IMG/VR virus record: IMGVR_UViG_3300020313_000003
Span: 1 to 40,931 of that record
Reading direction: 5' to 3' (one strand)
Length of the DNA: 40,931 nt
Source: a virus
Taxonomy: Duplodnaviria > Caudoviricetes
The translations under genes were made by a program, and so were the position numbers. Of this stretch, positions 1 to 40,931 are shown one piece after another (within the stretch, counting starts at the first letter, position 1; every line of letters begins with the position of its first letter). Below the pieces are notes generated by a model. The model saw nothing but the letters and a program-made list of their open reading frames with translations. It was not told where the DNA came from and ran no database searches.

Positions 1-55
1 CTTTGTGCGCCAGAAGAACTAGGCTGCTTCCCTCCAGCCATAACAAGAAGGCTCC
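1..55. repeat. 55-bp direct terminal overlap with 40877-40931 (circular or terminally redundant genome; assembly overlap)
   Basis: ctttgtgcgccagaagaact...aagaaggctcc is identical at both ends of the window. Confidence 0.97.
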
Positions 56-88
56 CAGGCACCAAATCGCCTGGGGGCCTTTCTTTTT
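48..88 (+). terminator. Intrinsic terminator after the capsid operon
   Basis: Stem aaggctcccaggc (48-60) / gcctgggggcctt (69-81) followed by tctttt; lies just downstream of the stop of the last gene (40898) across the circular junction. Confidence 0.85.
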
Positions 89-99
89 GGTTTCTTTCC

Positions 100-108
100 T
101 GGTATAAC
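100..108 (+). promoter_or_regulatory. Possible extended -10 promoter (TGgTATAAC), near-leaderless
   Basis: tggtataac lies 5 nt before ATG 114 and just after the terminator; no Shine-Dalgarno. Confidence 0.35.
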
Positions 109-113
109 CCGGC

Positions 114-797
114 ATGGCCAGTTCCTCCACAGACATTGCCAACTATGCCCTGGCAAAATTAGGCTCCAAGCGCATCCAGGACATCAACGATTCCAACAGC
201 AAGGGCGCCAGGTTGGCCCTGCTCCACTACGACCAGGCCAGGAAATCCCTGCTCCGCCGGCATAGGTGGAACTTCGCCACCCTTCGAGCAGCTCTGACCC
301 AGGATGCTGACGCCCCTGCCTGGGGATACAAATACCAGTATGCTGTTCCTGCTGACTTTATCAGGCTGATGGTGGTCAATAACCAGGATGTGTGGGAGTC
401 CGGAAGGGCTGACTGGTTTGAGCTCGAGGGCTCCGATACCGGGCGCCGGATCCTGATCAATTCTGAGTCTGTCCGGATCAAGTATGTGGGAGACGTAAAC
501 AATACGAACCACTTCGATGACCTGTTTATCGAGGCGCTCTCGTTGTTCCTGGCGGCCAAGATGGCCAGGGCGATGACCGGGTCTGACCGGAAAGAACAGT
601 TGCTCCTGGAGGAGCTCGAGGGCACGGTGCTCCCGGACGCTATGCAGACCAATGCTTCAGAAGCTCACAGTGGAGAGAACCCGCCGGTGATAGACGCTAT
701 TCAAAACTCTTACCTGGTGAGAGCTCGAGGCAGCCGTCACGCCGATGAATGGCCCGAGGGGCCTGATGGAGGAACATATGGCCTTCCGACCGCATGA
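114..797 (+). CDS. Tail tubular protein A (T7 gp11-like adaptor)
   Basis: N-terminal 'DIANYALAKLG', 'LLRRHRWNFA', 'YQYAVPADFIR', 'FDDLFIEALSLFLAAKMA'; position after capsid genes. Confidence 0.85.
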   Translation: MASSSTDIANYALAKLGSKRIQDINDSNSKGARLALLHYDQARKSLLRRHRWNFATLRAALTQDADAPAWGYKYQYAVPADFIRLMVVNNQDVWESGRADWFELEGSDTGRRILINSESVRIKYVGDVNNTNHFDDLFIEALSLFLAAKMARAMTGSDRKEQLLLEELEGTVLPDAMQTNASEAHSGENPPVIDAIQNSYLVRARGSRHADEWPEGPDGGTYGLPTA

Positions 798-3163
798 TAG
801 TCAAATCCCTGGTATCGTTTAACGCTGGCGAATTCAGTCCCTGGTTGGATGCCAGGATAGACCTGGACAAGTATGGATCCGGCTGCCGGCGCCTGGAGAA
901 CTTTATCCTGACGCCCTACGGTGGATGCCGCCGGCGCCCAGGGACCGAGTTTGTGTCTGAGGTCACAACCTCGAGCGAGTCTGCCAGGCTAATTCCTTTC
1001 CGGTTTAACGTCAGCACCAGCTACGTCCTGATCCTGAACGGCGGGAAAATGCAGATAGCAAAGGGCGGGGCGACTCCATCCCTGGTAAAAAGCGGGGACA
1101 CTCCGGTGGAAGTGCTCGATGAACTTGGGCAGTCTTCTATCCCCTGGTCCGAGTCTCAGCTTCGCCAGGTAGCGTATGCCCAGATCAATGATGTAATGTA
1201 TTTGGTGCATCCGGAGGTTTCTCCCAGGAAGCTGGTGAGATCCTCCGAAACATCCTGGTCTCTGACTGAGGTGGACTTCGACTTCCCGCTATACCGGGAC
1301 GAGAACAAGTCGGACATCACTGTCAACCCAAGCGGCACGACTGGCAACATCACCCTAACCGCCTCTGCTGATTTATTCAGCGAGGACATGGTGGGCTCCA
1401 AGATGCAGATAGGGCACGACCGGGCGGCCACCGGATGGGAAGTCAAAATATCTCTGCATGATGATGATGCTACTAGCCCCAACCTTCTTTTGGATTCCGA
1501 CTATCAGCTCACAACAAATGGCACCTGGGATGGAACGGTGAAGCTGCAAAAAAGCCCTGGTGTGGGCGCCGGTTCCTTCACAGATGTCAGGTCGTGGGTG
1601 GGGGCCAACGACCGCAACATAATTTATTCCGGCAAGGAAATAGACGGCATTCATGAATATCGACTATTCTTTGACCACTCCTCCGATGGAGCCAATTCTC
1701 CTAACGCAATCCTGGAGGCCGTGGACCGCACTCTTTACGGGGAAGTAAAAATAACAGGCTACACCAGCCCCACCGAGGTGGCAGCCACTGTGATAAAGCC
1801 CCTGGCTTCTAGTGATGCGACAAAGCGGTGGAGTGAAGGTGCCATGAGCGAAAAGCGCGGCTACCCGGCTGCAATCACCTTCCATGAGAACCGCCTGGTC
1901 CTGGGCGGAATACCAGGGGATCCTCACGCTATCTATGGATCGGTAACCAACGACTACGAAAACTTCGAGAAAGGAACCAACGACGACGAATCCTACCTGC
2001 ACCGGATCCTGTCCGGGGAGCACAACGCCATCCGATGGCTAGTGTCAGAACGGGTTCTCCTGGTAGGAACTGAGGCCGGCGAGTTTGTGATGTCCGGGAC
2101 CGGAGCTGGCGGCCAGGAATCTATGCTTACCCCTAGCAACGTGAAGGCCAGGCGCCATTCCAATTTTGGCAGCGCGGCTATCCAGGCGGTATTCATAAAT
2201 GATTCAGTCCTCTACGCCCAACGGTCAGCCAGGAAAATCCGGGAGTATGGATACGTTTTCGAGCGGGACCGTTACCAGGCAGCGGATATGACTCTCCTGG
2301 GAGAGCACATCACGGGCCTGGGCGTCCAGGAGATGACCTTCCAGGTGCAGCGGGATTCGATCTTGTGGACCATCGTGACCGGGGGAGAGCTTGTGGGGAT
2401 GACTTACGAGAAGGAGCAGAACGTCATGGGTTGGCATAGGCACACGACTCCTGGCGGAGAATTTGAAAGCGTGGCCTGTATTTACGGCGCCAACGAGGAA
2501 GACGAGGTGTGGACCATAGTAAAACGCACCATCGAGGGAACGGAGAAACGCTACATCGAGCGCCTCCGACCGGATCAATACCGAGCCCAACAAAACAAGG
2601 ACAAGGACAACTACTGGTATCTCGATTGCGCCAAGCGGGTGACCGCCGGCGCTACGGAACCAGACCTCACGCAAGTCACCGGCCTGGAGCACCTGGAAGG
2701 GCAGACCGTCAAAGTGATGGTAGACGGGGCCGAGCGAGAAACCAAAACAGTCCAGAGCGGGAGGGTTTCCCTGGCAAAGGGCGGCAGGACGGCCCTGGTG
2801 GGCCTGGCATACACTTCCAGGCTCGAACCCATGAAACTGGACACGCCGCAGCAGAACGGAGCCTCGAGGACCAGGGAGGGCAAGATATGGCGCCTGGGCT
2901 TCCTGGTATGGAACAGCATGGGTGGACATTACGGAGCCAACGCCGATGGGGAGATCAGCTCCGGAGACTACGACCAGATCGTCTACCGGCAAACGGATGC
3001 CCCGATGGACGCCAGCCCTGCCATTTTCGATGGGGAATTTGAGGTGGATTTCGACTCCGACTATGCCGAGTCGGTCACCGTGGGGATCCTGAATGACAGC
3101 GTCTACCCGATGGCGGTCCTGGCACTCTTCCCGAAACTGAAATATTACGGCGACCAGGACTGA
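794..3163 (+). CDS. Tail tubular protein B / nozzle (T7 gp12-like)
   Basis: 'SFNAGEFSP..ARIDL.KY..GC..LENF...PYGG..RRPGT' start, 'GYPAAITFHENRL', 'GWHRH'; 789 aa, follows tubular A. Confidence 0.9.
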   Translation: MIVKSLVSFNAGEFSPWLDARIDLDKYGSGCRRLENFILTPYGGCRRRPGTEFVSEVTTSSESARLIPFRFNVSTSYVLILNGGKMQIAKGGATPSLVKSGDTPVEVLDELGQSSIPWSESQLRQVAYAQINDVMYLVHPEVSPRKLVRSSETSWSLTEVDFDFPLYRDENKSDITVNPSGTTGNITLTASADLFSEDMVGSKMQIGHDRAATGWEVKISLHDDDATSPNLLLDSDYQLTTNGTWDGTVKLQKSPGVGAGSFTDVRSWVGANDRNIIYSGKEIDGIHEYRLFFDHSSDGANSPNAILEAVDRTLYGEVKITGYTSPTEVAATVIKPLASSDATKRWSEGAMSEKRGYPAAITFHENRLVLGGIPGDPHAIYGSVTNDYENFEKGTNDDESYLHRILSGEHNAIRWLVSERVLLVGTEAGEFVMSGTGAGGQESMLTPSNVKARRHSNFGSAAIQAVFINDSVLYAQRSARKIREYGYVFERDRYQAADMTLLGEHITGLGVQEMTFQVQRDSILWTIVTGGELVGMTYEKEQNVMGWHRHTTPGGEFESVACIYGANEEDEVWTIVKRTIEGTEKRYIERLRPDQYRAQQNKDKDNYWYLDCAKRVTAGATEPDLTQVTGLEHLEGQTVKVMVDGAERETKTVQSGRVSLAKGGRTALVGLAYTSRLEPMKLDTPQQNGASRTREGKIWRLGFLVWNSMGGHYGANADGEISSGDYDQIVYRQTDAPMDASPAIFDGEFEVDFDSDYAESVTVGILNDSVYPMAVLALFPKLKYYGDQD

Positions 3164-3170
3164 ACTCTGA

Positions 3171-3590
3171 ATGGAGGTTTGCCAGTATAGCCGCAAAAAG
3201 CACGGCCAGGAACTGTGGTCCTGGTGGATGCAAAGGGACGACGAGGACTACGATTGCCTGGACCTGCTCCCAATGGTTGACCAGGACAACGGCCACGGGT
3301 GCGTGGTGAGCGACGAAACTGGCCCGATAGTAGCGGTTTTTGCCATGATGACCGTGGGTGTGGGCATCGCCTGGTTTGAGAGATTTGTCAGCCGCCCTGG
3401 GCTCCATTACAAAAAGACCAGGGAAGCCGGCGCCCTGGCTTATGGGTGGCTGGAAGCCTATGTGAAAGAGCTGGACTACCACCTGTCCTACGCTCACCTG
3501 GGGGATGTGCGTATGGGCCGGGAGCTTTCCAGGTTGGGGTTTGTAGAAATGGGTAGAAATATGTTACTAATGGCCAAGAACCTCGACTGA
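3171..3590 (+). CDS. Putative GNAT-like protein (T7 gp13 position)
   Basis: Synteny between nozzle and internal virion genes; C-terminal 'LSRLGFVE' typical of GNAT folds. Confidence 0.5.
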   Translation: MEVCQYSRKKHGQELWSWWMQRDDEDYDCLDLLPMVDQDNGHGCVVSDETGPIVAVFAMMTVGVGIAWFERFVSRPGLHYKKTREAGALAYGWLEAYVKELDYHLSYAHLGDVRMGRELSRLGFVEMGRNMLLMAKNLD

Positions 3591-3595
3591 CGCTT

Positions 3596-4090
3596 ATGGG
3601 ATTACCAATGATTGCAGCGATAGCCAGCCTGGCCGGAACCGGAATATCAGCCTACGGGCAGATCCAGGCTGGCAAGGCCGCCAAGGAGGCAGGCAAAGCG
3701 GCCCAGGCAAACGCCGCAGCGGCCAACAAACAAGCAGCCGATGAAAGCCGGGAGCGGATGTCCAGGATGAGGGCTATGCACCAGCAAAAGATGGGGCGTC
3801 TGCGAGCCTCTGGGGGGAAATCGGGGATTGATATTGGCAGCGGATCCTTTGAAGACCTGCTCGAGGAATCGTCCCAGAGGATGGAGCTTTCGGTTTATGA
3901 CGAGCACTACCGAAACACGATGGATATGAGGCGCCGGCAATACAAGGGAGACCTGGCCGCCTGGGAAGGCCGACAACAGCAAACATCCCAGACCCTTCGA
4001 GGGTTCGGAACTTTGCTTACGGGCGTTGGGAGAACCGCCCACCAGTTGCACCAGGCAGGAATGACAGGAATGAGCTCCGGAACCGCATAG
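3596..4090 (+). CDS. Internal virion (ejection) protein, gp14-like
   Basis: Ala/Gly-rich hydrophobic N-terminus 'AAIASLAGTGISAYGQIQAG', 'SGIDIGSGS', helical; synteny. Confidence 0.7.
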   Translation: MGLPMIAAIASLAGTGISAYGQIQAGKAAKEAGKAAQANAAAANKQAADESRERMSRMRAMHQQKMGRLRASGGKSGIDIGSGSFEDLLEESSQRMELSVYDEHYRNTMDMRRRQYKGDLAAWEGRQQQTSQTLRGFGTLLTGVGRTAHQLHQAGMTGMSSGTA

Positions 4091-4094
4091 CCCG

Positions 4095-6002
4095 ATGCCC
4101 AAGAGAGAGAACCTTCCGGACGTTCCCAACGCCGCAAAAATCGAACAGGGGCCAAGTATGTCCGCTGCTATGGCGCCGGCCCTGGGCCTGGCAGCCCTGG
4201 GAGGAGACATTGCGCAAACCGCCACCGGGATCCACCGAGATGCAATCCGGACCCAGGACATGAAGGACAAGGGGCACTTGTCTGATGTCAGGCACCAAAT
4301 GTCCCTGGCCCAGGATGAGCACGAAGCCTACCGGAAAATCTCATCCCCTGACACCTGGCAGCACGACTGGAATACCAGGGTAGAAAACGTCAAGCGCCAC
4401 GCCCTGGGGGATCCGGAAAACCCGGTCAGCTTGCTTACCCCTAATTACGAGCGCCTGGAGCGCATGATGGAGCACTGGCAGGAGCGTGGCCATGCAGATG
4501 TGGCAGGGGCTACCCAGGCGGCGGAGCTGCGACACGCCACGGACATGATCAAAGGCAATATTCGTCATGCCGTTGCCAACGGAAATTTTGAGGAAGCCTG
4601 GGAGCAGGCATCCTTTATTGATGACCGCCAAGCCCAAGAGAAAGCAGGCCAATATATTTCCCATGCGGAACAGGCACAAAGCAAAGCCAACGACCGAGCT
4701 GATTACATCGAAGGCTCAGTTGGCCCTGGTTACGCCGTTGCACTAGAAGAGCTAGAAAAAGACACCCGGTTTCCCGAGGCAGACAAAGCCTCAATTCGTC
4801 GCAGCATGGAAATCACCAAAAGAAAAACTGACGACGAACTGCTGGACGAAATCACCGACAAAATCAAGGCGGGGGAAATCACAGTTGACCAACTGGAAAC
4901 AGAAGTTCCAGAGCATATTTTACCAGAGACCAGGAGAAAGTTTATCGAAGCGGTCAAGCGCCGTGCAGACCCCCTGGAGGAATCCACCCTGGCTGAAATT
5001 AGGAATGGGGTTCATGGCTTGATGAGCAAGTTTTTCAAGTTGCGCCAGGAGAATAGCGGCGTCGAGCTGGATCAAAAATACCTGGAAGCCAGGCAAGCAT
5101 TCAAAGAACAGCACATCACGCCCAACCAGTTGAACGAGTCCTTCAAAGACAATGTAGAAGGGCTATGGAAGAAAAGCGGCATCGACAGCATGAAACAAAT
5201 GGCCGCCGCCCTGGACGCGAACCCAAAAGAGTTTACTCACCCGCTACACGTTCAAAAACAAGCGGCATCACTAGAAGCCAGCCTCGATGAGCACTTTGAC
5301 GACAAAGGGGCTATAGGCAAAATAATGAAAGGAAATTGGGGGCCTGATAACAAGAAAGGCACCGACGATGACGTTCTTCCTATCCAGGAAGTCCTGGGCC
5401 TTACTCCCAATCAAGCTCGCCATGAGTTTGAAGAAGACCTGGAAAGACTAGTTACCGGAAACTGGGATCTGTCCAGGCAGCCCAATGGCGCAACAGAGCT
5501 ATGGAAGATTTGGGCTGCTGAGAAAAAAATGAGAATGGGAAGATCCGATATCCTCAGTCGTCTGTATTGGCCACCAGGAGGGCGCAATTTTGCCGAGATG
5601 CTCAGAAGGGCAGAGTTCACAAAAGAGGATTTGGCTAACTGGCAAGGTGCCGGGGTCGATGAAAAGAACAGCATACTGATTAAATTGCGGAGACGGGCTG
5701 GCGTTGCTGAAAAAGGGGAAGACGCCCAGGGGCGGCGCATGGCAGATGTTCACCTGGACCTGGAAGGCAAGAAAATCCCCAACCCTCTAGGGCATGGCAT
5801 TGGAGAAAAGGACAAGGAAGCAATCATGTCATTTGTGGCAAATGACTTAGACGTTCCCGAGCCTGAAGAGCGGACCAAAGACGAGATAGCAGAGGAAGCT
5901 GCAAAGTTGGAATTTAACCAGCAGCGTATGCTTCCGGGAGAAAGGCTCCTCCCAGGCCGGGGAACTCTTGTGCCTCCCAACCTTCCATTCCAGTCAGACT
6001 AA
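4095..6002 (+). CDS. Internal virion (ejection) protein, gp15-like
   Basis: 635-aa helical protein between the gp14-like gene and the giant internal protein. Confidence 0.55.
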   Translation: MPKRENLPDVPNAAKIEQGPSMSAAMAPALGLAALGGDIAQTATGIHRDAIRTQDMKDKGHLSDVRHQMSLAQDEHEAYRKISSPDTWQHDWNTRVENVKRHALGDPENPVSLLTPNYERLERMMEHWQERGHADVAGATQAAELRHATDMIKGNIRHAVANGNFEEAWEQASFIDDRQAQEKAGQYISHAEQAQSKANDRADYIEGSVGPGYAVALEELEKDTRFPEADKASIRRSMEITKRKTDDELLDEITDKIKAGEITVDQLETEVPEHILPETRRKFIEAVKRRADPLEESTLAEIRNGVHGLMSKFFKLRQENSGVELDQKYLEARQAFKEQHITPNQLNESFKDNVEGLWKKSGIDSMKQMAAALDANPKEFTHPLHVQKQAASLEASLDEHFDDKGAIGKIMKGNWGPDNKKGTDDDVLPIQEVLGLTPNQARHEFEEDLERLVTGNWDLSRQPNGATELWKIWAAEKKMRMGRSDILSRLYWPPGGRNFAEMLRRAEFTKEDLANWQGAGVDEKNSILIKLRRRAGVAEKGEDAQGRRMADVHLDLEGKKIPNPLGHGIGEKDKEAIMSFVANDLDVPEPEERTKDEIAEEAAKLEFNQQRMLPGERLLPGRGTLVPPNLPFQSD

Positions 6003-6004
6003 CC

Positions 6005-9000
6005 ATGTCCAGCCCTTTCATGATGGCCCAAGCAGCCGCTGGCCAAGAAGAAGAAGAAGAAGCATCCTGGGCTCCCAAGCGAACAGGACTTCCTGGGCTT
6101 TTGCTTGGAGATGATCGAGAATTTGCCGAAGAGCTCAAAAAGCGAGGATTGCTAGAAGATTACCAGGGGCTTCTGGGTTTATTTGGCGGATCTCCTGCTC
6201 TTGGAGATGACCCCTTGTGGCTCAAGAAAAAATACCAGGAGAAAGCGGCTTTCCAGGAGATTTCTCCAAACCTTCCTACAGAAGTGGCCGCCGCCGGCTA
6301 CGCGGCAATGAACAACCTGGACGCGGACGACCTTTCTGGGCGGATAGCCGCTTTGACCAAGGAAGCCCAGAAGCTAGACACCGAAGATAAGATTTTCAGC
6401 AAAGCCCTGACTGACGCATCCCTGGCGTTTTTAGCAGGGAGCCCCCAGGACGTTGAAAAGATCAAGGAGCTCCAGGGCAGAGCCACAACAGAGTTCGAAA
6501 AGCCTTTTGCCACCAGGGGATGGAAGTATGGCAGGGAAAGAGCAGCCGGGTATTTTACCGGGGAGATCCCGGCCAGGGCTCGCCAGGCAGTAGGGCTCCT
6601 TCGCCTGGCTATGGGCGAGACTACCGAGAATTTGCCCTGGGACATTCCCGAAGAAGCCAAGGGCCTGGACGATGTCATGGAAGACCTGGCGTCCTGGGCC
6701 ATTAACCAATCGGAAGACGACCTCAACAAATGGCAACAGGCCGTCAAGATGCTTGCCGAGTCTGAGCTGGTAGGGGCAGTAGAGCCTGGATTCTGGGGCA
6801 GAGCCAACCAGATACTGAACCAACCCCTAGCCAAATCAGCCTCCGCAATAGGAGCTGCAAACGTCCAGTTTCAGTCAAAGATCGCAGAGGGCCTGGAATT
6901 GATGACCGGCGACCTGGTGAAAAAACTACCAGGGTGGGCGACCTCCGAAAGCCTCCAAAAAGGAGCCGACTGGTGGTCATTCCGGCAACGGATGTGGAAC
7001 TTCCTGGACCAGGACATCGCGCCCTGGGTCGATATGGAAGAAGCCGGGATAGTGAAAAAGGGCCTTTATGCCGCTTACGAGTCCGCTCCTTTTTTCGCAA
7101 TGGCTGCCCTGGGAGGGCCAATGGGCCTGGCAAGTGGCGGCATGATGGAGGCCGGCATGGTAGACCTGGAGCTGCGACAGCGATACGGAGATGACATCGA
7201 CCCGGCAGCCAGGAACGCAATCGCCCTGGGAACTGGCGCAATCAACGCCGCCCTGGAGAGATGGGCCTGGAAAGGAACAGCCTGGGCCGGACGCTCCGCC
7301 GGGAAAAACTTGATCAACCCGGTTTACCAGGCACTAAGGGCAAAGAATATGCGAGCGGCCTTAACCAGGGCCGGCGTAAAGGGCGTAGCAGCCAGGGCCA
7401 CCAGGGGATTTGGCGCCCTGGCAGGAGCCACCGCTATCGAGTTTGCAGAAGAAAGCGTCCAGGATTTAACCAGCGCAGCCCTGTCAGAGGTGGCAAACGT
7501 AGTAGTGCCAGACCTGATGCCAGAGCATTCCTGGCGCGAACACATAAAAGAATGGAACAACCATCATGGCGTCAGGCTGTTTGCCGTCTTGCCTTACGCT
7601 ATCCTGGGCGCCGGCGGTCGCGCATATGTCCAGCGCAGCAACATAGATGAGTTGCGCGGAATGCTGAGTGACACGGAAGGGCTCCGGGAGTCGGGAGTAT
7701 TTACCAGCGAAGAGGAGCTCAAAGAGTTTGCCGAGGAGGCCAAGTCCGACCCGGTGGTGGCGGCAGATAACTTCCAGGAACGATACGAAGAAGGCACCGG
7801 AGAGACCAGGAACGCCAACCGGGACAACCTGACGAACTCCCAGGCAAGAGCCCAGGCAGAAGAAACCGGTGAAATCATCGTAAACCAACAAGCCACCGAA
7901 GGCTACCAGGTGATCATCCCTGGGCAGGAATCAATCCATGCCAACACCATAGTCGAGGCCCAGGAGGTAGCAGCCCTGGCCCAACTGGCCAAAGATGCTG
8001 GAACGCTTTCAAAACTCCCCGACCTGATCAAGCAGCACCAGGAAGCCAAGGTTGCCAAAGAGCCAGACGACTTGGAGACAGCCACCAATCGTGTAGAGGC
8101 GGAACGGACAGAGGCAATAGAGGAACAAGCCGAAGCCGAAAAAGCCCGGCGCCCAATGACAGTAGTCGATGTGCTAACCGGTGAAGAACGGATCGCCAAG
8201 CCAAACGAAGTCACCGAGGAGCGCAAAAAAGCCTGGGAGGCCGAGCACGGACTACCCTTTGTGGGAGACGTTGCCATCCTTGGCGCCACCGAAATAGGAC
8301 TGGCCCCTGGCCCCAACCTTCCCCACGTTCGAGGAGGGAAAGCAGGAGTGGCACACGCGGTCATTAAATTATACCGAGGCGCCAGCCCGGTCACGTTTAC
8401 CGAGGAACAGGCGGAAGGCTTCTTGAGGGTCTCCCTGAAGAATGGTGATATAGAGCTCGAGGATGCCCGTCAGCGGCTCGCAGCCCTGGGCAGGGATCTT
8501 GGAATGGACTTTGCCCTGGATACCACGGAGGGCGTCATAGAGTCGTTTTCAGAACTGGCGGTCGCATACGTTTCTGGCTCCCTTACCCCGGAAGACCTCC
8601 AGCGTTTACCAGGGAAGTTTGCTAACTGGCTGCGAAAGTTTGCCGAGTTCCTGGCAAATAGCCTCCGCATGGTCCGGGGCCTGAGAGAATACAGGGAGAT
8701 GGGAGAACTCGACTCCACCCTGGAAGGTTGGGTGCGTGAAGCAGTCGGCCTGAATCCTCTCCAGGCAATGGAAGAAACAGTCGAGGAGCAGGTAGAGCAG
8801 CTCGAGGAGGACAGCGCCGCCCAGGAAACTCCGTTCCAGGGATACACCCTGGACGAAATCATAATCCCTGACGATGTCCGGGAGGCTATCGCTGAAATGG
8901 CCCAGGCGGCTGACGAGCGGTTTATGGCGTCAGATGAAATCATCATGGCGCAGTCTGAGGAAGAGGCTCAAGCGTTTGCCGCAAGCGCCTACGACATGGA

Positions 9001-12000
9001 AAGAGCAGCCCTGGATGAGCAAATAGCCTGGGAGCGGCAATACTACTCAGAGCCTACGGCTGAAGAGATCCAGGAATTTTATGATGAACAGCGAGCAGAC
9101 GCCGCTTTCTATGAGCAAGGGCGGAGAAGGGAGCAGCTTGAAGCAGAGCTTGGGGGTTTAACCAGTTGGAAAGACAGCCAATTTTACGATGCGTTTATTG
9201 GCCCTGGCGCCAGCTATGTGCTGTCGAAAAACCGAGCCAAAACGCTAGGCAAATGGGATCCAAAGTATGGGCCACATGGCGAGTGGGACAGCCAGCCACA
9301 AGGCGTCAAAAGAATCAAGGGAGGGAAAACGGTAAAGGGTAAAAAGAAAGTAGCTCACGCGGCATCAGAGGTTCCACAGTATTACTTCAAAGACTTGTGG
9401 GCGCCAAAAGGCACTCCCGCCGATCAGCTTTATTTCCCGTCTGACCTGGGCCACCTGGCCTACAACCAGTCAGATCAACTAGGAAACCGCCAACCTATCG
9501 AAGGCACTACAAGCCCAGACGCCGCAGGATTTTGGGCAGCGTTTGTATATGCGGTCGATCAAGACCAAAGAAGGATTGAAATTGAAAACGAACTGGAAGA
9601 GATGGAACGGGAAGCCGGCCTGGAAAAGGTCTCTCCTACATTCTCTATTGCCCCGAAGGGGGCTGGCCTCGAGGAGATCCGCGCCAACGCCGATAAACAA
9701 GCAGAGCAAGAGCACCAGGAAAGAATCCTTCCGGAAACTCCGTTTGGCGACCAACCATACAACCGTGTAGCCGAATACTATGATATCGAAACCCACGACC
9801 CGGCGAGGCGTTCCTGGAGGCCGGCGGGTATAGGTTATGCGGGTTATCAGTATACTCGTCATGATTTTGCCGGACAAGCAATCGACCCAAATTCTGTTGG
9901 GGGCTATGCTTTCATGCCCAGGCGCCATGAGTATTTCGTGAAGCTCCAGGAGCAATTTGAGAAAGAAGCGCCGGTCAGGGATGATCGAGTTGCCCAAAAG
10001 ATTGGAGGCCAGTGGGTGTTTCCTCCTAATAAAATCACACACGAAGATTACGAGGAGTGGTTTCAGCAAAAGATAAGAGATGGAGAAGTGCCTATCCTAC
10101 GAACTGTTCCATTCAAGTTTACCTCCCTGGCCGACTCTCTCCAGGCTATGGGCGGCGTCATGACTCGAGCCGAAGCAAAAAGGGCCGGCCTGACCCAGGC
10201 ACAGCTTGACCGCGAATACGGCAACGTCATCCCGGTAGACCAGATCCCCCCTCACTTGCGGTCTATTATTTTCGGGGAAGCCCGGTTTGCGGAAAGCCTG
10301 GCAAGCGAAGCGACCGATAAGAGAGCCCTGGAAAGCAGAGGAACCTCCACGCGAGCTAAAACAAAACGCCTTCCAAGTGAAATTGCGGCGGAACTAAGCA
10401 ATCCCGAGTCACCGTTTTTTCCCAGGAACAAGGTCATCCCAGAGCTCCTGGGCCGCATAGAAAAAAACATGGCATACGTCTGGAAAGATAGAGGGGTTAA
10501 CCAGGAGCAGGAATTAGATATCCGCGCCAGGCGAGACAACAACACCCAGGACAAGCCCGAAACATACGACCCCATTTTTGAAAAAGCCGTTGACCAGTGG
10601 GGGGAGAAAACAGAGACGCCTGGGGCATACGAGTTCTGGGATGCGATTCGATACCGGATGCCGGAAGCGTTTATAGCGTTTCCCAGGTCGCCCAAAGCGC
10701 GACCAAAAGACAAAGGCGGCCCCAGGAGCGACTTCAGATACGAGCCGCTCTATGGCAAAACGTCACAAGCCCAGACTGAGCAGGGAGAGCTGACGTTCAG
10801 TATAGCGCCGTCCAGGATGACTCCAGGCGACAGCACCAGGGTAATCGTTACCCAGGAGCAAACCCTGGTAGGACCAGCAACCTTTGCCATCGCCGGTTAT
10901 CACGGGACGCGCCACAAAATCCCCAAGTTTGAAATGGACAAAGTGGGCCAAGGAATTGGCGCCCAGGTATGGGGATACGGCCTGTATTTTGGAGGAGCTC
11001 GAGACATTGGAGAAGACTACGCCCAGATGATGGCGAACCAGCATTCTCCCTACGCGGTGTCTTTTCGCAAAGGCCAGGAGATCCCTACCGTTCCTCCTTC
11101 TCCATTGCTTCCAGACAACACTTATGACGTTGGCCCCAACTGGTTTGTCAAAGACACCAGGACAGACGAACGGGTCACCGACTACATGACAGTCGATGAG
11201 GCTGACGAAGCCTTTGACCGCCTGAGCCTGGAGGCGATGAATCAATACAAGGTCGAGCTGGATGTGGAGCCTGAGCAGTTACTCTTTGCCGACACCCCGT
11301 TTTCTCAGCAGAGCGAGTTTGTCCAGGAGACCCTTCGCAAGATTATCCCGGCCTGGACCCGATTTCTTCCAGAAGGCCAAGGCATAGTAGTGGACGGCTC
11401 TACCTGGGAAGACCGCTCGCACGTTTACCCGTTTGACGACGAGCACGTTAAAACGCTGCTCCAACTCACTTACGACGAGGAGATGGACAGTTACAAAATG
11501 CCAGACGGGACGTATGTAAACATTACCCAATGGGCGCAAAGCAAAGGCATGATAGCCAGGAAGGTTTCCGAGGCTTTACTAAGCGCCGGCATCAAAGGGA
11601 TTGCCTACGAGGAAGGGACTGCTGCAAGAGCCCTGGACAGAGCAATGATGCGCCGGCGCAAATCAATGCGAAGCGGCCAGGGGCATCCTCTCTATGATCC
11701 AGGAGCCGCAGAAAGGTGGCAGGATCTCCCGGACGCCCAGAGCTACGTCATTTTTGATGAAAACGACATCAAGATCTTGGAGGAGAATGGCAAACCAATC
11801 GCCCTGGAAAACCACCAGGTGACGTATGCTGTAGCGCCCAGGCACACGCCACCGCCAGGAGCCGAGGTCAACCAGGTGGAGTTGAAGAAGAAAGGCAAGC
11901 CCACCAAGATCGGGCCGCTTCCGACCTGGACCGTTCCAAAAGACACCAAGCAGTCCCTGGGCAAAAAGATCCTGGCAGCAAACCACGCAAAAGACGGGAT

Positions 12001-15000
12001 CCCTGGCAAAGCCCTATTTGATCGGCTGGACTTAGCCAGGGAAATGGTGGCCGATGACCCTGGGCGCCTGGCCAGCCCAACCGGGTGGATGGAAACCATG
12101 CAAGCAGCCGGCGTGTGGGGAAACATCCTGGTCCCCCCAGGGCTGATGAAAACGATAGTAGAGCGCCCTGGGCAATACGTCGGGCTCCTCGAGGGGGGCT
12201 ATCACGAAAACCAGACAAAGCCTGGAGTTTACCAGGCAGCCAGGGACGGACTCAACTGGACCAAGAAGATGGGCCGGGAGCTTAACAAGACTGGCGCCGT
12301 CCCCGAATGGAATACGGTCCTGCACCATTTCTGGGGACTGCTATCCCGCCGAGCCACACCAGTCCAGCAGGAAGCCATGTGGCTCCGGATGCTTACGCAC
12401 CGGCCTATCCTGGACTCAATCCAGAGAAGCATCAACGGGACATTTTCCGCCTGGGCAGTAGAGCAATTCAAGACAAACAGAAAAGAGCTGCTAAAGAAAA
12501 CCAGGCAAATGCGAACCAATGACAAGGGAAAGGTTCGGCCCTTAGACGAAAGGGATGCCTGGATCGCCCTGGTAATTGACGCCAGGGAAGCCACGGCAGA
12601 TGGGTCAGCTTTACCAGGCGGCGCTCCTATGGGCAACAATGTCACCAGCAACGCCAATGACTTTTTTGCCATGCTTACATTCTGGGATGGCAGATGGGGC
12701 GAGGTTTCCGATGTCTACTGGACCAACGATTCTATAGAGATGGGGCGCCGGTTCCACTCCCTGGGCGATGATGCGGTAGGGATCCAGAACAAGGTTCAAA
12801 GGTTCGTTGGCCTTACTTACGGAATTCCTGGGCTGATCATGGACCGGTGGAAGTTTGTGGAATTCTGGCTGCCCGACCTGATGAAGGAAATGCGGGTGAG
12901 GAAGCCCAAGAACTTCTTCAAATATGGGAAGACCGAGGCGTCCAGGGCAACCCCTGAAGATCCTTCCAGCCTGTATGGGTTCTATTCTCTGATCGAAAGC
13001 CAAAGCCCGGTATTCTCCCTGGCGTTTTACGAGATGATGGAGACTGGCCTGGAGGTGGCCATCGACAACAGCCCCGAGCTCAAGAGATTCCTGGGGCCGA
13101 ATGCAAACGTGGGCGGCTTGCACTGGCACGGGTGGAACGCGATCAAGAACGAGGCAGTGGGGCACTCGAGCCTGGACCTTTCACTTGATCTTCTCAAGAA
13201 CTACGGGTTAAAGTCCAACGCTGCCGCCGTCGAGAAGACGATCAAGGCCGGCAACTACTACACCGAAACCCAGAAGGCAGATGGCACAGTCGAACGATTC
13301 ACAATCTCCAAGGGAGTCCCAAGCGCCACCCGTCAGGAGCGGGTTCCCGATGGACCCAGAGACCGAGCCCTGGGAAGACGCCGCGATGCAAAAGGCCCAG
13401 GACGCGGCAATAGAAAAGATCAGGAAACTTTCGCCATAGGCCCGGTCTTTGCCTCTGGCCTTTCCAAGGGGCCGACAGATATTCGAGAGGCGATCAAGCA
13501 AGGCAAGCCGGTAGGCATTGCAGCTACCTATGGTATCCCTCTTCCTGGCCCAGGAGGAGTAACTGAAACCGGGAAGCCGGCGTTTCAGCGAGAGCCGTCT
13601 GACACAATTAGGACTCTCCTCCGCGATTACCTGAACAAGGGCGGCCAGGTGTTTATTGATTCCGGCGCGTTTACCGACTTCCGAGCGGGACGCATGACTG
13701 ACTTTGTAGGAGTTTTCCAAACCTACGAACGCTTCTCCGAAGGGGTAGACCCTGGCAACCTGGAGAACCTCTATGTGGTGGCTCCCGATGTGATTGGGAA
13801 CCCAGGAGAAACAGAGCTGTTGCAAATGGACTTTATCAAAGAGTCTGCTGCGCTTGCCGACAAAGGCGCCCAAATCATTGTTCCTGTCCAAACAGGCCAG
13901 GGCTCCCTGGTTGAAACTGTCCTTCGCTCTTTTTCCTCTCTGCAAGAATATTGGCCATCAAAGGAATGGTGGAGCGCCCCTATTGTAGGGGTGGCATACG
14001 AGGAGAAATCCTGGGGCAAAGAAGAGGTTGTCGATTTTATCAAGGCTTATGAAGGGATCGGCGTTGACGAAGATACCCATGCTGACTTGCACGAAATTTT
14101 CAGCGCCCCTCCCACTATCCATCTCCTGGGCGGAGGCAGCGCAAAGGTCCAGGACATCGAGGACACGGTAGGAGGGACTGAAGTCACTATCCAGGGAGAC
14201 TCTCTATTCAAGGGAGCTTCCCGCCGTAAGAGCACCAGGGCCAAGCGCCCCGAGCAGGGCGAGCTCAGTTTCGCCATAGTCCCGGCGGAAATGGTAGAGG
14301 CCCACCGCCAGGCAGAAGCAAACATGGACGAAGAGGAAGGCCAGCGCCTGGTTGACGAGGCTGCTGCCATGTCCCCGTTCACAATGCCAGTCTGGCACGG
14401 GAGCGGAATGCACTCTTTTGAAGGCCCCCCGTCTCACCCAGGTGCGTCAAAACAACGGGGGGACGCCCCTTCCGGGTGGAATCTAAGCCCATCGGCCAAA
14501 GGAGAGTTTTCCGACGATAGGCGCTTTTTCCGAATGAGGCAAATGGAGACAGGTCGTGCAGGGGCCATCTACTTTACTATGGATCCTCGCCACCATGCTT
14601 TTTCCAGGGCTTTTGGGGATGTCCGCAAATACTTTATCAACCCAGGGAGAGTGGCCGATTTAACCAGGGAAACCAACTCCCCGGAATTCCAGCAACTGCT
14701 TGAAAACTACAACAAGCACTACGAAAAGGCCGGCTTTCAAATTGCACCTCGACCAGAGGAGAAAGGGTTCGTGGGTTACACCAAGGAAAACGCTCCCCCA
14801 AGTTGGGAACTGTTTGATGATCTCGAAGCTGGTGCCGCTGACTTTTTGATGAACGGAGACTATGATGCGTTTATCCTGGAAGAACGACTTGCTGGTAAAC
14901 TTCCGCCATCGCTATGGGAAAATAGAGGGATCACGGACACAATTAAGTCTATCGCCATCCTGGATCCCTCGAGGGTAAAATCCGGAGAGCCTTTTACCTA

Positions 15001-18000
15001 CGAGTGGGAACCAAACAACCCGATGGAGACAAAGACCCTGGTCCCCCTGGACGAGCGGTTTGATCCCAATATCCCTGACGTTTCCTACGCTATCAGCCCG
15101 GCGGAAGGGTTCGACCCTCTCCTCGAGGCGATCACCGACAAGATCAACGACTCCGCTGAAGGAGTAGTCGAGTTCCTGGAAAAGATCCGGGACCGGGTTG
15201 CAGAGATCAAAGCCCAATACGAAAGCGACCGGGCGTCCATTCTGGTGTCAGAGTCTTACGACGAAGGAGGAGCAGAGATTGATTTCGAGGGAGGAGTCAA
15301 AACTGGAGACCTGGACCTGCGAGCGGCCCTGGCTTACCTGGGCGCGATCCAGAAGGTGCTCCCCAGGGAGATCCAGGGATTTGTGGGCACGGCGCAAAGG
15401 CTGGCAGATTTCAAAACTATGGACGCAATGTCCAAGGAGCTTGCCAGGAGAATCCCCAGGATCGAAGCCGCATTAGAAAACTACCTGGCCAGGAGCCACC
15501 GAAAGTCGATCCGCAAGATCCTCAAGAAAGGTGCTGCAAAAGTAAGCAACTCGAGGAAGGCCACTGGTAAAATCGGGCCAGCCGGCCATGCGATTTTCAA
15601 GGAAGCCAGGCTGGCAATGAGATTGCAGCTCACAGAAGATGAGAAGCGAGCCGACCGGACCCTCCAGGAGAAAGGCGAAGAGATGGCCCAGAGTCTCCTG
15701 GACCAGATCGAAGACAATGACAGCCTGGACCTGGACGAAGTGGATGAGCTGGATGGCAGAGCCGCCGCCTGGTTGTTGTTCACGGACTTCCAGAATGCCA
15801 ACTCCGAGCGCCTACGCAAAGGGCTGGACTTGTTATCGGACACCTACAGCGAAGGCCGGGAGAAGTGGTTGCGAGTCCTGGGCGCCAGGAAGGCTCAACG
15901 AGAAGCCAGGCTCCAGGCCATCGAAAAGCTGATAAAAGACAAGACCAGGGCTGGACGCGCTGCTTCGATCAGGGCTGATGAACACGCTCTCAAACGGATC
16001 AGCGAAGGATTCATGTCCGCGTTTACTTCCGGATCACAGATGGTTCGGCGCCTGGGCGAGACGACCAACGATGAAGATATCAAGGCGATGCTGGAGGAAA
16101 TGGAGGAAGCCCTGGCAGCCGCTGAAGACCAGGAGACTGACCTGGACTACCAGGACAACGAAGCGTTTGCCGAGGCGCTTTACCGAATCCTGGGCGTGAA
16201 ATACGAGCACCAGTTATCTCGCAAAATCAAAAAGCATTCGACCGCGCCTGACAGCGAAGTTCCTGTGACCTCCCTCGAGGGAAGAAAGACCAGGAAGTAT
16301 TCTATTTCCAAGCTCGAGGCGGAGAGAATTGCCAACGGGGAAGCAACAGGATTTACCGGGAAAGGCGAATGGATAGAGCTGACCCTGGGGATGCGCCACG
16401 CAATCGAGGAAGCCTGGGAAAACTTTGAGGAACTGACCGAGGAAGAGCAATCCGGGAAGCGGGTGCTGAAATTTGAGGTAGTCGAAGCGACCGGCAGCAG
16501 AAAAAGCCTGGGCCTCCGGACTGATCTCGAGCTGCTAAACCTATGGCTAACCATGCGCCAGCCTGACCAGGCAGAGAAGTTGCATCGCCTGGGATATGAC
16601 CAAACAACCCAGAGAGAGCTCGAGGCTTATTTACCAGCAGAGGTGATCGCCCTGGGAGAATGGATGGCCGAATATCTGCGCCAGGACCAGGAGACTATTG
16701 ACCGATTGCACCGGGCGGAAAAAGGAATAGGCATGAACCTGGTCGAGAACTATTGGCCAGTCCGGAATGATGTTAGCGGCCAGGACTACGACGACCTGCA
16801 ACTGGACGGGAACCAGAAACAGTCTGGGCGCTCTGTCAGCTTCACTATGCAGCGGGTGACCAACAACGCGGAACCCGCTATCGCTGACGCCCTGGGAGTT
16901 TTCCTGGCTCACCGGTCTCAGGTGAATTTTTACAAAGCCCATGTTGCAACTCTTCGAGAGTGGGGCGGCCTGGTCAGACACGAAAGATTTTCCAACGCCG
17001 TCAGGCGCTCCCTGGGCGACACCTTCTACGGTGCCCTCTCTCACAGAATGGAGCGGATCCAAAACGGAGGGGTGATGAAAGCTGGCCGTGCCCTGCTCTT
17101 TGATCGCCTGGTAAAGGGACTGAAAAAGCGAACCTCCCTGGGGATCCTGGGCTGGCGCTTGTCCACTATCATGGTGAACTTTACCGCCGCTCTGAACTCC
17201 TTCCTGGAAATACCCGCCAGAGAGCTCCTAAAAGGGCTCCTGCTGGCTTCCAAGAGGCCGGGCGCATGGAAGGAAGCCTGGAACTCTCCAGGCATCCGGA
17301 GACGCCTGAGAGACGGCGCAACGTATGAAGCCCAGATTGCCAAGGCCAGGGGACCGCAACGCCGCCCAATCATTAGCCAACTCGAGAAGACCGCCGAAAA
17401 GGGAATCACTCCCATCAACTACGCTGATGTGGGCGCCAATATGCTAGGCGCAGTGGCCGTCTATGAATACACCAGGACAAAGTCCCTGGAAGCCGGCGCT
17501 ACAGAAGAACAAGCAAAACAGGAGGGAGAAAAGGCAGTGGACCGGCTCATGGCAAGAGCAGCTCAACCCGCCCAGCGTTTTACCAGGAGTGAGATGGAAC
17601 ACCGAGCCCTGGAGAACCCATTGGCCGCCTTGTTTGCTTTGTTTGTATCGGAGCCCAGAAAGAACCTTTCCGTGGCCATCCTATCCGCCAGGCAACTTGC
17701 CACCGGCAAAGGGATCTACGATTCCAAGGCAATGGCGGCCCAGGCATTTGCCACATCATCCTTTTTCCTACTCGCCCTGGAGCACATAATCCGACTGTCC
17801 TACCAGGCAGTCTTCAGAGCAGATGAGGACGATGAAGAAAAAGTCCTGGACCGCGTGATAGAAAAGCTGACTGACGGCAAAGCCTGGGCGCATCGCCTTG
17901 CTGCAAATCATGCAGCGGGGATCCCTATTTATGGGCCGGCTTACGAATGGGTAGTGGGCAGTTTGGTCAACTCATCTGCCATTCCTGGGGAGGACGTTTA

Positions 18001-18514
18001 CCAGTTTACCAATACGGAAAACCCCGCTGTTCGAGCAGTCGAAAAGCTAGGGCGCGGAACCAAAAAATTTATCGACGCCCAGGACGAAGACAGCAAAGAA
18101 GAATCCCTGGATGCTACGATAGATATGATCCAGGCCGGGGGCAACCTGATCCCTGGTGGGCCGCTGTTTGCCCAGCTTGCCAATGTCGGGGAAGCCACCC
18201 TGGGCTTTACCAGCTCCAATCTCACGGACGAAGGACGCCGTGCCAGGTTCAAAGGACGATTCAACAAATACAAAAAATCCCTGACAGAACTCCTGGGGCC
18301 GACGACCAACAAGGAAACAGGGGAAACCGACAAGGACATCCAGCAGCAAAAATGGGACGCCCAGACAGCTTACCTGCTCGAGGCCCTGGCTCCCCTGGAA
18401 ACTGACCAGATCATCGAGCTCACCCAGGAACTGTCTATTTCCAAGGCCGTGCGGGAGGAGATCGAGTTCGGGCTTCTAAATGGCCTGGATACAACTACAA
18501 TAGAAGACGAGTGA
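6005..18514 (+). CDS. Giant internal virion / polyvalent protein (4169 aa) with degenerate zincin, two ADP-ribosyltransferase-like, HhH-like and TGT/DpdA-like domains
   Basis: Occupies the gp16 position before the tail fibre; motifs YHGT..GYGLYF, WHGS..AIYFT, FIDSGAF..PDVIG..IHLLG, GIQNKVQRF..IMDRW; repeated linker motif. Confidence 0.8.
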   Translation: MSSPFMMAQAAAGQEEEEEASWAPKRTGLPGLLLGDDREFAEELKKRGLLEDYQGLLGLFGGSPALGDDPLWLKKKYQEKAAFQEISPNLPTEVAAAGYAAMNNLDADDLSGRIAALTKEAQKLDTEDKIFSKALTDASLAFLAGSPQDVEKIKELQGRATTEFEKPFATRGWKYGRERAAGYFTGEIPARARQAVGLLRLAMGETTENLPWDIPEEAKGLDDVMEDLASWAINQSEDDLNKWQQAVKMLAESELVGAVEPGFWGRANQILNQPLAKSASAIGAANVQFQSKIAEGLELMTGDLVKKLPGWATSESLQKGADWWSFRQRMWNFLDQDIAPWVDMEEAGIVKKGLYAAYESAPFFAMAALGGPMGLASGGMMEAGMVDLELRQRYGDDIDPAARNAIALGTGAINAALERWAWKGTAWAGRSAGKNLINPVYQALRAKNMRAALTRAGVKGVAARATRGFGALAGATAIEFAEESVQDLTSAALSEVANVVVPDLMPEHSWREHIKEWNNHHGVRLFAVLPYAILGAGGRAYVQRSNIDELRGMLSDTEGLRESGVFTSEEELKEFAEEAKSDPVVAADNFQERYEEGTGETRNANRDNLTNSQARAQAEETGEIIVNQQATEGYQVIIPGQESIHANTIVEAQEVAALAQLAKDAGTLSKLPDLIKQHQEAKVAKEPDDLETATNRVEAERTEAIEEQAEAEKARRPMTVVDVLTGEERIAKPNEVTEERKKAWEAEHGLPFVGDVAILGATEIGLAPGPNLPHVRGGKAGVAHAVIKLYRGASPVTFTEEQAEGFLRVSLKNGDIELEDARQRLAALGRDLGMDFALDTTEGVIESFSELAVAYVSGSLTPEDLQRLPGKFANWLRKFAEFLANSLRMVRGLREYREMGELDSTLEGWVREAVGLNPLQAMEETVEEQVEQLEEDSAAQETPFQGYTLDEIIIPDDVREAIAEMAQAADERFMASDEIIMAQSEEEAQAFAASAYDMERAALDEQIAWERQYYSEPTAEEIQEFYDEQRADAAFYEQGRRREQLEAELGGLTSWKDSQFYDAFIGPGASYVLSKNRAKTLGKWDPKYGPHGEWDSQPQGVKRIKGGKTVKGKKKVAHAASEVPQYYFKDLWAPKGTPADQLYFPSDLGHLAYNQSDQLGNRQPIEGTTSPDAAGFWAAFVYAVDQDQRRIEIENELEEMEREAGLEKVSPTFSIAPKGAGLEEIRANADKQAEQEHQERILPETPFGDQPYNRVAEYYDIETHDPARRSWRPAGIGYAGYQYTRHDFAGQAIDPNSVGGYAFMPRRHEYFVKLQEQFEKEAPVRDDRVAQKIGGQWVFPPNKITHEDYEEWFQQKIRDGEVPILRTVPFKFTSLADSLQAMGGVMTRAEAKRAGLTQAQLDREYGNVIPVDQIPPHLRSIIFGEARFAESLASEATDKRALESRGTSTRAKTKRLPSEIAAELSNPESPFFPRNKVIPELLGRIEKNMAYVWKDRGVNQEQELDIRARRDNNTQDKPETYDPIFEKAVDQWGEKTETPGAYEFWDAIRYRMPEAFIAFPRSPKARPKDKGGPRSDFRYEPLYGKTSQAQTEQGELTFSIAPSRMTPGDSTRVIVTQEQTLVGPATFAIAGYHGTRHKIPKFEMDKVGQGIGAQVWGYGLYFGGARDIGEDYAQMMANQHSPYAVSFRKGQEIPTVPPSPLLPDNTYDVGPNWFVKDTRTDERVTDYMTVDEADEAFDRLSLEAMNQYKVELDVEPEQLLFADTPFSQQSEFVQETLRKIIPAWTRFLPEGQGIVVDGSTWEDRSHVYPFDDEHVKTLLQLTYDEEMDSYKMPDGTYVNITQWAQSKGMIARKVSEALLSAGIKGIAYEEGTAARALDRAMMRRRKSMRSGQGHPLYDPGAAERWQDLPDAQSYVIFDENDIKILEENGKPIALENHQVTYAVAPRHTPPPGAEVNQVELKKKGKPTKIGPLPTWTVPKDTKQSLGKKILAANHAKDGIPGKALFDRLDLAREMVADDPGRLASPTGWMETMQAAGVWGNILVPPGLMKTIVERPGQYVGLLEGGYHENQTKPGVYQAARDGLNWTKKMGRELNKTGAVPEWNTVLHHFWGLLSRRATPVQQEAMWLRMLTHRPILDSIQRSINGTFSAWAVEQFKTNRKELLKKTRQMRTNDKGKVRPLDERDAWIALVIDAREATADGSALPGGAPMGNNVTSNANDFFAMLTFWDGRWGEVSDVYWTNDSIEMGRRFHSLGDDAVGIQNKVQRFVGLTYGIPGLIMDRWKFVEFWLPDLMKEMRVRKPKNFFKYGKTEASRATPEDPSSLYGFYSLIESQSPVFSLAFYEMMETGLEVAIDNSPELKRFLGPNANVGGLHWHGWNAIKNEAVGHSSLDLSLDLLKNYGLKSNAAAVEKTIKAGNYYTETQKADGTVERFTISKGVPSATRQERVPDGPRDRALGRRRDAKGPGRGNRKDQETFAIGPVFASGLSKGPTDIREAIKQGKPVGIAATYGIPLPGPGGVTETGKPAFQREPSDTIRTLLRDYLNKGGQVFIDSGAFTDFRAGRMTDFVGVFQTYERFSEGVDPGNLENLYVVAPDVIGNPGETELLQMDFIKESAALADKGAQIIVPVQTGQGSLVETVLRSFSSLQEYWPSKEWWSAPIVGVAYEEKSWGKEEVVDFIKAYEGIGVDEDTHADLHEIFSAPPTIHLLGGGSAKVQDIEDTVGGTEVTIQGDSLFKGASRRKSTRAKRPEQGELSFAIVPAEMVEAHRQAEANMDEEEGQRLVDEAAAMSPFTMPVWHGSGMHSFEGPPSHPGASKQRGDAPSGWNLSPSAKGEFSDDRRFFRMRQMETGRAGAIYFTMDPRHHAFSRAFGDVRKYFINPGRVADLTRETNSPEFQQLLENYNKHYEKAGFQIAPRPEEKGFVGYTKENAPPSWELFDDLEAGAADFLMNGDYDAFILEERLAGKLPPSLWENRGITDTIKSIAILDPSRVKSGEPFTYEWEPNNPMETKTLVPLDERFDPNIPDVSYAISPAEGFDPLLEAITDKINDSAEGVVEFLEKIRDRVAEIKAQYESDRASILVSESYDEGGAEIDFEGGVKTGDLDLRAALAYLGAIQKVLPREIQGFVGTAQRLADFKTMDAMSKELARRIPRIEAALENYLARSHRKSIRKILKKGAAKVSNSRKATGKIGPAGHAIFKEARLAMRLQLTEDEKRADRTLQEKGEEMAQSLLDQIEDNDSLDLDEVDELDGRAAAWLLFTDFQNANSERLRKGLDLLSDTYSEGREKWLRVLGARKAQREARLQAIEKLIKDKTRAGRAASIRADEHALKRISEGFMSAFTSGSQMVRRLGETTNDEDIKAMLEEMEEALAAAEDQETDLDYQDNEAFAEALYRILGVKYEHQLSRKIKKHSTAPDSEVPVTSLEGRKTRKYSISKLEAERIANGEATGFTGKGEWIELTLGMRHAIEEAWENFEELTEEEQSGKRVLKFEVVEATGSRKSLGLRTDLELLNLWLTMRQPDQAEKLHRLGYDQTTQRELEAYLPAEVIALGEWMAEYLRQDQETIDRLHRAEKGIGMNLVENYWPVRNDVSGQDYDDLQLDGNQKQSGRSVSFTMQRVTNNAEPAIADALGVFLAHRSQVNFYKAHVATLREWGGLVRHERFSNAVRRSLGDTFYGALSHRMERIQNGGVMKAGRALLFDRLVKGLKKRTSLGILGWRLSTIMVNFTAALNSFLEIPARELLKGLLLASKRPGAWKEAWNSPGIRRRLRDGATYEAQIAKARGPQRRPIISQLEKTAEKGITPINYADVGANMLGAVAVYEYTRTKSLEAGATEEQAKQEGEKAVDRLMARAAQPAQRFTRSEMEHRALENPLAALFALFVSEPRKNLSVAILSARQLATGKGIYDSKAMAAQAFATSSFFLLALEHIIRLSYQAVFRADEDDEEKVLDRVIEKLTDGKAWAHRLAANHAAGIPIYGPAYEWVVGSLVNSSAIPGEDVYQFTNTENPAVRAVEKLGRGTKKFIDAQDEDSKEESLDATIDMIQAGGNLIPGGPLFAQLANVGEATLGFTSSNLTDEGRRARFKGRFNKYKKSLTELLGPTTNKETGETDKDIQQQKWDAQTAYLLEALAPLETDQIIELTQELSISKAVREEIEFGLLNGLDTTTIEDE

Positions 18515-18515
18515 A

Positions 18516-21413
18516 ATGAGCCTGACGACAGAAACAGACGAGGTATCCTACGCTGGAAACAACAGCACGACCACGGGATACCCGATTCCCTTTACCTTCC
18601 TGGCAAATACGGACATCAAAGTCTATATTGACCAGGTAGAGACTACGGATTTTGCAGTTCACCAGGCATCGTCAGGAGCCGATCCGACTTACGAGGTAAA
18701 GACAACGGATGCTATCGCGATCACCAAGACCGTCACCATCACCAGGACGGTCCCGCTGACTCAGACTCTGGACCTGGTTCCCTCTGGCGACCTCCCGTCC
18801 TCGCTCCTCGAGCGGACCCTGGACAAGATTGTCATGGGTCTCCAGCAGCTTTGGAGGCATATCCAGAACGCTCACCGCGTCCCGGAAGGGGAGACAGTCA
18901 ATGAGCTGCCAGCCGCCGCTGACCGCAAAGGACACTGGTGGCAGTGGGATCCCACGACCGGCGCCTACTCCGGACAGACAAATGCTCAACTGGCCACCGC
19001 GATCTCCACCGAATTAGGCGGTGTGCTCACAGTAGACGTTAAGGCGACCCAGACTTTCGCCAACGATTCCAACCGGAACGCTACAGCTCCCGCGTTTACC
19101 GGGCAGCTTGGGGTTCAACTGGACACGGGTTGTTTGTGGAGGGGCACGGGAACTTCCGCCGGGAATTGGGCCAAGTGCGTGGACGACATCCAGACCGGCT
19201 CAACCGACAGCGCAAAGAATTCAGCCACGCCGGAATGGATTGGGCAGCTCTATTTCAAGACAGATGACAAGACCTGGTGGGTGGGTTACGCCACCTCAAG
19301 CGGCGCCTGGGGGCAAACTTCCCAGGCACCCTACGCTGCATTTGCCGCGCCAAGCTCATCAGCCTGGTCGCATGGAGGATCTGCCACCGCTGGCAACTAC
19401 TACTCTCTGACCGATCCCAGGACCGGCCTGTCTCAAGTGTGGAAATGCCGCTTGTCGCACACAATGAATGACGGAAACAGCGGATCCGGAGGCGCCGCCT
19501 GGAACGGATCCTCTGACAATCGCCCTGGGGTTTACGACACCGCATCAGGAACAAACTCTGACCAGCCTTACCTGAGAGGGAATGAAGTGTGGCGGAATTT
19601 ACCAGGGTCTGACCTGGATCCTAGCGGGAGCGTGTATCACGGCGCCCTGTGGGAGCCCTGGATCCAGGAGGGATACCACTACCACCGTATCCTGGACGAC
19701 CCAGGCATGAACCAGGGCTCAGAATTCAATGACCGCTACGTCATGGGCGAGCCTGGAAACCATACCGACTGGCACCTGGTTCACGACTGGCTGATCAGAA
19801 ACGCCAAGAGCAACCGGGACACCACGACCATCAACCAGGTTGTGGCAAACGATGCCGCCAGGAACTCCGCCAGCCCGTCCGCCGTGGGTGACATTGCCCT
19901 GCAAACGGACACCAACCAGCTTTACTACGCAACTGGAACGAGCGCCGGGAATTGGGCGGCAAACGACGAAGGGCACGTTGATGAATTCCGCCGAGTGCAG
20001 ACAGGATTCCAGCTAATTTACCAGGGAGGCACCTATCGGACATCCAGGGAAATCAAGATGTTGCGGAACACCAGCGTCCTGGGGGCCTCGAGCGTCCTGG
20101 ACGGGGAGAGCGCGACCATTTTCCGATGGGTCAACGGCATGACCACCGCCAAGGTGATCGACAAAAACCTCTTCCGCGTGGGGGCCGATGACTACAAGAC
20201 CGGCGGAGTGGGCAGCGCCGACAAAGGGGCTACGACAGCTTATACCGAGTTCGGCAACTTCGTTCTGAACCTGAACGACCACGATCCACGAAACGCAATT
20301 TCCAACGGCGCCAAGGTTTACCTGGGGCCAGGCTCAAAGATAAGACCGCTACGGTTCGAAAACGTGGGATGGTCTTTTGCAGATGGAGAAATATACGCCC
20401 TGCAAATTGGACAGGGCTCCGAAGGGTGGACCGCCGAGAGCATTGTCATTAACTCAACCCCGCTCGTCTGCAAAAGCGTTCCGTCAGGAGACTTCAATGA
20501 ACTGATCCACGGTGGCAGCTCCGCTGACGGCAACAACTCAACCAGCACACCCTACGTCACCCCCTCCTACAGCAGCACCTCGCACATCGACGTTTACTAT
20601 GACGGGGTGAAAAAAGACCTTACGACCCATTACACTTTTGATGGCTCAAGCAAGGTGATAACCAGCGGAGGGGCCGTAGCCCCAAGCGTCAAGGTCGAGA
20701 TCATTAACAATACCAGGTGCCATGACCGGTGCAAAACGATTGGAGTGGATTTCCAGGCAACAAACCAGAACTGCCACATCGAATCAATCACGGCCTCGCT
20801 GTGTAATTTCGTCATAAGGACGGACCAGGAGGCCAACGGCATCCGGATCGCCCAGGTTGCCAGCAACAACTCAAACCACCTTCTCCAGGCAAACGGCGGG
20901 GGCGCCGGCGTAGAGATCCTGGGCATTGTATCCAGGCGCGACGATGGACAAGGCTACGGCGCTACACCGATCTTGACCGCCGCAACGCCTCTTGCTCACT
21001 TGAACGATGTGGATGTCGTTGATCTAGGACTCCGCCTCCAGGGAGTGTGCTCCACCCACACCGGAGTGGCGTCCAACGTGGCCATGAACAGCGTCCTGGT
21101 GTCATCTGATGCCACCAGCCCAATAGATTCTATCGAGCTCCCGGATGGGACGTTCTATCTCCAGGGGAGAAACTACGACCAGACCAGGCTCGCGTTCGAT
21201 TGGAACCTCAAAGACCACGCCTACCCTGGCTACTTCCTGGACATCATAGGCCGGGATGGATCCAGCAAGGTCACCCTGAACGGCTCCACCATTGCCGGCC
21301 CGGTCTCTATTTCAAGCGCCGAAGCTGACGCCAATGCCGCCGGGATCCGCAAATACGCGCCGTTCATTTACGACGATGGCACCTCGCAGTTTTTAATGGT
21401 TAAGAAAGCATGA
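18516..21413 (+). CDS. Tail fibre / tailspike with T7 gp17-like N-terminal adaptor and probable beta-helix
   Basis: 'YAGNNSTTTGYPIPFTF..TDIKVY', 'VTITRTVP', 'LERTLDKIVM.LQQL'; 'GGTYRTSREIKMLRNTSVLG' pectate-lyase-like start. Confidence 0.85.
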   Translation: MSLTTETDEVSYAGNNSTTTGYPIPFTFLANTDIKVYIDQVETTDFAVHQASSGADPTYEVKTTDAIAITKTVTITRTVPLTQTLDLVPSGDLPSSLLERTLDKIVMGLQQLWRHIQNAHRVPEGETVNELPAAADRKGHWWQWDPTTGAYSGQTNAQLATAISTELGGVLTVDVKATQTFANDSNRNATAPAFTGQLGVQLDTGCLWRGTGTSAGNWAKCVDDIQTGSTDSAKNSATPEWIGQLYFKTDDKTWWVGYATSSGAWGQTSQAPYAAFAAPSSSAWSHGGSATAGNYYSLTDPRTGLSQVWKCRLSHTMNDGNSGSGGAAWNGSSDNRPGVYDTASGTNSDQPYLRGNEVWRNLPGSDLDPSGSVYHGALWEPWIQEGYHYHRILDDPGMNQGSEFNDRYVMGEPGNHTDWHLVHDWLIRNAKSNRDTTTINQVVANDAARNSASPSAVGDIALQTDTNQLYYATGTSAGNWAANDEGHVDEFRRVQTGFQLIYQGGTYRTSREIKMLRNTSVLGASSVLDGESATIFRWVNGMTTAKVIDKNLFRVGADDYKTGGVGSADKGATTAYTEFGNFVLNLNDHDPRNAISNGAKVYLGPGSKIRPLRFENVGWSFADGEIYALQIGQGSEGWTAESIVINSTPLVCKSVPSGDFNELIHGGSSADGNNSTSTPYVTPSYSSTSHIDVYYDGVKKDLTTHYTFDGSSKVITSGGAVAPSVKVEIINNTRCHDRCKTIGVDFQATNQNCHIESITASLCNFVIRTDQEANGIRIAQVASNNSNHLLQANGGGAGVEILGIVSRRDDGQGYGATPILTAATPLAHLNDVDVVDLGLRLQGVCSTHTGVASNVAMNSVLVSSDATSPIDSIELPDGTFYLQGRNYDQTRLAFDWNLKDHAYPGYFLDIIGRDGSSKVTLNGSTIAGPVSISSAEADANAAGIRKYAPFIYDDGTSQFLMVKKA
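19053..19958 (+). repeat. Three ~40-aa internal repeats in the tail fibre (19053-19172, 19203-19313, 19839-19958)
   Basis: ANDSNRNATAP..GQL..QLDT..LW..TGTSAGNWA / TDSAKNSATP..GQL..KTDD..WW...TSSGAWG / ANDAARNSASP..GD...QTDT..LY..TGTSAGNWA. Confidence 0.8.
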
Positions 21414-22402
21414 GCTCAAAACGCCCGACCGTTCTTCCATCTTGCCGGCCCTCAATCCAGGGCACCATTCTCACAGATGTGTGGAGCACTACAGTCTCTC
21501 CTCTTCTGGACCTGGACGGCATGACAACCGCCGCCGCTGGTTACAGCGTCAGAAAAATCAGGGCTGCCTATTCAGGGAATGCCATGAAAGTAAGGCGAGC
21601 AAGTGACAGCGACGAAGCTGACGTAGCATTCGATGACAGCGGGAAAGTGTCCTCTGCCAGCGGGATCAGCGTAACGTCAGGTGACTACGGTGGAACAATG
21701 AACCTGGGCGCCTTCCTCTCAGGAACCACTGGCCATGTCACTACTCTTTACGACCAGGTCGGATCCGAGAACGCCACAAACTCGACCGCCGCAAAGCAGC
21801 CCTATTTGCGGACAGCCGGCAGCACGACTATTGGAGACACGGTTGAATTGATGTTCGATACCGGGACAAATCAATACCTAAGCACAGGATTCGATCACAG
21901 CAACTCCGACGACTCTCGAACGCAACTGGTGGTGACCCAGGTGAACAGCTCTGTCCATGCGACAGATTACTATGGCCTGATCGGGTGTCGATACTACCAG
22001 GCATACGGGACAGAAATTTATTACCGGAACGGATACTACACCTGGTCAATCGGTGAAGCCTCGAGCAACTCTTACCAGGAATTGACCGCTTCCAACGGCG
22101 CCAGGGCCGGCCAGAAAGATATCGTCATCGCTTCTTACGAGCCAAGCCTGTCATCCAACGAGCAGAAGATTCGCGTCAACCAGACCCTGACTCAGACCAA
22201 CTGCACAAAGGACGTTAATGACTACGGCTATGGTCCACTGCAAATCGGGAGAAGGTGGGCCTATCAATCGGATGGCGCTACAGACCGGACCTACTATGGA
22301 AACGTCTACGAAGTGATCGTCTGGGCCAGCGCCCTTTCAGCAACCAACGCCGCCGCCGCAGAAACCAACACGATGGCCTACTTCTCCATCGCTTCGCTAT
22401 GA
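21410..22402 (+). CDS. Tail-associated lectin-like protein (arabinofuranosidase-B / concanavalin-A-like beta-sandwich)
   Basis: 'AAAGYSVRKIRAAYSG.AMKVRRASD..EADVAF', 'VTTLYDQ.GS..AT....KQP', C-terminal 'YYGNVYEVIVW..AL'. Confidence 0.65.
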   Translation: MSSKRPTVLPSCRPSIQGTILTDVWSTTVSPLLDLDGMTTAAAGYSVRKIRAAYSGNAMKVRRASDSDEADVAFDDSGKVSSASGISVTSGDYGGTMNLGAFLSGTTGHVTTLYDQVGSENATNSTAAKQPYLRTAGSTTIGDTVELMFDTGTNQYLSTGFDHSNSDDSRTQLVVTQVNSSVHATDYYGLIGCRYYQAYGTEIYYRNGYYTWSIGEASSNSYQELTASNGARAGQKDIVIASYEPSLSSNEQKIRVNQTLTQTNCTKDVNDYGYGPLQIGRRWAYQSDGATDRTYYGNVYEVIVWASALSATNAAAAETNTMAYFSIASL

Positions 22403-22674
22403 GATACTTAAAATACAGGAGCAAGGCAGCAGCCAGGACCAGGAGCCAGGAGATTTGGGAGGCTCACCTGGGCCGGCCAGTGGAGCCAGGCGCTACAACC
22501 AGGCATTTCTACGACTACGTCGAGTCAAAGACCAGTTATGGCGGATCCTATCTTTTAGTCCACGACGAGGGCACCCACCTGACCGAGGCCGAGAAAACCA
22601 ACCTCGAAGAGGAGGAGTGGTCCCATTCTGATTTCCAGGAGTGGATGGAAAAATATATCCCCATAAATCCTTAG
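22399..22674 (+). CDS. Small hypothetical protein (possible tail-fibre accessory)
   Basis: ATG 22399 overlaps the upstream TGA; MRYLKYRSKAAA..., 91 aa. Confidence 0.6.
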   Translation: MRYLKYRSKAAARTRSQEIWEAHLGRPVEPGATTRHFYDYVESKTSYGGSYLLVHDEGTHLTEAEKTNLEEEEWSHSDFQEWMEKYIPINP

Positions 22675-22716
22675 CCTTTCCCTGGGCCGATAAAACGTGT
22701 ATAACTCCCTAGAATC

Positions 22717-23037
22717 ATGGTCAAAGACATCACCACCAACGCATCCGGGATCCCCTGCTTCACTCCTACCGTGACCGGCTGGCACCATTTTTCAATTCAT
22801 GCCGACTCCTCCGCAAAAACTGAGGACGGGACCACCAGTGCAGCCCTTACATTTTCAAGTGCCAAGATCACAGTGAATCAGTTAGGCACCGCCCTCCACG
22901 CGGACCTGACCGAAGTGACATCAGGAGTTGTTGGGGTAGCGGTAAACCTCCTGGCAGACTCTCCAGTGACAGTCACTTGCTCCGCCGGATCGAGCCACAA
23001 AGTGCGGGTGGAAGCACACCCTATGAAGATCGCTTAA
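22717..23037 (+). CDS. Hypothetical beta-rich protein
   Basis: 106-aa ORF preceded by a possible -10 box (tataac, 22700-22705). Confidence 0.6.
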   Translation: MVKDITTNASGIPCFTPTVTGWHHFSIHADSSAKTEDGTTSAALTFSSAKITVNQLGTALHADLTEVTSGVVGVAVNLLADSPVTVTCSAGSSHKVRVEAHPMKIA

Positions 23038-23049
23038 CCCTCCCAGGCC

Positions 23050-23346
23050 ATGCCCGATACCCCTCCAGATTCCAAGGTCGAACAAACAATCAAAGTCCCT
23101 ACTGGAGACATGAAATCGCTAGTAATTTGGGCCTTGGGCAAGTGGGGCGGGGGAGCTGCTATCGCAGCCGTGGCCATGTATGGCCTGTCTATTGTTTACC
23201 AGGACATGAGGAAGGACCGCGATCACGACCGGGAAACAAGGAGCCAGGAGATCTCGATAAATTCCAGGACCGCTGAGATTCTCGAGAATGTCGTGGATAC
23301 CCTGGAAAACATTGAAGCCAGGTTGACCGCCCTGGAGGGTCAGTAG
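23050..23346 (+). CDS. Membrane protein, holin-like candidate
   Basis: One hydrophobic segment (VIWALGKWGGGAAIAAVAMYGLSIVY) followed by a coiled coil; last gene of the late operon. Confidence 0.45.
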   Translation: MPDTPPDSKVEQTIKVPTGDMKSLVIWALGKWGGGAAIAAVAMYGLSIVYQDMRKDRDHDRETRSQEISINSRTAEILENVVDTLENIEARLTALEGQ

Positions 23347-23374
23347 ATCGACACGTTCCCTGGACCTGTCGATC
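23346..23374. terminator. Inverted repeat at the convergent late/early junction
   Basis: gatcgaca (23347-23354) ... tgtcgatc (23367-23374) between convergent ORFs; no clear U-tract. Confidence 0.3.
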
Positions 23375-23393
23375 CTGGGCAAAAGAATCGACA

Positions 23394-23699
23394 CTAGATC
23401 ACGCCGTCCTCTTCCTGGCGCAATCGGATTTTAACAATGTTCCAGGCCCACCAAGGCATTGGATTCTGTCCCTGGGGGCACCAGCCACTGTGAGTGCATC
23501 CCTGTCCTCCTGGTAAAACGGTCCATTCCTGGGCAAACATTTCCACCCGGCGACCGCTCCACCCATAGGCTGACATTCCGTCTTCGTCAGTCCATCCGAC
23601 CCAAACGGTGACGGTGGGCTCAGAGGCTTCAGACTCCTCTCCGCCAACCGTAATAGCCCATCCCTCTATGTCTCGTTGTGTTTTTCTAGCGGTGCCCAT
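23394..23699 (-). CDS. Hypothetical Trp-rich protein
   Basis: ORF MGTARKTQRDIEGW..., overlaps the end of the upstream minus-strand gene; start uncertain. Confidence 0.5.
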   Translation of the reverse strand: MGTARKTQRDIEGWAITVGGEESEASEPTVTVWVGWTDEDGMSAYGWSGRRVEMFAQEWTVLPGGQGCTHSGWCPQGQNPMPWWAWNIVKIRLRQEEDGVI

Positions 23700-24109
23700 C
23701 GGAATACTTTTTGCATGACCGGGGCCAGATCCTCTGGCCACCCGTTTTCCCAGGCGCTGATCATATCACGGATGCGGTGCTTCCAGAAGTGATCTCGAGC
23801 AACTTTAATGTGCTTGCACTCCGTGCAACCTTTCCGCTTCCGCGCCCAGGGGACGAACGCCTGTTTCCTGGCCTCTCTCAACGTCACCTTCCGCCCTTCC
23901 AGGGCGCCGGCCTGGACAATCGCACCCAGGCGCCGGTTGAAATTCGGGTTTGCCTGGGTCAAAAAAAACATACAAGAGCAGATGCCATTGCCGTCCCTGG
24001 CGGCCAGGTCCACGCGGTAAGCCATCGTGGGATCGGTCTCGCTGTATACCTGGTAAACCAGGAACTCTCCTGGGAGCTCTTCTATACCGATCCTTCGCAT
24101 AGCTCCCAA
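23666..24109 (-). CDS. SWIM zinc-finger-like protein
   Basis: 'YQVYS......YRVDL....GICSCMFF ... CKHI' (CxC...CxH). Confidence 0.65.
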   Translation of the reverse strand: MGAMRRIGIEELPGEFLVYQVYSETDPTMAYRVDLAARDGNGICSCMFFLTQANPNFNRRLGAIVQAGALEGRKVTLREARKQAFVPWARKRKGCTECKHIKVARDHFWKHRIRDMISAWENGWPEDLAPVMQKVFRWAPLEKHNET

Positions 24110-24423
24110 ACGATCTGTTTCCTGGATCCTCTTCCTGGGCCGCGCTCGTCAGTGCGTCTCACGTATCTCTTGCCCTCGAGCGGTTTGAGCCTGGGAGAGG
24201 TTGTGTTGCTATCAATCCCTGGGTGGAACCGCTGCACTTCGACCTCTATTTGATAGGCAGTTCCCTTGCCTCCCAGGCGCCGCAAAGCATCAAGCACATA
24301 CCCTTCCACCCTCCCCGCCGCTTCCCCTTGCATGGCGGAGGCAGCCTGGTGAGATGTGTCCGGGTCTGATGATCGTGAGTGGGCGTAGGAAAAGAGAGGG
24401 CCTAGTGGTGATTTCTTGTTCAT
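24082..24423 (-). CDS. Winged-helix DNA-binding protein
   Basis: 'SRSSDPDTSHQAA' motif, 'VLDALRRLGG.GTAYQI', 'TSPRLKPLE.K.YVR', 'RKQIVW'. Confidence 0.7.
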   Translation of the reverse strand: MNKKSPLGPLFSYAHSRSSDPDTSHQAASAMQGEAAGRVEGYVLDALRRLGGKGTAYQIEVEVQRFHPGIDSNTTSPRLKPLEGKRYVRRTDERGPGRGSRKQIVWELCEGSV

Positions 24424-24450
24424 GACTTGTGATTTGTTGGGTGAAACCTG

Positions 24451-24511
24451 GAACAAGTTGCCCTGGGCCTGGTTGTTTACCAGGGGATCCCAGGTGGTTC
24501 ACAACTTGTTC
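24451..24511. other. Nested inverted repeat next to an AT-rich tract (candidate origin or regulatory hairpin)
   Basis: GAACAAGTTG/CAACTTGTTC, CCTGGG/CCCAGG and CCTGGT/ACCAGG nested arms; AT-rich 24570-24625. Confidence 0.45.
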
Positions 24512-24622
24512 TTCGTTTTAACGGCTTCGATTTCAGCGGTTTACAGCAGATGCGGGTGGTTGTTCGTCTCTTTAAGAAGAAGAAATAGGGGGTAAAAAAT
24601 ATCTCTCCTTCCTATAACGATG

Positions 24623-25144
24623 TTAAGAAGCGTCAAAGAGAGGCTCCGTTTTAGGCTCTTTCATGTCCTCTGGATCCAGGCCGCCGGCGCCCAGGCGACC
24701 AGGCTGCCATTTCCCGGTGATGTATTCCTGGGCGGCGGTGATCGCCGCTTCGAGCAGCTCAACCTCGCCAAACTCCGCGACCGGTTTGTCGTCCTCGCCA
24801 TCTTCTGGCTGGTCGATCCGGACGAAGGGCGTGGTAAACGTGGTCCTGTCGCCGCCCTGGACGCCCAGGGAGAGCGTGAACGTGAGCTGCGCCGACCTGG
24901 TCCCGGAGGCCGTCCGCTTCAAAGCGAAGCCCGTCACGGCCATAATGCGCTCCCAATCCTTCCCGCCCTCCATCCAGGACACCACAACAGGCCGCAAAGC
25001 TCTCAGGGCCTGGTCAAGCTCTGGGTTCGGGGGATGCCACTGCTTCTCGCTCTTCTCCTGGGGCTCCTGGTCTTCCACTCCCTCCAAAACGTAACGTATG
25101 ACCGTGTCTCCACGGACGAATTTTTTAAGTCTCATATCTCTCAT
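24623..25144 (-). CDS. Hypothetical protein
   Basis: ORF MRDMRLKKFVRG...; start uncertain (25135, 25144 or 25198). Confidence 0.65.
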   Translation of the reverse strand: MRDMRLKKFVRGDTVIRYVLEGVEDQEPQEKSEKQWHPPNPELDQALRALRPVVVSWMEGGKDWERIMAVTGFALKRTASGTRSAQLTFTLSLGVQGGDRTTFTTPFVRIDQPEDGEDDKPVAEFGEVELLEAAITAAQEYITGKWQPGRLGAGGLDPEDMKEPKTEPLFDAS

Positions 25145-25213
25145 TAGGTTGTCCGCGTGATTCGACTGGCACTCACCAGCCTGGTATGCGCGGCCCACCG
25201 TGTCTTGTTGCTG

Positions 25214-26224
25214 CTAGACAGTTTTAGTAAACATCCGGGAATAGATTTCCCGAAGCAAAACAATATCCTGGGCGGCGTAATCCAACGCCAGGCGCTTCTG
25301 CTCCCTGGCTTCCACAGGGATCCTTTGGGACTGGTCGCCCTGCATTGCCCCCTCAAAAAACTTCCAGCAGGTAGCGCCGGTGACAGGGGTGGAGGAGGTG
25401 GGGATGCCGAGCTCCTTGCAAGCCTTCTCCAGCGAGCAAAAGCTGTTCCACTTGTCATGCTCGAGGAATTCAGGTGTCAGGTCCAGGAACTTGGGCCGCA
25501 AAACACGGGGCTGCTGAAGCCAGGGGACATCAATTCCCAGGGCCAGGGCGCGGCGCAAGAGCATATTCCAGTCGAAGTTCGAGCGGTCATTCCCGCCTGT
25601 CCAGTTTACCAGGGCTCGCTTGGGCTTCCCTGGTGAATTGATCCAGCCGTGCTCATTAAACACCGCGTCAAAGAACGCACTGATAATGGCCTCCTCTCCG
25701 CCATCGCCGGCCTCGACGATTTCAGCAAGAGCAGAATCCCTGCGCCTCCGGAGCTCCCACTTGTTGCCGTCCTGGCAAAGGATGGAAACAGGACCATCAT
25801 TCTCAGCCCACTGAATCATGAATATCTCAGCGGTCCTGGGACAAAGCGCGGCCTTGGAAAACGCATCAGTCTCCGCCTGGATGGCGTCGGCTTCGTATTT
25901 TGCCAGGTGATCCACCTCTTTTTGCGCGGATTCCGCCAGGGCGTGAAGAACCTTTTCCATGATCTTGGTTTCGTCCTTGAGATTCCCACAGCGGACTCCC
26001 AGGGACTTGGCGATCTTGGACCAGTCAGGGGCGTCACTGGCGCCCTTGGCGTTGCCAGACGAATCCTGATAATTGACGGAGGTATCACCATAAGCCAGCG
26101 CCTGGTCTACCAGTTTGTCAGGATCGAGGAGAGGAAGCGGCTCATATGGGGCCTGCGGCTCGAGCCAGGACCGGACCCTTTCGGGCGCCGGCCTGGTCTC
26201 GAGGTCAATGAAGAACGTGCTCAT
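25214..26224 (-). CDS. DnaQ-like (DEDDy) 3'-5' exonuclease, PolB-exo-related
   Basis: ExoI 'FIDLET', ExoII 'NFDWNML', ExoIII 'YAAQD'; adjacent to SSB and ERF. Confidence 0.8.
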   Translation of the reverse strand: MSTFFIDLETRPAPERVRSWLEPQAPYEPLPLLDPDKLVDQALAYGDTSVNYQDSSGNAKGASDAPDWSKIAKSLGVRCGNLKDETKIMEKVLHALAESAQKEVDHLAKYEADAIQAETDAFSKAALCPRTAEIFMIQWAENDGPVSILCQDGNKWELRRRRDSALAEIVEAGDGGEEAIISAFFDAVFNEHGWINSPGKPKRALVNWTGGNDRSNFDWNMLLRRALALGIDVPWLQQPRVLRPKFLDLTPEFLEHDKWNSFCSLEKACKELGIPTSSTPVTGATCWKFFEGAMQGDQSQRIPVEAREQKRLALDYAAQDIVLLREIYSRMFTKTV

Positions 26225-26670
26225 TAGAACGGGATGTCTTCAAAGTCTCCCTGGGGCTCAACCTTGGGATCAGTCGGGCGTGACGTAGAGGTGTCAACGT
26301 CAGCATTCCTGGGGCGCTCGTCCTGGGCGCCCTCCCTGGTTCCGTTACCCACAAAGGACATCCGGATCCCGATGATTTTGAGCGCCTGGCGCTTGGCTCC
26401 AGTGTTCTTGTCTTCCCAGGTATCCAACTGGAGCCGACCGTCAATGAAGACGCCGTCTCCCGTCTTGAGATACTTCTGGGCTACCTCCGCCTGGTTTCCA
26501 AAGAGAGTCACATCCAGAAAGGTTGTCTCCTTGATCCACTCTCCATCAGCTCCCTTGCGGCGGTTGTTTACTGCGATCCCCAACTGAGCCAGGGTTCGTC
26601 CACTCGTCGTGTAGCGGATCTCCGGATCCCTGGTAAGGCGCCCGGCAATTTCGACTTGGTTCCTGTCCAT
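26224..26670 (-). CDS. ssb: Single-stranded DNA-binding protein
   Basis: 'GRLTRDPEIRYT.SG', 'GRLQLDTWEDK', C-terminal 'EDIPF'. Confidence 0.97.
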   Translation of the reverse strand: MDRNQVEIAGRLTRDPEIRYTTSGRTLAQLGIAVNNRRKGADGEWIKETTFLDVTLFGNQAEVAQKYLKTGDGVFIDGRLQLDTWEDKNTGAKRQALKIIGIRMSFVGNGTREGAQDERPRNADVDTSTSRPTDPKVEPQGDFEDIPF

Positions 26671-26671
26671 A

Positions 26672-27274
26672 TTATTCAGCGGCTTGGTCTTTCTTCACGG
26701 CGAGGTGATCAATCACGCGGCCAGCCTCAGAGGTGGTGAGTTCCGCGCAATTCCTGGTGCGACCGGACGAGACCTTCGAGGCCCAATCTTCGCGCTTCTT
26801 CTGGGGCACCTTCACCGCCTCAAACAAGGTCTCCATGTATTTGAGTTGCTTGTCAGTCGCAGTGGCTGGAGCCGCCTGGGAGTCCCCGGCGCCGGCGCCA
26901 TCGTCATCGAAGTCCACCGCAATATTCAGCAGGGATCCGGTGTTGTAGCGCATGGCGTATGTCCTGGCAGAGCCGAGGGACTGCATTCTGTTCCCACCGT
27001 CCGCGATCAGAAGCGGACAGGAAGAAGACAGGTTTTCGCCCGTCTTAACGTGGATCAGGTTGGAAACCACCTTGAGGTGCTCCCGGCCCGATATTTCGTG
27101 CGTCATCACCAGGCCGTTTTCAGCAAGCACGGGGACGCACTTGCGGTTGATCTCGTCCAAGGTAATGTAGTTGTATTTTCTAGGCCCGGCTTGAGCCTCG
27201 CCGTCCTTGCGGATAGCAGGAAACTGCACCTGGGCATGAGCCAGGGCAGTTGGTAGGTTAGGATGTTCTTTCAT
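26672..27274 (-). CDS. erf: ERF-family ssDNA-annealing recombinase
   Basis: 'KYNYITLDEI', 'Q.LGSARTYAMRY', 'DDDG'; C-terminal 'ATDKQL...LTTSEA..VID.L' domain. Confidence 0.9.
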   Translation of the reverse strand: MKEHPNLPTALAHAQVQFPAIRKDGEAQAGPRKYNYITLDEINRKCVPVLAENGLVMTHEISGREHLKVVSNLIHVKTGENLSSSCPLLIADGGNRMQSLGSARTYAMRYNTGSLLNIAVDFDDDGAGAGDSQAAPATATDKQLKYMETLFEAVKVPQKKREDWASKVSSGRTRNCAELTTSEAGRVIDHLAVKKDQAAE

Positions 27275-27830
27275 CGTTCGTATTGTCTGGTTTTTGGACC
27301 ACGAATTTTGTGGCCAAATCTATGTGCCTAACGAGGGCGTCCACAACGTGGCCCCTGCTTCCGAGGGTGGCTTTGCTCGCGTCCAGGTAATCAGCCGTGT
27401 GAGGCGATACCGAGATTGAGATCTTGACCCTCTTCTCTTCTGTATTCAGGGCTGGCCGCCCTACTTTCTTTTTCATAATTATCCAAAGATTGACCGGCCT
27501 TTCGGGGCGCTTCTCCATCCAGAGCCCCAGGGCTTGGTTCCGGAGCTCGCCGGTCAGGTGCATCAGCCACATCTTGTCAGGATCCCATCCCTGGATGATC
27601 TCCAACTGATCTTCGATCCTGGCCTTAGAGACATCAATCGAGCCGATGATATCCCCAGGCGACACATCAGGGCGGTAAAGCCCGTCCAGGAAAACATCGC
27701 CGGCTGCTGTGCCCCTGGCCCGGCTCCGAAGAGCGGCCTGTCGTGTCAACTGCCCACTTTTGAGGTAGTTGCGCTTGGCCATCAGAACCTGGACATCCAG
27801 GGACTTGTCTCTCAAATGCTTCGCACTCAT
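27258..27830 (-). CDS. Hypothetical protein with C-terminal ribbon-helix-helix domain (possibly separately initiated at 27476)
   Basis: 'MKKKVGRPAL..EEKRVKISISVSP.T.DYLD......SRG.VVD.LV' is RHH/CopG-like. Confidence 0.55.
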   Translation of the reverse strand: MSAKHLRDKSLDVQVLMAKRNYLKSGQLTRQAALRSRARGTAAGDVFLDGLYRPDVSPGDIIGSIDVSKARIEDQLEIIQGWDPDKMWLMHLTGELRNQALGLWMEKRPERPVNLWIIMKKKVGRPALNTEEKRVKISISVSPHTADYLDASKATLGSRGHVVDALVRHIDLATKFVVQKPDNTNDERTS

Positions 27831-28171
27831 TAGAGCTCCCGTTCGATCCAGCTTTCCAGGATTAGCACCCGGCGCTTGATTGTCTTTTCCCTGGGTGGGA
27901 GCGGATCCACGCCGGTGAACATCGAGAGGCCGGGAGGAATCACCGCCTGGTTCTCGATTCGCTCTTTAACCAGGGCGCGTTGGATGGCGCGGCGGATCGC
28001 CTTGCGCTCCATCTCCATCTCCATCTCAGCCACCTGGTGAGCCTCCGCCTCCCTGGCCTGTTCATCAAGCCAGCATTCGTAATCCTCTACCTCGCCCTGG
28101 ACATCAGCCAGGGTAACGTCTCCAGCCCGGAGGCCGTCAGTCAGGGCATCAAGTAATTCGCTTCTACTCAT
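27830..28171 (-). CDS. Hypothetical protein
   Basis: MSRSELLDALTDG...; start overlaps the upstream stop. Confidence 0.6.
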   Translation of the reverse strand: MSRSELLDALTDGLRAGDVTLADVQGEVEDYECWLDEQAREAEAHQVAEMEMEMERKAIRRAIQRALVKERIENQAVIPPGLSMFTGVDPLPPREKTIKRRVLILESWIEREL

Positions 28172-28505
28172 CGTCTCCAAAGTGTCCGTAGTCCTCATCC
28201 GTTCCGAAACCGGCACTCGCGAGCGCATCGGCATCTGCCTCCGCGTCCGAGTTGAACTGGTCGGGCTCATCATCATAGTCCGGGTCAGGGACTTCCGGCT
28301 TGTTAGCCGTGATCCTAATGGCGCCTGGCCTGTCTTCCCAGGGCTCGAGGCCCAGGCCGTTCAGCATCTCAGCAATTCCCTTTTTCGTCAGGTCGAATTC
28401 GATCTCTCGAACCTCGCCCAACCCGCGTTTCCCCATCAACTCCGCCGACCTCTTTGAGGTGACGTAGTGGATGCTATCCTGGTTTCTCACTTCGTATATT
28501 TTCAT
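28164..28505 (-). CDS. Hypothetical protein with acidic C-terminus
   Basis: 113 aa ending DADALASAGFGTDEDYGHFGDDE. Confidence 0.7.
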   Translation of the reverse strand: MKIYEVRNQDSIHYVTSKRSAELMGKRGLGEVREIEFDLTKKGIAEMLNGLGLEPWEDRPGAIRITANKPEVPDPDYDDEPDQFNSDAEADADALASAGFGTDEDYGHFGDDE

Positions 28506-28508
28506 GAC

Positions 28509-28537
28509 AAAAAATCGCCCCCCCTTTCGGAGGGGCG
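28509..28537 (-). terminator. Intrinsic terminator (minus strand)
   Basis: CGCCCCTCC-GAAA-GGGGGGGCG followed by ATTTTTT on the minus strand. Confidence 0.8.
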
Positions 28538-28549
28538 CTGGTTAATTTT

Positions 28550-29038
28550 CTAGTAGGTCAGCTTCTCGCCGTCCGAAATGTGGTCGTCGGCGGTGAAGTC
28601 TTCCCAATCTTCCTTCGACCAGGTCAACGGATCCTCTTCGTAAGGAAAGATCATATCCTCCTCTTCTGGAGGCAGGCCCAGGCTGTTGGTCAGCGTATTG
28701 TAGGACCAGGCAAACCCCTCTAAAACTTCGTTCAGGTCCACCCCGTGAGCGTCAGCATCAGGCGGGGCGACCCGCAACCAGGCCCGGAAGCCAGGGTAGC
28801 TCCTTGTCGGGAAGAGGCGCTTGAAGTCCTCCACCGAGATCTCAACATCGCACAGGGTGTTGCACCCTGTAACGCGGCTGAGAAAAAACCGGGCAGTTTT
28901 TTCCGCGAAATCAAGCAGGACCACGATGTGGCCTCGATTCATTCGCCCGTATGTGGAGGGCGCTTTTCCAGGGACGTTAAGGTCGAATTCCCAAATGGCG
29001 AACGTGTCGCCCCAGCAGGTAGCTTCTTTTTTCTTCAT
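28550..29038 (-). CDS. Hypothetical protein, first gene of the leftward early unit
   Basis: 162-aa ORF with acidic C-terminus, after the divergent intergenic region. Confidence 0.7.
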   Translation of the reverse strand: MKKKEATCWGDTFAIWEFDLNVPGKAPSTYGRMNRGHIVVLLDFAEKTARFFLSRVTGCNTLCDVEISVEDFKRLFPTRSYPGFRAWLRVAPPDADAHGVDLNEVLEGFAWSYNTLTNSLGLPPEEEDMIFPYEEDPLTWSKEDWEDFTADDHISDGEKLTY

Positions 29039-29123
29039 GACGCCGTCAGGTTTATTTTAGGTAGGACGAAAAGTCCACATTAAAGTGAGAAAAAAATAGC
29101 GGAGCCCGGAACCCGCTGATTTA
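29039..29123. promoter_or_regulatory. Divergent promoter region (early-left / middle-right)
   Basis: AT-rich gap between divergent ORFs; TAAAAT on the minus strand near 29054-29059. Confidence 0.45.
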
Positions 29124-29645
29124 GTGGCGCGTGTGCGGTCAAAAAGCAAGAAACGGGCAGCCTGGCTCCAGCGATATGCGCTCGCCAGGGACTCCCAAAA
29201 GCCTGAAGAATGCGCCCGTTGCCAGAAACAAGGCGCTGGCTGGCGTCATTTCGGAGGCACGTTCGAGCCGCATCACATCTCCAGGAGGGACAGCTTGGTT
29301 GCCATGCTTTTGTTTGTCCCTTTGTGCACTATTTGCCATAATTGGGTTGAAAACAACGTCAAGGAGGCCAGGAAAGAAGGCTGGATTCTCAAGATGACTG
29401 ACCAGCGATTACGCTTACTCTGGATTGAAACTCTCCTGGAGGCGGGAGAGAGCGCAAACAGGCGCGTCCAGGTCGAGCCGGGCGAGGGCGGCATATGGGC
29501 TGCCAGGATCGAGGCCCCATCAGAAAAGGATCTCGAGGAGAAATTGCCCAAAGCAACGGGCGCCAGCCTGGAGGTTGCCCTGGTAAATCTGAACCAGGCT
29601 CTTTCCCAGGAAGCTCAATCGCTGGCCAAAGAGGCGTGGTTTTAA
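29124..29645 (+). CDS. HNH-like zinc-binding nuclease, with in-frame C-terminal extension
   Basis: 'CARC...EPHHI.RR......VPLCTICHNWV'; GTG start; second part begins MTDQRL at 29394. Confidence 0.65.
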   Translation: MARVRSKSKKRAAWLQRYALARDSQKPEECARCQKQGAGWRHFGGTFEPHHISRRDSLVAMLLFVPLCTICHNWVENNVKEARKEGWILKMTDQRLRLLWIETLLEAGESANRRVQVEPGEGGIWAARIEAPSEKDLEEKLPKATGASLEVALVNLNQALSQEAQSLAKEAWF

Positions 29646-30016
29646 TGATTATCGGGCTGCCAATACCTGACCGGCGCCTGGGCGGGAACACCAGAGCCCA
29701 CCACATGGTGCTGCACAAGCTCCGAAAAGAGCACAAACTGCTGGCCGCCGCCGCGACCAGGCAAGCCATGCGCCTCCTCGAGGGACAGGACCGCAACTAT
29801 TCCGGCTACAGGCTCGAGTTCTTCTACGCCGTCAAGCGCCGCCGCGATGTGGACAACCTGGTCTTCGCCACGAAGGCATACCTGGACGGGGTCAGCGCCG
29901 CCCTGGGCCAGGACGATTCAGCCTGGGATCTCCTGGGCGCCAGGATCCGCGTAGACAAAGACGTTCACCCCAGAATGGAAATCCAAATGAAAAGAAAACA
30001 TGAGCACACGGTTTGA
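29645..30016 (+). CDS. rusA: RusA-like Holliday junction resolvase
   Basis: 'RRRDVDNL..ATKAYLDG....LGQDDS'; ATG 29645 overlaps the upstream TAA. Confidence 0.8.
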   Translation: MIIGLPIPDRRLGGNTRAHHMVLHKLRKEHKLLAAAATRQAMRLLEGQDRNYSGYRLEFFYAVKRRRDVDNLVFATKAYLDGVSAALGQDDSAWDLLGARIRVDKDVHPRMEIQMKRKHEHTV

Positions 30017-30254
30017 ACTACACCCCGCCGCCCCGGAGCTAGATGAAGAAGCGGTGGTCCTCGAGGGAAAAGAGCTGGACTCAGCGATCCTGGGGTCTAC
30101 AGAAGACGGCAAGCTGATCTACGACTACGATTTACTGGTCGAAGGGTTTGTGGAGCAGGGCATGAGTCACGATGAAGCCAGGGAATGGATTAGCTACAAT
30201 GTCGAACCTCTCATGGGCTATGGCGCCGGCTTCGTAATGTGCTACCGAAAATGA
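30000..30254 (+). CDS. Hypothetical phage protein
   Basis: 'LDSAILG....LIYDYD.LV......MS.DEA.EWI.YN' 84-aa ORF with coupled start and stop. Confidence 0.7.
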   Translation: MSTRFELHPAAPELDEEAVVLEGKELDSAILGSTEDGKLIYDYDLLVEGFVEQGMSHDEAREWISYNVEPLMGYGAGFVMCYRK

Positions 30255-30556
30255 TGACGATGACCTGGATCTTACTTGCGATATCATTGGGGCTCCTGGC
30301 CACTATCTTGATCCTGGCAGCCTTGCAGGATGAGGAGCCCGAGGAGACTCAGATGTTCGACGGTGACTCAATCATACTGGACGAAAAGCACGATGGATTC
30401 GTCCACCAGTGCTGTTCGTGCGGTCTCCGCCATGTGGTTTACGTGCGAAGAACGGATGCCGGCGGGACCAGGGTAACATTCGTTCGCCTCCCGGAAGGAG
30501 AGCTCAAAGGCTTCAAATTCGAAGGAGGGCAGGTTGAAAGATTGAATCAAAACTGA
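30251..30556 (+). CDS. Hypothetical protein with N-terminal TM helix and CCxCxxxH motif
   Basis: WILLAISLGLLATILILAAL; QCCSCGLRH; ATGA overlap. Confidence 0.6.
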   Translation: MMTMTWILLAISLGLLATILILAALQDEEPEETQMFDGDSIILDEKHDGFVHQCCSCGLRHVVYVRRTDAGGTRVTFVRLPEGELKGFKFEGGQVERLNQN

Positions 30557-30569
30557 TAAAAAGAGACAC

Positions 30570-30800
30570 ATGGCTGAAGCAATATTAAAGATAGAGTCGG
30601 AGAAACGACCGTCCCTGGAAGAGGCGCAAAAGGCAGTTGGCGGGTTCGTTGAGCTGGTTACAACCACTCAGGGCCAGCTCCTGGTGAATGAGGAAGGGAT
30701 CCTCGAGGGGCTCCCACACAACGAGAAGGCATCCGAGGTGGCCGGCATTCCAATCTGTGGAAATGCCCTGCTGCTGAAGGACAAGGCGCAATGGGATTAG
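30570..30800 (+). CDS. DUF3846-like small protein
   Basis: 'SLEEAQKAVGGFVELV', 'LVNEEG....LP.N..AS', 'ICGNALL'. Confidence 0.7.
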   Translation: MAEAILKIESEKRPSLEEAQKAVGGFVELVTTTQGQLLVNEEGILEGLPHNEKASEVAGIPICGNALLLKDKAQWD

Positions 30801-31300
30801 AAATCATAGAGGCTCCCCAGGACGCCGCCATTCCGGACGAAGCCTGGCGAGAGAAGTGGGATCTGTCTGTCCCCCAGGCAAGGTTCGTGCGCCTGGTATG
30901 GGGGGGAAACACCGCTACAGGCTCTTACATGATCGCCTACGGATGGCCCGAGACCCAGGACGCCAAGCGCCTTCAGAGCGCCGCCTCGAGCGCCTCCAAG
31001 CTGCTGAGAACTGACAAGGTCAAGAAGGCCCTGTCAGAGCTCCAGGAGCGTGAGGCCAGCGTGGTGGGAATGACCAGGGATGTGAAGCGGGGAGTGCTCT
31101 CCGCCATCGCTATGGGGGAAATCGAGGGCACCAAGCCAGGAGACCGGATCCGAGCCATTGCCCTGGACAACCTGATGACCGGCGACAACCGCCCCATCAT
31201 GGTGCAGGGGGATCTCACCTTCCGCGCCGTCCTGGACAGCCTCCCGGACAAGATTTTGCCAGGGGATTACGACCTGGACGTAACCCCGCCCGAAGAATGA
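30791..31300 (+). CDS. terS: Terminase small subunit
   Basis: 'Q.RFV......G.TAT.SY..AY', 'ASKLLR..KV...L.EL'; upstream of the terL/portal block. Confidence 0.75.
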   Translation: MGLEIIEAPQDAAIPDEAWREKWDLSVPQARFVRLVWGGNTATGSYMIAYGWPETQDAKRLQSAASSASKLLRTDKVKKALSELQEREASVVGMTRDVKRGVLSAIAMGEIEGTKPGDRIRAIALDNLMTGDNRPIMVQGDLTFRAVLDSLPDKILPGDYDLDVTPPEE

Positions 31301-32016
31301 AGCGGGTGATGATCGACCCTGGGCACGGGGGAAGAGACCCAGGCGCCGTGGGGCCAGGGGGGCTCGAGGAAAAATCAGTAGCCCTGGATGTGGCCCAGGC
31401 CCTGTGGGCAAAGATGGTCAAGCACCCTGGCCTGATGCCCAAGCTGACCCGAGACGGGGATGACTATGTAAGCCTGGGAGACCGGGCAGCAGCCTCGAAC
31501 GCATACAAGGCGGACCTGTTCATTTCGATCCACTGCAATGCAAGCGAGAGCCATTTGGGGACCGGATACGAGGTGTGGACAAGTCCTGGGAATACCTCAA
31601 GCGATAGGGCTGCCACCCTGGCGTTTAACCGCTACCAGGCAGCCTTCCCCCACCGCCAGGCCAGGGTCAGCCTGGGTGACGGTGACCCGGACAAGGAGGC
31701 CAGGTTCACGGTTCTCATGAAGACCAGGGGGCCGGCGCTCCTCTTCGAGCTCGAATTCATCGACAATTCAGAGGGGGAAGAGTTCCTGGCCCTTACAAAT
31801 CCAGGGGTATTGGCAGAGCCTCTTTACCAGGGCGCCCTTGATTTCTTCGACCTGGTAGACCCGGTGGAGGAAGGAGAAAAGGAAAAGATCGAAGCCAGCG
31901 TCAATCTGCTGGAAATCCTGGAAATGCTCCAGATGGCGGCCAGCGGCCTGAAATCGGCCTCGCAGCACCTGGACGCCGCCAGGGCGGAGCTGTCAAAAGC
32001 CTGGAGAAATCTGTGA
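31297..32016 (+). CDS. N-acetylmuramoyl-L-alanine amidase (Amidase_3), putative endolysin
   Basis: 'IDPGHGG.DPGAVG', 'EK', 'FISIHCNA', 'LFELEFIDN'. Confidence 0.92.
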   Translation: MKRVMIDPGHGGRDPGAVGPGGLEEKSVALDVAQALWAKMVKHPGLMPKLTRDGDDYVSLGDRAAASNAYKADLFISIHCNASESHLGTGYEVWTSPGNTSSDRAATLAFNRYQAAFPHRQARVSLGDGDPDKEARFTVLMKTRGPALLFELEFIDNSEGEEFLALTNPGVLAEPLYQGALDFFDLVDPVEEGEKEKIEASVNLLEILEMLQMAASGLKSASQHLDAARAELSKAWRNL

Positions 32017-32372
32017 AAGTTGTGCCCAAACAGGTCTCCGTCGCCGGCGTGACCATAAAAGTAGTGCGTCGAGACCTCACGGACATCGAGTGCTACGGGC
32101 AATATGACGACGACAAGAAGCGGATAACGCTATGCACGACGCTTCGAGGGGCCAAATTGTGGGGAACCTTCCGGCATGAACTGCTCCACGCGGCCCTGGC
32201 GGCCTCTGGGGTAGCGTATGGACTCCCCGAGGGCGTCGAAGAGGTATTGGTTCGGGGGCTTGAGAACATCTTCTTTCCCTGCTATGAAAGGCACTTGACC
32301 AGGAAGGTGCGTCAGCAGCTCGCGGTCGAATCACAACCCCCAAAGCATGGATCCGATCTTCACCCTGACTAG
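32013..32372 (+). CDS. Small zincin-like metallopeptidase
   Basis: 'YGQYD.....ITL ... TFRHELLHA ... EE.LV' (HExxH plus downstream Glu). Confidence 0.7.
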   Translation: MKVVPKQVSVAGVTIKVVRRDLTDIECYGQYDDDKKRITLCTTLRGAKLWGTFRHELLHAALAASGVAYGLPEGVEEVLVRGLENIFFPCYERHLTRKVRQQLAVESQPPKHGSDLHPD

Positions 32373-33261
32373 GCGCAACAAAGTCCCGATCATAACATTC
32401 CCCAAGCCAGTCGGAGTCGGCGGGAAAGTTCGGATCCTCCTTCAGTTTGACGAGCATTGGGATAACCCGCACTCTGATCAGGCCATGATCGAGCGCCAAA
32501 TGAAAGACGCTCACAGCCAGGGCCTTCCGATATTTAAGGGAGGCGATACTTTCTGCGCCATGCAGGGCCGTTATGATCGTCGTCGAGCCAGGACCGATAT
32601 CAGGCCAGAGCACGATACACCCTACTACCTGGACGCCCTGGTCAACGGATACGCCAAGTTTGCCTCGCCCTATGCATCGTCCATTGCCTGTATGGGCCGG
32701 GGGAACCATGAACTGTCTATCCTTAAGAACTGCGAAACAGACCTGATCGAAAGGACCGCCGAGCAGCTCCGCCAGGCTGGCGGAAACATCGAGGTCATGG
32801 GAATAGGAGGTTGGCTCATGGTCCAGGTCTACGTCACAAAGACGGTGAAACTGCTATACCGGATCGCCTACCACCACGGACACGGCGGCGGCGGGATAAT
32901 CACAAAGGGAGTCATCCAGGCATCCAGGCGAGCCATGATCTACCCTGACGCCAATGCGGTAATCACCGGGCACGTTCATGAAAACTGGAGGGTCAGTTTC
33001 TGCCGGGACCGATGCACTCCGACTGGCCGGATTTACCAGGACGAGCAAATCCACATATGCAGCCCGACCTACAAGAATGAATACGACCCCTCGAGCAGTG
33101 GCTGGCACAACTTGCGCGGCGGTCCTCCAAAGCCCCTGGGAGGAACTTGGCTAGAGCTGACCACCGCCAGGCTATATGACGGCATGACCAGGAAGAACGC
33201 GACCGACAAGAGCCAGACACCGCTTTACCATCTCATCGCTGATGCTACCCAGGCGAAATGA
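32347..33261 (+). CDS. Calcineurin-like metallophosphoesterase
   Basis: DEH, GGD, GNHE, HHGHG and GHVH motifs in order. Confidence 0.88.
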   Translation: MDPIFTLTRRNKVPIITFPKPVGVGGKVRILLQFDEHWDNPHSDQAMIERQMKDAHSQGLPIFKGGDTFCAMQGRYDRRRARTDIRPEHDTPYYLDALVNGYAKFASPYASSIACMGRGNHELSILKNCETDLIERTAEQLRQAGGNIEVMGIGGWLMVQVYVTKTVKLLYRIAYHHGHGGGGIITKGVIQASRRAMIYPDANAVITGHVHENWRVSFCRDRCTPTGRIYQDEQIHICSPTYKNEYDPSSSGWHNLRGGPPKPLGGTWLELTTARLYDGMTRKNATDKSQTPLYHLIADATQAK

Positions 33262-34934
33262 ATCCTGACCGATTCAGTAAACTAATGGCAAACCCTGGGT
33301 GGAGGCTGCAACACCTCTACGCCATCAAGCCCAAGGACGGCGGGATCACCAAGTTCCATCCCAACCTGGCGCAGCAGACGTTCCTACGCCGGCAGTGGTG
33401 GCGCAATCACATCCTGAAGGCCAGGCAGTTGGGATTCTCCACGCTCCTGGCCATGATGTATCTCGACCGGATGCTGTTCCAACCCAACAGAAGAGCAGCT
33501 ATCGTTGACGCCAGGAAGCCTGACGGGCAGAAGAAAATCGCCAAGATCAAGCTGGCCTACGAGCGCCTGGATGACCCGGACATCCACCCGGACACCTGCC
33601 GCCTGGGCGGCCTGGTGAAGCAATCCGTGCAGCTCGTTACCGACAACAAATCGGAGCTCGAGTTCTCCAATGGCGCCGGCATCTACACTGACACCACCTT
33701 CCGGGGCGACACGCTCCAGGATCTGCACATCTCCGAGCTAGGCAAAATATCAGTGAGGAGGCCAATCGACGCGACCGAGATCGTGTCCGGAGCTATGGAG
33801 GCAGTCCCCCTGGACGGATCAGTCACCATCGAGAGCACCCATGAAGGCGGAAAGATCGGCCTGAACTACCAGCTCATGAAGCGAGCGATGAAGAATGTGG
33901 GCAAATTAACCAGGCTGGACAGCCAGTTCTTCTTCTTCCCCTGGTTTGCGGACCCGGCATATCGCCTGGATGACCCGGACATTCCGATCCGCCAGGAGGT
34001 CATCGACTATTTCGATAGCCTGTCAGACAGCCTGGCCGAAGACGGCATGGTCAAGATGCTGAATTCTATGGGGATCCGGACGCCGGTGACCTTCGACAGA
34101 GCCCAGATGCTTTGGTATGACCGCAAGAGCGAAGCCCAGGGAATGACCATGAGACGAGAATATCCATCCACACCCGACGAAGCGTTCTCCGCTCCTGTCC
34201 AGGGAGCGATCTATGCAGACCTGATCATGAGGGCCAGGGCAGAAGGGCGCGTCAAAGACTTCCCCTGGGAAACCAGGGCGCCCCTGTTCACCTCCTGGGA
34301 TCTAGGCACGGGGGATTCTACTGCGATATGGCTCCTCCAGGTAGTGGGCCGGGAAGTCCTGGTTGTAGACTGGTATGAGAGAAACGGCCTGGGCGCCGAT
34401 CACTTCGCCTCGAAAATCCGCCAATGGGAGAGCGAGTATGACCTGATCTCCTGCCACTTCCTTCCGCATGACGCCAACCAGGATGGCCGGGGAGACATTC
34501 GCACCTACGAGCAGCACCTGCACGACCTGGGGATAAAAGCCACCGAGGTCGTGCCCAGGATCCCGGACGTATGGGTAGGCGTGGATTCTGTCCGGGGGAT
34601 GTTGCCCAGGTGCGTGTTCCATGCGACCAACTGCGACACTCCCTGGGAGAACCAGGGCGTCGAGGAGCCTAGCGGCCTGGCTTGCCTGGAAGCCTACCGG
34701 CGAAAGATCACCGAAACCTCTGACCAGGAACCAGTGGTGCCCCTGCACGACAAGCACTCTCACTCCGCCGATGCGTTCCGGACCTTTGCGGAAGCCCTGG
34801 AGAATGGCCTGGTCAACCGCCATGCAAACATAGGCCCGGCTCAAAAGCCCAGGGCGATCACCGGCGGCGGCGAAATCTCCTCCCAATACCGTTCCAGGCA
34901 GCGCCTCAATGTGGTGAAGCCCAGGATTTTCTAG
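33258..34934 (+). CDS. terL: Terminase large subunit
   Basis: Walker A 'ILKARQLGFST', Walker B 'LHISE', 'IEST', nuclease 'WDLG.GDST', 'HSADAFR'. Confidence 0.95.
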   Translation: MNPDRFSKLMANPGWRLQHLYAIKPKDGGITKFHPNLAQQTFLRRQWWRNHILKARQLGFSTLLAMMYLDRMLFQPNRRAAIVDARKPDGQKKIAKIKLAYERLDDPDIHPDTCRLGGLVKQSVQLVTDNKSELEFSNGAGIYTDTTFRGDTLQDLHISELGKISVRRPIDATEIVSGAMEAVPLDGSVTIESTHEGGKIGLNYQLMKRAMKNVGKLTRLDSQFFFFPWFADPAYRLDDPDIPIRQEVIDYFDSLSDSLAEDGMVKMLNSMGIRTPVTFDRAQMLWYDRKSEAQGMTMRREYPSTPDEAFSAPVQGAIYADLIMRARAEGRVKDFPWETRAPLFTSWDLGTGDSTAIWLLQVVGREVLVVDWYERNGLGADHFASKIRQWESEYDLISCHFLPHDANQDGRGDIRTYEQHLHDLGIKATEVVPRIPDVWVGVDSVRGMLPRCVFHATNCDTPWENQGVEEPSGLACLEAYRRKITETSDQEPVVPLHDKHSHSADAFRTFAEALENGLVNRHANIGPAQKPRAITGGGEISSQYRSRQRLNVVKPRIF

Positions 34935-34937
34935 GCT

Positions 34938-34966
34938 TCCAAAGATCCCCAGGGCGTGGCATAGTT
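34938..34966 (+). promoter_or_regulatory. Possible sigma70-type promoter
   Basis: TTCCAA-17 nt-CATAGT with TG extension, about 10 nt before ATG 34976. Confidence 0.35.
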
Positions 34967-34975
34967 TGCAGCGTT

Positions 34976-35188
34976 ATGAGATTCCTTCAGAACAAAGTGC
35001 GACTGGCCGGCATTTTCCGGACATTTTCAGCCAAGGCTCCCAAGCCACCCAAGGCAGTCCCGGTTGCCAGGAGAAGTGCAGCCGACACCGCGCAAAGCGC
35101 AGCAGCTCAAAGAAGGCGCCCCAGGGGAATGTCCTATGGCGGCACCCTGGTAGCAGGTGACGAAGGGCGCAAATCTCTGCTAGGCTAA
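34976..35188 (+). CDS. Small basic virion protein preceding portal (gp7.3-like), with IFRT leader
   Basis: 'FSAKAPKPP' start after the leader, C-terminal 'KSLLG', coupled to the portal start. Confidence 0.75.
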   Translation: MRFLQNKVRLAGIFRTFSAKAPKPPKAVPVARRSAADTAQSAAAQRRRPRGMSYGGTLVAGDEGRKSLLG

Positions 35189-36864
35189 TGGCGACAAAGA
35201 CCGCTACGGAACGGGCAGTTAGTCTGCTCAAGTTGTGGACGCACATGAAAGATGTGCGGCGTCCGGTGGAGGAGTGGTGGCAGCTCATTGGAGAGCTTGT
35301 CATCCCCAGGAAAAGCTATGTGGGTGAAAGCGATGATGCCCCAGACGCTTCCAGGTTCCGCCGGCTTTACGACACAACAGCGGTAGATGCGTGTGCTACA
35401 GCGGCCAATGGCCATGTCAGCTACATCACGCCAAGCGGCGACCGGTGGTTCTCCTGGGCGGCGCCAGACCATGTCCGATCTGATGAGGTAGACGGGTGGT
35501 ATCGCCGGTGCTCACTCATCGCGGCCAAGGAATTGGCAGCCGGCAACTTCTACACCAACATCCACGAAACATACGAGGACCGGGTAGCGTTCGGCATTGG
35601 CTCCATATCGGTGTGGCCAGGCAAGCGCAACAGTCTGATGTTCCGGAGCCATGAGATTTCGTCCTATGCGATAGGCGAAAACGACGAAGGATACGTTGAC
35701 AAGTGGGGCTGCGAATACGACTGGCCGATATCCAGGATTGTTCAGATGTTCGGGGAAGACGCCGTCGAGGGGAAGATGGCGGAGTCCTGGCACAAATACA
35801 AAAACGAGCACGGCCCTGACACAAAGCACAAGTTCATCCACATTATCAGGCCAAACTACAAGGCAGAGCCTGGCAAAATCGGCACCAAGAATATGCCGTT
35901 CGAGTCGGCCTATGTAGCCCTGGACGGTCCCTACGTTCTATTTGAAACCGGACTGATCGAGTTCCCGGTGTGCTGTTCCCGCTACCTCAAGCACAACGGA
36001 TCCACCGGAGTCTACGGGTTCGGCCCGGCCTGGAGAGCGTTGCCAACCATTTCGCAGCTCAACTTCAACGAGAAGCTGCTGGACCTGGTCGCAGAGAAAT
36101 CTGCTGTTCCGCCTGTCCTGATCCCTGACTACCTGGAAGGAGATGTGGACATGAGAGCCGGCGGCGTGACGACCTTTGCGGCCAATCGCGCCAAGGGGCC
36201 ACACGCAATTCCCCAGGAGTGGCTGACCGGAGGCCGATACGATGTGGGAGTAGACCGGAGCGACCGCAAGCGGGAAGACATCAACAAGGCATTCCATGTG
36301 GACCTGTTCCGTATGTTTGCCGAGCTCGAGAAGAGATCCCAGATGTCCGTGCTCGAGGTCAGCGAAAGAACCTCCGAAAAGCTCATCAACTTCTCCCCGA
36401 CATTTACCAGGTTCACCGCCGACTTCCAGGTGTGCATGAACCGGGTTTTCCGGATCCTGCTTCGCCAGGGGAAGTTCCCGCCACCGCCACCAGGAGCCCT
36501 GGTCCCCGACCAGTTCACCGGCGTCCTGGACGTAGAGAACCCCGAGGTGCTTTACCAGTCCAAGGTAGCCCTGGCGCTACAGTCTCTCCAGAATACCGGC
36601 ATCGACCGGACCATGCAACGCGCCCTGGATTGGGCCACCGCCCTGGGCGACCCGTCTTCCGTAGCGGAGGAGATCAACCTGGGCCGAGCATTGCACACCG
36701 CTGGAAGAAACGAGGGAGTGCCCGAGGATATATTCAATACGCCTGAAGAGAAACAGGCGATCCTCGAGCAGAAACAAGCCCAGGAACAGGCGATGATGGC
36801 GGCTGAACTGGCGAAAAGTCTTCCCAACCAGGGCCAAGCGCCTGGCGGGATGCCTATTGAATGA
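35188..36864 (+). CDS. Portal (head-to-tail connector) protein
   Basis: 'LYDTTA..A....A.G..S..TP....WF', 'YGFGPA..ALP', 'MSVLEV.ER..EK', Gln-rich C-terminus. Confidence 0.93.
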   Translation: MATKTATERAVSLLKLWTHMKDVRRPVEEWWQLIGELVIPRKSYVGESDDAPDASRFRRLYDTTAVDACATAANGHVSYITPSGDRWFSWAAPDHVRSDEVDGWYRRCSLIAAKELAAGNFYTNIHETYEDRVAFGIGSISVWPGKRNSLMFRSHEISSYAIGENDEGYVDKWGCEYDWPISRIVQMFGEDAVEGKMAESWHKYKNEHGPDTKHKFIHIIRPNYKAEPGKIGTKNMPFESAYVALDGPYVLFETGLIEFPVCCSRYLKHNGSTGVYGFGPAWRALPTISQLNFNEKLLDLVAEKSAVPPVLIPDYLEGDVDMRAGGVTTFAANRAKGPHAIPQEWLTGGRYDVGVDRSDRKREDINKAFHVDLFRMFAELEKRSQMSVLEVSERTSEKLINFSPTFTRFTADFQVCMNRVFRILLRQGKFPPPPPGALVPDQFTGVLDVENPEVLYQSKVALALQSLQNTGIDRTMQRALDWATALGDPSSVAEEINLGRALHTAGRNEGVPEDIFNTPEEKQAILEQKQAQEQAMMAAELAKSLPNQGQAPGGMPIE

Positions 36865-37121
36865 GCGCGGACTACGAGGAATTTGCAGTAGCAGCAGACC
36901 GGGTGCTGAGAACATCAGCCGGCAAAGCCTTCCTGGAGGGCCTCGAGAGAGTCTGCGAATACCATTCCCAGGCATTTCAGCCCAAGGATGACTTCAACCC
37001 ATACGCCGCTGCGACCAGGGACGGCGCCAGGGCGGTCATCATCGAGGCCAGGACAGCAGCCGCCAGGGGATCCGAAATCAGGAAACGAGGACCACAACCC
37101 AAGAAAACCAATGATTCATGA
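36861..37121 (+). CDS. Small head-module protein (Bbp19-like)
   Basis: 'T.AGK.FL..LE', 'A.RDGAR.VI..'; immediately after portal. Confidence 0.65.
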   Translation: MSADYEEFAVAADRVLRTSAGKAFLEGLERVCEYHSQAFQPKDDFNPYAAATRDGARAVIIEARTAAARGSEIRKRGPQPKKTNDS

Positions 37122-37200
37122 CTGGCACCTATGGGTCACAGCAGCCCTACTATGGATCGTTTGCTTGTTGATTAGTTTGTGCCAGCACGGCATTCTTTAA
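37111..37200 (+). CDS. Possible 29-aa membrane peptide
   Basis: MIHDWHLWVTAALLWIVCLLISLCQHGIL fills the gap between genes. Confidence 0.4.
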   Translation: MIHDWHLWVTAALLWIVCLLISLCQHGIL

Positions 37201-37203
37201 TCA

Positions 37204-37605
37204 ATGACGCAACACCAAGAGACAATGGCCAAGCTGGATCAGCTCCTGAAAAAGGTGGAAGCCCTGGAGGAGCTATCAAAGCCAAACCCTGCTTTGCTTC
37301 CGGAACGCGGCCTGAATGACCGCCCCGCAATCCCGCCTGGCATGATTCCTTTCGAGGTGATGGAGGCCGCCGACCCCGCCCTGGGACCAGACAGCGAAAA
37401 CGTCATTGCCTACGCCAGGGAGAACTTCTCCCCAGAGGATTTCGAGACATTTTTCCCACACGCCACCTCTGCCCCTTCGCCAGTCCAGGTTGCCGAGTCT
37501 CCTGGAGAGGCGCCGTCAGCAGACGAAATTGCCAGCGCCCTGGAAGAGGAGGCAGAAGCAGAGGCGAGCCTGGACGAGGAGAAAGCACAAGCAGCCCTGG
37601 GATAA
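37204..37605 (+). CDS. Hypothetical acidic protein
   Basis: 133-aa ORF in the head module. Confidence 0.65.
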   Translation: MTQHQETMAKLDQLLKKVEALEELSKPNPALLPERGLNDRPAIPPGMIPFEVMEAADPALGPDSENVIAYARENFSPEDFETFFPHATSAPSPVQVAESPGEAPSADEIASALEEEAEAEASLDEEKAQAALG

Positions 37606-37609
37606 CGAT

Positions 37610-37684
37610 ATGGCCAAGAAACCAAAGAAAAAAGGAACCACCACCCGGCCTAAGCCCAGGCCAGCGGTGAAGACATCGTATTGA
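37610..37684 (+). CDS. Possible 24-aa basic peptide
   Basis: MAKKPKKKGTTTRPKPRPAVKTSY exactly fills the gap between neighbours. Confidence 0.45.
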   Translation: MAKKPKKKGTTTRPKPRPAVKTSY

Positions 37685-37685
37685 T

Positions 37686-37868
37686 ATGAAGTCAAAACTA
37701 GCAGCAGCAATCGCGCTCCTGGCTTTGCCAGCTTGCACGACCGTGGAGATGACCTCTCCTGATGGAACGGTGACCAAAACCACCAGCATCGACAACCAGA
37801 CCGCCCAGACCGTGGCGGGAGCAGTGACCGCCCTGGCGGCCAGCCGCGCAATTAACCAGGACAAGTAG
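37686..37868 (+). CDS. Small lipoprotein
   Basis: Signal peptide MKSKLAAAIALLA plus lipobox LPA-C. Confidence 0.75.
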   Translation: MKSKLAAAIALLALPACTTVEMTSPDGTVTKTTSIDNQTAQTVAGAVTALAASRAINQDK

Positions 37869-37869
37869 C

Positions 37870-38772
37870 ATGGAGGGAGAAGCAGTAGACGCCGGCGGCC
37901 AGGAGGCGCCAGCACCAGAAGCAGCAGCAGCTCCAGGAGTTTTCCAGGAGGGGCCAGGCTATATGTTCTCAGATAATTGGGAAGGCCAGGCCCTGGGATC
38001 CGAGCACGATCCAACCGCCGACCCGCTTCCATTCAAGAACCTGGGAGAAATGGCCAAGGGATACCGCTCTTTGCGAGCCAGTTTCCACCAGGCCGGGAAG
38101 GTCGAGGGATACCCGACTGACGGCAACCAGGAGAGCCTGGCAGCCTGGAACAAAGCAGTCGGCCTCGAGGGAGTTGACGAGCCCACATATGCTGGCGCCG
38201 CGACCCCAGAAAACCTGCCTGAGAACATGGCAGTCCTGACAGAGTTCCTGCCAGCGTTGATGAATCGCGGAGTGCCAGCGGCCCAGGCCAAAGGCATCAT
38301 CGAAGACTTCATCAACTTTGACCAGGGCCTGGCAGAAAGGACGACCGCCGATTACCAGGTGCAGCTCCAGCGGGATGACGCCAAGCTCCGGGGATTCCTG
38401 GGGGGAGGCCAACAGGCCCAGGAAAGCATTGACACCCTCAAGCAGCTCGCCGCGTCGTTTATCGACATACGGACAGGAAACGCCGTGGATCCAGGGGATG
38501 GTCAAATCTTCGACAACCCGGTCATCGTGGGCATCCTGGCCCAGGTGAAAGACGCCCTGAGTGAAGACCAACTGGCAGCCCGGATGGGCGTCACTTTACC
38601 AGGGGCCACCGAGACTCCCAACCAGGAGGCCAACCGGATCATGGAGGAGGCCAACTCTCTCCGATATAACAAGGACGTTCCCAATGCTCACCCGATGTCC
38701 CAACGCTATGCCGATGGAGACCCGGACGCTATGGAGTTCGTAAATCAAAAGCTCCGGAGGAGTGGCGTCTAA
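37870..38772 (+). CDS. Capsid assembly scaffolding protein
   Basis: Acidic and helical, 'FKNLGEMAKGY', C-terminal 'HP....Y' typical of podovirus scaffolds; upstream of capsid. Confidence 0.75.
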   Translation: MEGEAVDAGGQEAPAPEAAAAPGVFQEGPGYMFSDNWEGQALGSEHDPTADPLPFKNLGEMAKGYRSLRASFHQAGKVEGYPTDGNQESLAAWNKAVGLEGVDEPTYAGAATPENLPENMAVLTEFLPALMNRGVPAAQAKGIIEDFINFDQGLAERTTADYQVQLQRDDAKLRGFLGGGQQAQESIDTLKQLAASFIDIRTGNAVDPGDGQIFDNPVIVGILAQVKDALSEDQLAARMGVTLPGATETPNQEANRIMEEANSLRYNKDVPNAHPMSQRYADGDPDAMEFVNQKLRRSGV

Positions 38773-39019
38773 AAAGATATTCATCCGGTCCCTGGTCGGA
38801 TGGTGGACTGGCACCGGCTGGTCCAGGACGATTGACGAGGCCCAGGCCCAGGCAACGATGCTCGAGGCCAAAACAAAAGCCTGGAAGATGCGCCTGGCGG
38901 GGGAGCGGGTGAGGGTCTTCGAGTTAGCCAGGAAGGAGGTTCCCCTGGAGGACAAACAGGTTCTCCTGGGAGATGACTCAGTCCGGACCAGGGATTCGCG
39001 CTTGCCTAAACCAGGCTGA
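38762..39019 (+). CDS. Hypothetical protein
   Basis: 85-aa GTG-start ORF overlapping the scaffold end. Confidence 0.45.
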   Translation: MASKKIFIRSLVGWWTGTGWSRTIDEAQAQATMLEAKTKAWKMRLAGERVRVFELARKEVPLEDKQVLLGDDSVRTRDSRLPKPG

Positions 39020-39120
39020 TAGTGCCAGACTTCCCCTGGCTTCGATTTCAGCACAGCAGCGGCTGACTTCATGACATGGCTTACAGAGCCTGGTCCATTG
39101 AATTGGGCCAGGCTTTTGTA

Positions 39121-39149
39121 TTTACAGGCGCCCCAGGCGGTGCTATACC
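39121..39149 (+). promoter_or_regulatory. Possible capsid promoter
   Basis: TTTACA-17 nt-TATACC with TG extension in the 300-bp intergenic region. Confidence 0.4.
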
Positions 39150-39318
39150 TGGCGCCGTCAAGTGGAAGAACAACCCCCCTGGGGCCTTCCGGACACTCCA
39201 TACCCGACCTGGAACCGCTGGGGAATAACCGCAAGGCCCCCAAATAGGTGGAGAACCGGAACAATCGGAAAGCCTGGTGCCCTGCACCACCCCGACAATT
39301 ATTCAATTCCCCAAAACA

Positions 39319-40326
39319 ATGAAATTCCTTCAGCATTTGCTGGGATTCGTTAAGGGACCACGCCTGGCAGGTATTTTCCGGACGGCGGTCTCAGCTAACG
39401 AGGTTCCCGGCCACTACACTACTCAGTTCGACAAGAACTGGACGTTGGAAGCGCAGCAGCACATCGCTCGTCTGCGTGAGTGCTCTACCGTCAAGACCGG
39501 TTGCACCGGCAAGGCGGAGACACATAACCGCATCAGCAAAGAAGAGATGGAAGACCAGACCTCTCGCCTGGCCAAGACTCAGGGAACTGAGCTTACCACG
39601 ACGAAAAGGTGGGTTTTCCCTCGCGCTGCCCAGAAGACTACCTTCCTGGACGAGTGGGATGCTCACCTCCTTGGTGAGACTGTCCTGCCTACCGGTGAGG
39701 CCGTCCAGGCACACGCCGCCGCCGCTGGTCGCAAAATGGATCGCCGCCTCCTGGACGCCATCGAAGGCGCAAACTTCGAGGGCCTCGAGGAGAGCCTGAC
39801 CACCAGGGCAGCCCCCACTGAGACTGTTGCTATCACGTTTGACAACGCTGGTGGCGGCACCAAGTTGGGCTTTACCCTCAAAAAGTGGATCAAGGCCAAA
39901 GGCCGCTTTGCCAAGAATGAGGTCTACGGCCAGGAGCAGAAAATGTCGGGCGATGCGCTCTACGTTGCCCTGGGGCAGGACCAGCTTGACGACCTCCTTT
40001 TTGGAGAACAGGCACGGCTTGCCAGCAGCGACTTCAACCGTCTCCAGGCTCTGGTTGACGGCGAGGTGGACTACTACCTGGGATGCAAGGTGAAGCGGAC
40101 TGAGCTCCTCACAGAGTATGATGCCGCCGGTGGAGACACCGGGGTCCAGGTTCTGTTCTGGGTCAAGTCCATGATCAAGTTCGACATTTGGTCTGAGATG
40201 ACAACCAGGATGAGCGTTCGCGCTGATCTTTCCGATGCCATCCAGATTCGCTCGAAGCTGATGTGTGGCGGAACCAGGGTGCAGGACAATGCTGCTCTCA
40301 TTTGCAACGTCAAGAAGCCTTCCTAA
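39319..40326 (+). CDS. Major capsid protein (HK97 fold, podovirus type), with IFRT leader
   Basis: 'HYTTQF..NW...AQQ..ARLR', 'AAAGRKMD..LL.A', 'SSDFN..QALVDGEV..YLG.K'; ATG 39319. Confidence 0.9.
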   Translation: MKFLQHLLGFVKGPRLAGIFRTAVSANEVPGHYTTQFDKNWTLEAQQHIARLRECSTVKTGCTGKAETHNRISKEEMEDQTSRLAKTQGTELTTTKRWVFPRAAQKTTFLDEWDAHLLGETVLPTGEAVQAHAAAAGRKMDRRLLDAIEGANFEGLEESLTTRAAPTETVAITFDNAGGGTKLGFTLKKWIKAKGRFAKNEVYGQEQKMSGDALYVALGQDQLDDLLFGEQARLASSDFNRLQALVDGEVDYYLGCKVKRTELLTEYDAAGGDTGVQVLFWVKSMIKFDIWSEMTTRMSVRADLSDAIQIRSKLMCGGTRVQDNAALICNVKKPS

Positions 40327-40355
40327 CCTCAAAAAGAAAGGAAATCACAAGCAAT

Positions 40356-40898
40356 ATGAAAGCTCTTCACAGAATCCTGAGCCTCCTGGCTCCAGTCGTC
40401 AGCGTCCCGAAGCACATCTTCCGGACGGCAACAACCTACGGGACCAAGTCAAGTGGTCGAAACGATGCGCTCCAGAAAGCCGGGCTCCGCGAGTCGGACC
40501 CTGGCCAGGAGCTGTCCTACTTCTACGACATTACCGCCAGCGCCTTGCCGGCAACTTCGATGTTGTGGAAGTTCGGCCCGTTCCCTGGTGGAACCTCCCC
40601 GATCCTGTCCACGCTTCGCATTGTTGGCGATGCCACAACGGACCTGGGGCAGGAAATCGACGTTGGCTATGCCTTTGTCAACTCCACCGATGGCACCGAT
40701 GACCCGGATGCCTTCATCGACGGGGTAGACGGATCCGCTGGCCAGATTGACGTTAATGGCCTGGCCGTGGTTGGCCCGAATGTCACTGCGACTCCCACGA
40801 TTGATAAGCCTTACTGGATCACCATCACCACCAAAAACGCCACCGGCGTTGCGGCGGGAACGGTGGCCCTGGAAGTCTTTGTGCGCCAGAAGAACTAG
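40356..40898 (+). CDS. Capsid-associated (decoration/cement-like) protein, with IFRT leader
   Basis: GAAAGGA upstream; beta-rich 'IDVGY......DDPDAFIDG.D' ; directly after capsid. Confidence 0.7.
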   Translation: MKALHRILSLLAPVVSVPKHIFRTATTYGTKSSGRNDALQKAGLRESDPGQELSYFYDITASALPATSMLWKFGPFPGGTSPILSTLRIVGDATTDLGQEIDVGYAFVNSTDGTDDPDAFIDGVDGSAGQIDVNGLAVVGPNVTATPTIDKPYWITITTKNATGVAAGTVALEVFVRQKN

Positions 40899-40931
40899 GC
40901 TGCTTCCCTCCAGCCATAACAAGAAGGCTCC
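40877..40931. repeat. Right copy of the 55-bp terminal overlap
   Basis: Identical to nt 1-55. Confidence 0.97.

Follow-up and report, generated by a model that had tools for sequence, protein, structure and literature searches.

Analysis of the genome of an uncultured marine phage revealed that one ORF (6005–18514, plus strand) of the window, as the whole 40,931-nucleotide stretch of DNA is called here, encodes a 4,169-residue protein in which a four-residue tag, [TS]-[FY]-[SA]-[IV], recurs seven times. The tag lies in flexible joints, bounds the modules of the protein and survives in its empty forms (relatives without modules), where one motif is kept. We give about an even chance to the explanation that the tag is a self-processing site in a phage-type polyvalent ejection protein, read by the zincin-like domain of the same protein.

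The giant gene and its surroundings

The first-pass annotation had assigned the gene to an ejection-protein locus, and the neighbouring tail tube, internal virion protein and tail fibre genes agree with this.

3596..4090, plus strand: internal virion protein, T7 gp14-like (phrog_418, E 4e-15; PF24072, E 0.007)
4095..6002, plus strand: 635-aa gene at the place of the second ejection protein, assigned by position only, without family match
6005..18514, plus strand: gene of the giant polyvalent protein (4169 aa), occupying the position of the largest ejection protein, with tail tube genes and the internal virion protein on its 5' side and a tail fibre gene on its 3' side

The gene order (tail tube, small internal, middle, giant protein, tail fibre) is that of the T7 gp14-gp15-gp16 ejectosome and of phi24B gp47. 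The latter protein, 2811 aa long, carries LPD domains and a metallopeptidase, and was detected in virions by mass spectrometry; its peptidase has been proposed to act on peptidoglycan (10.64898/2026.04.10.717836). In Pfam and PHROGs searches the giant protein did not match gp16 or gp47 in sequence, and the NCBIfam search gave no family. No close relative was found among annotated phages, where weak ART matches were seen, and an initial single-sequence scan of viral contigs gave no match. Judging from the gene position, the giant protein is likely injected together with the phage DNA; gene position and family would also be consistent with an anti-defence role. The payload had been put at about 30% of the genome, which holds for the gene (30.6%), while the modules from the first to the last motif make up 13.3%. 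ERF and SSB are encoded in the phage genome, and no integrase was found among the 47 ORFs scanned.

The protein has the features of a phage-type polyvalent protein. ART-like and HhH-GPD-fold modules, that is, at least two unrelated enzymatic domains, are found in one 4169-aa chain, and the gene sits among phage or prophage virion genes. The domain content varies between relatives and is drawn from the polyvalent domain set (ART-PolyVal, LPD23, LPD37, PBECR5, RadC and methyltransferase modules). The polyvalent proteins described by Iyer et al. 2017 (PMC5512222) are likewise giant and multi-domain, lie in the virion gene block and have a zincin-like MPTase hub; Verrucomicrobia are among the hosts named there.

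The tag and the modules between its copies

All seven motif copies listed in the first-pass annotation were located at the positions given there (nt 9638, 10793, 10880, 11822, 13427, 14267 and 15083; aa 1212, 1597, 1626, 1940, 2475, 2755 and 3027); 2000 shuffles contained 0.46 copies on average and never more than 4. Since the pattern was drawn from this very sequence, only relatives provide independent tests. The motif had been given as [TS][FY][SA][IV]xP. Its four-residue core is present in 7/7 copies, but the xP tail is found in six (the third copy reads TFAIAG), and Pro occupies this place in 22% of the 301 family matches to a looser pattern; the tail was therefore dropped and the core defined as four residues. 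In 114 relatives the density of the tag between two conserved anchors exceeds that of the remaining sequence roughly ninefold (2.73 per 1000 aa, versus 0.22 and 0.32 outside), with 175 tags seen, 18 expected and a maximum of 32 in 200 shuffles. A search without prior pattern returned TFSI as the most enriched 4-mer.

8825..9637, plus strand: variable region before Motif 1 (aa 941–1211), no family; 81–82% identical in close relatives
9638..9649, plus strand: Motif 1, TFSI; relatives diverge directly after it
9638..10792, plus strand: module 0, 385 aa, unassigned; allele 52% identical in two close relatives
10793..10879, plus strand: Motif 2 (TFSI) and a conserved 29-aa piece, which precedes this ART type in distant relatives
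10880..11821, plus strand: Motif 3 (TFAI) and module 1, ART-PolyVal-like, 314 aa; 28 fetched proteins match
11822..13426, plus strand: Motif 4 (TYAV) and module 2, HhH-GPD DNA-glycosylase-like fold, 535 aa
13427..14266, plus strand: Motif 5 (TFAI) and module 3, 280 aa, DpdA/TGT-like lead; an ART stands in its place in relative P0003
14267..15082, plus strand: Motif 6 (SFAI) and module 4, ART-like, 272 aa; ends in a widespread PLxERF..D tail
15083..18511, plus strand: Motif 7 (SYAI) and the conserved C-terminal domain of 1143 aa, helical for the most part; matched by 827 representatives at E ≤ 0.001

The enzyme-like character of most modules had been proposed earlier, and for the HhH-like module it is supported. 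In a fold search of 48,161 chains, the model of module 2 matched Tm1821 (Z 11.8, rmsd 3.8, 207/209 residues aligned), followed by three rows of the same superfamily (Z 8.6–9.5); all of the top 22 rows are such glycosylases or the related queuine salvage enzyme. Thus, according to the model, module 2 has the fold of the HhH-GPD DNA glycosylases, from which it differs by its length of 535 aa, its large insertions, an identity of 7–15% and its place inside giant phage proteins. K324 and D341 are invariant in its alignment, and the module type is present in 110 other large proteins; PDB sequence searches with the module and with its alignment gave nothing useful. The model is one folded unit (pTM 0.88) with pLDDT <50 at residues 1–4 and 514–535 only, and the claim that motifs fall at domain borders is upheld where modelled.

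Modules 1 and 4 are ART-like by motif and transitive links, in line with the two ART modules predicted before. Module 1 matches PF18760 below the family cut-off (E 5.7e-4; 21.1 bits versus 31.2), and module 4, with no Pfam match, PF18760 included, is linked by iterative profile to 45 fetched proteins, of which some match PF18760 at this place. The TGT-like assignment of module 3 has become a lead: its feature-space neighbour cluster contains DpdA in 17% of members (score 0.92), and no Pfam match was obtained. The variable region had no match among the other fetched proteins. No relative of module 0 was found beyond the close group, which is weak evidence given that carriers were searched up to 2000 aa.

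That motif-bounded modules swap at the motif, as was also suggested, is supported by the relatives. The near-identical P0003 matches the giant protein through TFAIGP, has an ART instead of module 3 and rejoins at SFSIVP; the replaced segment shows 18% identity, between neighbours of 98% and 78%. Altogether, a motif is found no more than 5 aa from 62 of the 433 alignment ends (random, 16; maximum, 26), the other 371 being farther away.

Such swaps ending at tags could mean that the tag is a by-product of the exchange of modules: donor modules would all end in it, having come from related polyvalent proteins, and this brief stretch of common sequence would offer the phage's ERF-type annealing protein a crossover point. 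The ERF and SSB genes suit this reading, as does cassette recombination, raised for Verrucomicrobium loci (PMC5512222), and one joint pair shares 33 nt at 73%. However, this pair is the only DNA repeat at tags, among at least 60 chance-like families, and there is no DNA conservation at the tags beyond coding need: at third codon positions the window copies agree at 0.36, compared with 0.26–0.54 for unrelated codons of the same residues. The tag is thus kept as protein, not as DNA. Internal tags are retained in modules of only 25–29% identity, and in population contigs all four replacements (8052–8295, 9180–9374, 11053–11140 and 11356–11519) lie away from tags; run X10, with partial gene cover and without a joining contig, was left out of this comparison. 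Consequently, of the three mechanisms suggested in the first-pass annotation, the recombination joint at the DNA level was not borne out, and the release site and the translocation or packaging signal stay as candidates. A conserved DNA site with a recombinase at cassette ends, as in integrons, was not found here; we regard the by-product reading as quite unlikely.

The type of tag also bears on this question, as a module transferred from one backbone to another had its tag altered at either end. For one and the same module type, the tag differs with the host protein (FSI, FQL, FAA, FxP), and is thus likely a property of that protein. For the same ART tail, 28/30 clusters on this backbone have an aliphatic residue at +2, whereas 7/8 clusters on other backbones have Pro, and one carrier, placed by the module tree within a group of FSI carriers, has FQL at all three joints. 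The tag label is nevertheless clustered on that tree (3 changes versus 9.0 shuffled), which fits the by-product reading and indicates that descent accounts for part of the match between tag and backbone. The tag type follows the host protein and not the module, and the host protein may be what determines it.

The zincin-like domain as candidate reader

8279..8764, plus strand: zincin-like (MPTase-like) domain, aa 759–920, recognised by a family profile, alignment with HExxH members, a relative's model and weak zincin matches

This domain, on which the mechanism turns, was absent from the first-pass annotation. It precedes the first tag, in the shortest forms by 16–23 residues. Instead of HExxH, the window has E-E-Q-A-E at aa 800–804 (nt 8402–8416), with Glu846 (nt 8540–8542) as third ligand. 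HExxH is found in 7/128 family members and EExxE in 73/128; to our knowledge, no protease with an EExxE site has been tested. The two His positions are H/E or H/E/D in 117/124 and 119/124 members, the catalytic-base position is E/D in 124/124, and the third ligand is E in 125/128, located on the following helix in the model of L003, an empty form. The tag occurs independently of site type, its strict form being present in 50/68 EExxE and 2/7 HExxH proteins.

Sequence searches of PDB (including one with the peptidase-like alignment) and Pfam gave no match for the domain, and its profile gave a match of 15% to other HExxH domains. Residues 1–164 of the L003 model gave weak fold matches (Z 4.0–5.5, where Z <8 may reflect a merely common arrangement), and the only matching solved structures are zincin-fold chains. 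In fold searches with the three-domain L003 model, the matches listed were filled by the helical end and zincin chains were not among them. In the single-chain L003 model the tag lies within a stretch at pLDDT <50 and no docking is visible, which is not counted as evidence against binding.

The best fold rows for the zincin-like part are residues 75–250 of anthrax lethal and edema factor, presumably a non-catalytic binding domain with a zincin fold. This would suit a dead protease whose sole role is tag binding. The tags would then be docking points at which the long chain is folded for packaging or fed module by module through the tail channel, and the chain would stay whole. The site is indeed histidine-free in most family members, and five R-x-x-x-Q members, with two ligand residues lost, still have 2–4 tags each. 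Moreover, the recombinant form of N4 virion RNA polymerase, which is likened to beads on a string and has an HExxH domain, stayed intact (PMC13434306); encapsidation of this polymerase requires its peptidase-like region. Nevertheless, ligand exchange is almost exclusively between His, Glu and Asp, and the base is Glu or Asp throughout, so a kept metal site fits better than a decayed one, and a tag directly before each enzyme start suits the freeing of enzymes. A purely binding role is considered unlikely.

The non-canonical built-in site could also point to cutting by another protein, either a host protease or the product of a stand-alone gene:

32013..32372, plus strand: stand-alone 119-aa gene with a canonical HExxH, followed farther on by EE; possible outside cutter that relatives do not conserve

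The product looks like a minimal zincin; a PDB sequence search with it gave nothing useful. In 2/2 relative phages that are near-complete and have EExxE domains, neither this gene nor its family was matched, and the fetched DNA of those two showed no convincing small gene with HExxH; it was thus rejected as a general cutter. A host protease may still be the cutter, as backbone families may differ in host too, but an outside cutter is quite unlikely overall.

Under the preferred self-processing explanation, the giant protein would be packaged and injected, as its gene position suggests, and its own zincin-like domain would read the tag. The predicted cut would fall at the tag, probably in front of the aromatic residue, and would be made by a proposed carboxylate-rich metal site of Glu800, Glu804 and Glu846, with Glu801 as base. 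Each cut would free one module, and the freed ART-, glycosylase- and transglycosylase-like modules may target the nucleic acids of host or phage at an early stage of infection. Modules would move by ordinary homologous recombination, with only tag-restoring joins kept. A self-cutting role has already been proposed for such domains (PMC5512222). The bolder form, in which a histidine-free, all-glutamate metalloprotease reads a backbone-specific code, modules are re-tagged and the chain is cut on host entry, is put forward tentatively and appears rather doubtful.

Relation to known systems and significance

Polyvalent proteins and the self-cutting idea, proposed in 2017, are already published. 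In PMC5512222, as here, a peptidase-like domain was proposed to release modules; however, that work lists HEXXH and HEXXXH sites, not EExxE, while the site of the window has lost both histidines, and in the present protein a tag defines the joints and follows the backbone. Its main text makes no mention of a linker, glycosylase or queuine. According to the available part of PMC13434306, N4 virion RNA polymerase gp50 is similar in being the largest of three ejection proteins (~3500 aa), with loosely linked domains and one HExxH domain; it differs in carrying an RNA polymerase instead of a variable module array, and no joint tag is described in that part.

No report of a cut site in a polyvalent protein and no paper on the tag were found in the literature. 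The tag gives exact candidate cut positions, and the family offers a natural site series (HExxH, HExxE, EExxH, EExxE, RxxxQ) with the same tag; thus, one small construct set could decide between cutting and binding. The tag also delimits precisely unassigned, putatively injected enzymes such as the HhH-GPD-fold module. If a histidine-free protease does read a backbone code, this would represent a new protease active site and would provide, for thousands of polyvalent proteins, a rule for locating the points of cleavage and the limits of the modules.

The giant gene in its genome

The record is a complete virus genome (40,931 bases, with direct terminal repeats) and has a podovirus-type gene set: terminase, portal, capsid, two tail-tube genes, an internal virion protein (phrog_418; E-value, 4e-15), a 635-aa gene, the giant gene and a tail fibre. 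Neither a DNA polymerase nor an integrase was found among its scanned ORFs. The features considered here are as follows:

6005–18514 (+), giant gene, 4169 aa
18516–22402 (+), tail fibre (SUN beta-glucosidase match, weak) and the gene that follows it
25217–27274 (−), recombination block: ERF annealing protein, SSB and RNase H-like exonuclease
32013–32372 (+), stand-alone HExxH gene, 119 aa, phrog_1233, upstream of terminase and flanked by the endolysin and a metallophosphoesterase-like gene

The giant gene occupies the slot of the largest ejection protein in T7-like phages, and from this position we infer that its product is packaged and injected. Database copies of the protein have 4137 aa, starting 32 residues downstream (window 6101 instead of 6005). 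The host is probably a member of Verrucomicrobiota, since relatives were found in nine Verrucomicrobiota genomes, Luteolibacter and Haloferula among them. The gene following the tail fibre matches arabinofuranosidase B (E-value, 1e-5), and together with the SUN match this fits a polysaccharide-rich host surface. The window DNA is present in 20 marine runs from six studies, three of the runs possibly being its own source.

A repeated motif bounding swappable modules

The first-pass annotation had described a sevenfold repeated [TS][FY][SA][IV]xP linker at the borders of enzyme-like modules. All seven copies of the motif, here taken as [TS][FY][SA][IV], are in place: TFSI (9638 and 10793), TFAI (10880), TYAV (11822), TFAI (13427), SFAI (14267) and SYAI (15083). 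The giant protein would be expected to hold 0.46 copies, and 2000 shuffles gave four at most; the 13 other ORFs hold one copy in 5570 residues. As the pattern was derived from the window's own sequence, it was tested in relatives gathered by C-terminal-domain searches (21 proteins, plus the top 150 out of 827 representatives), of which 114 of 178 sequences were used, both conserved flanking anchors being required and 10 near-copies, as well as the fragments, being removed. Between the anchors, 64,152 residues contain 175 copies of the strict form [TSN][FY][SA][IVL] (18 expected from shuffled zones, maximum 32), compared with 24 in 107,868 residues before and 35 in 108,490 after them. A pattern-free 4-mer count ranked TFSI and SFSI as the two most enriched. 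At least one strict motif is found in 78 of the 114 relatives, and copy number climbs with the length of the inter-anchor zone (rho 0.46); 34 of the remaining 36 match a looser pattern, which chance yields likewise.

The stretches between motifs are:

9638–10792 (+), module 0, no family match
10793–10879 (+), 29-residue piece that separates motif 2 from motif 3
10880–11821 (+), module 1
11822–13426 (+), module 2
13427–14266 (+), module 3
14267–15082 (+), module 4

Module 2 has an HhH-GPD fold (Z 11.8; the top 22 fold-search rows belong to one superfamily), and modules 1 and 4 are ART-like, with a Pfam score below cut-off or absent; the HhH-like and ART assignments of the first reading are thus upheld. 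Plasmids carry free-standing homologues of module 3 (43 records, 35% over 170 aa), and there is a separate lead towards DpdA for this module. The 29-residue piece, too short for a domain, is conserved before one ART type in distant relatives (pattern R-x-F/Y ... G-P).

Exchange exactly at the motifs, as predicted, is seen in the related giant protein P0003. Its anchors and module 2 are 95–98% identical to those of the window, and it is identical through TFAIGP, after which an ART replaces module 3 (18% identity) and the sequences rejoin at SFSIVP. In two relatives, identity in module 0 falls to 52% immediately past motif 1. The family's alignments have 433 internal ends, of which 62 lie within five residues of a motif (16 at random); the other 371 lie away from motifs, as expected, because alignment ends are fuzzy and modules diverge internally. 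Relatives without modules (P0018, P0011, L003) retain one motif each, and in the shortest (P0102, P0142, P0166) it stands 16–23 residues after the peptidase-like domain. In both structure models the motif sits in low-confidence joints. The motif bounds swappable modules, and this architecture is real and well supported.

A protein signal that follows the host protein

The motif is a signal in the protein, and the proposal of a DNA-level recombination joint is not supported. Third codon positions of the seven copies agree at 0.36, much as unrelated codons encoding these amino acids do; Ser is encoded by both TCT and AGT; no DNA repeat family links the motif sites, the sole exception being a 33-nt pair (73%); and all four patch replacements in population contigs (8052–8295, 9180–9374, 11053–11140, 11356–11519) lie away from motifs. 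Motifs 2 and 3 are both retained in ART modules only 25–29% identical to the window's. That the tag is a by-product of recombination is quite unlikely. The four short patches mark hypervariable spots within the giant gene.

Module 2 was found in 110 large proteins, 109 of which fall into 33 clusters. In 110-residue windows upstream of it, counted by hand and with some matches due to chance, F-[SQ]-[IL] is present in all five clusters having the window's backbone and an intact upstream side, while the 26 clusters whose backbone is of another kind or unassigned show aromatic-x-Pro or RMP (14), an FS-type match (3) or nothing (9). Other-backbone proteins repeat their own tag (six FMP in P0274, four FRP in P0191, four RMP in P0198). 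The common ART tail served as a second test (38 clusters from 53 proteins): window-type backbones have an aliphatic +2 residue in 28 of 30 clusters and Pro in none, and other backbones have Pro at the first match in seven of eight, an excess reached by 8 of 5000 permutations. Tag type follows the host protein. Descent explains part of this match, because the FSI label needs only three changes on the module tree (9.0 when shuffled). Against descent as the full explanation, strong branches force three changes, an FQL protein with every joint altered is nested among FSI carriers, and the window's module 2 groups with an FAA carrier. The HhH-GPD-fold module, covered by no Pfam family, is widespread in P0172–P0279, mostly C-terminal in proteins of 1.6–2.7 kaa with HExxH domains.

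The peptidase-like domain and possible processing

Upstream of motif 1, aa 759–920 form a peptidase-like domain (128 non-redundant family rows) that is the likely candidate reader of the motif. Where HExxH would stand, family members read EExxE (73), HExxE (16), EExxH (11), HExxH (7), EDxxE (7), R-x-x-x-Q (5), HExxD (3), QExxE (2), gaps (2) and other forms (2), with a downstream Glu in 125 rows; the window has EEQAE and Glu846. In a relative's model, two paired strands lead into the helix that bears the HExxH positions and then into a third-ligand helix (pLDDT 80–95). Among the fold matches listed, only chains of anthrax lethal/edema factor (residues 75–250; Z 5.0–5.5, rmsd 4.2–4.8, 110–139 aligned) and ACE2 (345–555; Z 4.0–4.1) cover this part, both weakly; we take both to be zincin folds, the former presumably non-catalytic. 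Sequence-profile searches with the domain gave no known family. It is zincin-like in layout, with a weak fold match, and it lacks the defining HExxH, as do most rows. A kept metal site is suggested, because the ligand places exchange among His, Glu and Asp and the base is invariant; the metal would perhaps be one preferring carboxylates.

Four relatives (P0009, P0015, P0170, L010 9557) carry LPD23-bearing modules with their own HExxH inside the array and EExxE in the backbone domain. In P0017, P0018, P0010, P0011, P0013 and P0015 an insertion at aa about 720–830, upstream of the domain, presumably resembles a 3D/lytic-transglycosylase-like module.

Putative self-processing at the tags is the favoured reading, with about even chances. 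An aromatic residue directly after the cut, where that of the tag would stand, would be in keeping with thermolysin-type zincins. Against it, the five R-x-x-x-Q members retain 2–4 tags, tag density is independent of site type, and N4 vRNAP, with HExxH, was purified intact (PMC13434306). Docking at the tag without cutting is unlikely. Cutting by an outside protease, for which the window's stand-alone HExxH gene could be cited, is quite unlikely; two near-complete relatives have no match to that gene. The five members (P0028, P0052, P0096, P0147, P0168) read R-[DE]-x-A-Q; beyond the window's own group, no C-terminal domain comes closer to that of the window than the one in P0028 (52%).

Autoproteolytic release, and also cassette recombination, have been proposed for such proteins (PMC5512222); the main text of that paper has no 'linker', 'glycosylase' or 'queuine', and joints of this sort, or EExxE forms, may appear in its supplementary alignments. 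In the literature covered, largely outside subscription papers and including parts of 10.64898/2026.04.10.717836 and PMC9503650, no published joint tag was found for these proteins. The tag-bounded module architecture is a variation on an already published type of polyvalent protein.

Follow-up and report, generated by a model that had tools for sequence, protein, structure and literature searches.

The window analyzed here, a 40,931-base stretch of DNA taken at its full length, is a complete phage genome (100%, from its direct terminal repeats). It is found in marine metagenomes, with at least half of its words present in 19 of the 24 runs listed, the phage-bearing runs belong to several studies with dates from 2014 to 2025, and one member of the phage's cluster derives from a Phycisphaerae MAG. 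An RNA run holding 0.07 of the phage words provides no evidence of expression. The gene order is podovirus-like, leading from the tail tube through a gp14-like gene and a 635-aa gene to a 4169-aa ORF and then a tail fibre (Table 1). Because of the gene order around it, the giant ORF is assigned to a T7 gp16-like position, which we take to equal the place of gp16 in T7. A 2482-aa protein from Tenacibaculum phage Gundel_1, annotated as "structural protein", is a weak match (E 7e-6) to the C-terminal scaffold of the giant protein. Judged from synteny, the giant protein is likely packaged and then ejected into the host with the genome, and the gene order agrees with an earlier sequence-only reading that had placed a TGT/DpdA-like domain inside a virion protein.

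Table 1. Features of the giant ORF and its surroundings (window positions)
Feature	Position	Strand	Evidence or remark
Tail tube genes	114-3163		
gp14-like internal virion protein, context marker	3596..4090	+	phrog_418 E 4e-15; PF24072 E 0.007
Giant polyvalent protein, probably for the virion interior/ejection (4169 aa)	6005..18514	+	Synteny; weak structural-protein match
ART-PolyVal-like cassette 1, aa 1598-1940, YHGT motif	10796..11824	+	PF18760 E 5.6e-4, below cut-off; common to other giants
Upstream module, aa 1941-2475	11825..13429 (core 12257-13204)	+	Conserved family; HhH-GPD-like motifs by eye
Left linker F-A-I-G-P, exact left swap junction	13430..13444	+	
TGT/DpdA-like TIM-barrel cassette, aa 2481-2755	13445..14269	+	AF2, fold searches, HHalign, conservation, motif alignment
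Key cassette residues	D72 13658; D115 13787; Q149 13889; H226 14120; D252 14198	+	
Right linker F-A-I-V-P, right swap junction	14270..14284	+	Q-x-x-L-x-F motif just before
Probable ART-like cassette 2, aa 2761-3027, WHGS motif	14285..15085	+	Motif by eye; no Pfam match

An exchangeable cassette in a giant polyvalent protein

The giant protein combines, in a single large polypeptide, enzymatic domains that are unrelated to one another, and these domains are shuffled among its relatives, as is typical of polyvalent proteins. The packaging and injection that also mark this class are suggested here by gene order and by the single weak Gundel_1 match. The resemblance is to the giant multienzyme virion cargo described for polyvalent proteins and phage P1 DarB (Iyer 2017, PMC5512222, accessible part), with the virion location in the present case deduced from synteny. 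Relatives found here carry LPD38, LPD1/5/23, ART-PolyVal, SNF2-methylase, RadC, and MuF_C domains; for the scaffold relatives P0153-P0161 these are ART-PolyVal, RadC, LPD23, and MuF_C, along with LPD1/LPD5 according to precomputed Pfam assignments.

The protein is divided at six places by F/Y-x-I/V-x-P linkers (aa 1213, 1598, 1941, 2476, 2756, and 3028). The sister protein P0153, which is 95-98% identical in its N-terminal, upstream, and C-terminal modules, is the same up to F-A-I-G-P, continues with a 193-aa ART-PolyVal-like cassette (PF18760 E 7e-6, under the cut-off), and rejoins at the next linker. The TGT-like domain is an exact exchangeable cassette between F-x-I-x-P linkers, and the finding that a sister protein has an ART-PolyVal-like cassette in its stead, at exact junctions, is new. 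An assembly chimera was ruled out, as both junctions are spanned by contigs from X6, X11, and X12 (three runs from three studies); a contig of run X16 covers the cassette region in part. None of the nine scaffold relatives outside the phage's own cluster (P0153-P0161) contains the TGT-like domain. The ten own-cluster proteins that span the region, including P0004, all keep the cassette, and in P0163/P0174 its middle part has been replaced with all motifs intact. The Q-x-x-L-x-F motif ahead of the right linker presumably resembles a sliding-clamp-binding motif and is treated as putative.

The modules on either side are also of interest. Over its last 52 residues, the second ART-like cassette shares 44% identity with the end of the P0153 ART-PolyVal-like cassette. 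The upstream module belongs to a family found at 21 metagenome loci. Its AF2 model, built from 16 rows, is poor (pLDDT 59), Foldseek returned no match for this model, and the VIA comparison places HhH glycosylases or DUF2419, the queuine salvage enzyme, in all of its top 17 rows (Z 4.7-6.2). An HhH-type base-excision glycosylase fold is thus a weak lead for this module. An obligate link between this HhH-like module and the TGT-like cassette was rejected, since the module occurs without the cassette in P0153 and, within 3 kb, in 20 metagenome ORFs.

Fold, active site, and relationship to DpdA

The motifs VFIDSGAF (13649-13672), APDVIGN (13781-13801), IIVPVQ (13874-13891), and IHLLG (14117-14131), on which the sequence-only reading was built, all lie in frame in the giant ORF. 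The GDS motif at 14195-14203 had been called terminal, but D252 stands approximately 22-23 residues ahead of the cassette end. Chance ordering of these motifs was ruled out, as the family profile finds 926 representatives and its conserved columns are the motifs themselves. Neither the domain nor its profile hit TGT/DpdA in direct scans of Pfam, PHROGs, or PDB sequences, and the link to TGT/DpdA emerges only via profile-profile or structure comparison.

AF2 predicts residues 2481-2754 (88-row alignment) to be a beta/alpha TIM barrel with a pLDDT of 88.6 and a pTM of 0.87. In VIA, the model matches archaeal TGT (Z 11.8, rmsd 3.5, 192 aligned), DpdA 7ui4 (Z 11.7, rmsd 3.5, 188 aligned), bacterial TGT (Z 11.4), and Cap10-CdnD (Z 10.9, rmsd 3.6, 198 aligned). 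The barrels of methionine synthase and GH5 score as high as TGT (Z 11.4 and 11.3, within 1 Z unit), and therefore the fold alone does not single out TGT. The best PDB match by Foldseek is TGT (E 4.4e-4); in BFVD it is an ART-PolyVal-like phage protein (E 6e-12), with phage DpdA-like entries next. The structural tie is resolved toward DpdA because the sequence profile matches DpdA1: HHalign of the family profile against a DpdA1 alignment gives 96.9% (E 1.4e-10), with the N-terminal 94 columns alone covered, compared to 94.5% for 9g DpdA and 3% for E. coli TGT. The AF2 barrel, fold searches, HHalign, and motif alignment agree with the fold and catalytic residues proposed from the sequence: the TIM barrel is matched and the catalytic aspartates align.

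Five motifs are collinear with those of DpdA proteins in a multiple alignment in which E. coli TGT is misaligned in part. D72, D115, Q149, F76, L228, and D252 align to DpdA D95, D130, H181, F99, L236, and D256, respectively, for which residue roles are given in the accessible part of Gedara 2023 (PMC10164549). The C-terminal equivalences, including D252, come from multiple alignment and inspection by eye rather than residue-level superposition. Three aspartates matching those for acid/base chemistry, base reading, and nucleophilic attack appear in the superfamily order as D72, D115, and D252. H226 corresponds to the Cap10 histidine that supports the nucleophile, according to the available portion of bioRxiv 2025.04.06.647259.

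By sequence, the cassette is DpdA-like in design, yet outside every named DpdA subfamily compared. It shares with DpdA1 (9g gp03, RHEph04, Rosebush; PMC6884629, accessible part) the ordered motifs D-S-G-A-F, D-x-x-G-D/N, P-x-H/Q, H-x-F/L-G, and D-S. In whole-genome searches, the only match of the family profile in 9g and RHEph04 is the annotated DpdA gene, and Rosebush, 7-11, and nt-1 each yield one DpdA-like ORF (14-28 bits over all five phages); Orion, HVTV-1, and phiST have no match. DpdA1 genes score 16-28 bits, whereas family members score 150-360. DpdA2, DpdA3, and DpdA4 are likewise distinct, with nt-1 at 14 bits and phiST and HVTV-1 unmatched (one representative genome each). DpdA1 also stands alone beside folE/queD/queE/queC, while the present family is often fused and lacks que genes. 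A parallel in that respect is the singleton DpdA encoded by 7-11, a phage of Salmonella, and by the Mycobacterium phage Orion (PF23859), which has no viral preQ0 pathway and for which host supply has been proposed; however, 7-11 scores 19.6 bits and Orion does not match, and the accessible text of PMC6884629 does not describe singletons within a virion protein. The bacterial DpdA of Salmonella Montevideo (7ui4) shares the fold and the deduced active-site set, but it is a 413-aa protein that requires DpdB and ATP and sits in a defence island (PMC10164549, in the part available), and no DpdB partner was seen here.

Given that TGTs are the top structural matches, the target could be host tRNA, with queuosine at position 34 removed or blocked so that translation is altered. 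We consider this very unlikely: the cassette has no cysteine and no C-terminal zinc-binding part as in E. coli TGT, its sequence is nearer DpdA than TGT, and its context is DNA-centred. A role modeled on Cap10 of type IV CBASS (PDB 9ntn) has a somewhat better, though still small, chance. Cap10-CdnD is among the tied top folds, Cap10 has the TGT fold with the same catalytic set, including the D/S/D and H/D residues (bioRxiv 2025.04.06.647259, accessible part), and a decoy or reader acting at entry, which would disarm immune proteins (type IV CBASS, QatABCD) by binding or removing their deazaguanine tag, would suit an acidic copy and would need no free base. Yet the nearest sequence relatives, in a comparison with DpdA types and E. 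coli TGT, are DpdA1, and the neighbours are mostly DNA-modifying. Cap10 itself is a host defence protein that binds a tagged CD-NTase and is encoded with the QueC-like Cap9; no QueC was found in the phage genome and no CD-NTase among the scanned ORFs.

The pocket of this copy deserves separate comment. The strand-6 motif is G-G-L/M in TGT and DpdA1, G/A-x-P-S/F-N in the family, and G-V-A-Y-E here, where A184 and E186 stand in place of the P found in 40 of 43 and the N found in 39 of 43 fused members. The net charge is -13 against a family median of -2. We have counted these departures in motif and charge against guanine exchange. They could also mark the cassette here as a passenger with little or no activity. 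Such a passenger would be dispensable, as the absence of the cassette from all nine scaffold relatives outside the cluster indicates, and Orion offers a precedent of a lone DpdA that leaves DNA unmodified (PMC6884629, accessible part). We give idleness a low probability, as all catalytic motifs are kept, even in P0163/P0174, and the phage was found in runs of several studies from 2014 to 2025. Equally improbable is a DNA exchange that inserts a base other than preQ0 or preQ1, to which the twofold change in the strand-6 motif, in the family and again in this copy, might point. The family has no coupling to que genes, and nucleoside-deoxyribosyltransferase-like neighbours, which we presume to resemble DUF4406/DUF7768, are present in three viral loci. 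On the other hand, the Watson-Crick-edge residues suit guanine-like bases, and no conserved base-making gene was found beside the family.

Size and distribution of the family

The family HMM was built from the domain and two stand-alone relatives at about 35% identity. At E<=0.001 it yields 926 representatives, of which 545 pass E<=1e-10. Conservation was counted, unfiltered, over 151 rows comprising the query and the best 150 of the 926. These contain 43 proteins of 1000-7001 aa and 94 of no more than 450 aa, although some short family proteins may be fragments. D72, G74, and D115 are invariant in all 151 rows, and D72, D115, H226, G229, and D252 are kept in every one of the 43 proteins of at least 1000 aa. 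For the tree, 11 of the 151 rows were dropped (P0004 and rows without two motifs), and retention of D72 and H226 in the resulting 140-row set is circular because rows lacking two motifs had been removed. The fused or stand-alone label changes 15 times on this tree compared to a shuffled mean of 36 (minimum 29); therefore, the two forms cluster and yet have interchanged repeatedly.

A viral scan turned up at least 73 loci with 72 family members (150-336 bits), 41 of them in ORFs of at least 1000 aa; L063, which scores 18.6 bits, was excluded because it is not a member. In bacterial genomes, a search with the motifs produced 25 matches, of which 21 are true members and 4 are not. One member matches 47 plasmid records. 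Its settings thus include plasmids as well as phages, where it is either a stand-alone gene or part of a giant polyvalent protein. No relatives came from a search by words among longer proteins (481-2000 aa), nor from scanning annotated phages and viral contigs with a single sequence. Pfam does not recognize the family, with no PF01702 match in 88 members, and the 27-bit cut-off of PF23859 is not reached by the cassette or any of 46 carriers. PF23859 is also silent in DpdA1 controls and detects Orion at 468 bits, which makes it an Orion-type family. One ESM Atlas cluster with 17% PF23859 members is a lead.

The company kept by the family is largely DNA-acting. Apart from the query, 17 of 21 large carriers scanned have a polyvalent hallmark and 12 of 21 have SNF2/Sno helicase or methylase domains, much like DarB-type proteins (PMC5512222). 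Stand-alone copies adjoin C5/N6 methylases, Mom, ArdC, RadC, recombinases, a beta clamp, and DarA_C in several loci; many of their neighbours have no Pfam family, and those with names are mostly DNA-acting. In L105, Mom, ART, and the TGT-like domain are fused beside a DarB-like gene.

Proposed guanine exchange in phage DNA and the supply of bases

The reading we favor, with slightly less than an even chance of being right, is that the cassette swaps some guanines of the phage's own DNA for host preQ0 or preQ1 and thereby blunts restriction. DNA is the suggested target because the closest relatives are DpdA1 and the neighbours and fusion partners act on DNA. In chemistry like that of Gedara 2023, D252 would attack the glycosidic carbon to give a covalent intermediate and D72 would serve as the acid/base. 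D115 and Q149 would read the base edge, with F76 and L228 sandwiching the base, a 7-deazaguanine (preQ0 or preQ1) that would be made by the host. Modification would be sparse and motif-limited, occurring either in cis at entry, as for DarB, or late, during synthesis and packaging of the giant protein, and the cassette would be one of several interchangeable counter-defence tools. Five DpdA subfamilies are recognized and 7-deazaguanine marks are treated as post-replication modifications in the accessible part of Cui/Hutinet (bioRxiv 2023.04.13.536721).

The sequence-only reading had also noted that preQ0 synthesis genes are missing. This holds in that no QueC, QueD, or FolE match exists in the window, but such an absence is not unusual for a DpdA because 76 phages have DpdA only. 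Orion DNA is unmodified and 7-11 has 50 dADG per million (PMC6884629, available portion). The little or no modification carried by the DpdA-only phages tested so far, according to the same part of that paper, has been counted against guanine exchange. Among carriers of the family, QueC is found in none of 39 fused carriers, including the window, and in one of 31 others as a partial match in a stand-alone carrier (positions 132-200 of 210), compared to four of four DpdA1 controls; L009, L015, and L038 were left out of this search as duplicates. QueD and FolE are found in none of 46 carrier viruses, 35 of them at least 90% complete, and in four of four controls. Of the 21 bacterial genomes with a family member, 20 have a full-length QueC, a weak result in that all are Proteobacteria by title; this is compatible with base supply by the host.

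The lack of a viral base supply in all 46 carriers would also fit an enzyme that acts against host DNA by excising guanine or host 7-deazaguanine marks, leaving abasic sites or a lost Dpd-type self-mark, perhaps together with the HhH-like module. The glycosylase-like fold of the adjoining module and the mixed attack and protection cargo of polyvalent proteins (PMC5512222, accessible part) lean the same way. Even so, we judge attack on the host unlikely. Damage to host DNA sits poorly with stable carriage of the family by 21 bacterial genomes and 47 plasmid records, every residue for base binding and exchange is retained, and the HhH-like module is also found without the cassette.

In favor of exchange in the phage's own DNA, the genome shows restriction pressure: GTAC occurs 0 times, and palindromic 6-mers number 812 against 1219 expected. 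The loss of GTAC argues against dense, genome-wide protection of the DNA.

A broader proposal, possible but doubtful, is that podophage ejection proteins are plug-and-play racks of nucleobase-editing cassettes on F-x-I-x-P linkers. The present cassette would then rewrite guanines of the incoming genome at entry with host bases, possibly fed by the HhH-like glycosylase and with no viral synthesis genes, as part of a subfamily of about 900 clusters common to phages and plasmids. Our search of the open-access literature brought up no virion or polyvalent protein described as carrying a TGT/DpdA domain. The main text of Iyer 2017 (PMC5512222), in its accessible part, makes no mention of TGT, queuosine, deazaguanine, or a TIM barrel and devotes no section to them, and the available portions of PMC7824862, PMC12839542, and bioRxiv 2025.10.29.685425 mention DpdA/TGT in other contexts only. 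If guanine exchange is correct, a further large DpdA subfamily without synthesis genes, in injected proteins and on plasmids and traded for an ADP-ribosyltransferase-like cassette between sister phages, would extend this chemistry to a new timing, that of entry, and to a new class of carrier; alternatively, a new use of the TGT fold would be revealed. In either case, copies exist on cultured Pseudomonas plasmids such as pKF715B, so that lone-DpdA function becomes testable with compact 270-aa proteins, and the family may yield small DNA-labelling enzymes. Among the short members, 11 of 93 end in Q-x-x-L-(x)-F-type C-terminal tails, compared to 13 of 1361 internal windows.

A conserved module and the linkers of the giant protein

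The strongly conserved module upstream of the TGT-like cassette is present at 21 metagenome loci, in ORFs that are long wherever the contig permits, and a weak model-based assignment points to a probable HhH base-excision glycosylase fold. Short linkers partition the giant protein, and two of the six coincide with the exact junctions at which the TGT-like cassette and the ART-PolyVal-like cassette of sister protein P0153 are swapped. The linkers could serve as recombination points or protease sites, and the motif Q-G-E-L-x-F precedes two of them. Contigs from metagenome runs X6, X11, X12, and X16 reveal more allelic patches of the giant gene in natural populations.

Features of the giant gene and of loci (L) carrying the TGT-like domain
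Feature	Location	Strand
Conserved module without annotation	window 12257-13204 (giant ORF aa 2085-2400)	
F/Y-x-I/V-x-P linkers	window 9641, 10796, 11825, 13430, 14270, 15086	
Loose-ended contigs or contigs with substituted stretches, X12	window 13231-13405	
The same, X6, X11, X16	around window 9180-11660	
Mom-family acyltransferase, ART-PolyVal, and TGT-like domain in one fusion	L105:9119-12160	(-)
Mom-family acyltransferase immediately upstream of TGT-like domain	L111:9069-10696	
Polyvalent InPase domain fused to TGT-like domain	L011:9266-11029; L047:4450-6687	
Stand-alone TGT-like members	L096:9371-11135; L102:6768-8918; L109	
Genes for nucleoside 2-deoxyribosyltransferase or DUF4406/DUF7768 proteins in the vicinity of stand-alone TGT-like members	L048:9261-9653; L036:9260-9607; L055:1266-1880	

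Partners of the TGT-like domain at other loci

A DarB-like methylase-helicase lies near the triple fusion, and both InPase fusions adjoin a DarA_C or DarB-like gene. Next to the tabulated stand-alone members are genes for a PAPS-reductase-like protein and a beta clamp, as well as ArdC/RadC within mobile-element regions. The deoxyribosyltransferase or DUF4406/DUF7768-like neighbors are possible base suppliers.

Word depletion and a host lead

GTAC is absent from the whole window, where CTAG and CGCG occur at about half of expectation and palindromic 6-mers are depleted. P0164, a partial member of the giant protein's cluster, is labeled as belonging to a Phycisphaerae MAG; this label offers a lead toward the phage host, and binning contamination may account for its placement there.

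Follow-up and report, generated by a model that had tools for sequence, protein, structure and literature searches.

Head module and the IFRT leaders

The window, that is, the whole stretch of 40,931 nucleotides that was analysed, comes from a circular 40.9 kb marine podovirus. Its host order is likely to be Verrucomicrobiales, although a 98% identical copy sits in a Phycisphaerae MAG, which counts against this assignment. The head module runs in the order portal (PF12236), scaffold and HK97-fold capsid (PF19821), and three proteins of the region carry an N-terminal leader that ends in IFRT:

34976..35188, + strand: pre-portal protein, 70 aa, small and basic, immediately 5' of the portal; 23-40% identity to six positional homologues
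34976..35023, + strand: leader of the pre-portal protein, 16 residues, ending in RLAGIFRT; homologues start about where IFRT ends
35188..36864, + strand: portal (head-tail connector), without a leader; PF12236, E 5e-95
37870..38772, + strand: leaderless scaffold, an assignment based on position and homology; phrog_3742, E 9e-9
39319..40326, + strand: major capsid protein, 335 aa, HK97 fold; PF19821, E 2e-46
39319..39384, + strand: leader of the capsid protein, 22 residues, ending in RLAGIFRT; PF19821 begins at residue 29
40356..40898, + strand: post-capsid protein, 180 aa; low-confidence structure model (pLDDT 43)
40356..40427, + strand: leader of the post-capsid protein, 24 residues, ending in IFRT; the leaderless L005 homologue is shorter

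The pre-portal protein had no match in Pfam, PHROG or NCBIfam, and a homologue search with it returned nothing up to E 10. A structure model of the capsid matched podovirus capsids in Foldseek (best E 9e-13). Judged by its model, the post-capsid protein is likely to be a jelly-roll cement or decoration protein: it aligned with the KHP40 cement protein (7dou; Z 8.2, rmsd 4.3, 114 residues aligned) and with a Ralstonia phage GP4 capsid chain (8h89_J; Z 7.1), scores that for a model of pLDDT 43 were tied with those of unrelated beta-sandwiches. Foldseek gave no match below E 0.001 for this model.

Translation of the window in all six frames yields exactly three instances of IFRT, each closing an N-terminal extension of 16-24 residues. 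The protein bodies, 11,865 residues in a count for which three short ORFs had been taken in the wrong frame, contain none. The motifs lie exactly where the earlier note had placed them, RLAGIFRT at 35000-35023 and 39361-39384 and IFRT at 40416-40427. When the N-terminal 30 residues of 39 ORFs were pooled and shuffled (n = 20,000), an 8-mer common to two N-termini was never obtained (0/20,000), and under a second null of random protein-body windows a shared 8-mer arose in 0.7% of 20,000 trials. Some 4-mer common to three N-termini appeared in 1,229 of the 20,000 pooled shuffles (6%), so the third copy of IFRT is not significant on the 4-mer alone; its support comes from its position and from IFRTA being invariant in all seven aligned cement sequences (72-99% identity), with IFRTT in one additional member of the cement cluster. 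Among the open main texts covered by a literature search, none described the IFRT motif.

In-frame ATG, GTG and TTG codons are absent from IFRT up to residues 52, 43 and 64 of the three genes. The leader can therefore not be skipped by use of a canonical downstream start, and true starts 3' of IFRT, which would have undone the leader proposed in the earlier note, have no canonical codon there. Upstream of the capsid start, a GTG at 39277 is used by several database gene calls (349 aa). A DNA motif was also considered: the three sites share the core ATY TTC CGG ACR, TTCCGG is the most frequent coding of Phe-Arg in the window (7/17), and TTCCGGAC occurs 9 times and TCCGGA 36 times. This reading is disfavoured by the silent-only divergence described below, which points to the peptide.

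Extension and conservation of the leaders

Alignment with homologues, a check that the earlier note had called for, showed the segments to be true extensions in all three proteins. The Met of capsid homologues aligns at about Ala23, and the leader is present in 2 of 209 of them; the six positional homologues of the pre-portal protein begin MG[FAM] about where IFRT ends; and the leaderless L005 homologue of the post-capsid protein is 26 aa shorter (E 2e-12). The Thr that ends the leader lies at most about one residue away from the Met of the homologues, and what follows IFRT does line up with the normal N-termini of the families.

The two RLAGIFRT copies differ by four bases, all at third positions, as had been claimed; four random substitutions were all silent in 0.65% of 100,000 trials. 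Together with a one-residue in-frame indel in P0002, this silent-only divergence bears out the proposal that selection acts on the peptide. It is highly improbable that the motif stems from the recent and neutral duplication of a functionless short DNA piece. Such an event would suit the confinement of the leader to one narrow clade, where most copies seen are 97-100% identical, and the 6% of shuffles that gave a 4-mer in three N-termini, but the RLAGIFRT copies differ at four of six fourfold-degenerate sites with the peptide unchanged, and IFRT is kept in cement homologues of 72-86% identity and in a capsid of 91% identity. A degenerate RLAGIFRT scan of IMG/VR found 13 stretches, six of them close copies of this phage and the other seven not N-terminal in comparable proteins, and a metagenome scan returned at least one locus, 98% identical. 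No differences in either IFRT were found among the copies listed, which were all contigs; the RNA run missed the capsid leader.

Another possibility is that a translation-initiation cassette was copied and raised the output of genes initiated de novo, IFRT being a remnant. The pre-portal and capsid genes are identical at 14 of the first 15 bases, all three leader genes follow intergenic gaps, and in two of them the Thr codon of IFRT is ACG, one base from ATG and near the homologues' Met. However, the divergence of RLAGIFRT is silent only, folding in the start regions is not weaker than in other genes, and the conservation of the leader at the protein level equals that of the body (16 of 24 leader columns invariant versus 94 of 156 body columns in the seven cement sequences), which leaves this explanation very unlikely.

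A probably removable leader and candidate host peptidases

Each leader has four Lys or Arg residues and no Asp or Glu, and each starts amphipathic: when 31 plus-strand ORFs were ranked by helical hydrophobic moment, these three N-termini came first, the third level with ORF 32347. The leader is probably removed by a peptidase, likely a host-encoded one. In the form that we favour, though tentatively and at less than even expectation, the IFRT extension is a leader that would be removed by a host peptidase through a cut close to Arg-Thr, leaving the ordinary N-terminus of the family. The cut may follow Thr, one residue earlier in the pre-portal protein, which would put Arg at P2; the alignments leave the junction uncertain by about one residue. 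The amphipathic first helix may engage a chaperone, a membrane or a protease exosite, and the leader may have arisen once and then been copied onto the pre-portal, capsid and cement-like genes. Of the earlier idea of a shared cleavable or targeting leader, the extension, the selection on the peptide and the normal N-termini after IFRT have stood, whereas the Prp route was not found in the likely host group.

Prp in staphylococci provides documented host-protease processing of phage head proteins, and, in the available part of that source (PMC5744158), the capsid and scaffold leaders of 80alpha are cut by host Prp, a precedent for a host cutter; in other phages, too, the Prp motif is found on proteins that are not homologous, a tail protein for instance, and the purpose of the processing is still open. 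The two systems share a short N-terminal extension on non-homologous virion proteins, the removal of which would yield a normal N-terminus. In contrast, Prp cuts between Phe and Ala, whereas all three motifs here have Arg-Thr after the Phe; the scaffold is leaderless here and the capsid, cement-like and pre-portal proteins bear the leader; and the present phage, whose leader cleavage is predicted, is a podovirus with a Gram-negative host. Moreover, the likely host order, itself inferred, yielded neither Prp nor the L27 extension. Prp (PF04327) was found in 0/151 Verrucomicrobiales genomes, nor was it found in G001, with 3/14 controls positive, and no L27 extension was seen, as 30/30 loci examined (of 39 genomes matched) start at a Met before the conserved start and the L27 of G001 likewise lacks one. 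The 80alpha system, offered in the earlier note as the analogue, is thus not the one operating here. A search of host proteins for the leader motif was equally unrewarding: a leader profile run on 121 genomes gave chance-level matches (best E 0.016), and the motif lay near an ORF start in 0/30 loci fetched from the leader-profile search of host-order genomes.

A host-encoded metallopeptidase of the M16 family (MPP-like) would be the leading candidate for the cutter, given the MPP-substrate features of the leader and the occurrence of M16 genes throughout the likely host order. MPP substrates are 15-60 aa long, basic, acid-free and amphiphilic, with Arg at P2, and prokaryotic M16B enzymes have been suggested to degrade peptides rather than to process proteins, their substrates being poorly defined (PMC12731061, available part). 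Set against that account, the leaders resemble MPP (M16B) presequences in length (16-24 aa), charge and amphiphilicity and, if the cut follows Thr, in Arg at P2, but there is no import step, these being phage structural proteins inside a bacterium. The accessible text of PMC4585086 has presequence-type peptides arising easily de novo, so the likeness may be convergent. M16 genes were present in 61/61 Verrucomicrobiales genomes and in 9/14 controls, the family being near universal, and their presence in the host order therefore lends weak support. A fuller version, in which a bacterial MPP-like (M16) peptidase would cut Arg-at-P2 leaders that serve as a portable tag among scaffold, capsid, cement and pre-portal genes, is distinctly unlikely. 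If an M16 enzyme were the cutter, Gram-negative hosts would offer a second route of host-driven head maturation that does not depend on Prp; bacterial M16 enzymes would gain a natural presequence-type substrate, and phage maturation would be tied to the enzyme family that includes the mitochondrial presequence peptidase.

Another possible leader-processing enzyme is TldD/E. TldD was found in 6/61 Verrucomicrobiales genomes, and nothing on TldD/E acting on phage proteins was found in a literature search of open main texts. A phage-encoded precedent is the T4 capsid targeting sequence, an N-terminal tag that unrelated virion proteins have in common and that the prohead protease gp21 removes during maturation. 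Unlike in T4, no prohead protease was detected here, and T4 tags internal cargo, whereas one of the present proteins resembles an external cement.

The phage HExxH peptidase

The window encodes one candidate cutter of its own:

32013..32372, + strand: mini zinc peptidase-like protein, 119 aa, with HELLH and a conserved Glu77; phrog_1233, E 2e-9

The protein falls with M78/SprT-like clusters, and H55, E56, H59 and E77 are invariant in 18 sequences, indicating that the predicted catalytic site is intact. No other peptidase family was matched by the submitted ORFs in Pfam, PHROG and NCBIfam scans, and searches found neither a GenBank phage match nor a solved relative. One alternative to a host cutter is that this peptidase, recruited in this lineage, cuts the IFRT leaders, and the gene was not found in 5/5 related records with leaderless capsids. 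A complex model with capsid residues 1-40 also passed, scoring 0.68 against 0.01 for the best of three controls; at this mark, 116 of 157 solved complexes pass and so do 2 of 215 mismatched pairs, rates that hold only roughly here. The runs agreed in at least 98% of contacts, with a partner pLDDT of at least 72, and leader residues 16, 19-20 and 23-24 were among those in contact. However, it was capsid residues 31-37, which occur in leaderless relatives as well, that ran along the edge strand beside E56/H59, and the IFRT junction was not in the cleft. Both partner controls were natural proteins, 61-62 residues long, so the pose may be a generic one of a peptide in a cleft.

The distribution of the gene also speaks against this alternative, which we regard as unlikely. 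It is frequent in marine phages (132 relatives) and was found in 1/201 host-order genomes, on a phage-like contig; among the 77 non-self loci from the best 80 of the 132 relatives, none had an N-terminal [IL]FR[TS] and 27 held an amidase relative. The same-family podoviruses L196, L197, L203, L204, L207 and L239, one close lineage, and L209, of a second, have the gene together with leaderless head proteins. The HExxH gene does not track leaders across relatives. As the recogniser of the leader, a role suggested for it earlier, the peptidase has its intact site and the complex model in its favour, and its occurrence with leaderless heads and the wrong register against it. With three unrelated proteins bearing one tag, relatives that are leaderless or have a scaffold leader, and two candidate enzymes, both the cutter and the purpose of the leader are testable.

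Scaffold leaders in related phages

The scaffold of nine IMG/VR relatives has a short basic-hydrophobic leader of 9-14 residues ahead of the family N-terminus. This leader is missing from the scaffold here, a point that the earlier note overlooked. Scaffold leaders are like the IFRT leaders in being short basic-hydrophobic peptides before a family N-terminus, and unlike them in length, in being on the scaffold only and in a profile that does not reveal the motif of IFRT. In that profile test IFRT did not stand out, ranking in the top 1-8% of background; the best N-terminal matches were the first residues of the IFRT leaders, and an unguided alignment placed the scaffold leaders opposite the first halves of the leaders in the window. 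Homology between the two, suggestive on these sequence comparisons, would make a short scaffold leader kept by related phages a possible origin of the IFRT leader. The literature search (open main texts) found no description of scaffold leaders or data on their processing, nor did the available part of PMC9144972 mention leaders.

These peptides bear on a further explanation, in which the leader is a tag that is not cut, or cut only incidentally, and its amphipathic helix targets head proteins to the membrane, to a chaperone or to each other, replacing the scaffold leader. The hydrophobic moments of the leader proteins, the highest of the late operon, fit this, as does the absence here of a scaffold leader that is present in 8 of 22 rows of a capsid tree (three changes needed); in 80alpha, too, the scaffold N-terminus is required for assembly and its cleavage is not (PMC5744158, in part). 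We nevertheless consider it unlikely, as the first halves of the leaders differ among the three proteins and the strictest conservation lies at the distal end adjoining the mature domain, as a cut site would predict.

G003, the scaffold of which has a leader and in which the HExxH gene was not found, speaks for removal by a host peptidase. As the scaffold-leader profile does not single out IFRT, this argument may concern another signal. Were a host M16 enzyme the cutter, this would suggest that short scaffold leaders form an overlooked class across many podoviruses. Scaffold leaders often end hydrophobic-hydrophobic-Arg-x, and in five of the nine Arg stands two residues before the acidic linker, with junctions placed by eye. 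Enterobacter phage Tyrion (Uetakevirus, KX231829.1) has an N-terminal leader on its scaffold too.

Leaders on three head proteins

The window is a whole virus record, 40,931 bases long and with a terminal repeat of 55 bases. It carries a podovirus late operon comprising terminase, a PF12236 portal, a scaffold-like protein, a PF19821 HK97-fold major capsid, tail tube and internal virion proteins. A 4,169-aa ORF at the internal-virion-protein position (6005-18514) has no Pfam, PHROG or NCBIfam match. Three head proteins begin with a leader ending in IFRT:

34976..35188, plus strand, pre-portal protein, leader of 16 residues
39319..40326, plus strand, major capsid protein, leader of 22 residues
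40356..40898, plus strand, post-capsid protein, leader of 24 residues

The three copies described in the earlier note all lie within the first 24 residues, and these are the only occurrences of IFRT in six frames. An 8-mer common to two N-termini arose in 0/20,000 shuffles and some 4-mer common to three in 1,229/20,000, so the third IFRT copy needs other support. All 7 post-capsid sequences in the alignment, the most distant at 72% identity, read IFRTA; invariant columns number 16/24 in the leader versus 94/156 in the body. The two RLAGIFRT copies have four differences, all third-position and silent (chance 0.65%), which bears out the proposed selection on the peptide, and capsid homologue P0002 (91% identical) keeps RLAGIFRT after a stretch that has changed and gained one residue. 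The leader is real and under selection, and in all likelihood translated. An effect on translation is an improbable explanation for it, and neutrality more improbable still. We found no account of an IFRT leader in the literature.

The expected extension over homologues was recovered: the PF19821 match starts at capsid residue 29 and the homologues' methionine aligns at about Ala23 (about Arg15 in the pre-portal protein, from a manual register of sequences), so that the residues after IFRT do resemble usual N-termini. The three genes have no canonical start codon in the stretch from IFRT to the conserved cores, which speaks against true starts downstream. A post-capsid homologue in the related locus L005 (37% over 120 aa, E 2e-12) is leaderless and 26 residues shorter. 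Relatives differ in the motif: P0002 and the seven aligned post-capsid sequences keep it, but only two of 209 capsid homologues (P0001 and P0002) have it, one other having a 23-residue start without it. Among 34 host-group capsid loci, judged by eye and including three partial matches, only the copy of the window phage has the leader.

The post-capsid product is probably a cement protein of the jelly-roll type, judged from a low-confidence model whose likeness to KHP40 cement (Z 8.2) is equalled by unrelated folds. Its gene is more variable (72-86% alleles; P0064-P0066 and L001) than the neighbouring capsid gene among near-identical genomes, which suggests allele exchange at a surface protein. 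Ahead of the capsid start, about 300 bases (39019-39319) hold no clear gene; relatives have similarly sized gaps there, possibly a regulatory RNA element.

Likely host

Half or more of the sampled words occur in 16 runs, all of which carry the label marine or marine plankton metagenome. A Phycisphaerae MAG includes a 31.8-kb contig (L052, G001:C18) that is 98% identical to the window phage. The host is nevertheless likely, though not certainly, a verrucomicrobium, because the capsid family matched 58/401 Verrucomicrobiales versus 4/301 Phycisphaerae genomes (one of the four being that copy) and the phage SSB scored best at 126 bits versus 101, the copy left aside; against the other SSB of the MAG it scored 76 bits. 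The contig is therefore possibly mis-binned. Verrucomicrobiales genomes of ~2-3.5 Mb also carry a lone PF19821-type capsid gene (L099-L111, L114, L117-L123; e.g. G035:C1:1727605-1728510), often without a 3' cement gene, at several loci among host-looking genes and at similar sites across several genomes; this may be a capsid gene that has been domesticated, or one for a nanocompartment.

Candidate proteases

The leaders each contain four Lys/Arg but neither Asp nor Glu, and their first eleven residues rank first to third in helical hydrophobic moment among 31 plus-strand ORFs (third place tied). If the cut follows Thr, Arg would stand at P2. The leaders would then match a review's description of what the mitochondrial processing peptidase (MPP) cuts: basic, acid-free, amphiphilic, Arg at P2 (PMC12731061). 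Mitochondrial-type signals readily arise de novo, according to another review (PMC4585086). Removal by a protease is the most likely fate, somewhat better than an even prospect; retention of an uncut leader with a targeting or chaperone role is rather unlikely.

We tentatively propose that a host peptidase removes the leader. The earlier note's analogue, staphylococcal phage 80alpha with its host protease Prp, did not survive: although the window leader would work similarly, it fails the defining tests of that family (PMC5744158), since Prp was found in 0/151 likely-host genomes and L27 lacked the extension at 30/30 loci of the likely-host group. Nor did the suggested search for host xIFRT N-termini succeed, a leader profile run on 121 host-order genomes giving matches no better than chance. 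TldD occurs in 6/61 likely-host-order genomes and M16, the MPP-like family, in 61/61; the M16 figure carries little weight, since the family is found widely.

Another possibility, which we consider doubtful, is that the cutter is a phage protein:

32013..32372, HExxH protein, 119 aa, mini zinc peptidase-like

That it recognises the leader had been proposed, and in part this fits: its active site is intact, searches of five related records whose capsids are leaderless did not find it, and a complex model with capsid residues 1-40 passed (0.68 versus 0.01 for the best control; contact agreement of 98% or more, partner pLDDT of 72 or above), which counts against a host peptidase. The pass mark is reached by 116/157 solved and 2/215 mismatched pairs, counts only roughly valid here. 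However, the cleft holds residues 31-37 and not the IFRT junction, so the model fits leader cleavage no better than it fits a pose in which any peptide might bind. The protein is also common in marine phages (132 relatives), with an IFRT-like N-terminus at 0/77 non-self loci drawn from the best 80; two lineages combine it with leaderless head proteins, and genome G003 has a scaffold leader where no HExxH protein was found. At these 77 loci an amidase relative lies beside the gene in 27 and a relative of the metallophosphoesterase-like 32347-33261 in 4; the order mini HExxH then metallophosphoesterase-like gene (window 32013-33261; L192, L193, L209, L228) recurs across unrelated marine phages.

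Scaffold leaders in relatives

37870..38772, scaffold, assigned by position and homology

In nine distinct relatives the scaffold opens with a basic-hydrophobic peptide of 9-12 residues, followed by an acidic Gly-rich linker, and their capsids are leaderless wherever in view. Arg stands two residues from the linker in five of the nine, and Enterobacter phage Tyrion has a similar scaffold start. The window scaffold lacks the peptide and begins where that of the relatives ends. Of the 22 rows in a capsid tree, 8 carry the scaffold leader, a distribution that requires 3 changes; L005, the row closest to the window, is leaderless on scaffold, capsid and cement alike. A profile built from the nine scaffold leaders ranks IFRT no higher than the top 1-8% of background; with a width of 4 it favours the opening residues of the leaders on the pre-portal protein and capsid. 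The scaffold and IFRT leaders may plausibly share a common descent.

The scaffold-position gene of two podoviruses (L093:6261-6953 and L094:8024-8749) is labelled 'putative peptidase' or 'protease' in GenBank; the window scaffold matched no peptidase family. Between scaffold and capsid, an 85-aa ORF (38762-39019) has IFIRS in its start, ranks second by the width-4 profile and is possibly a weak fourth leader.
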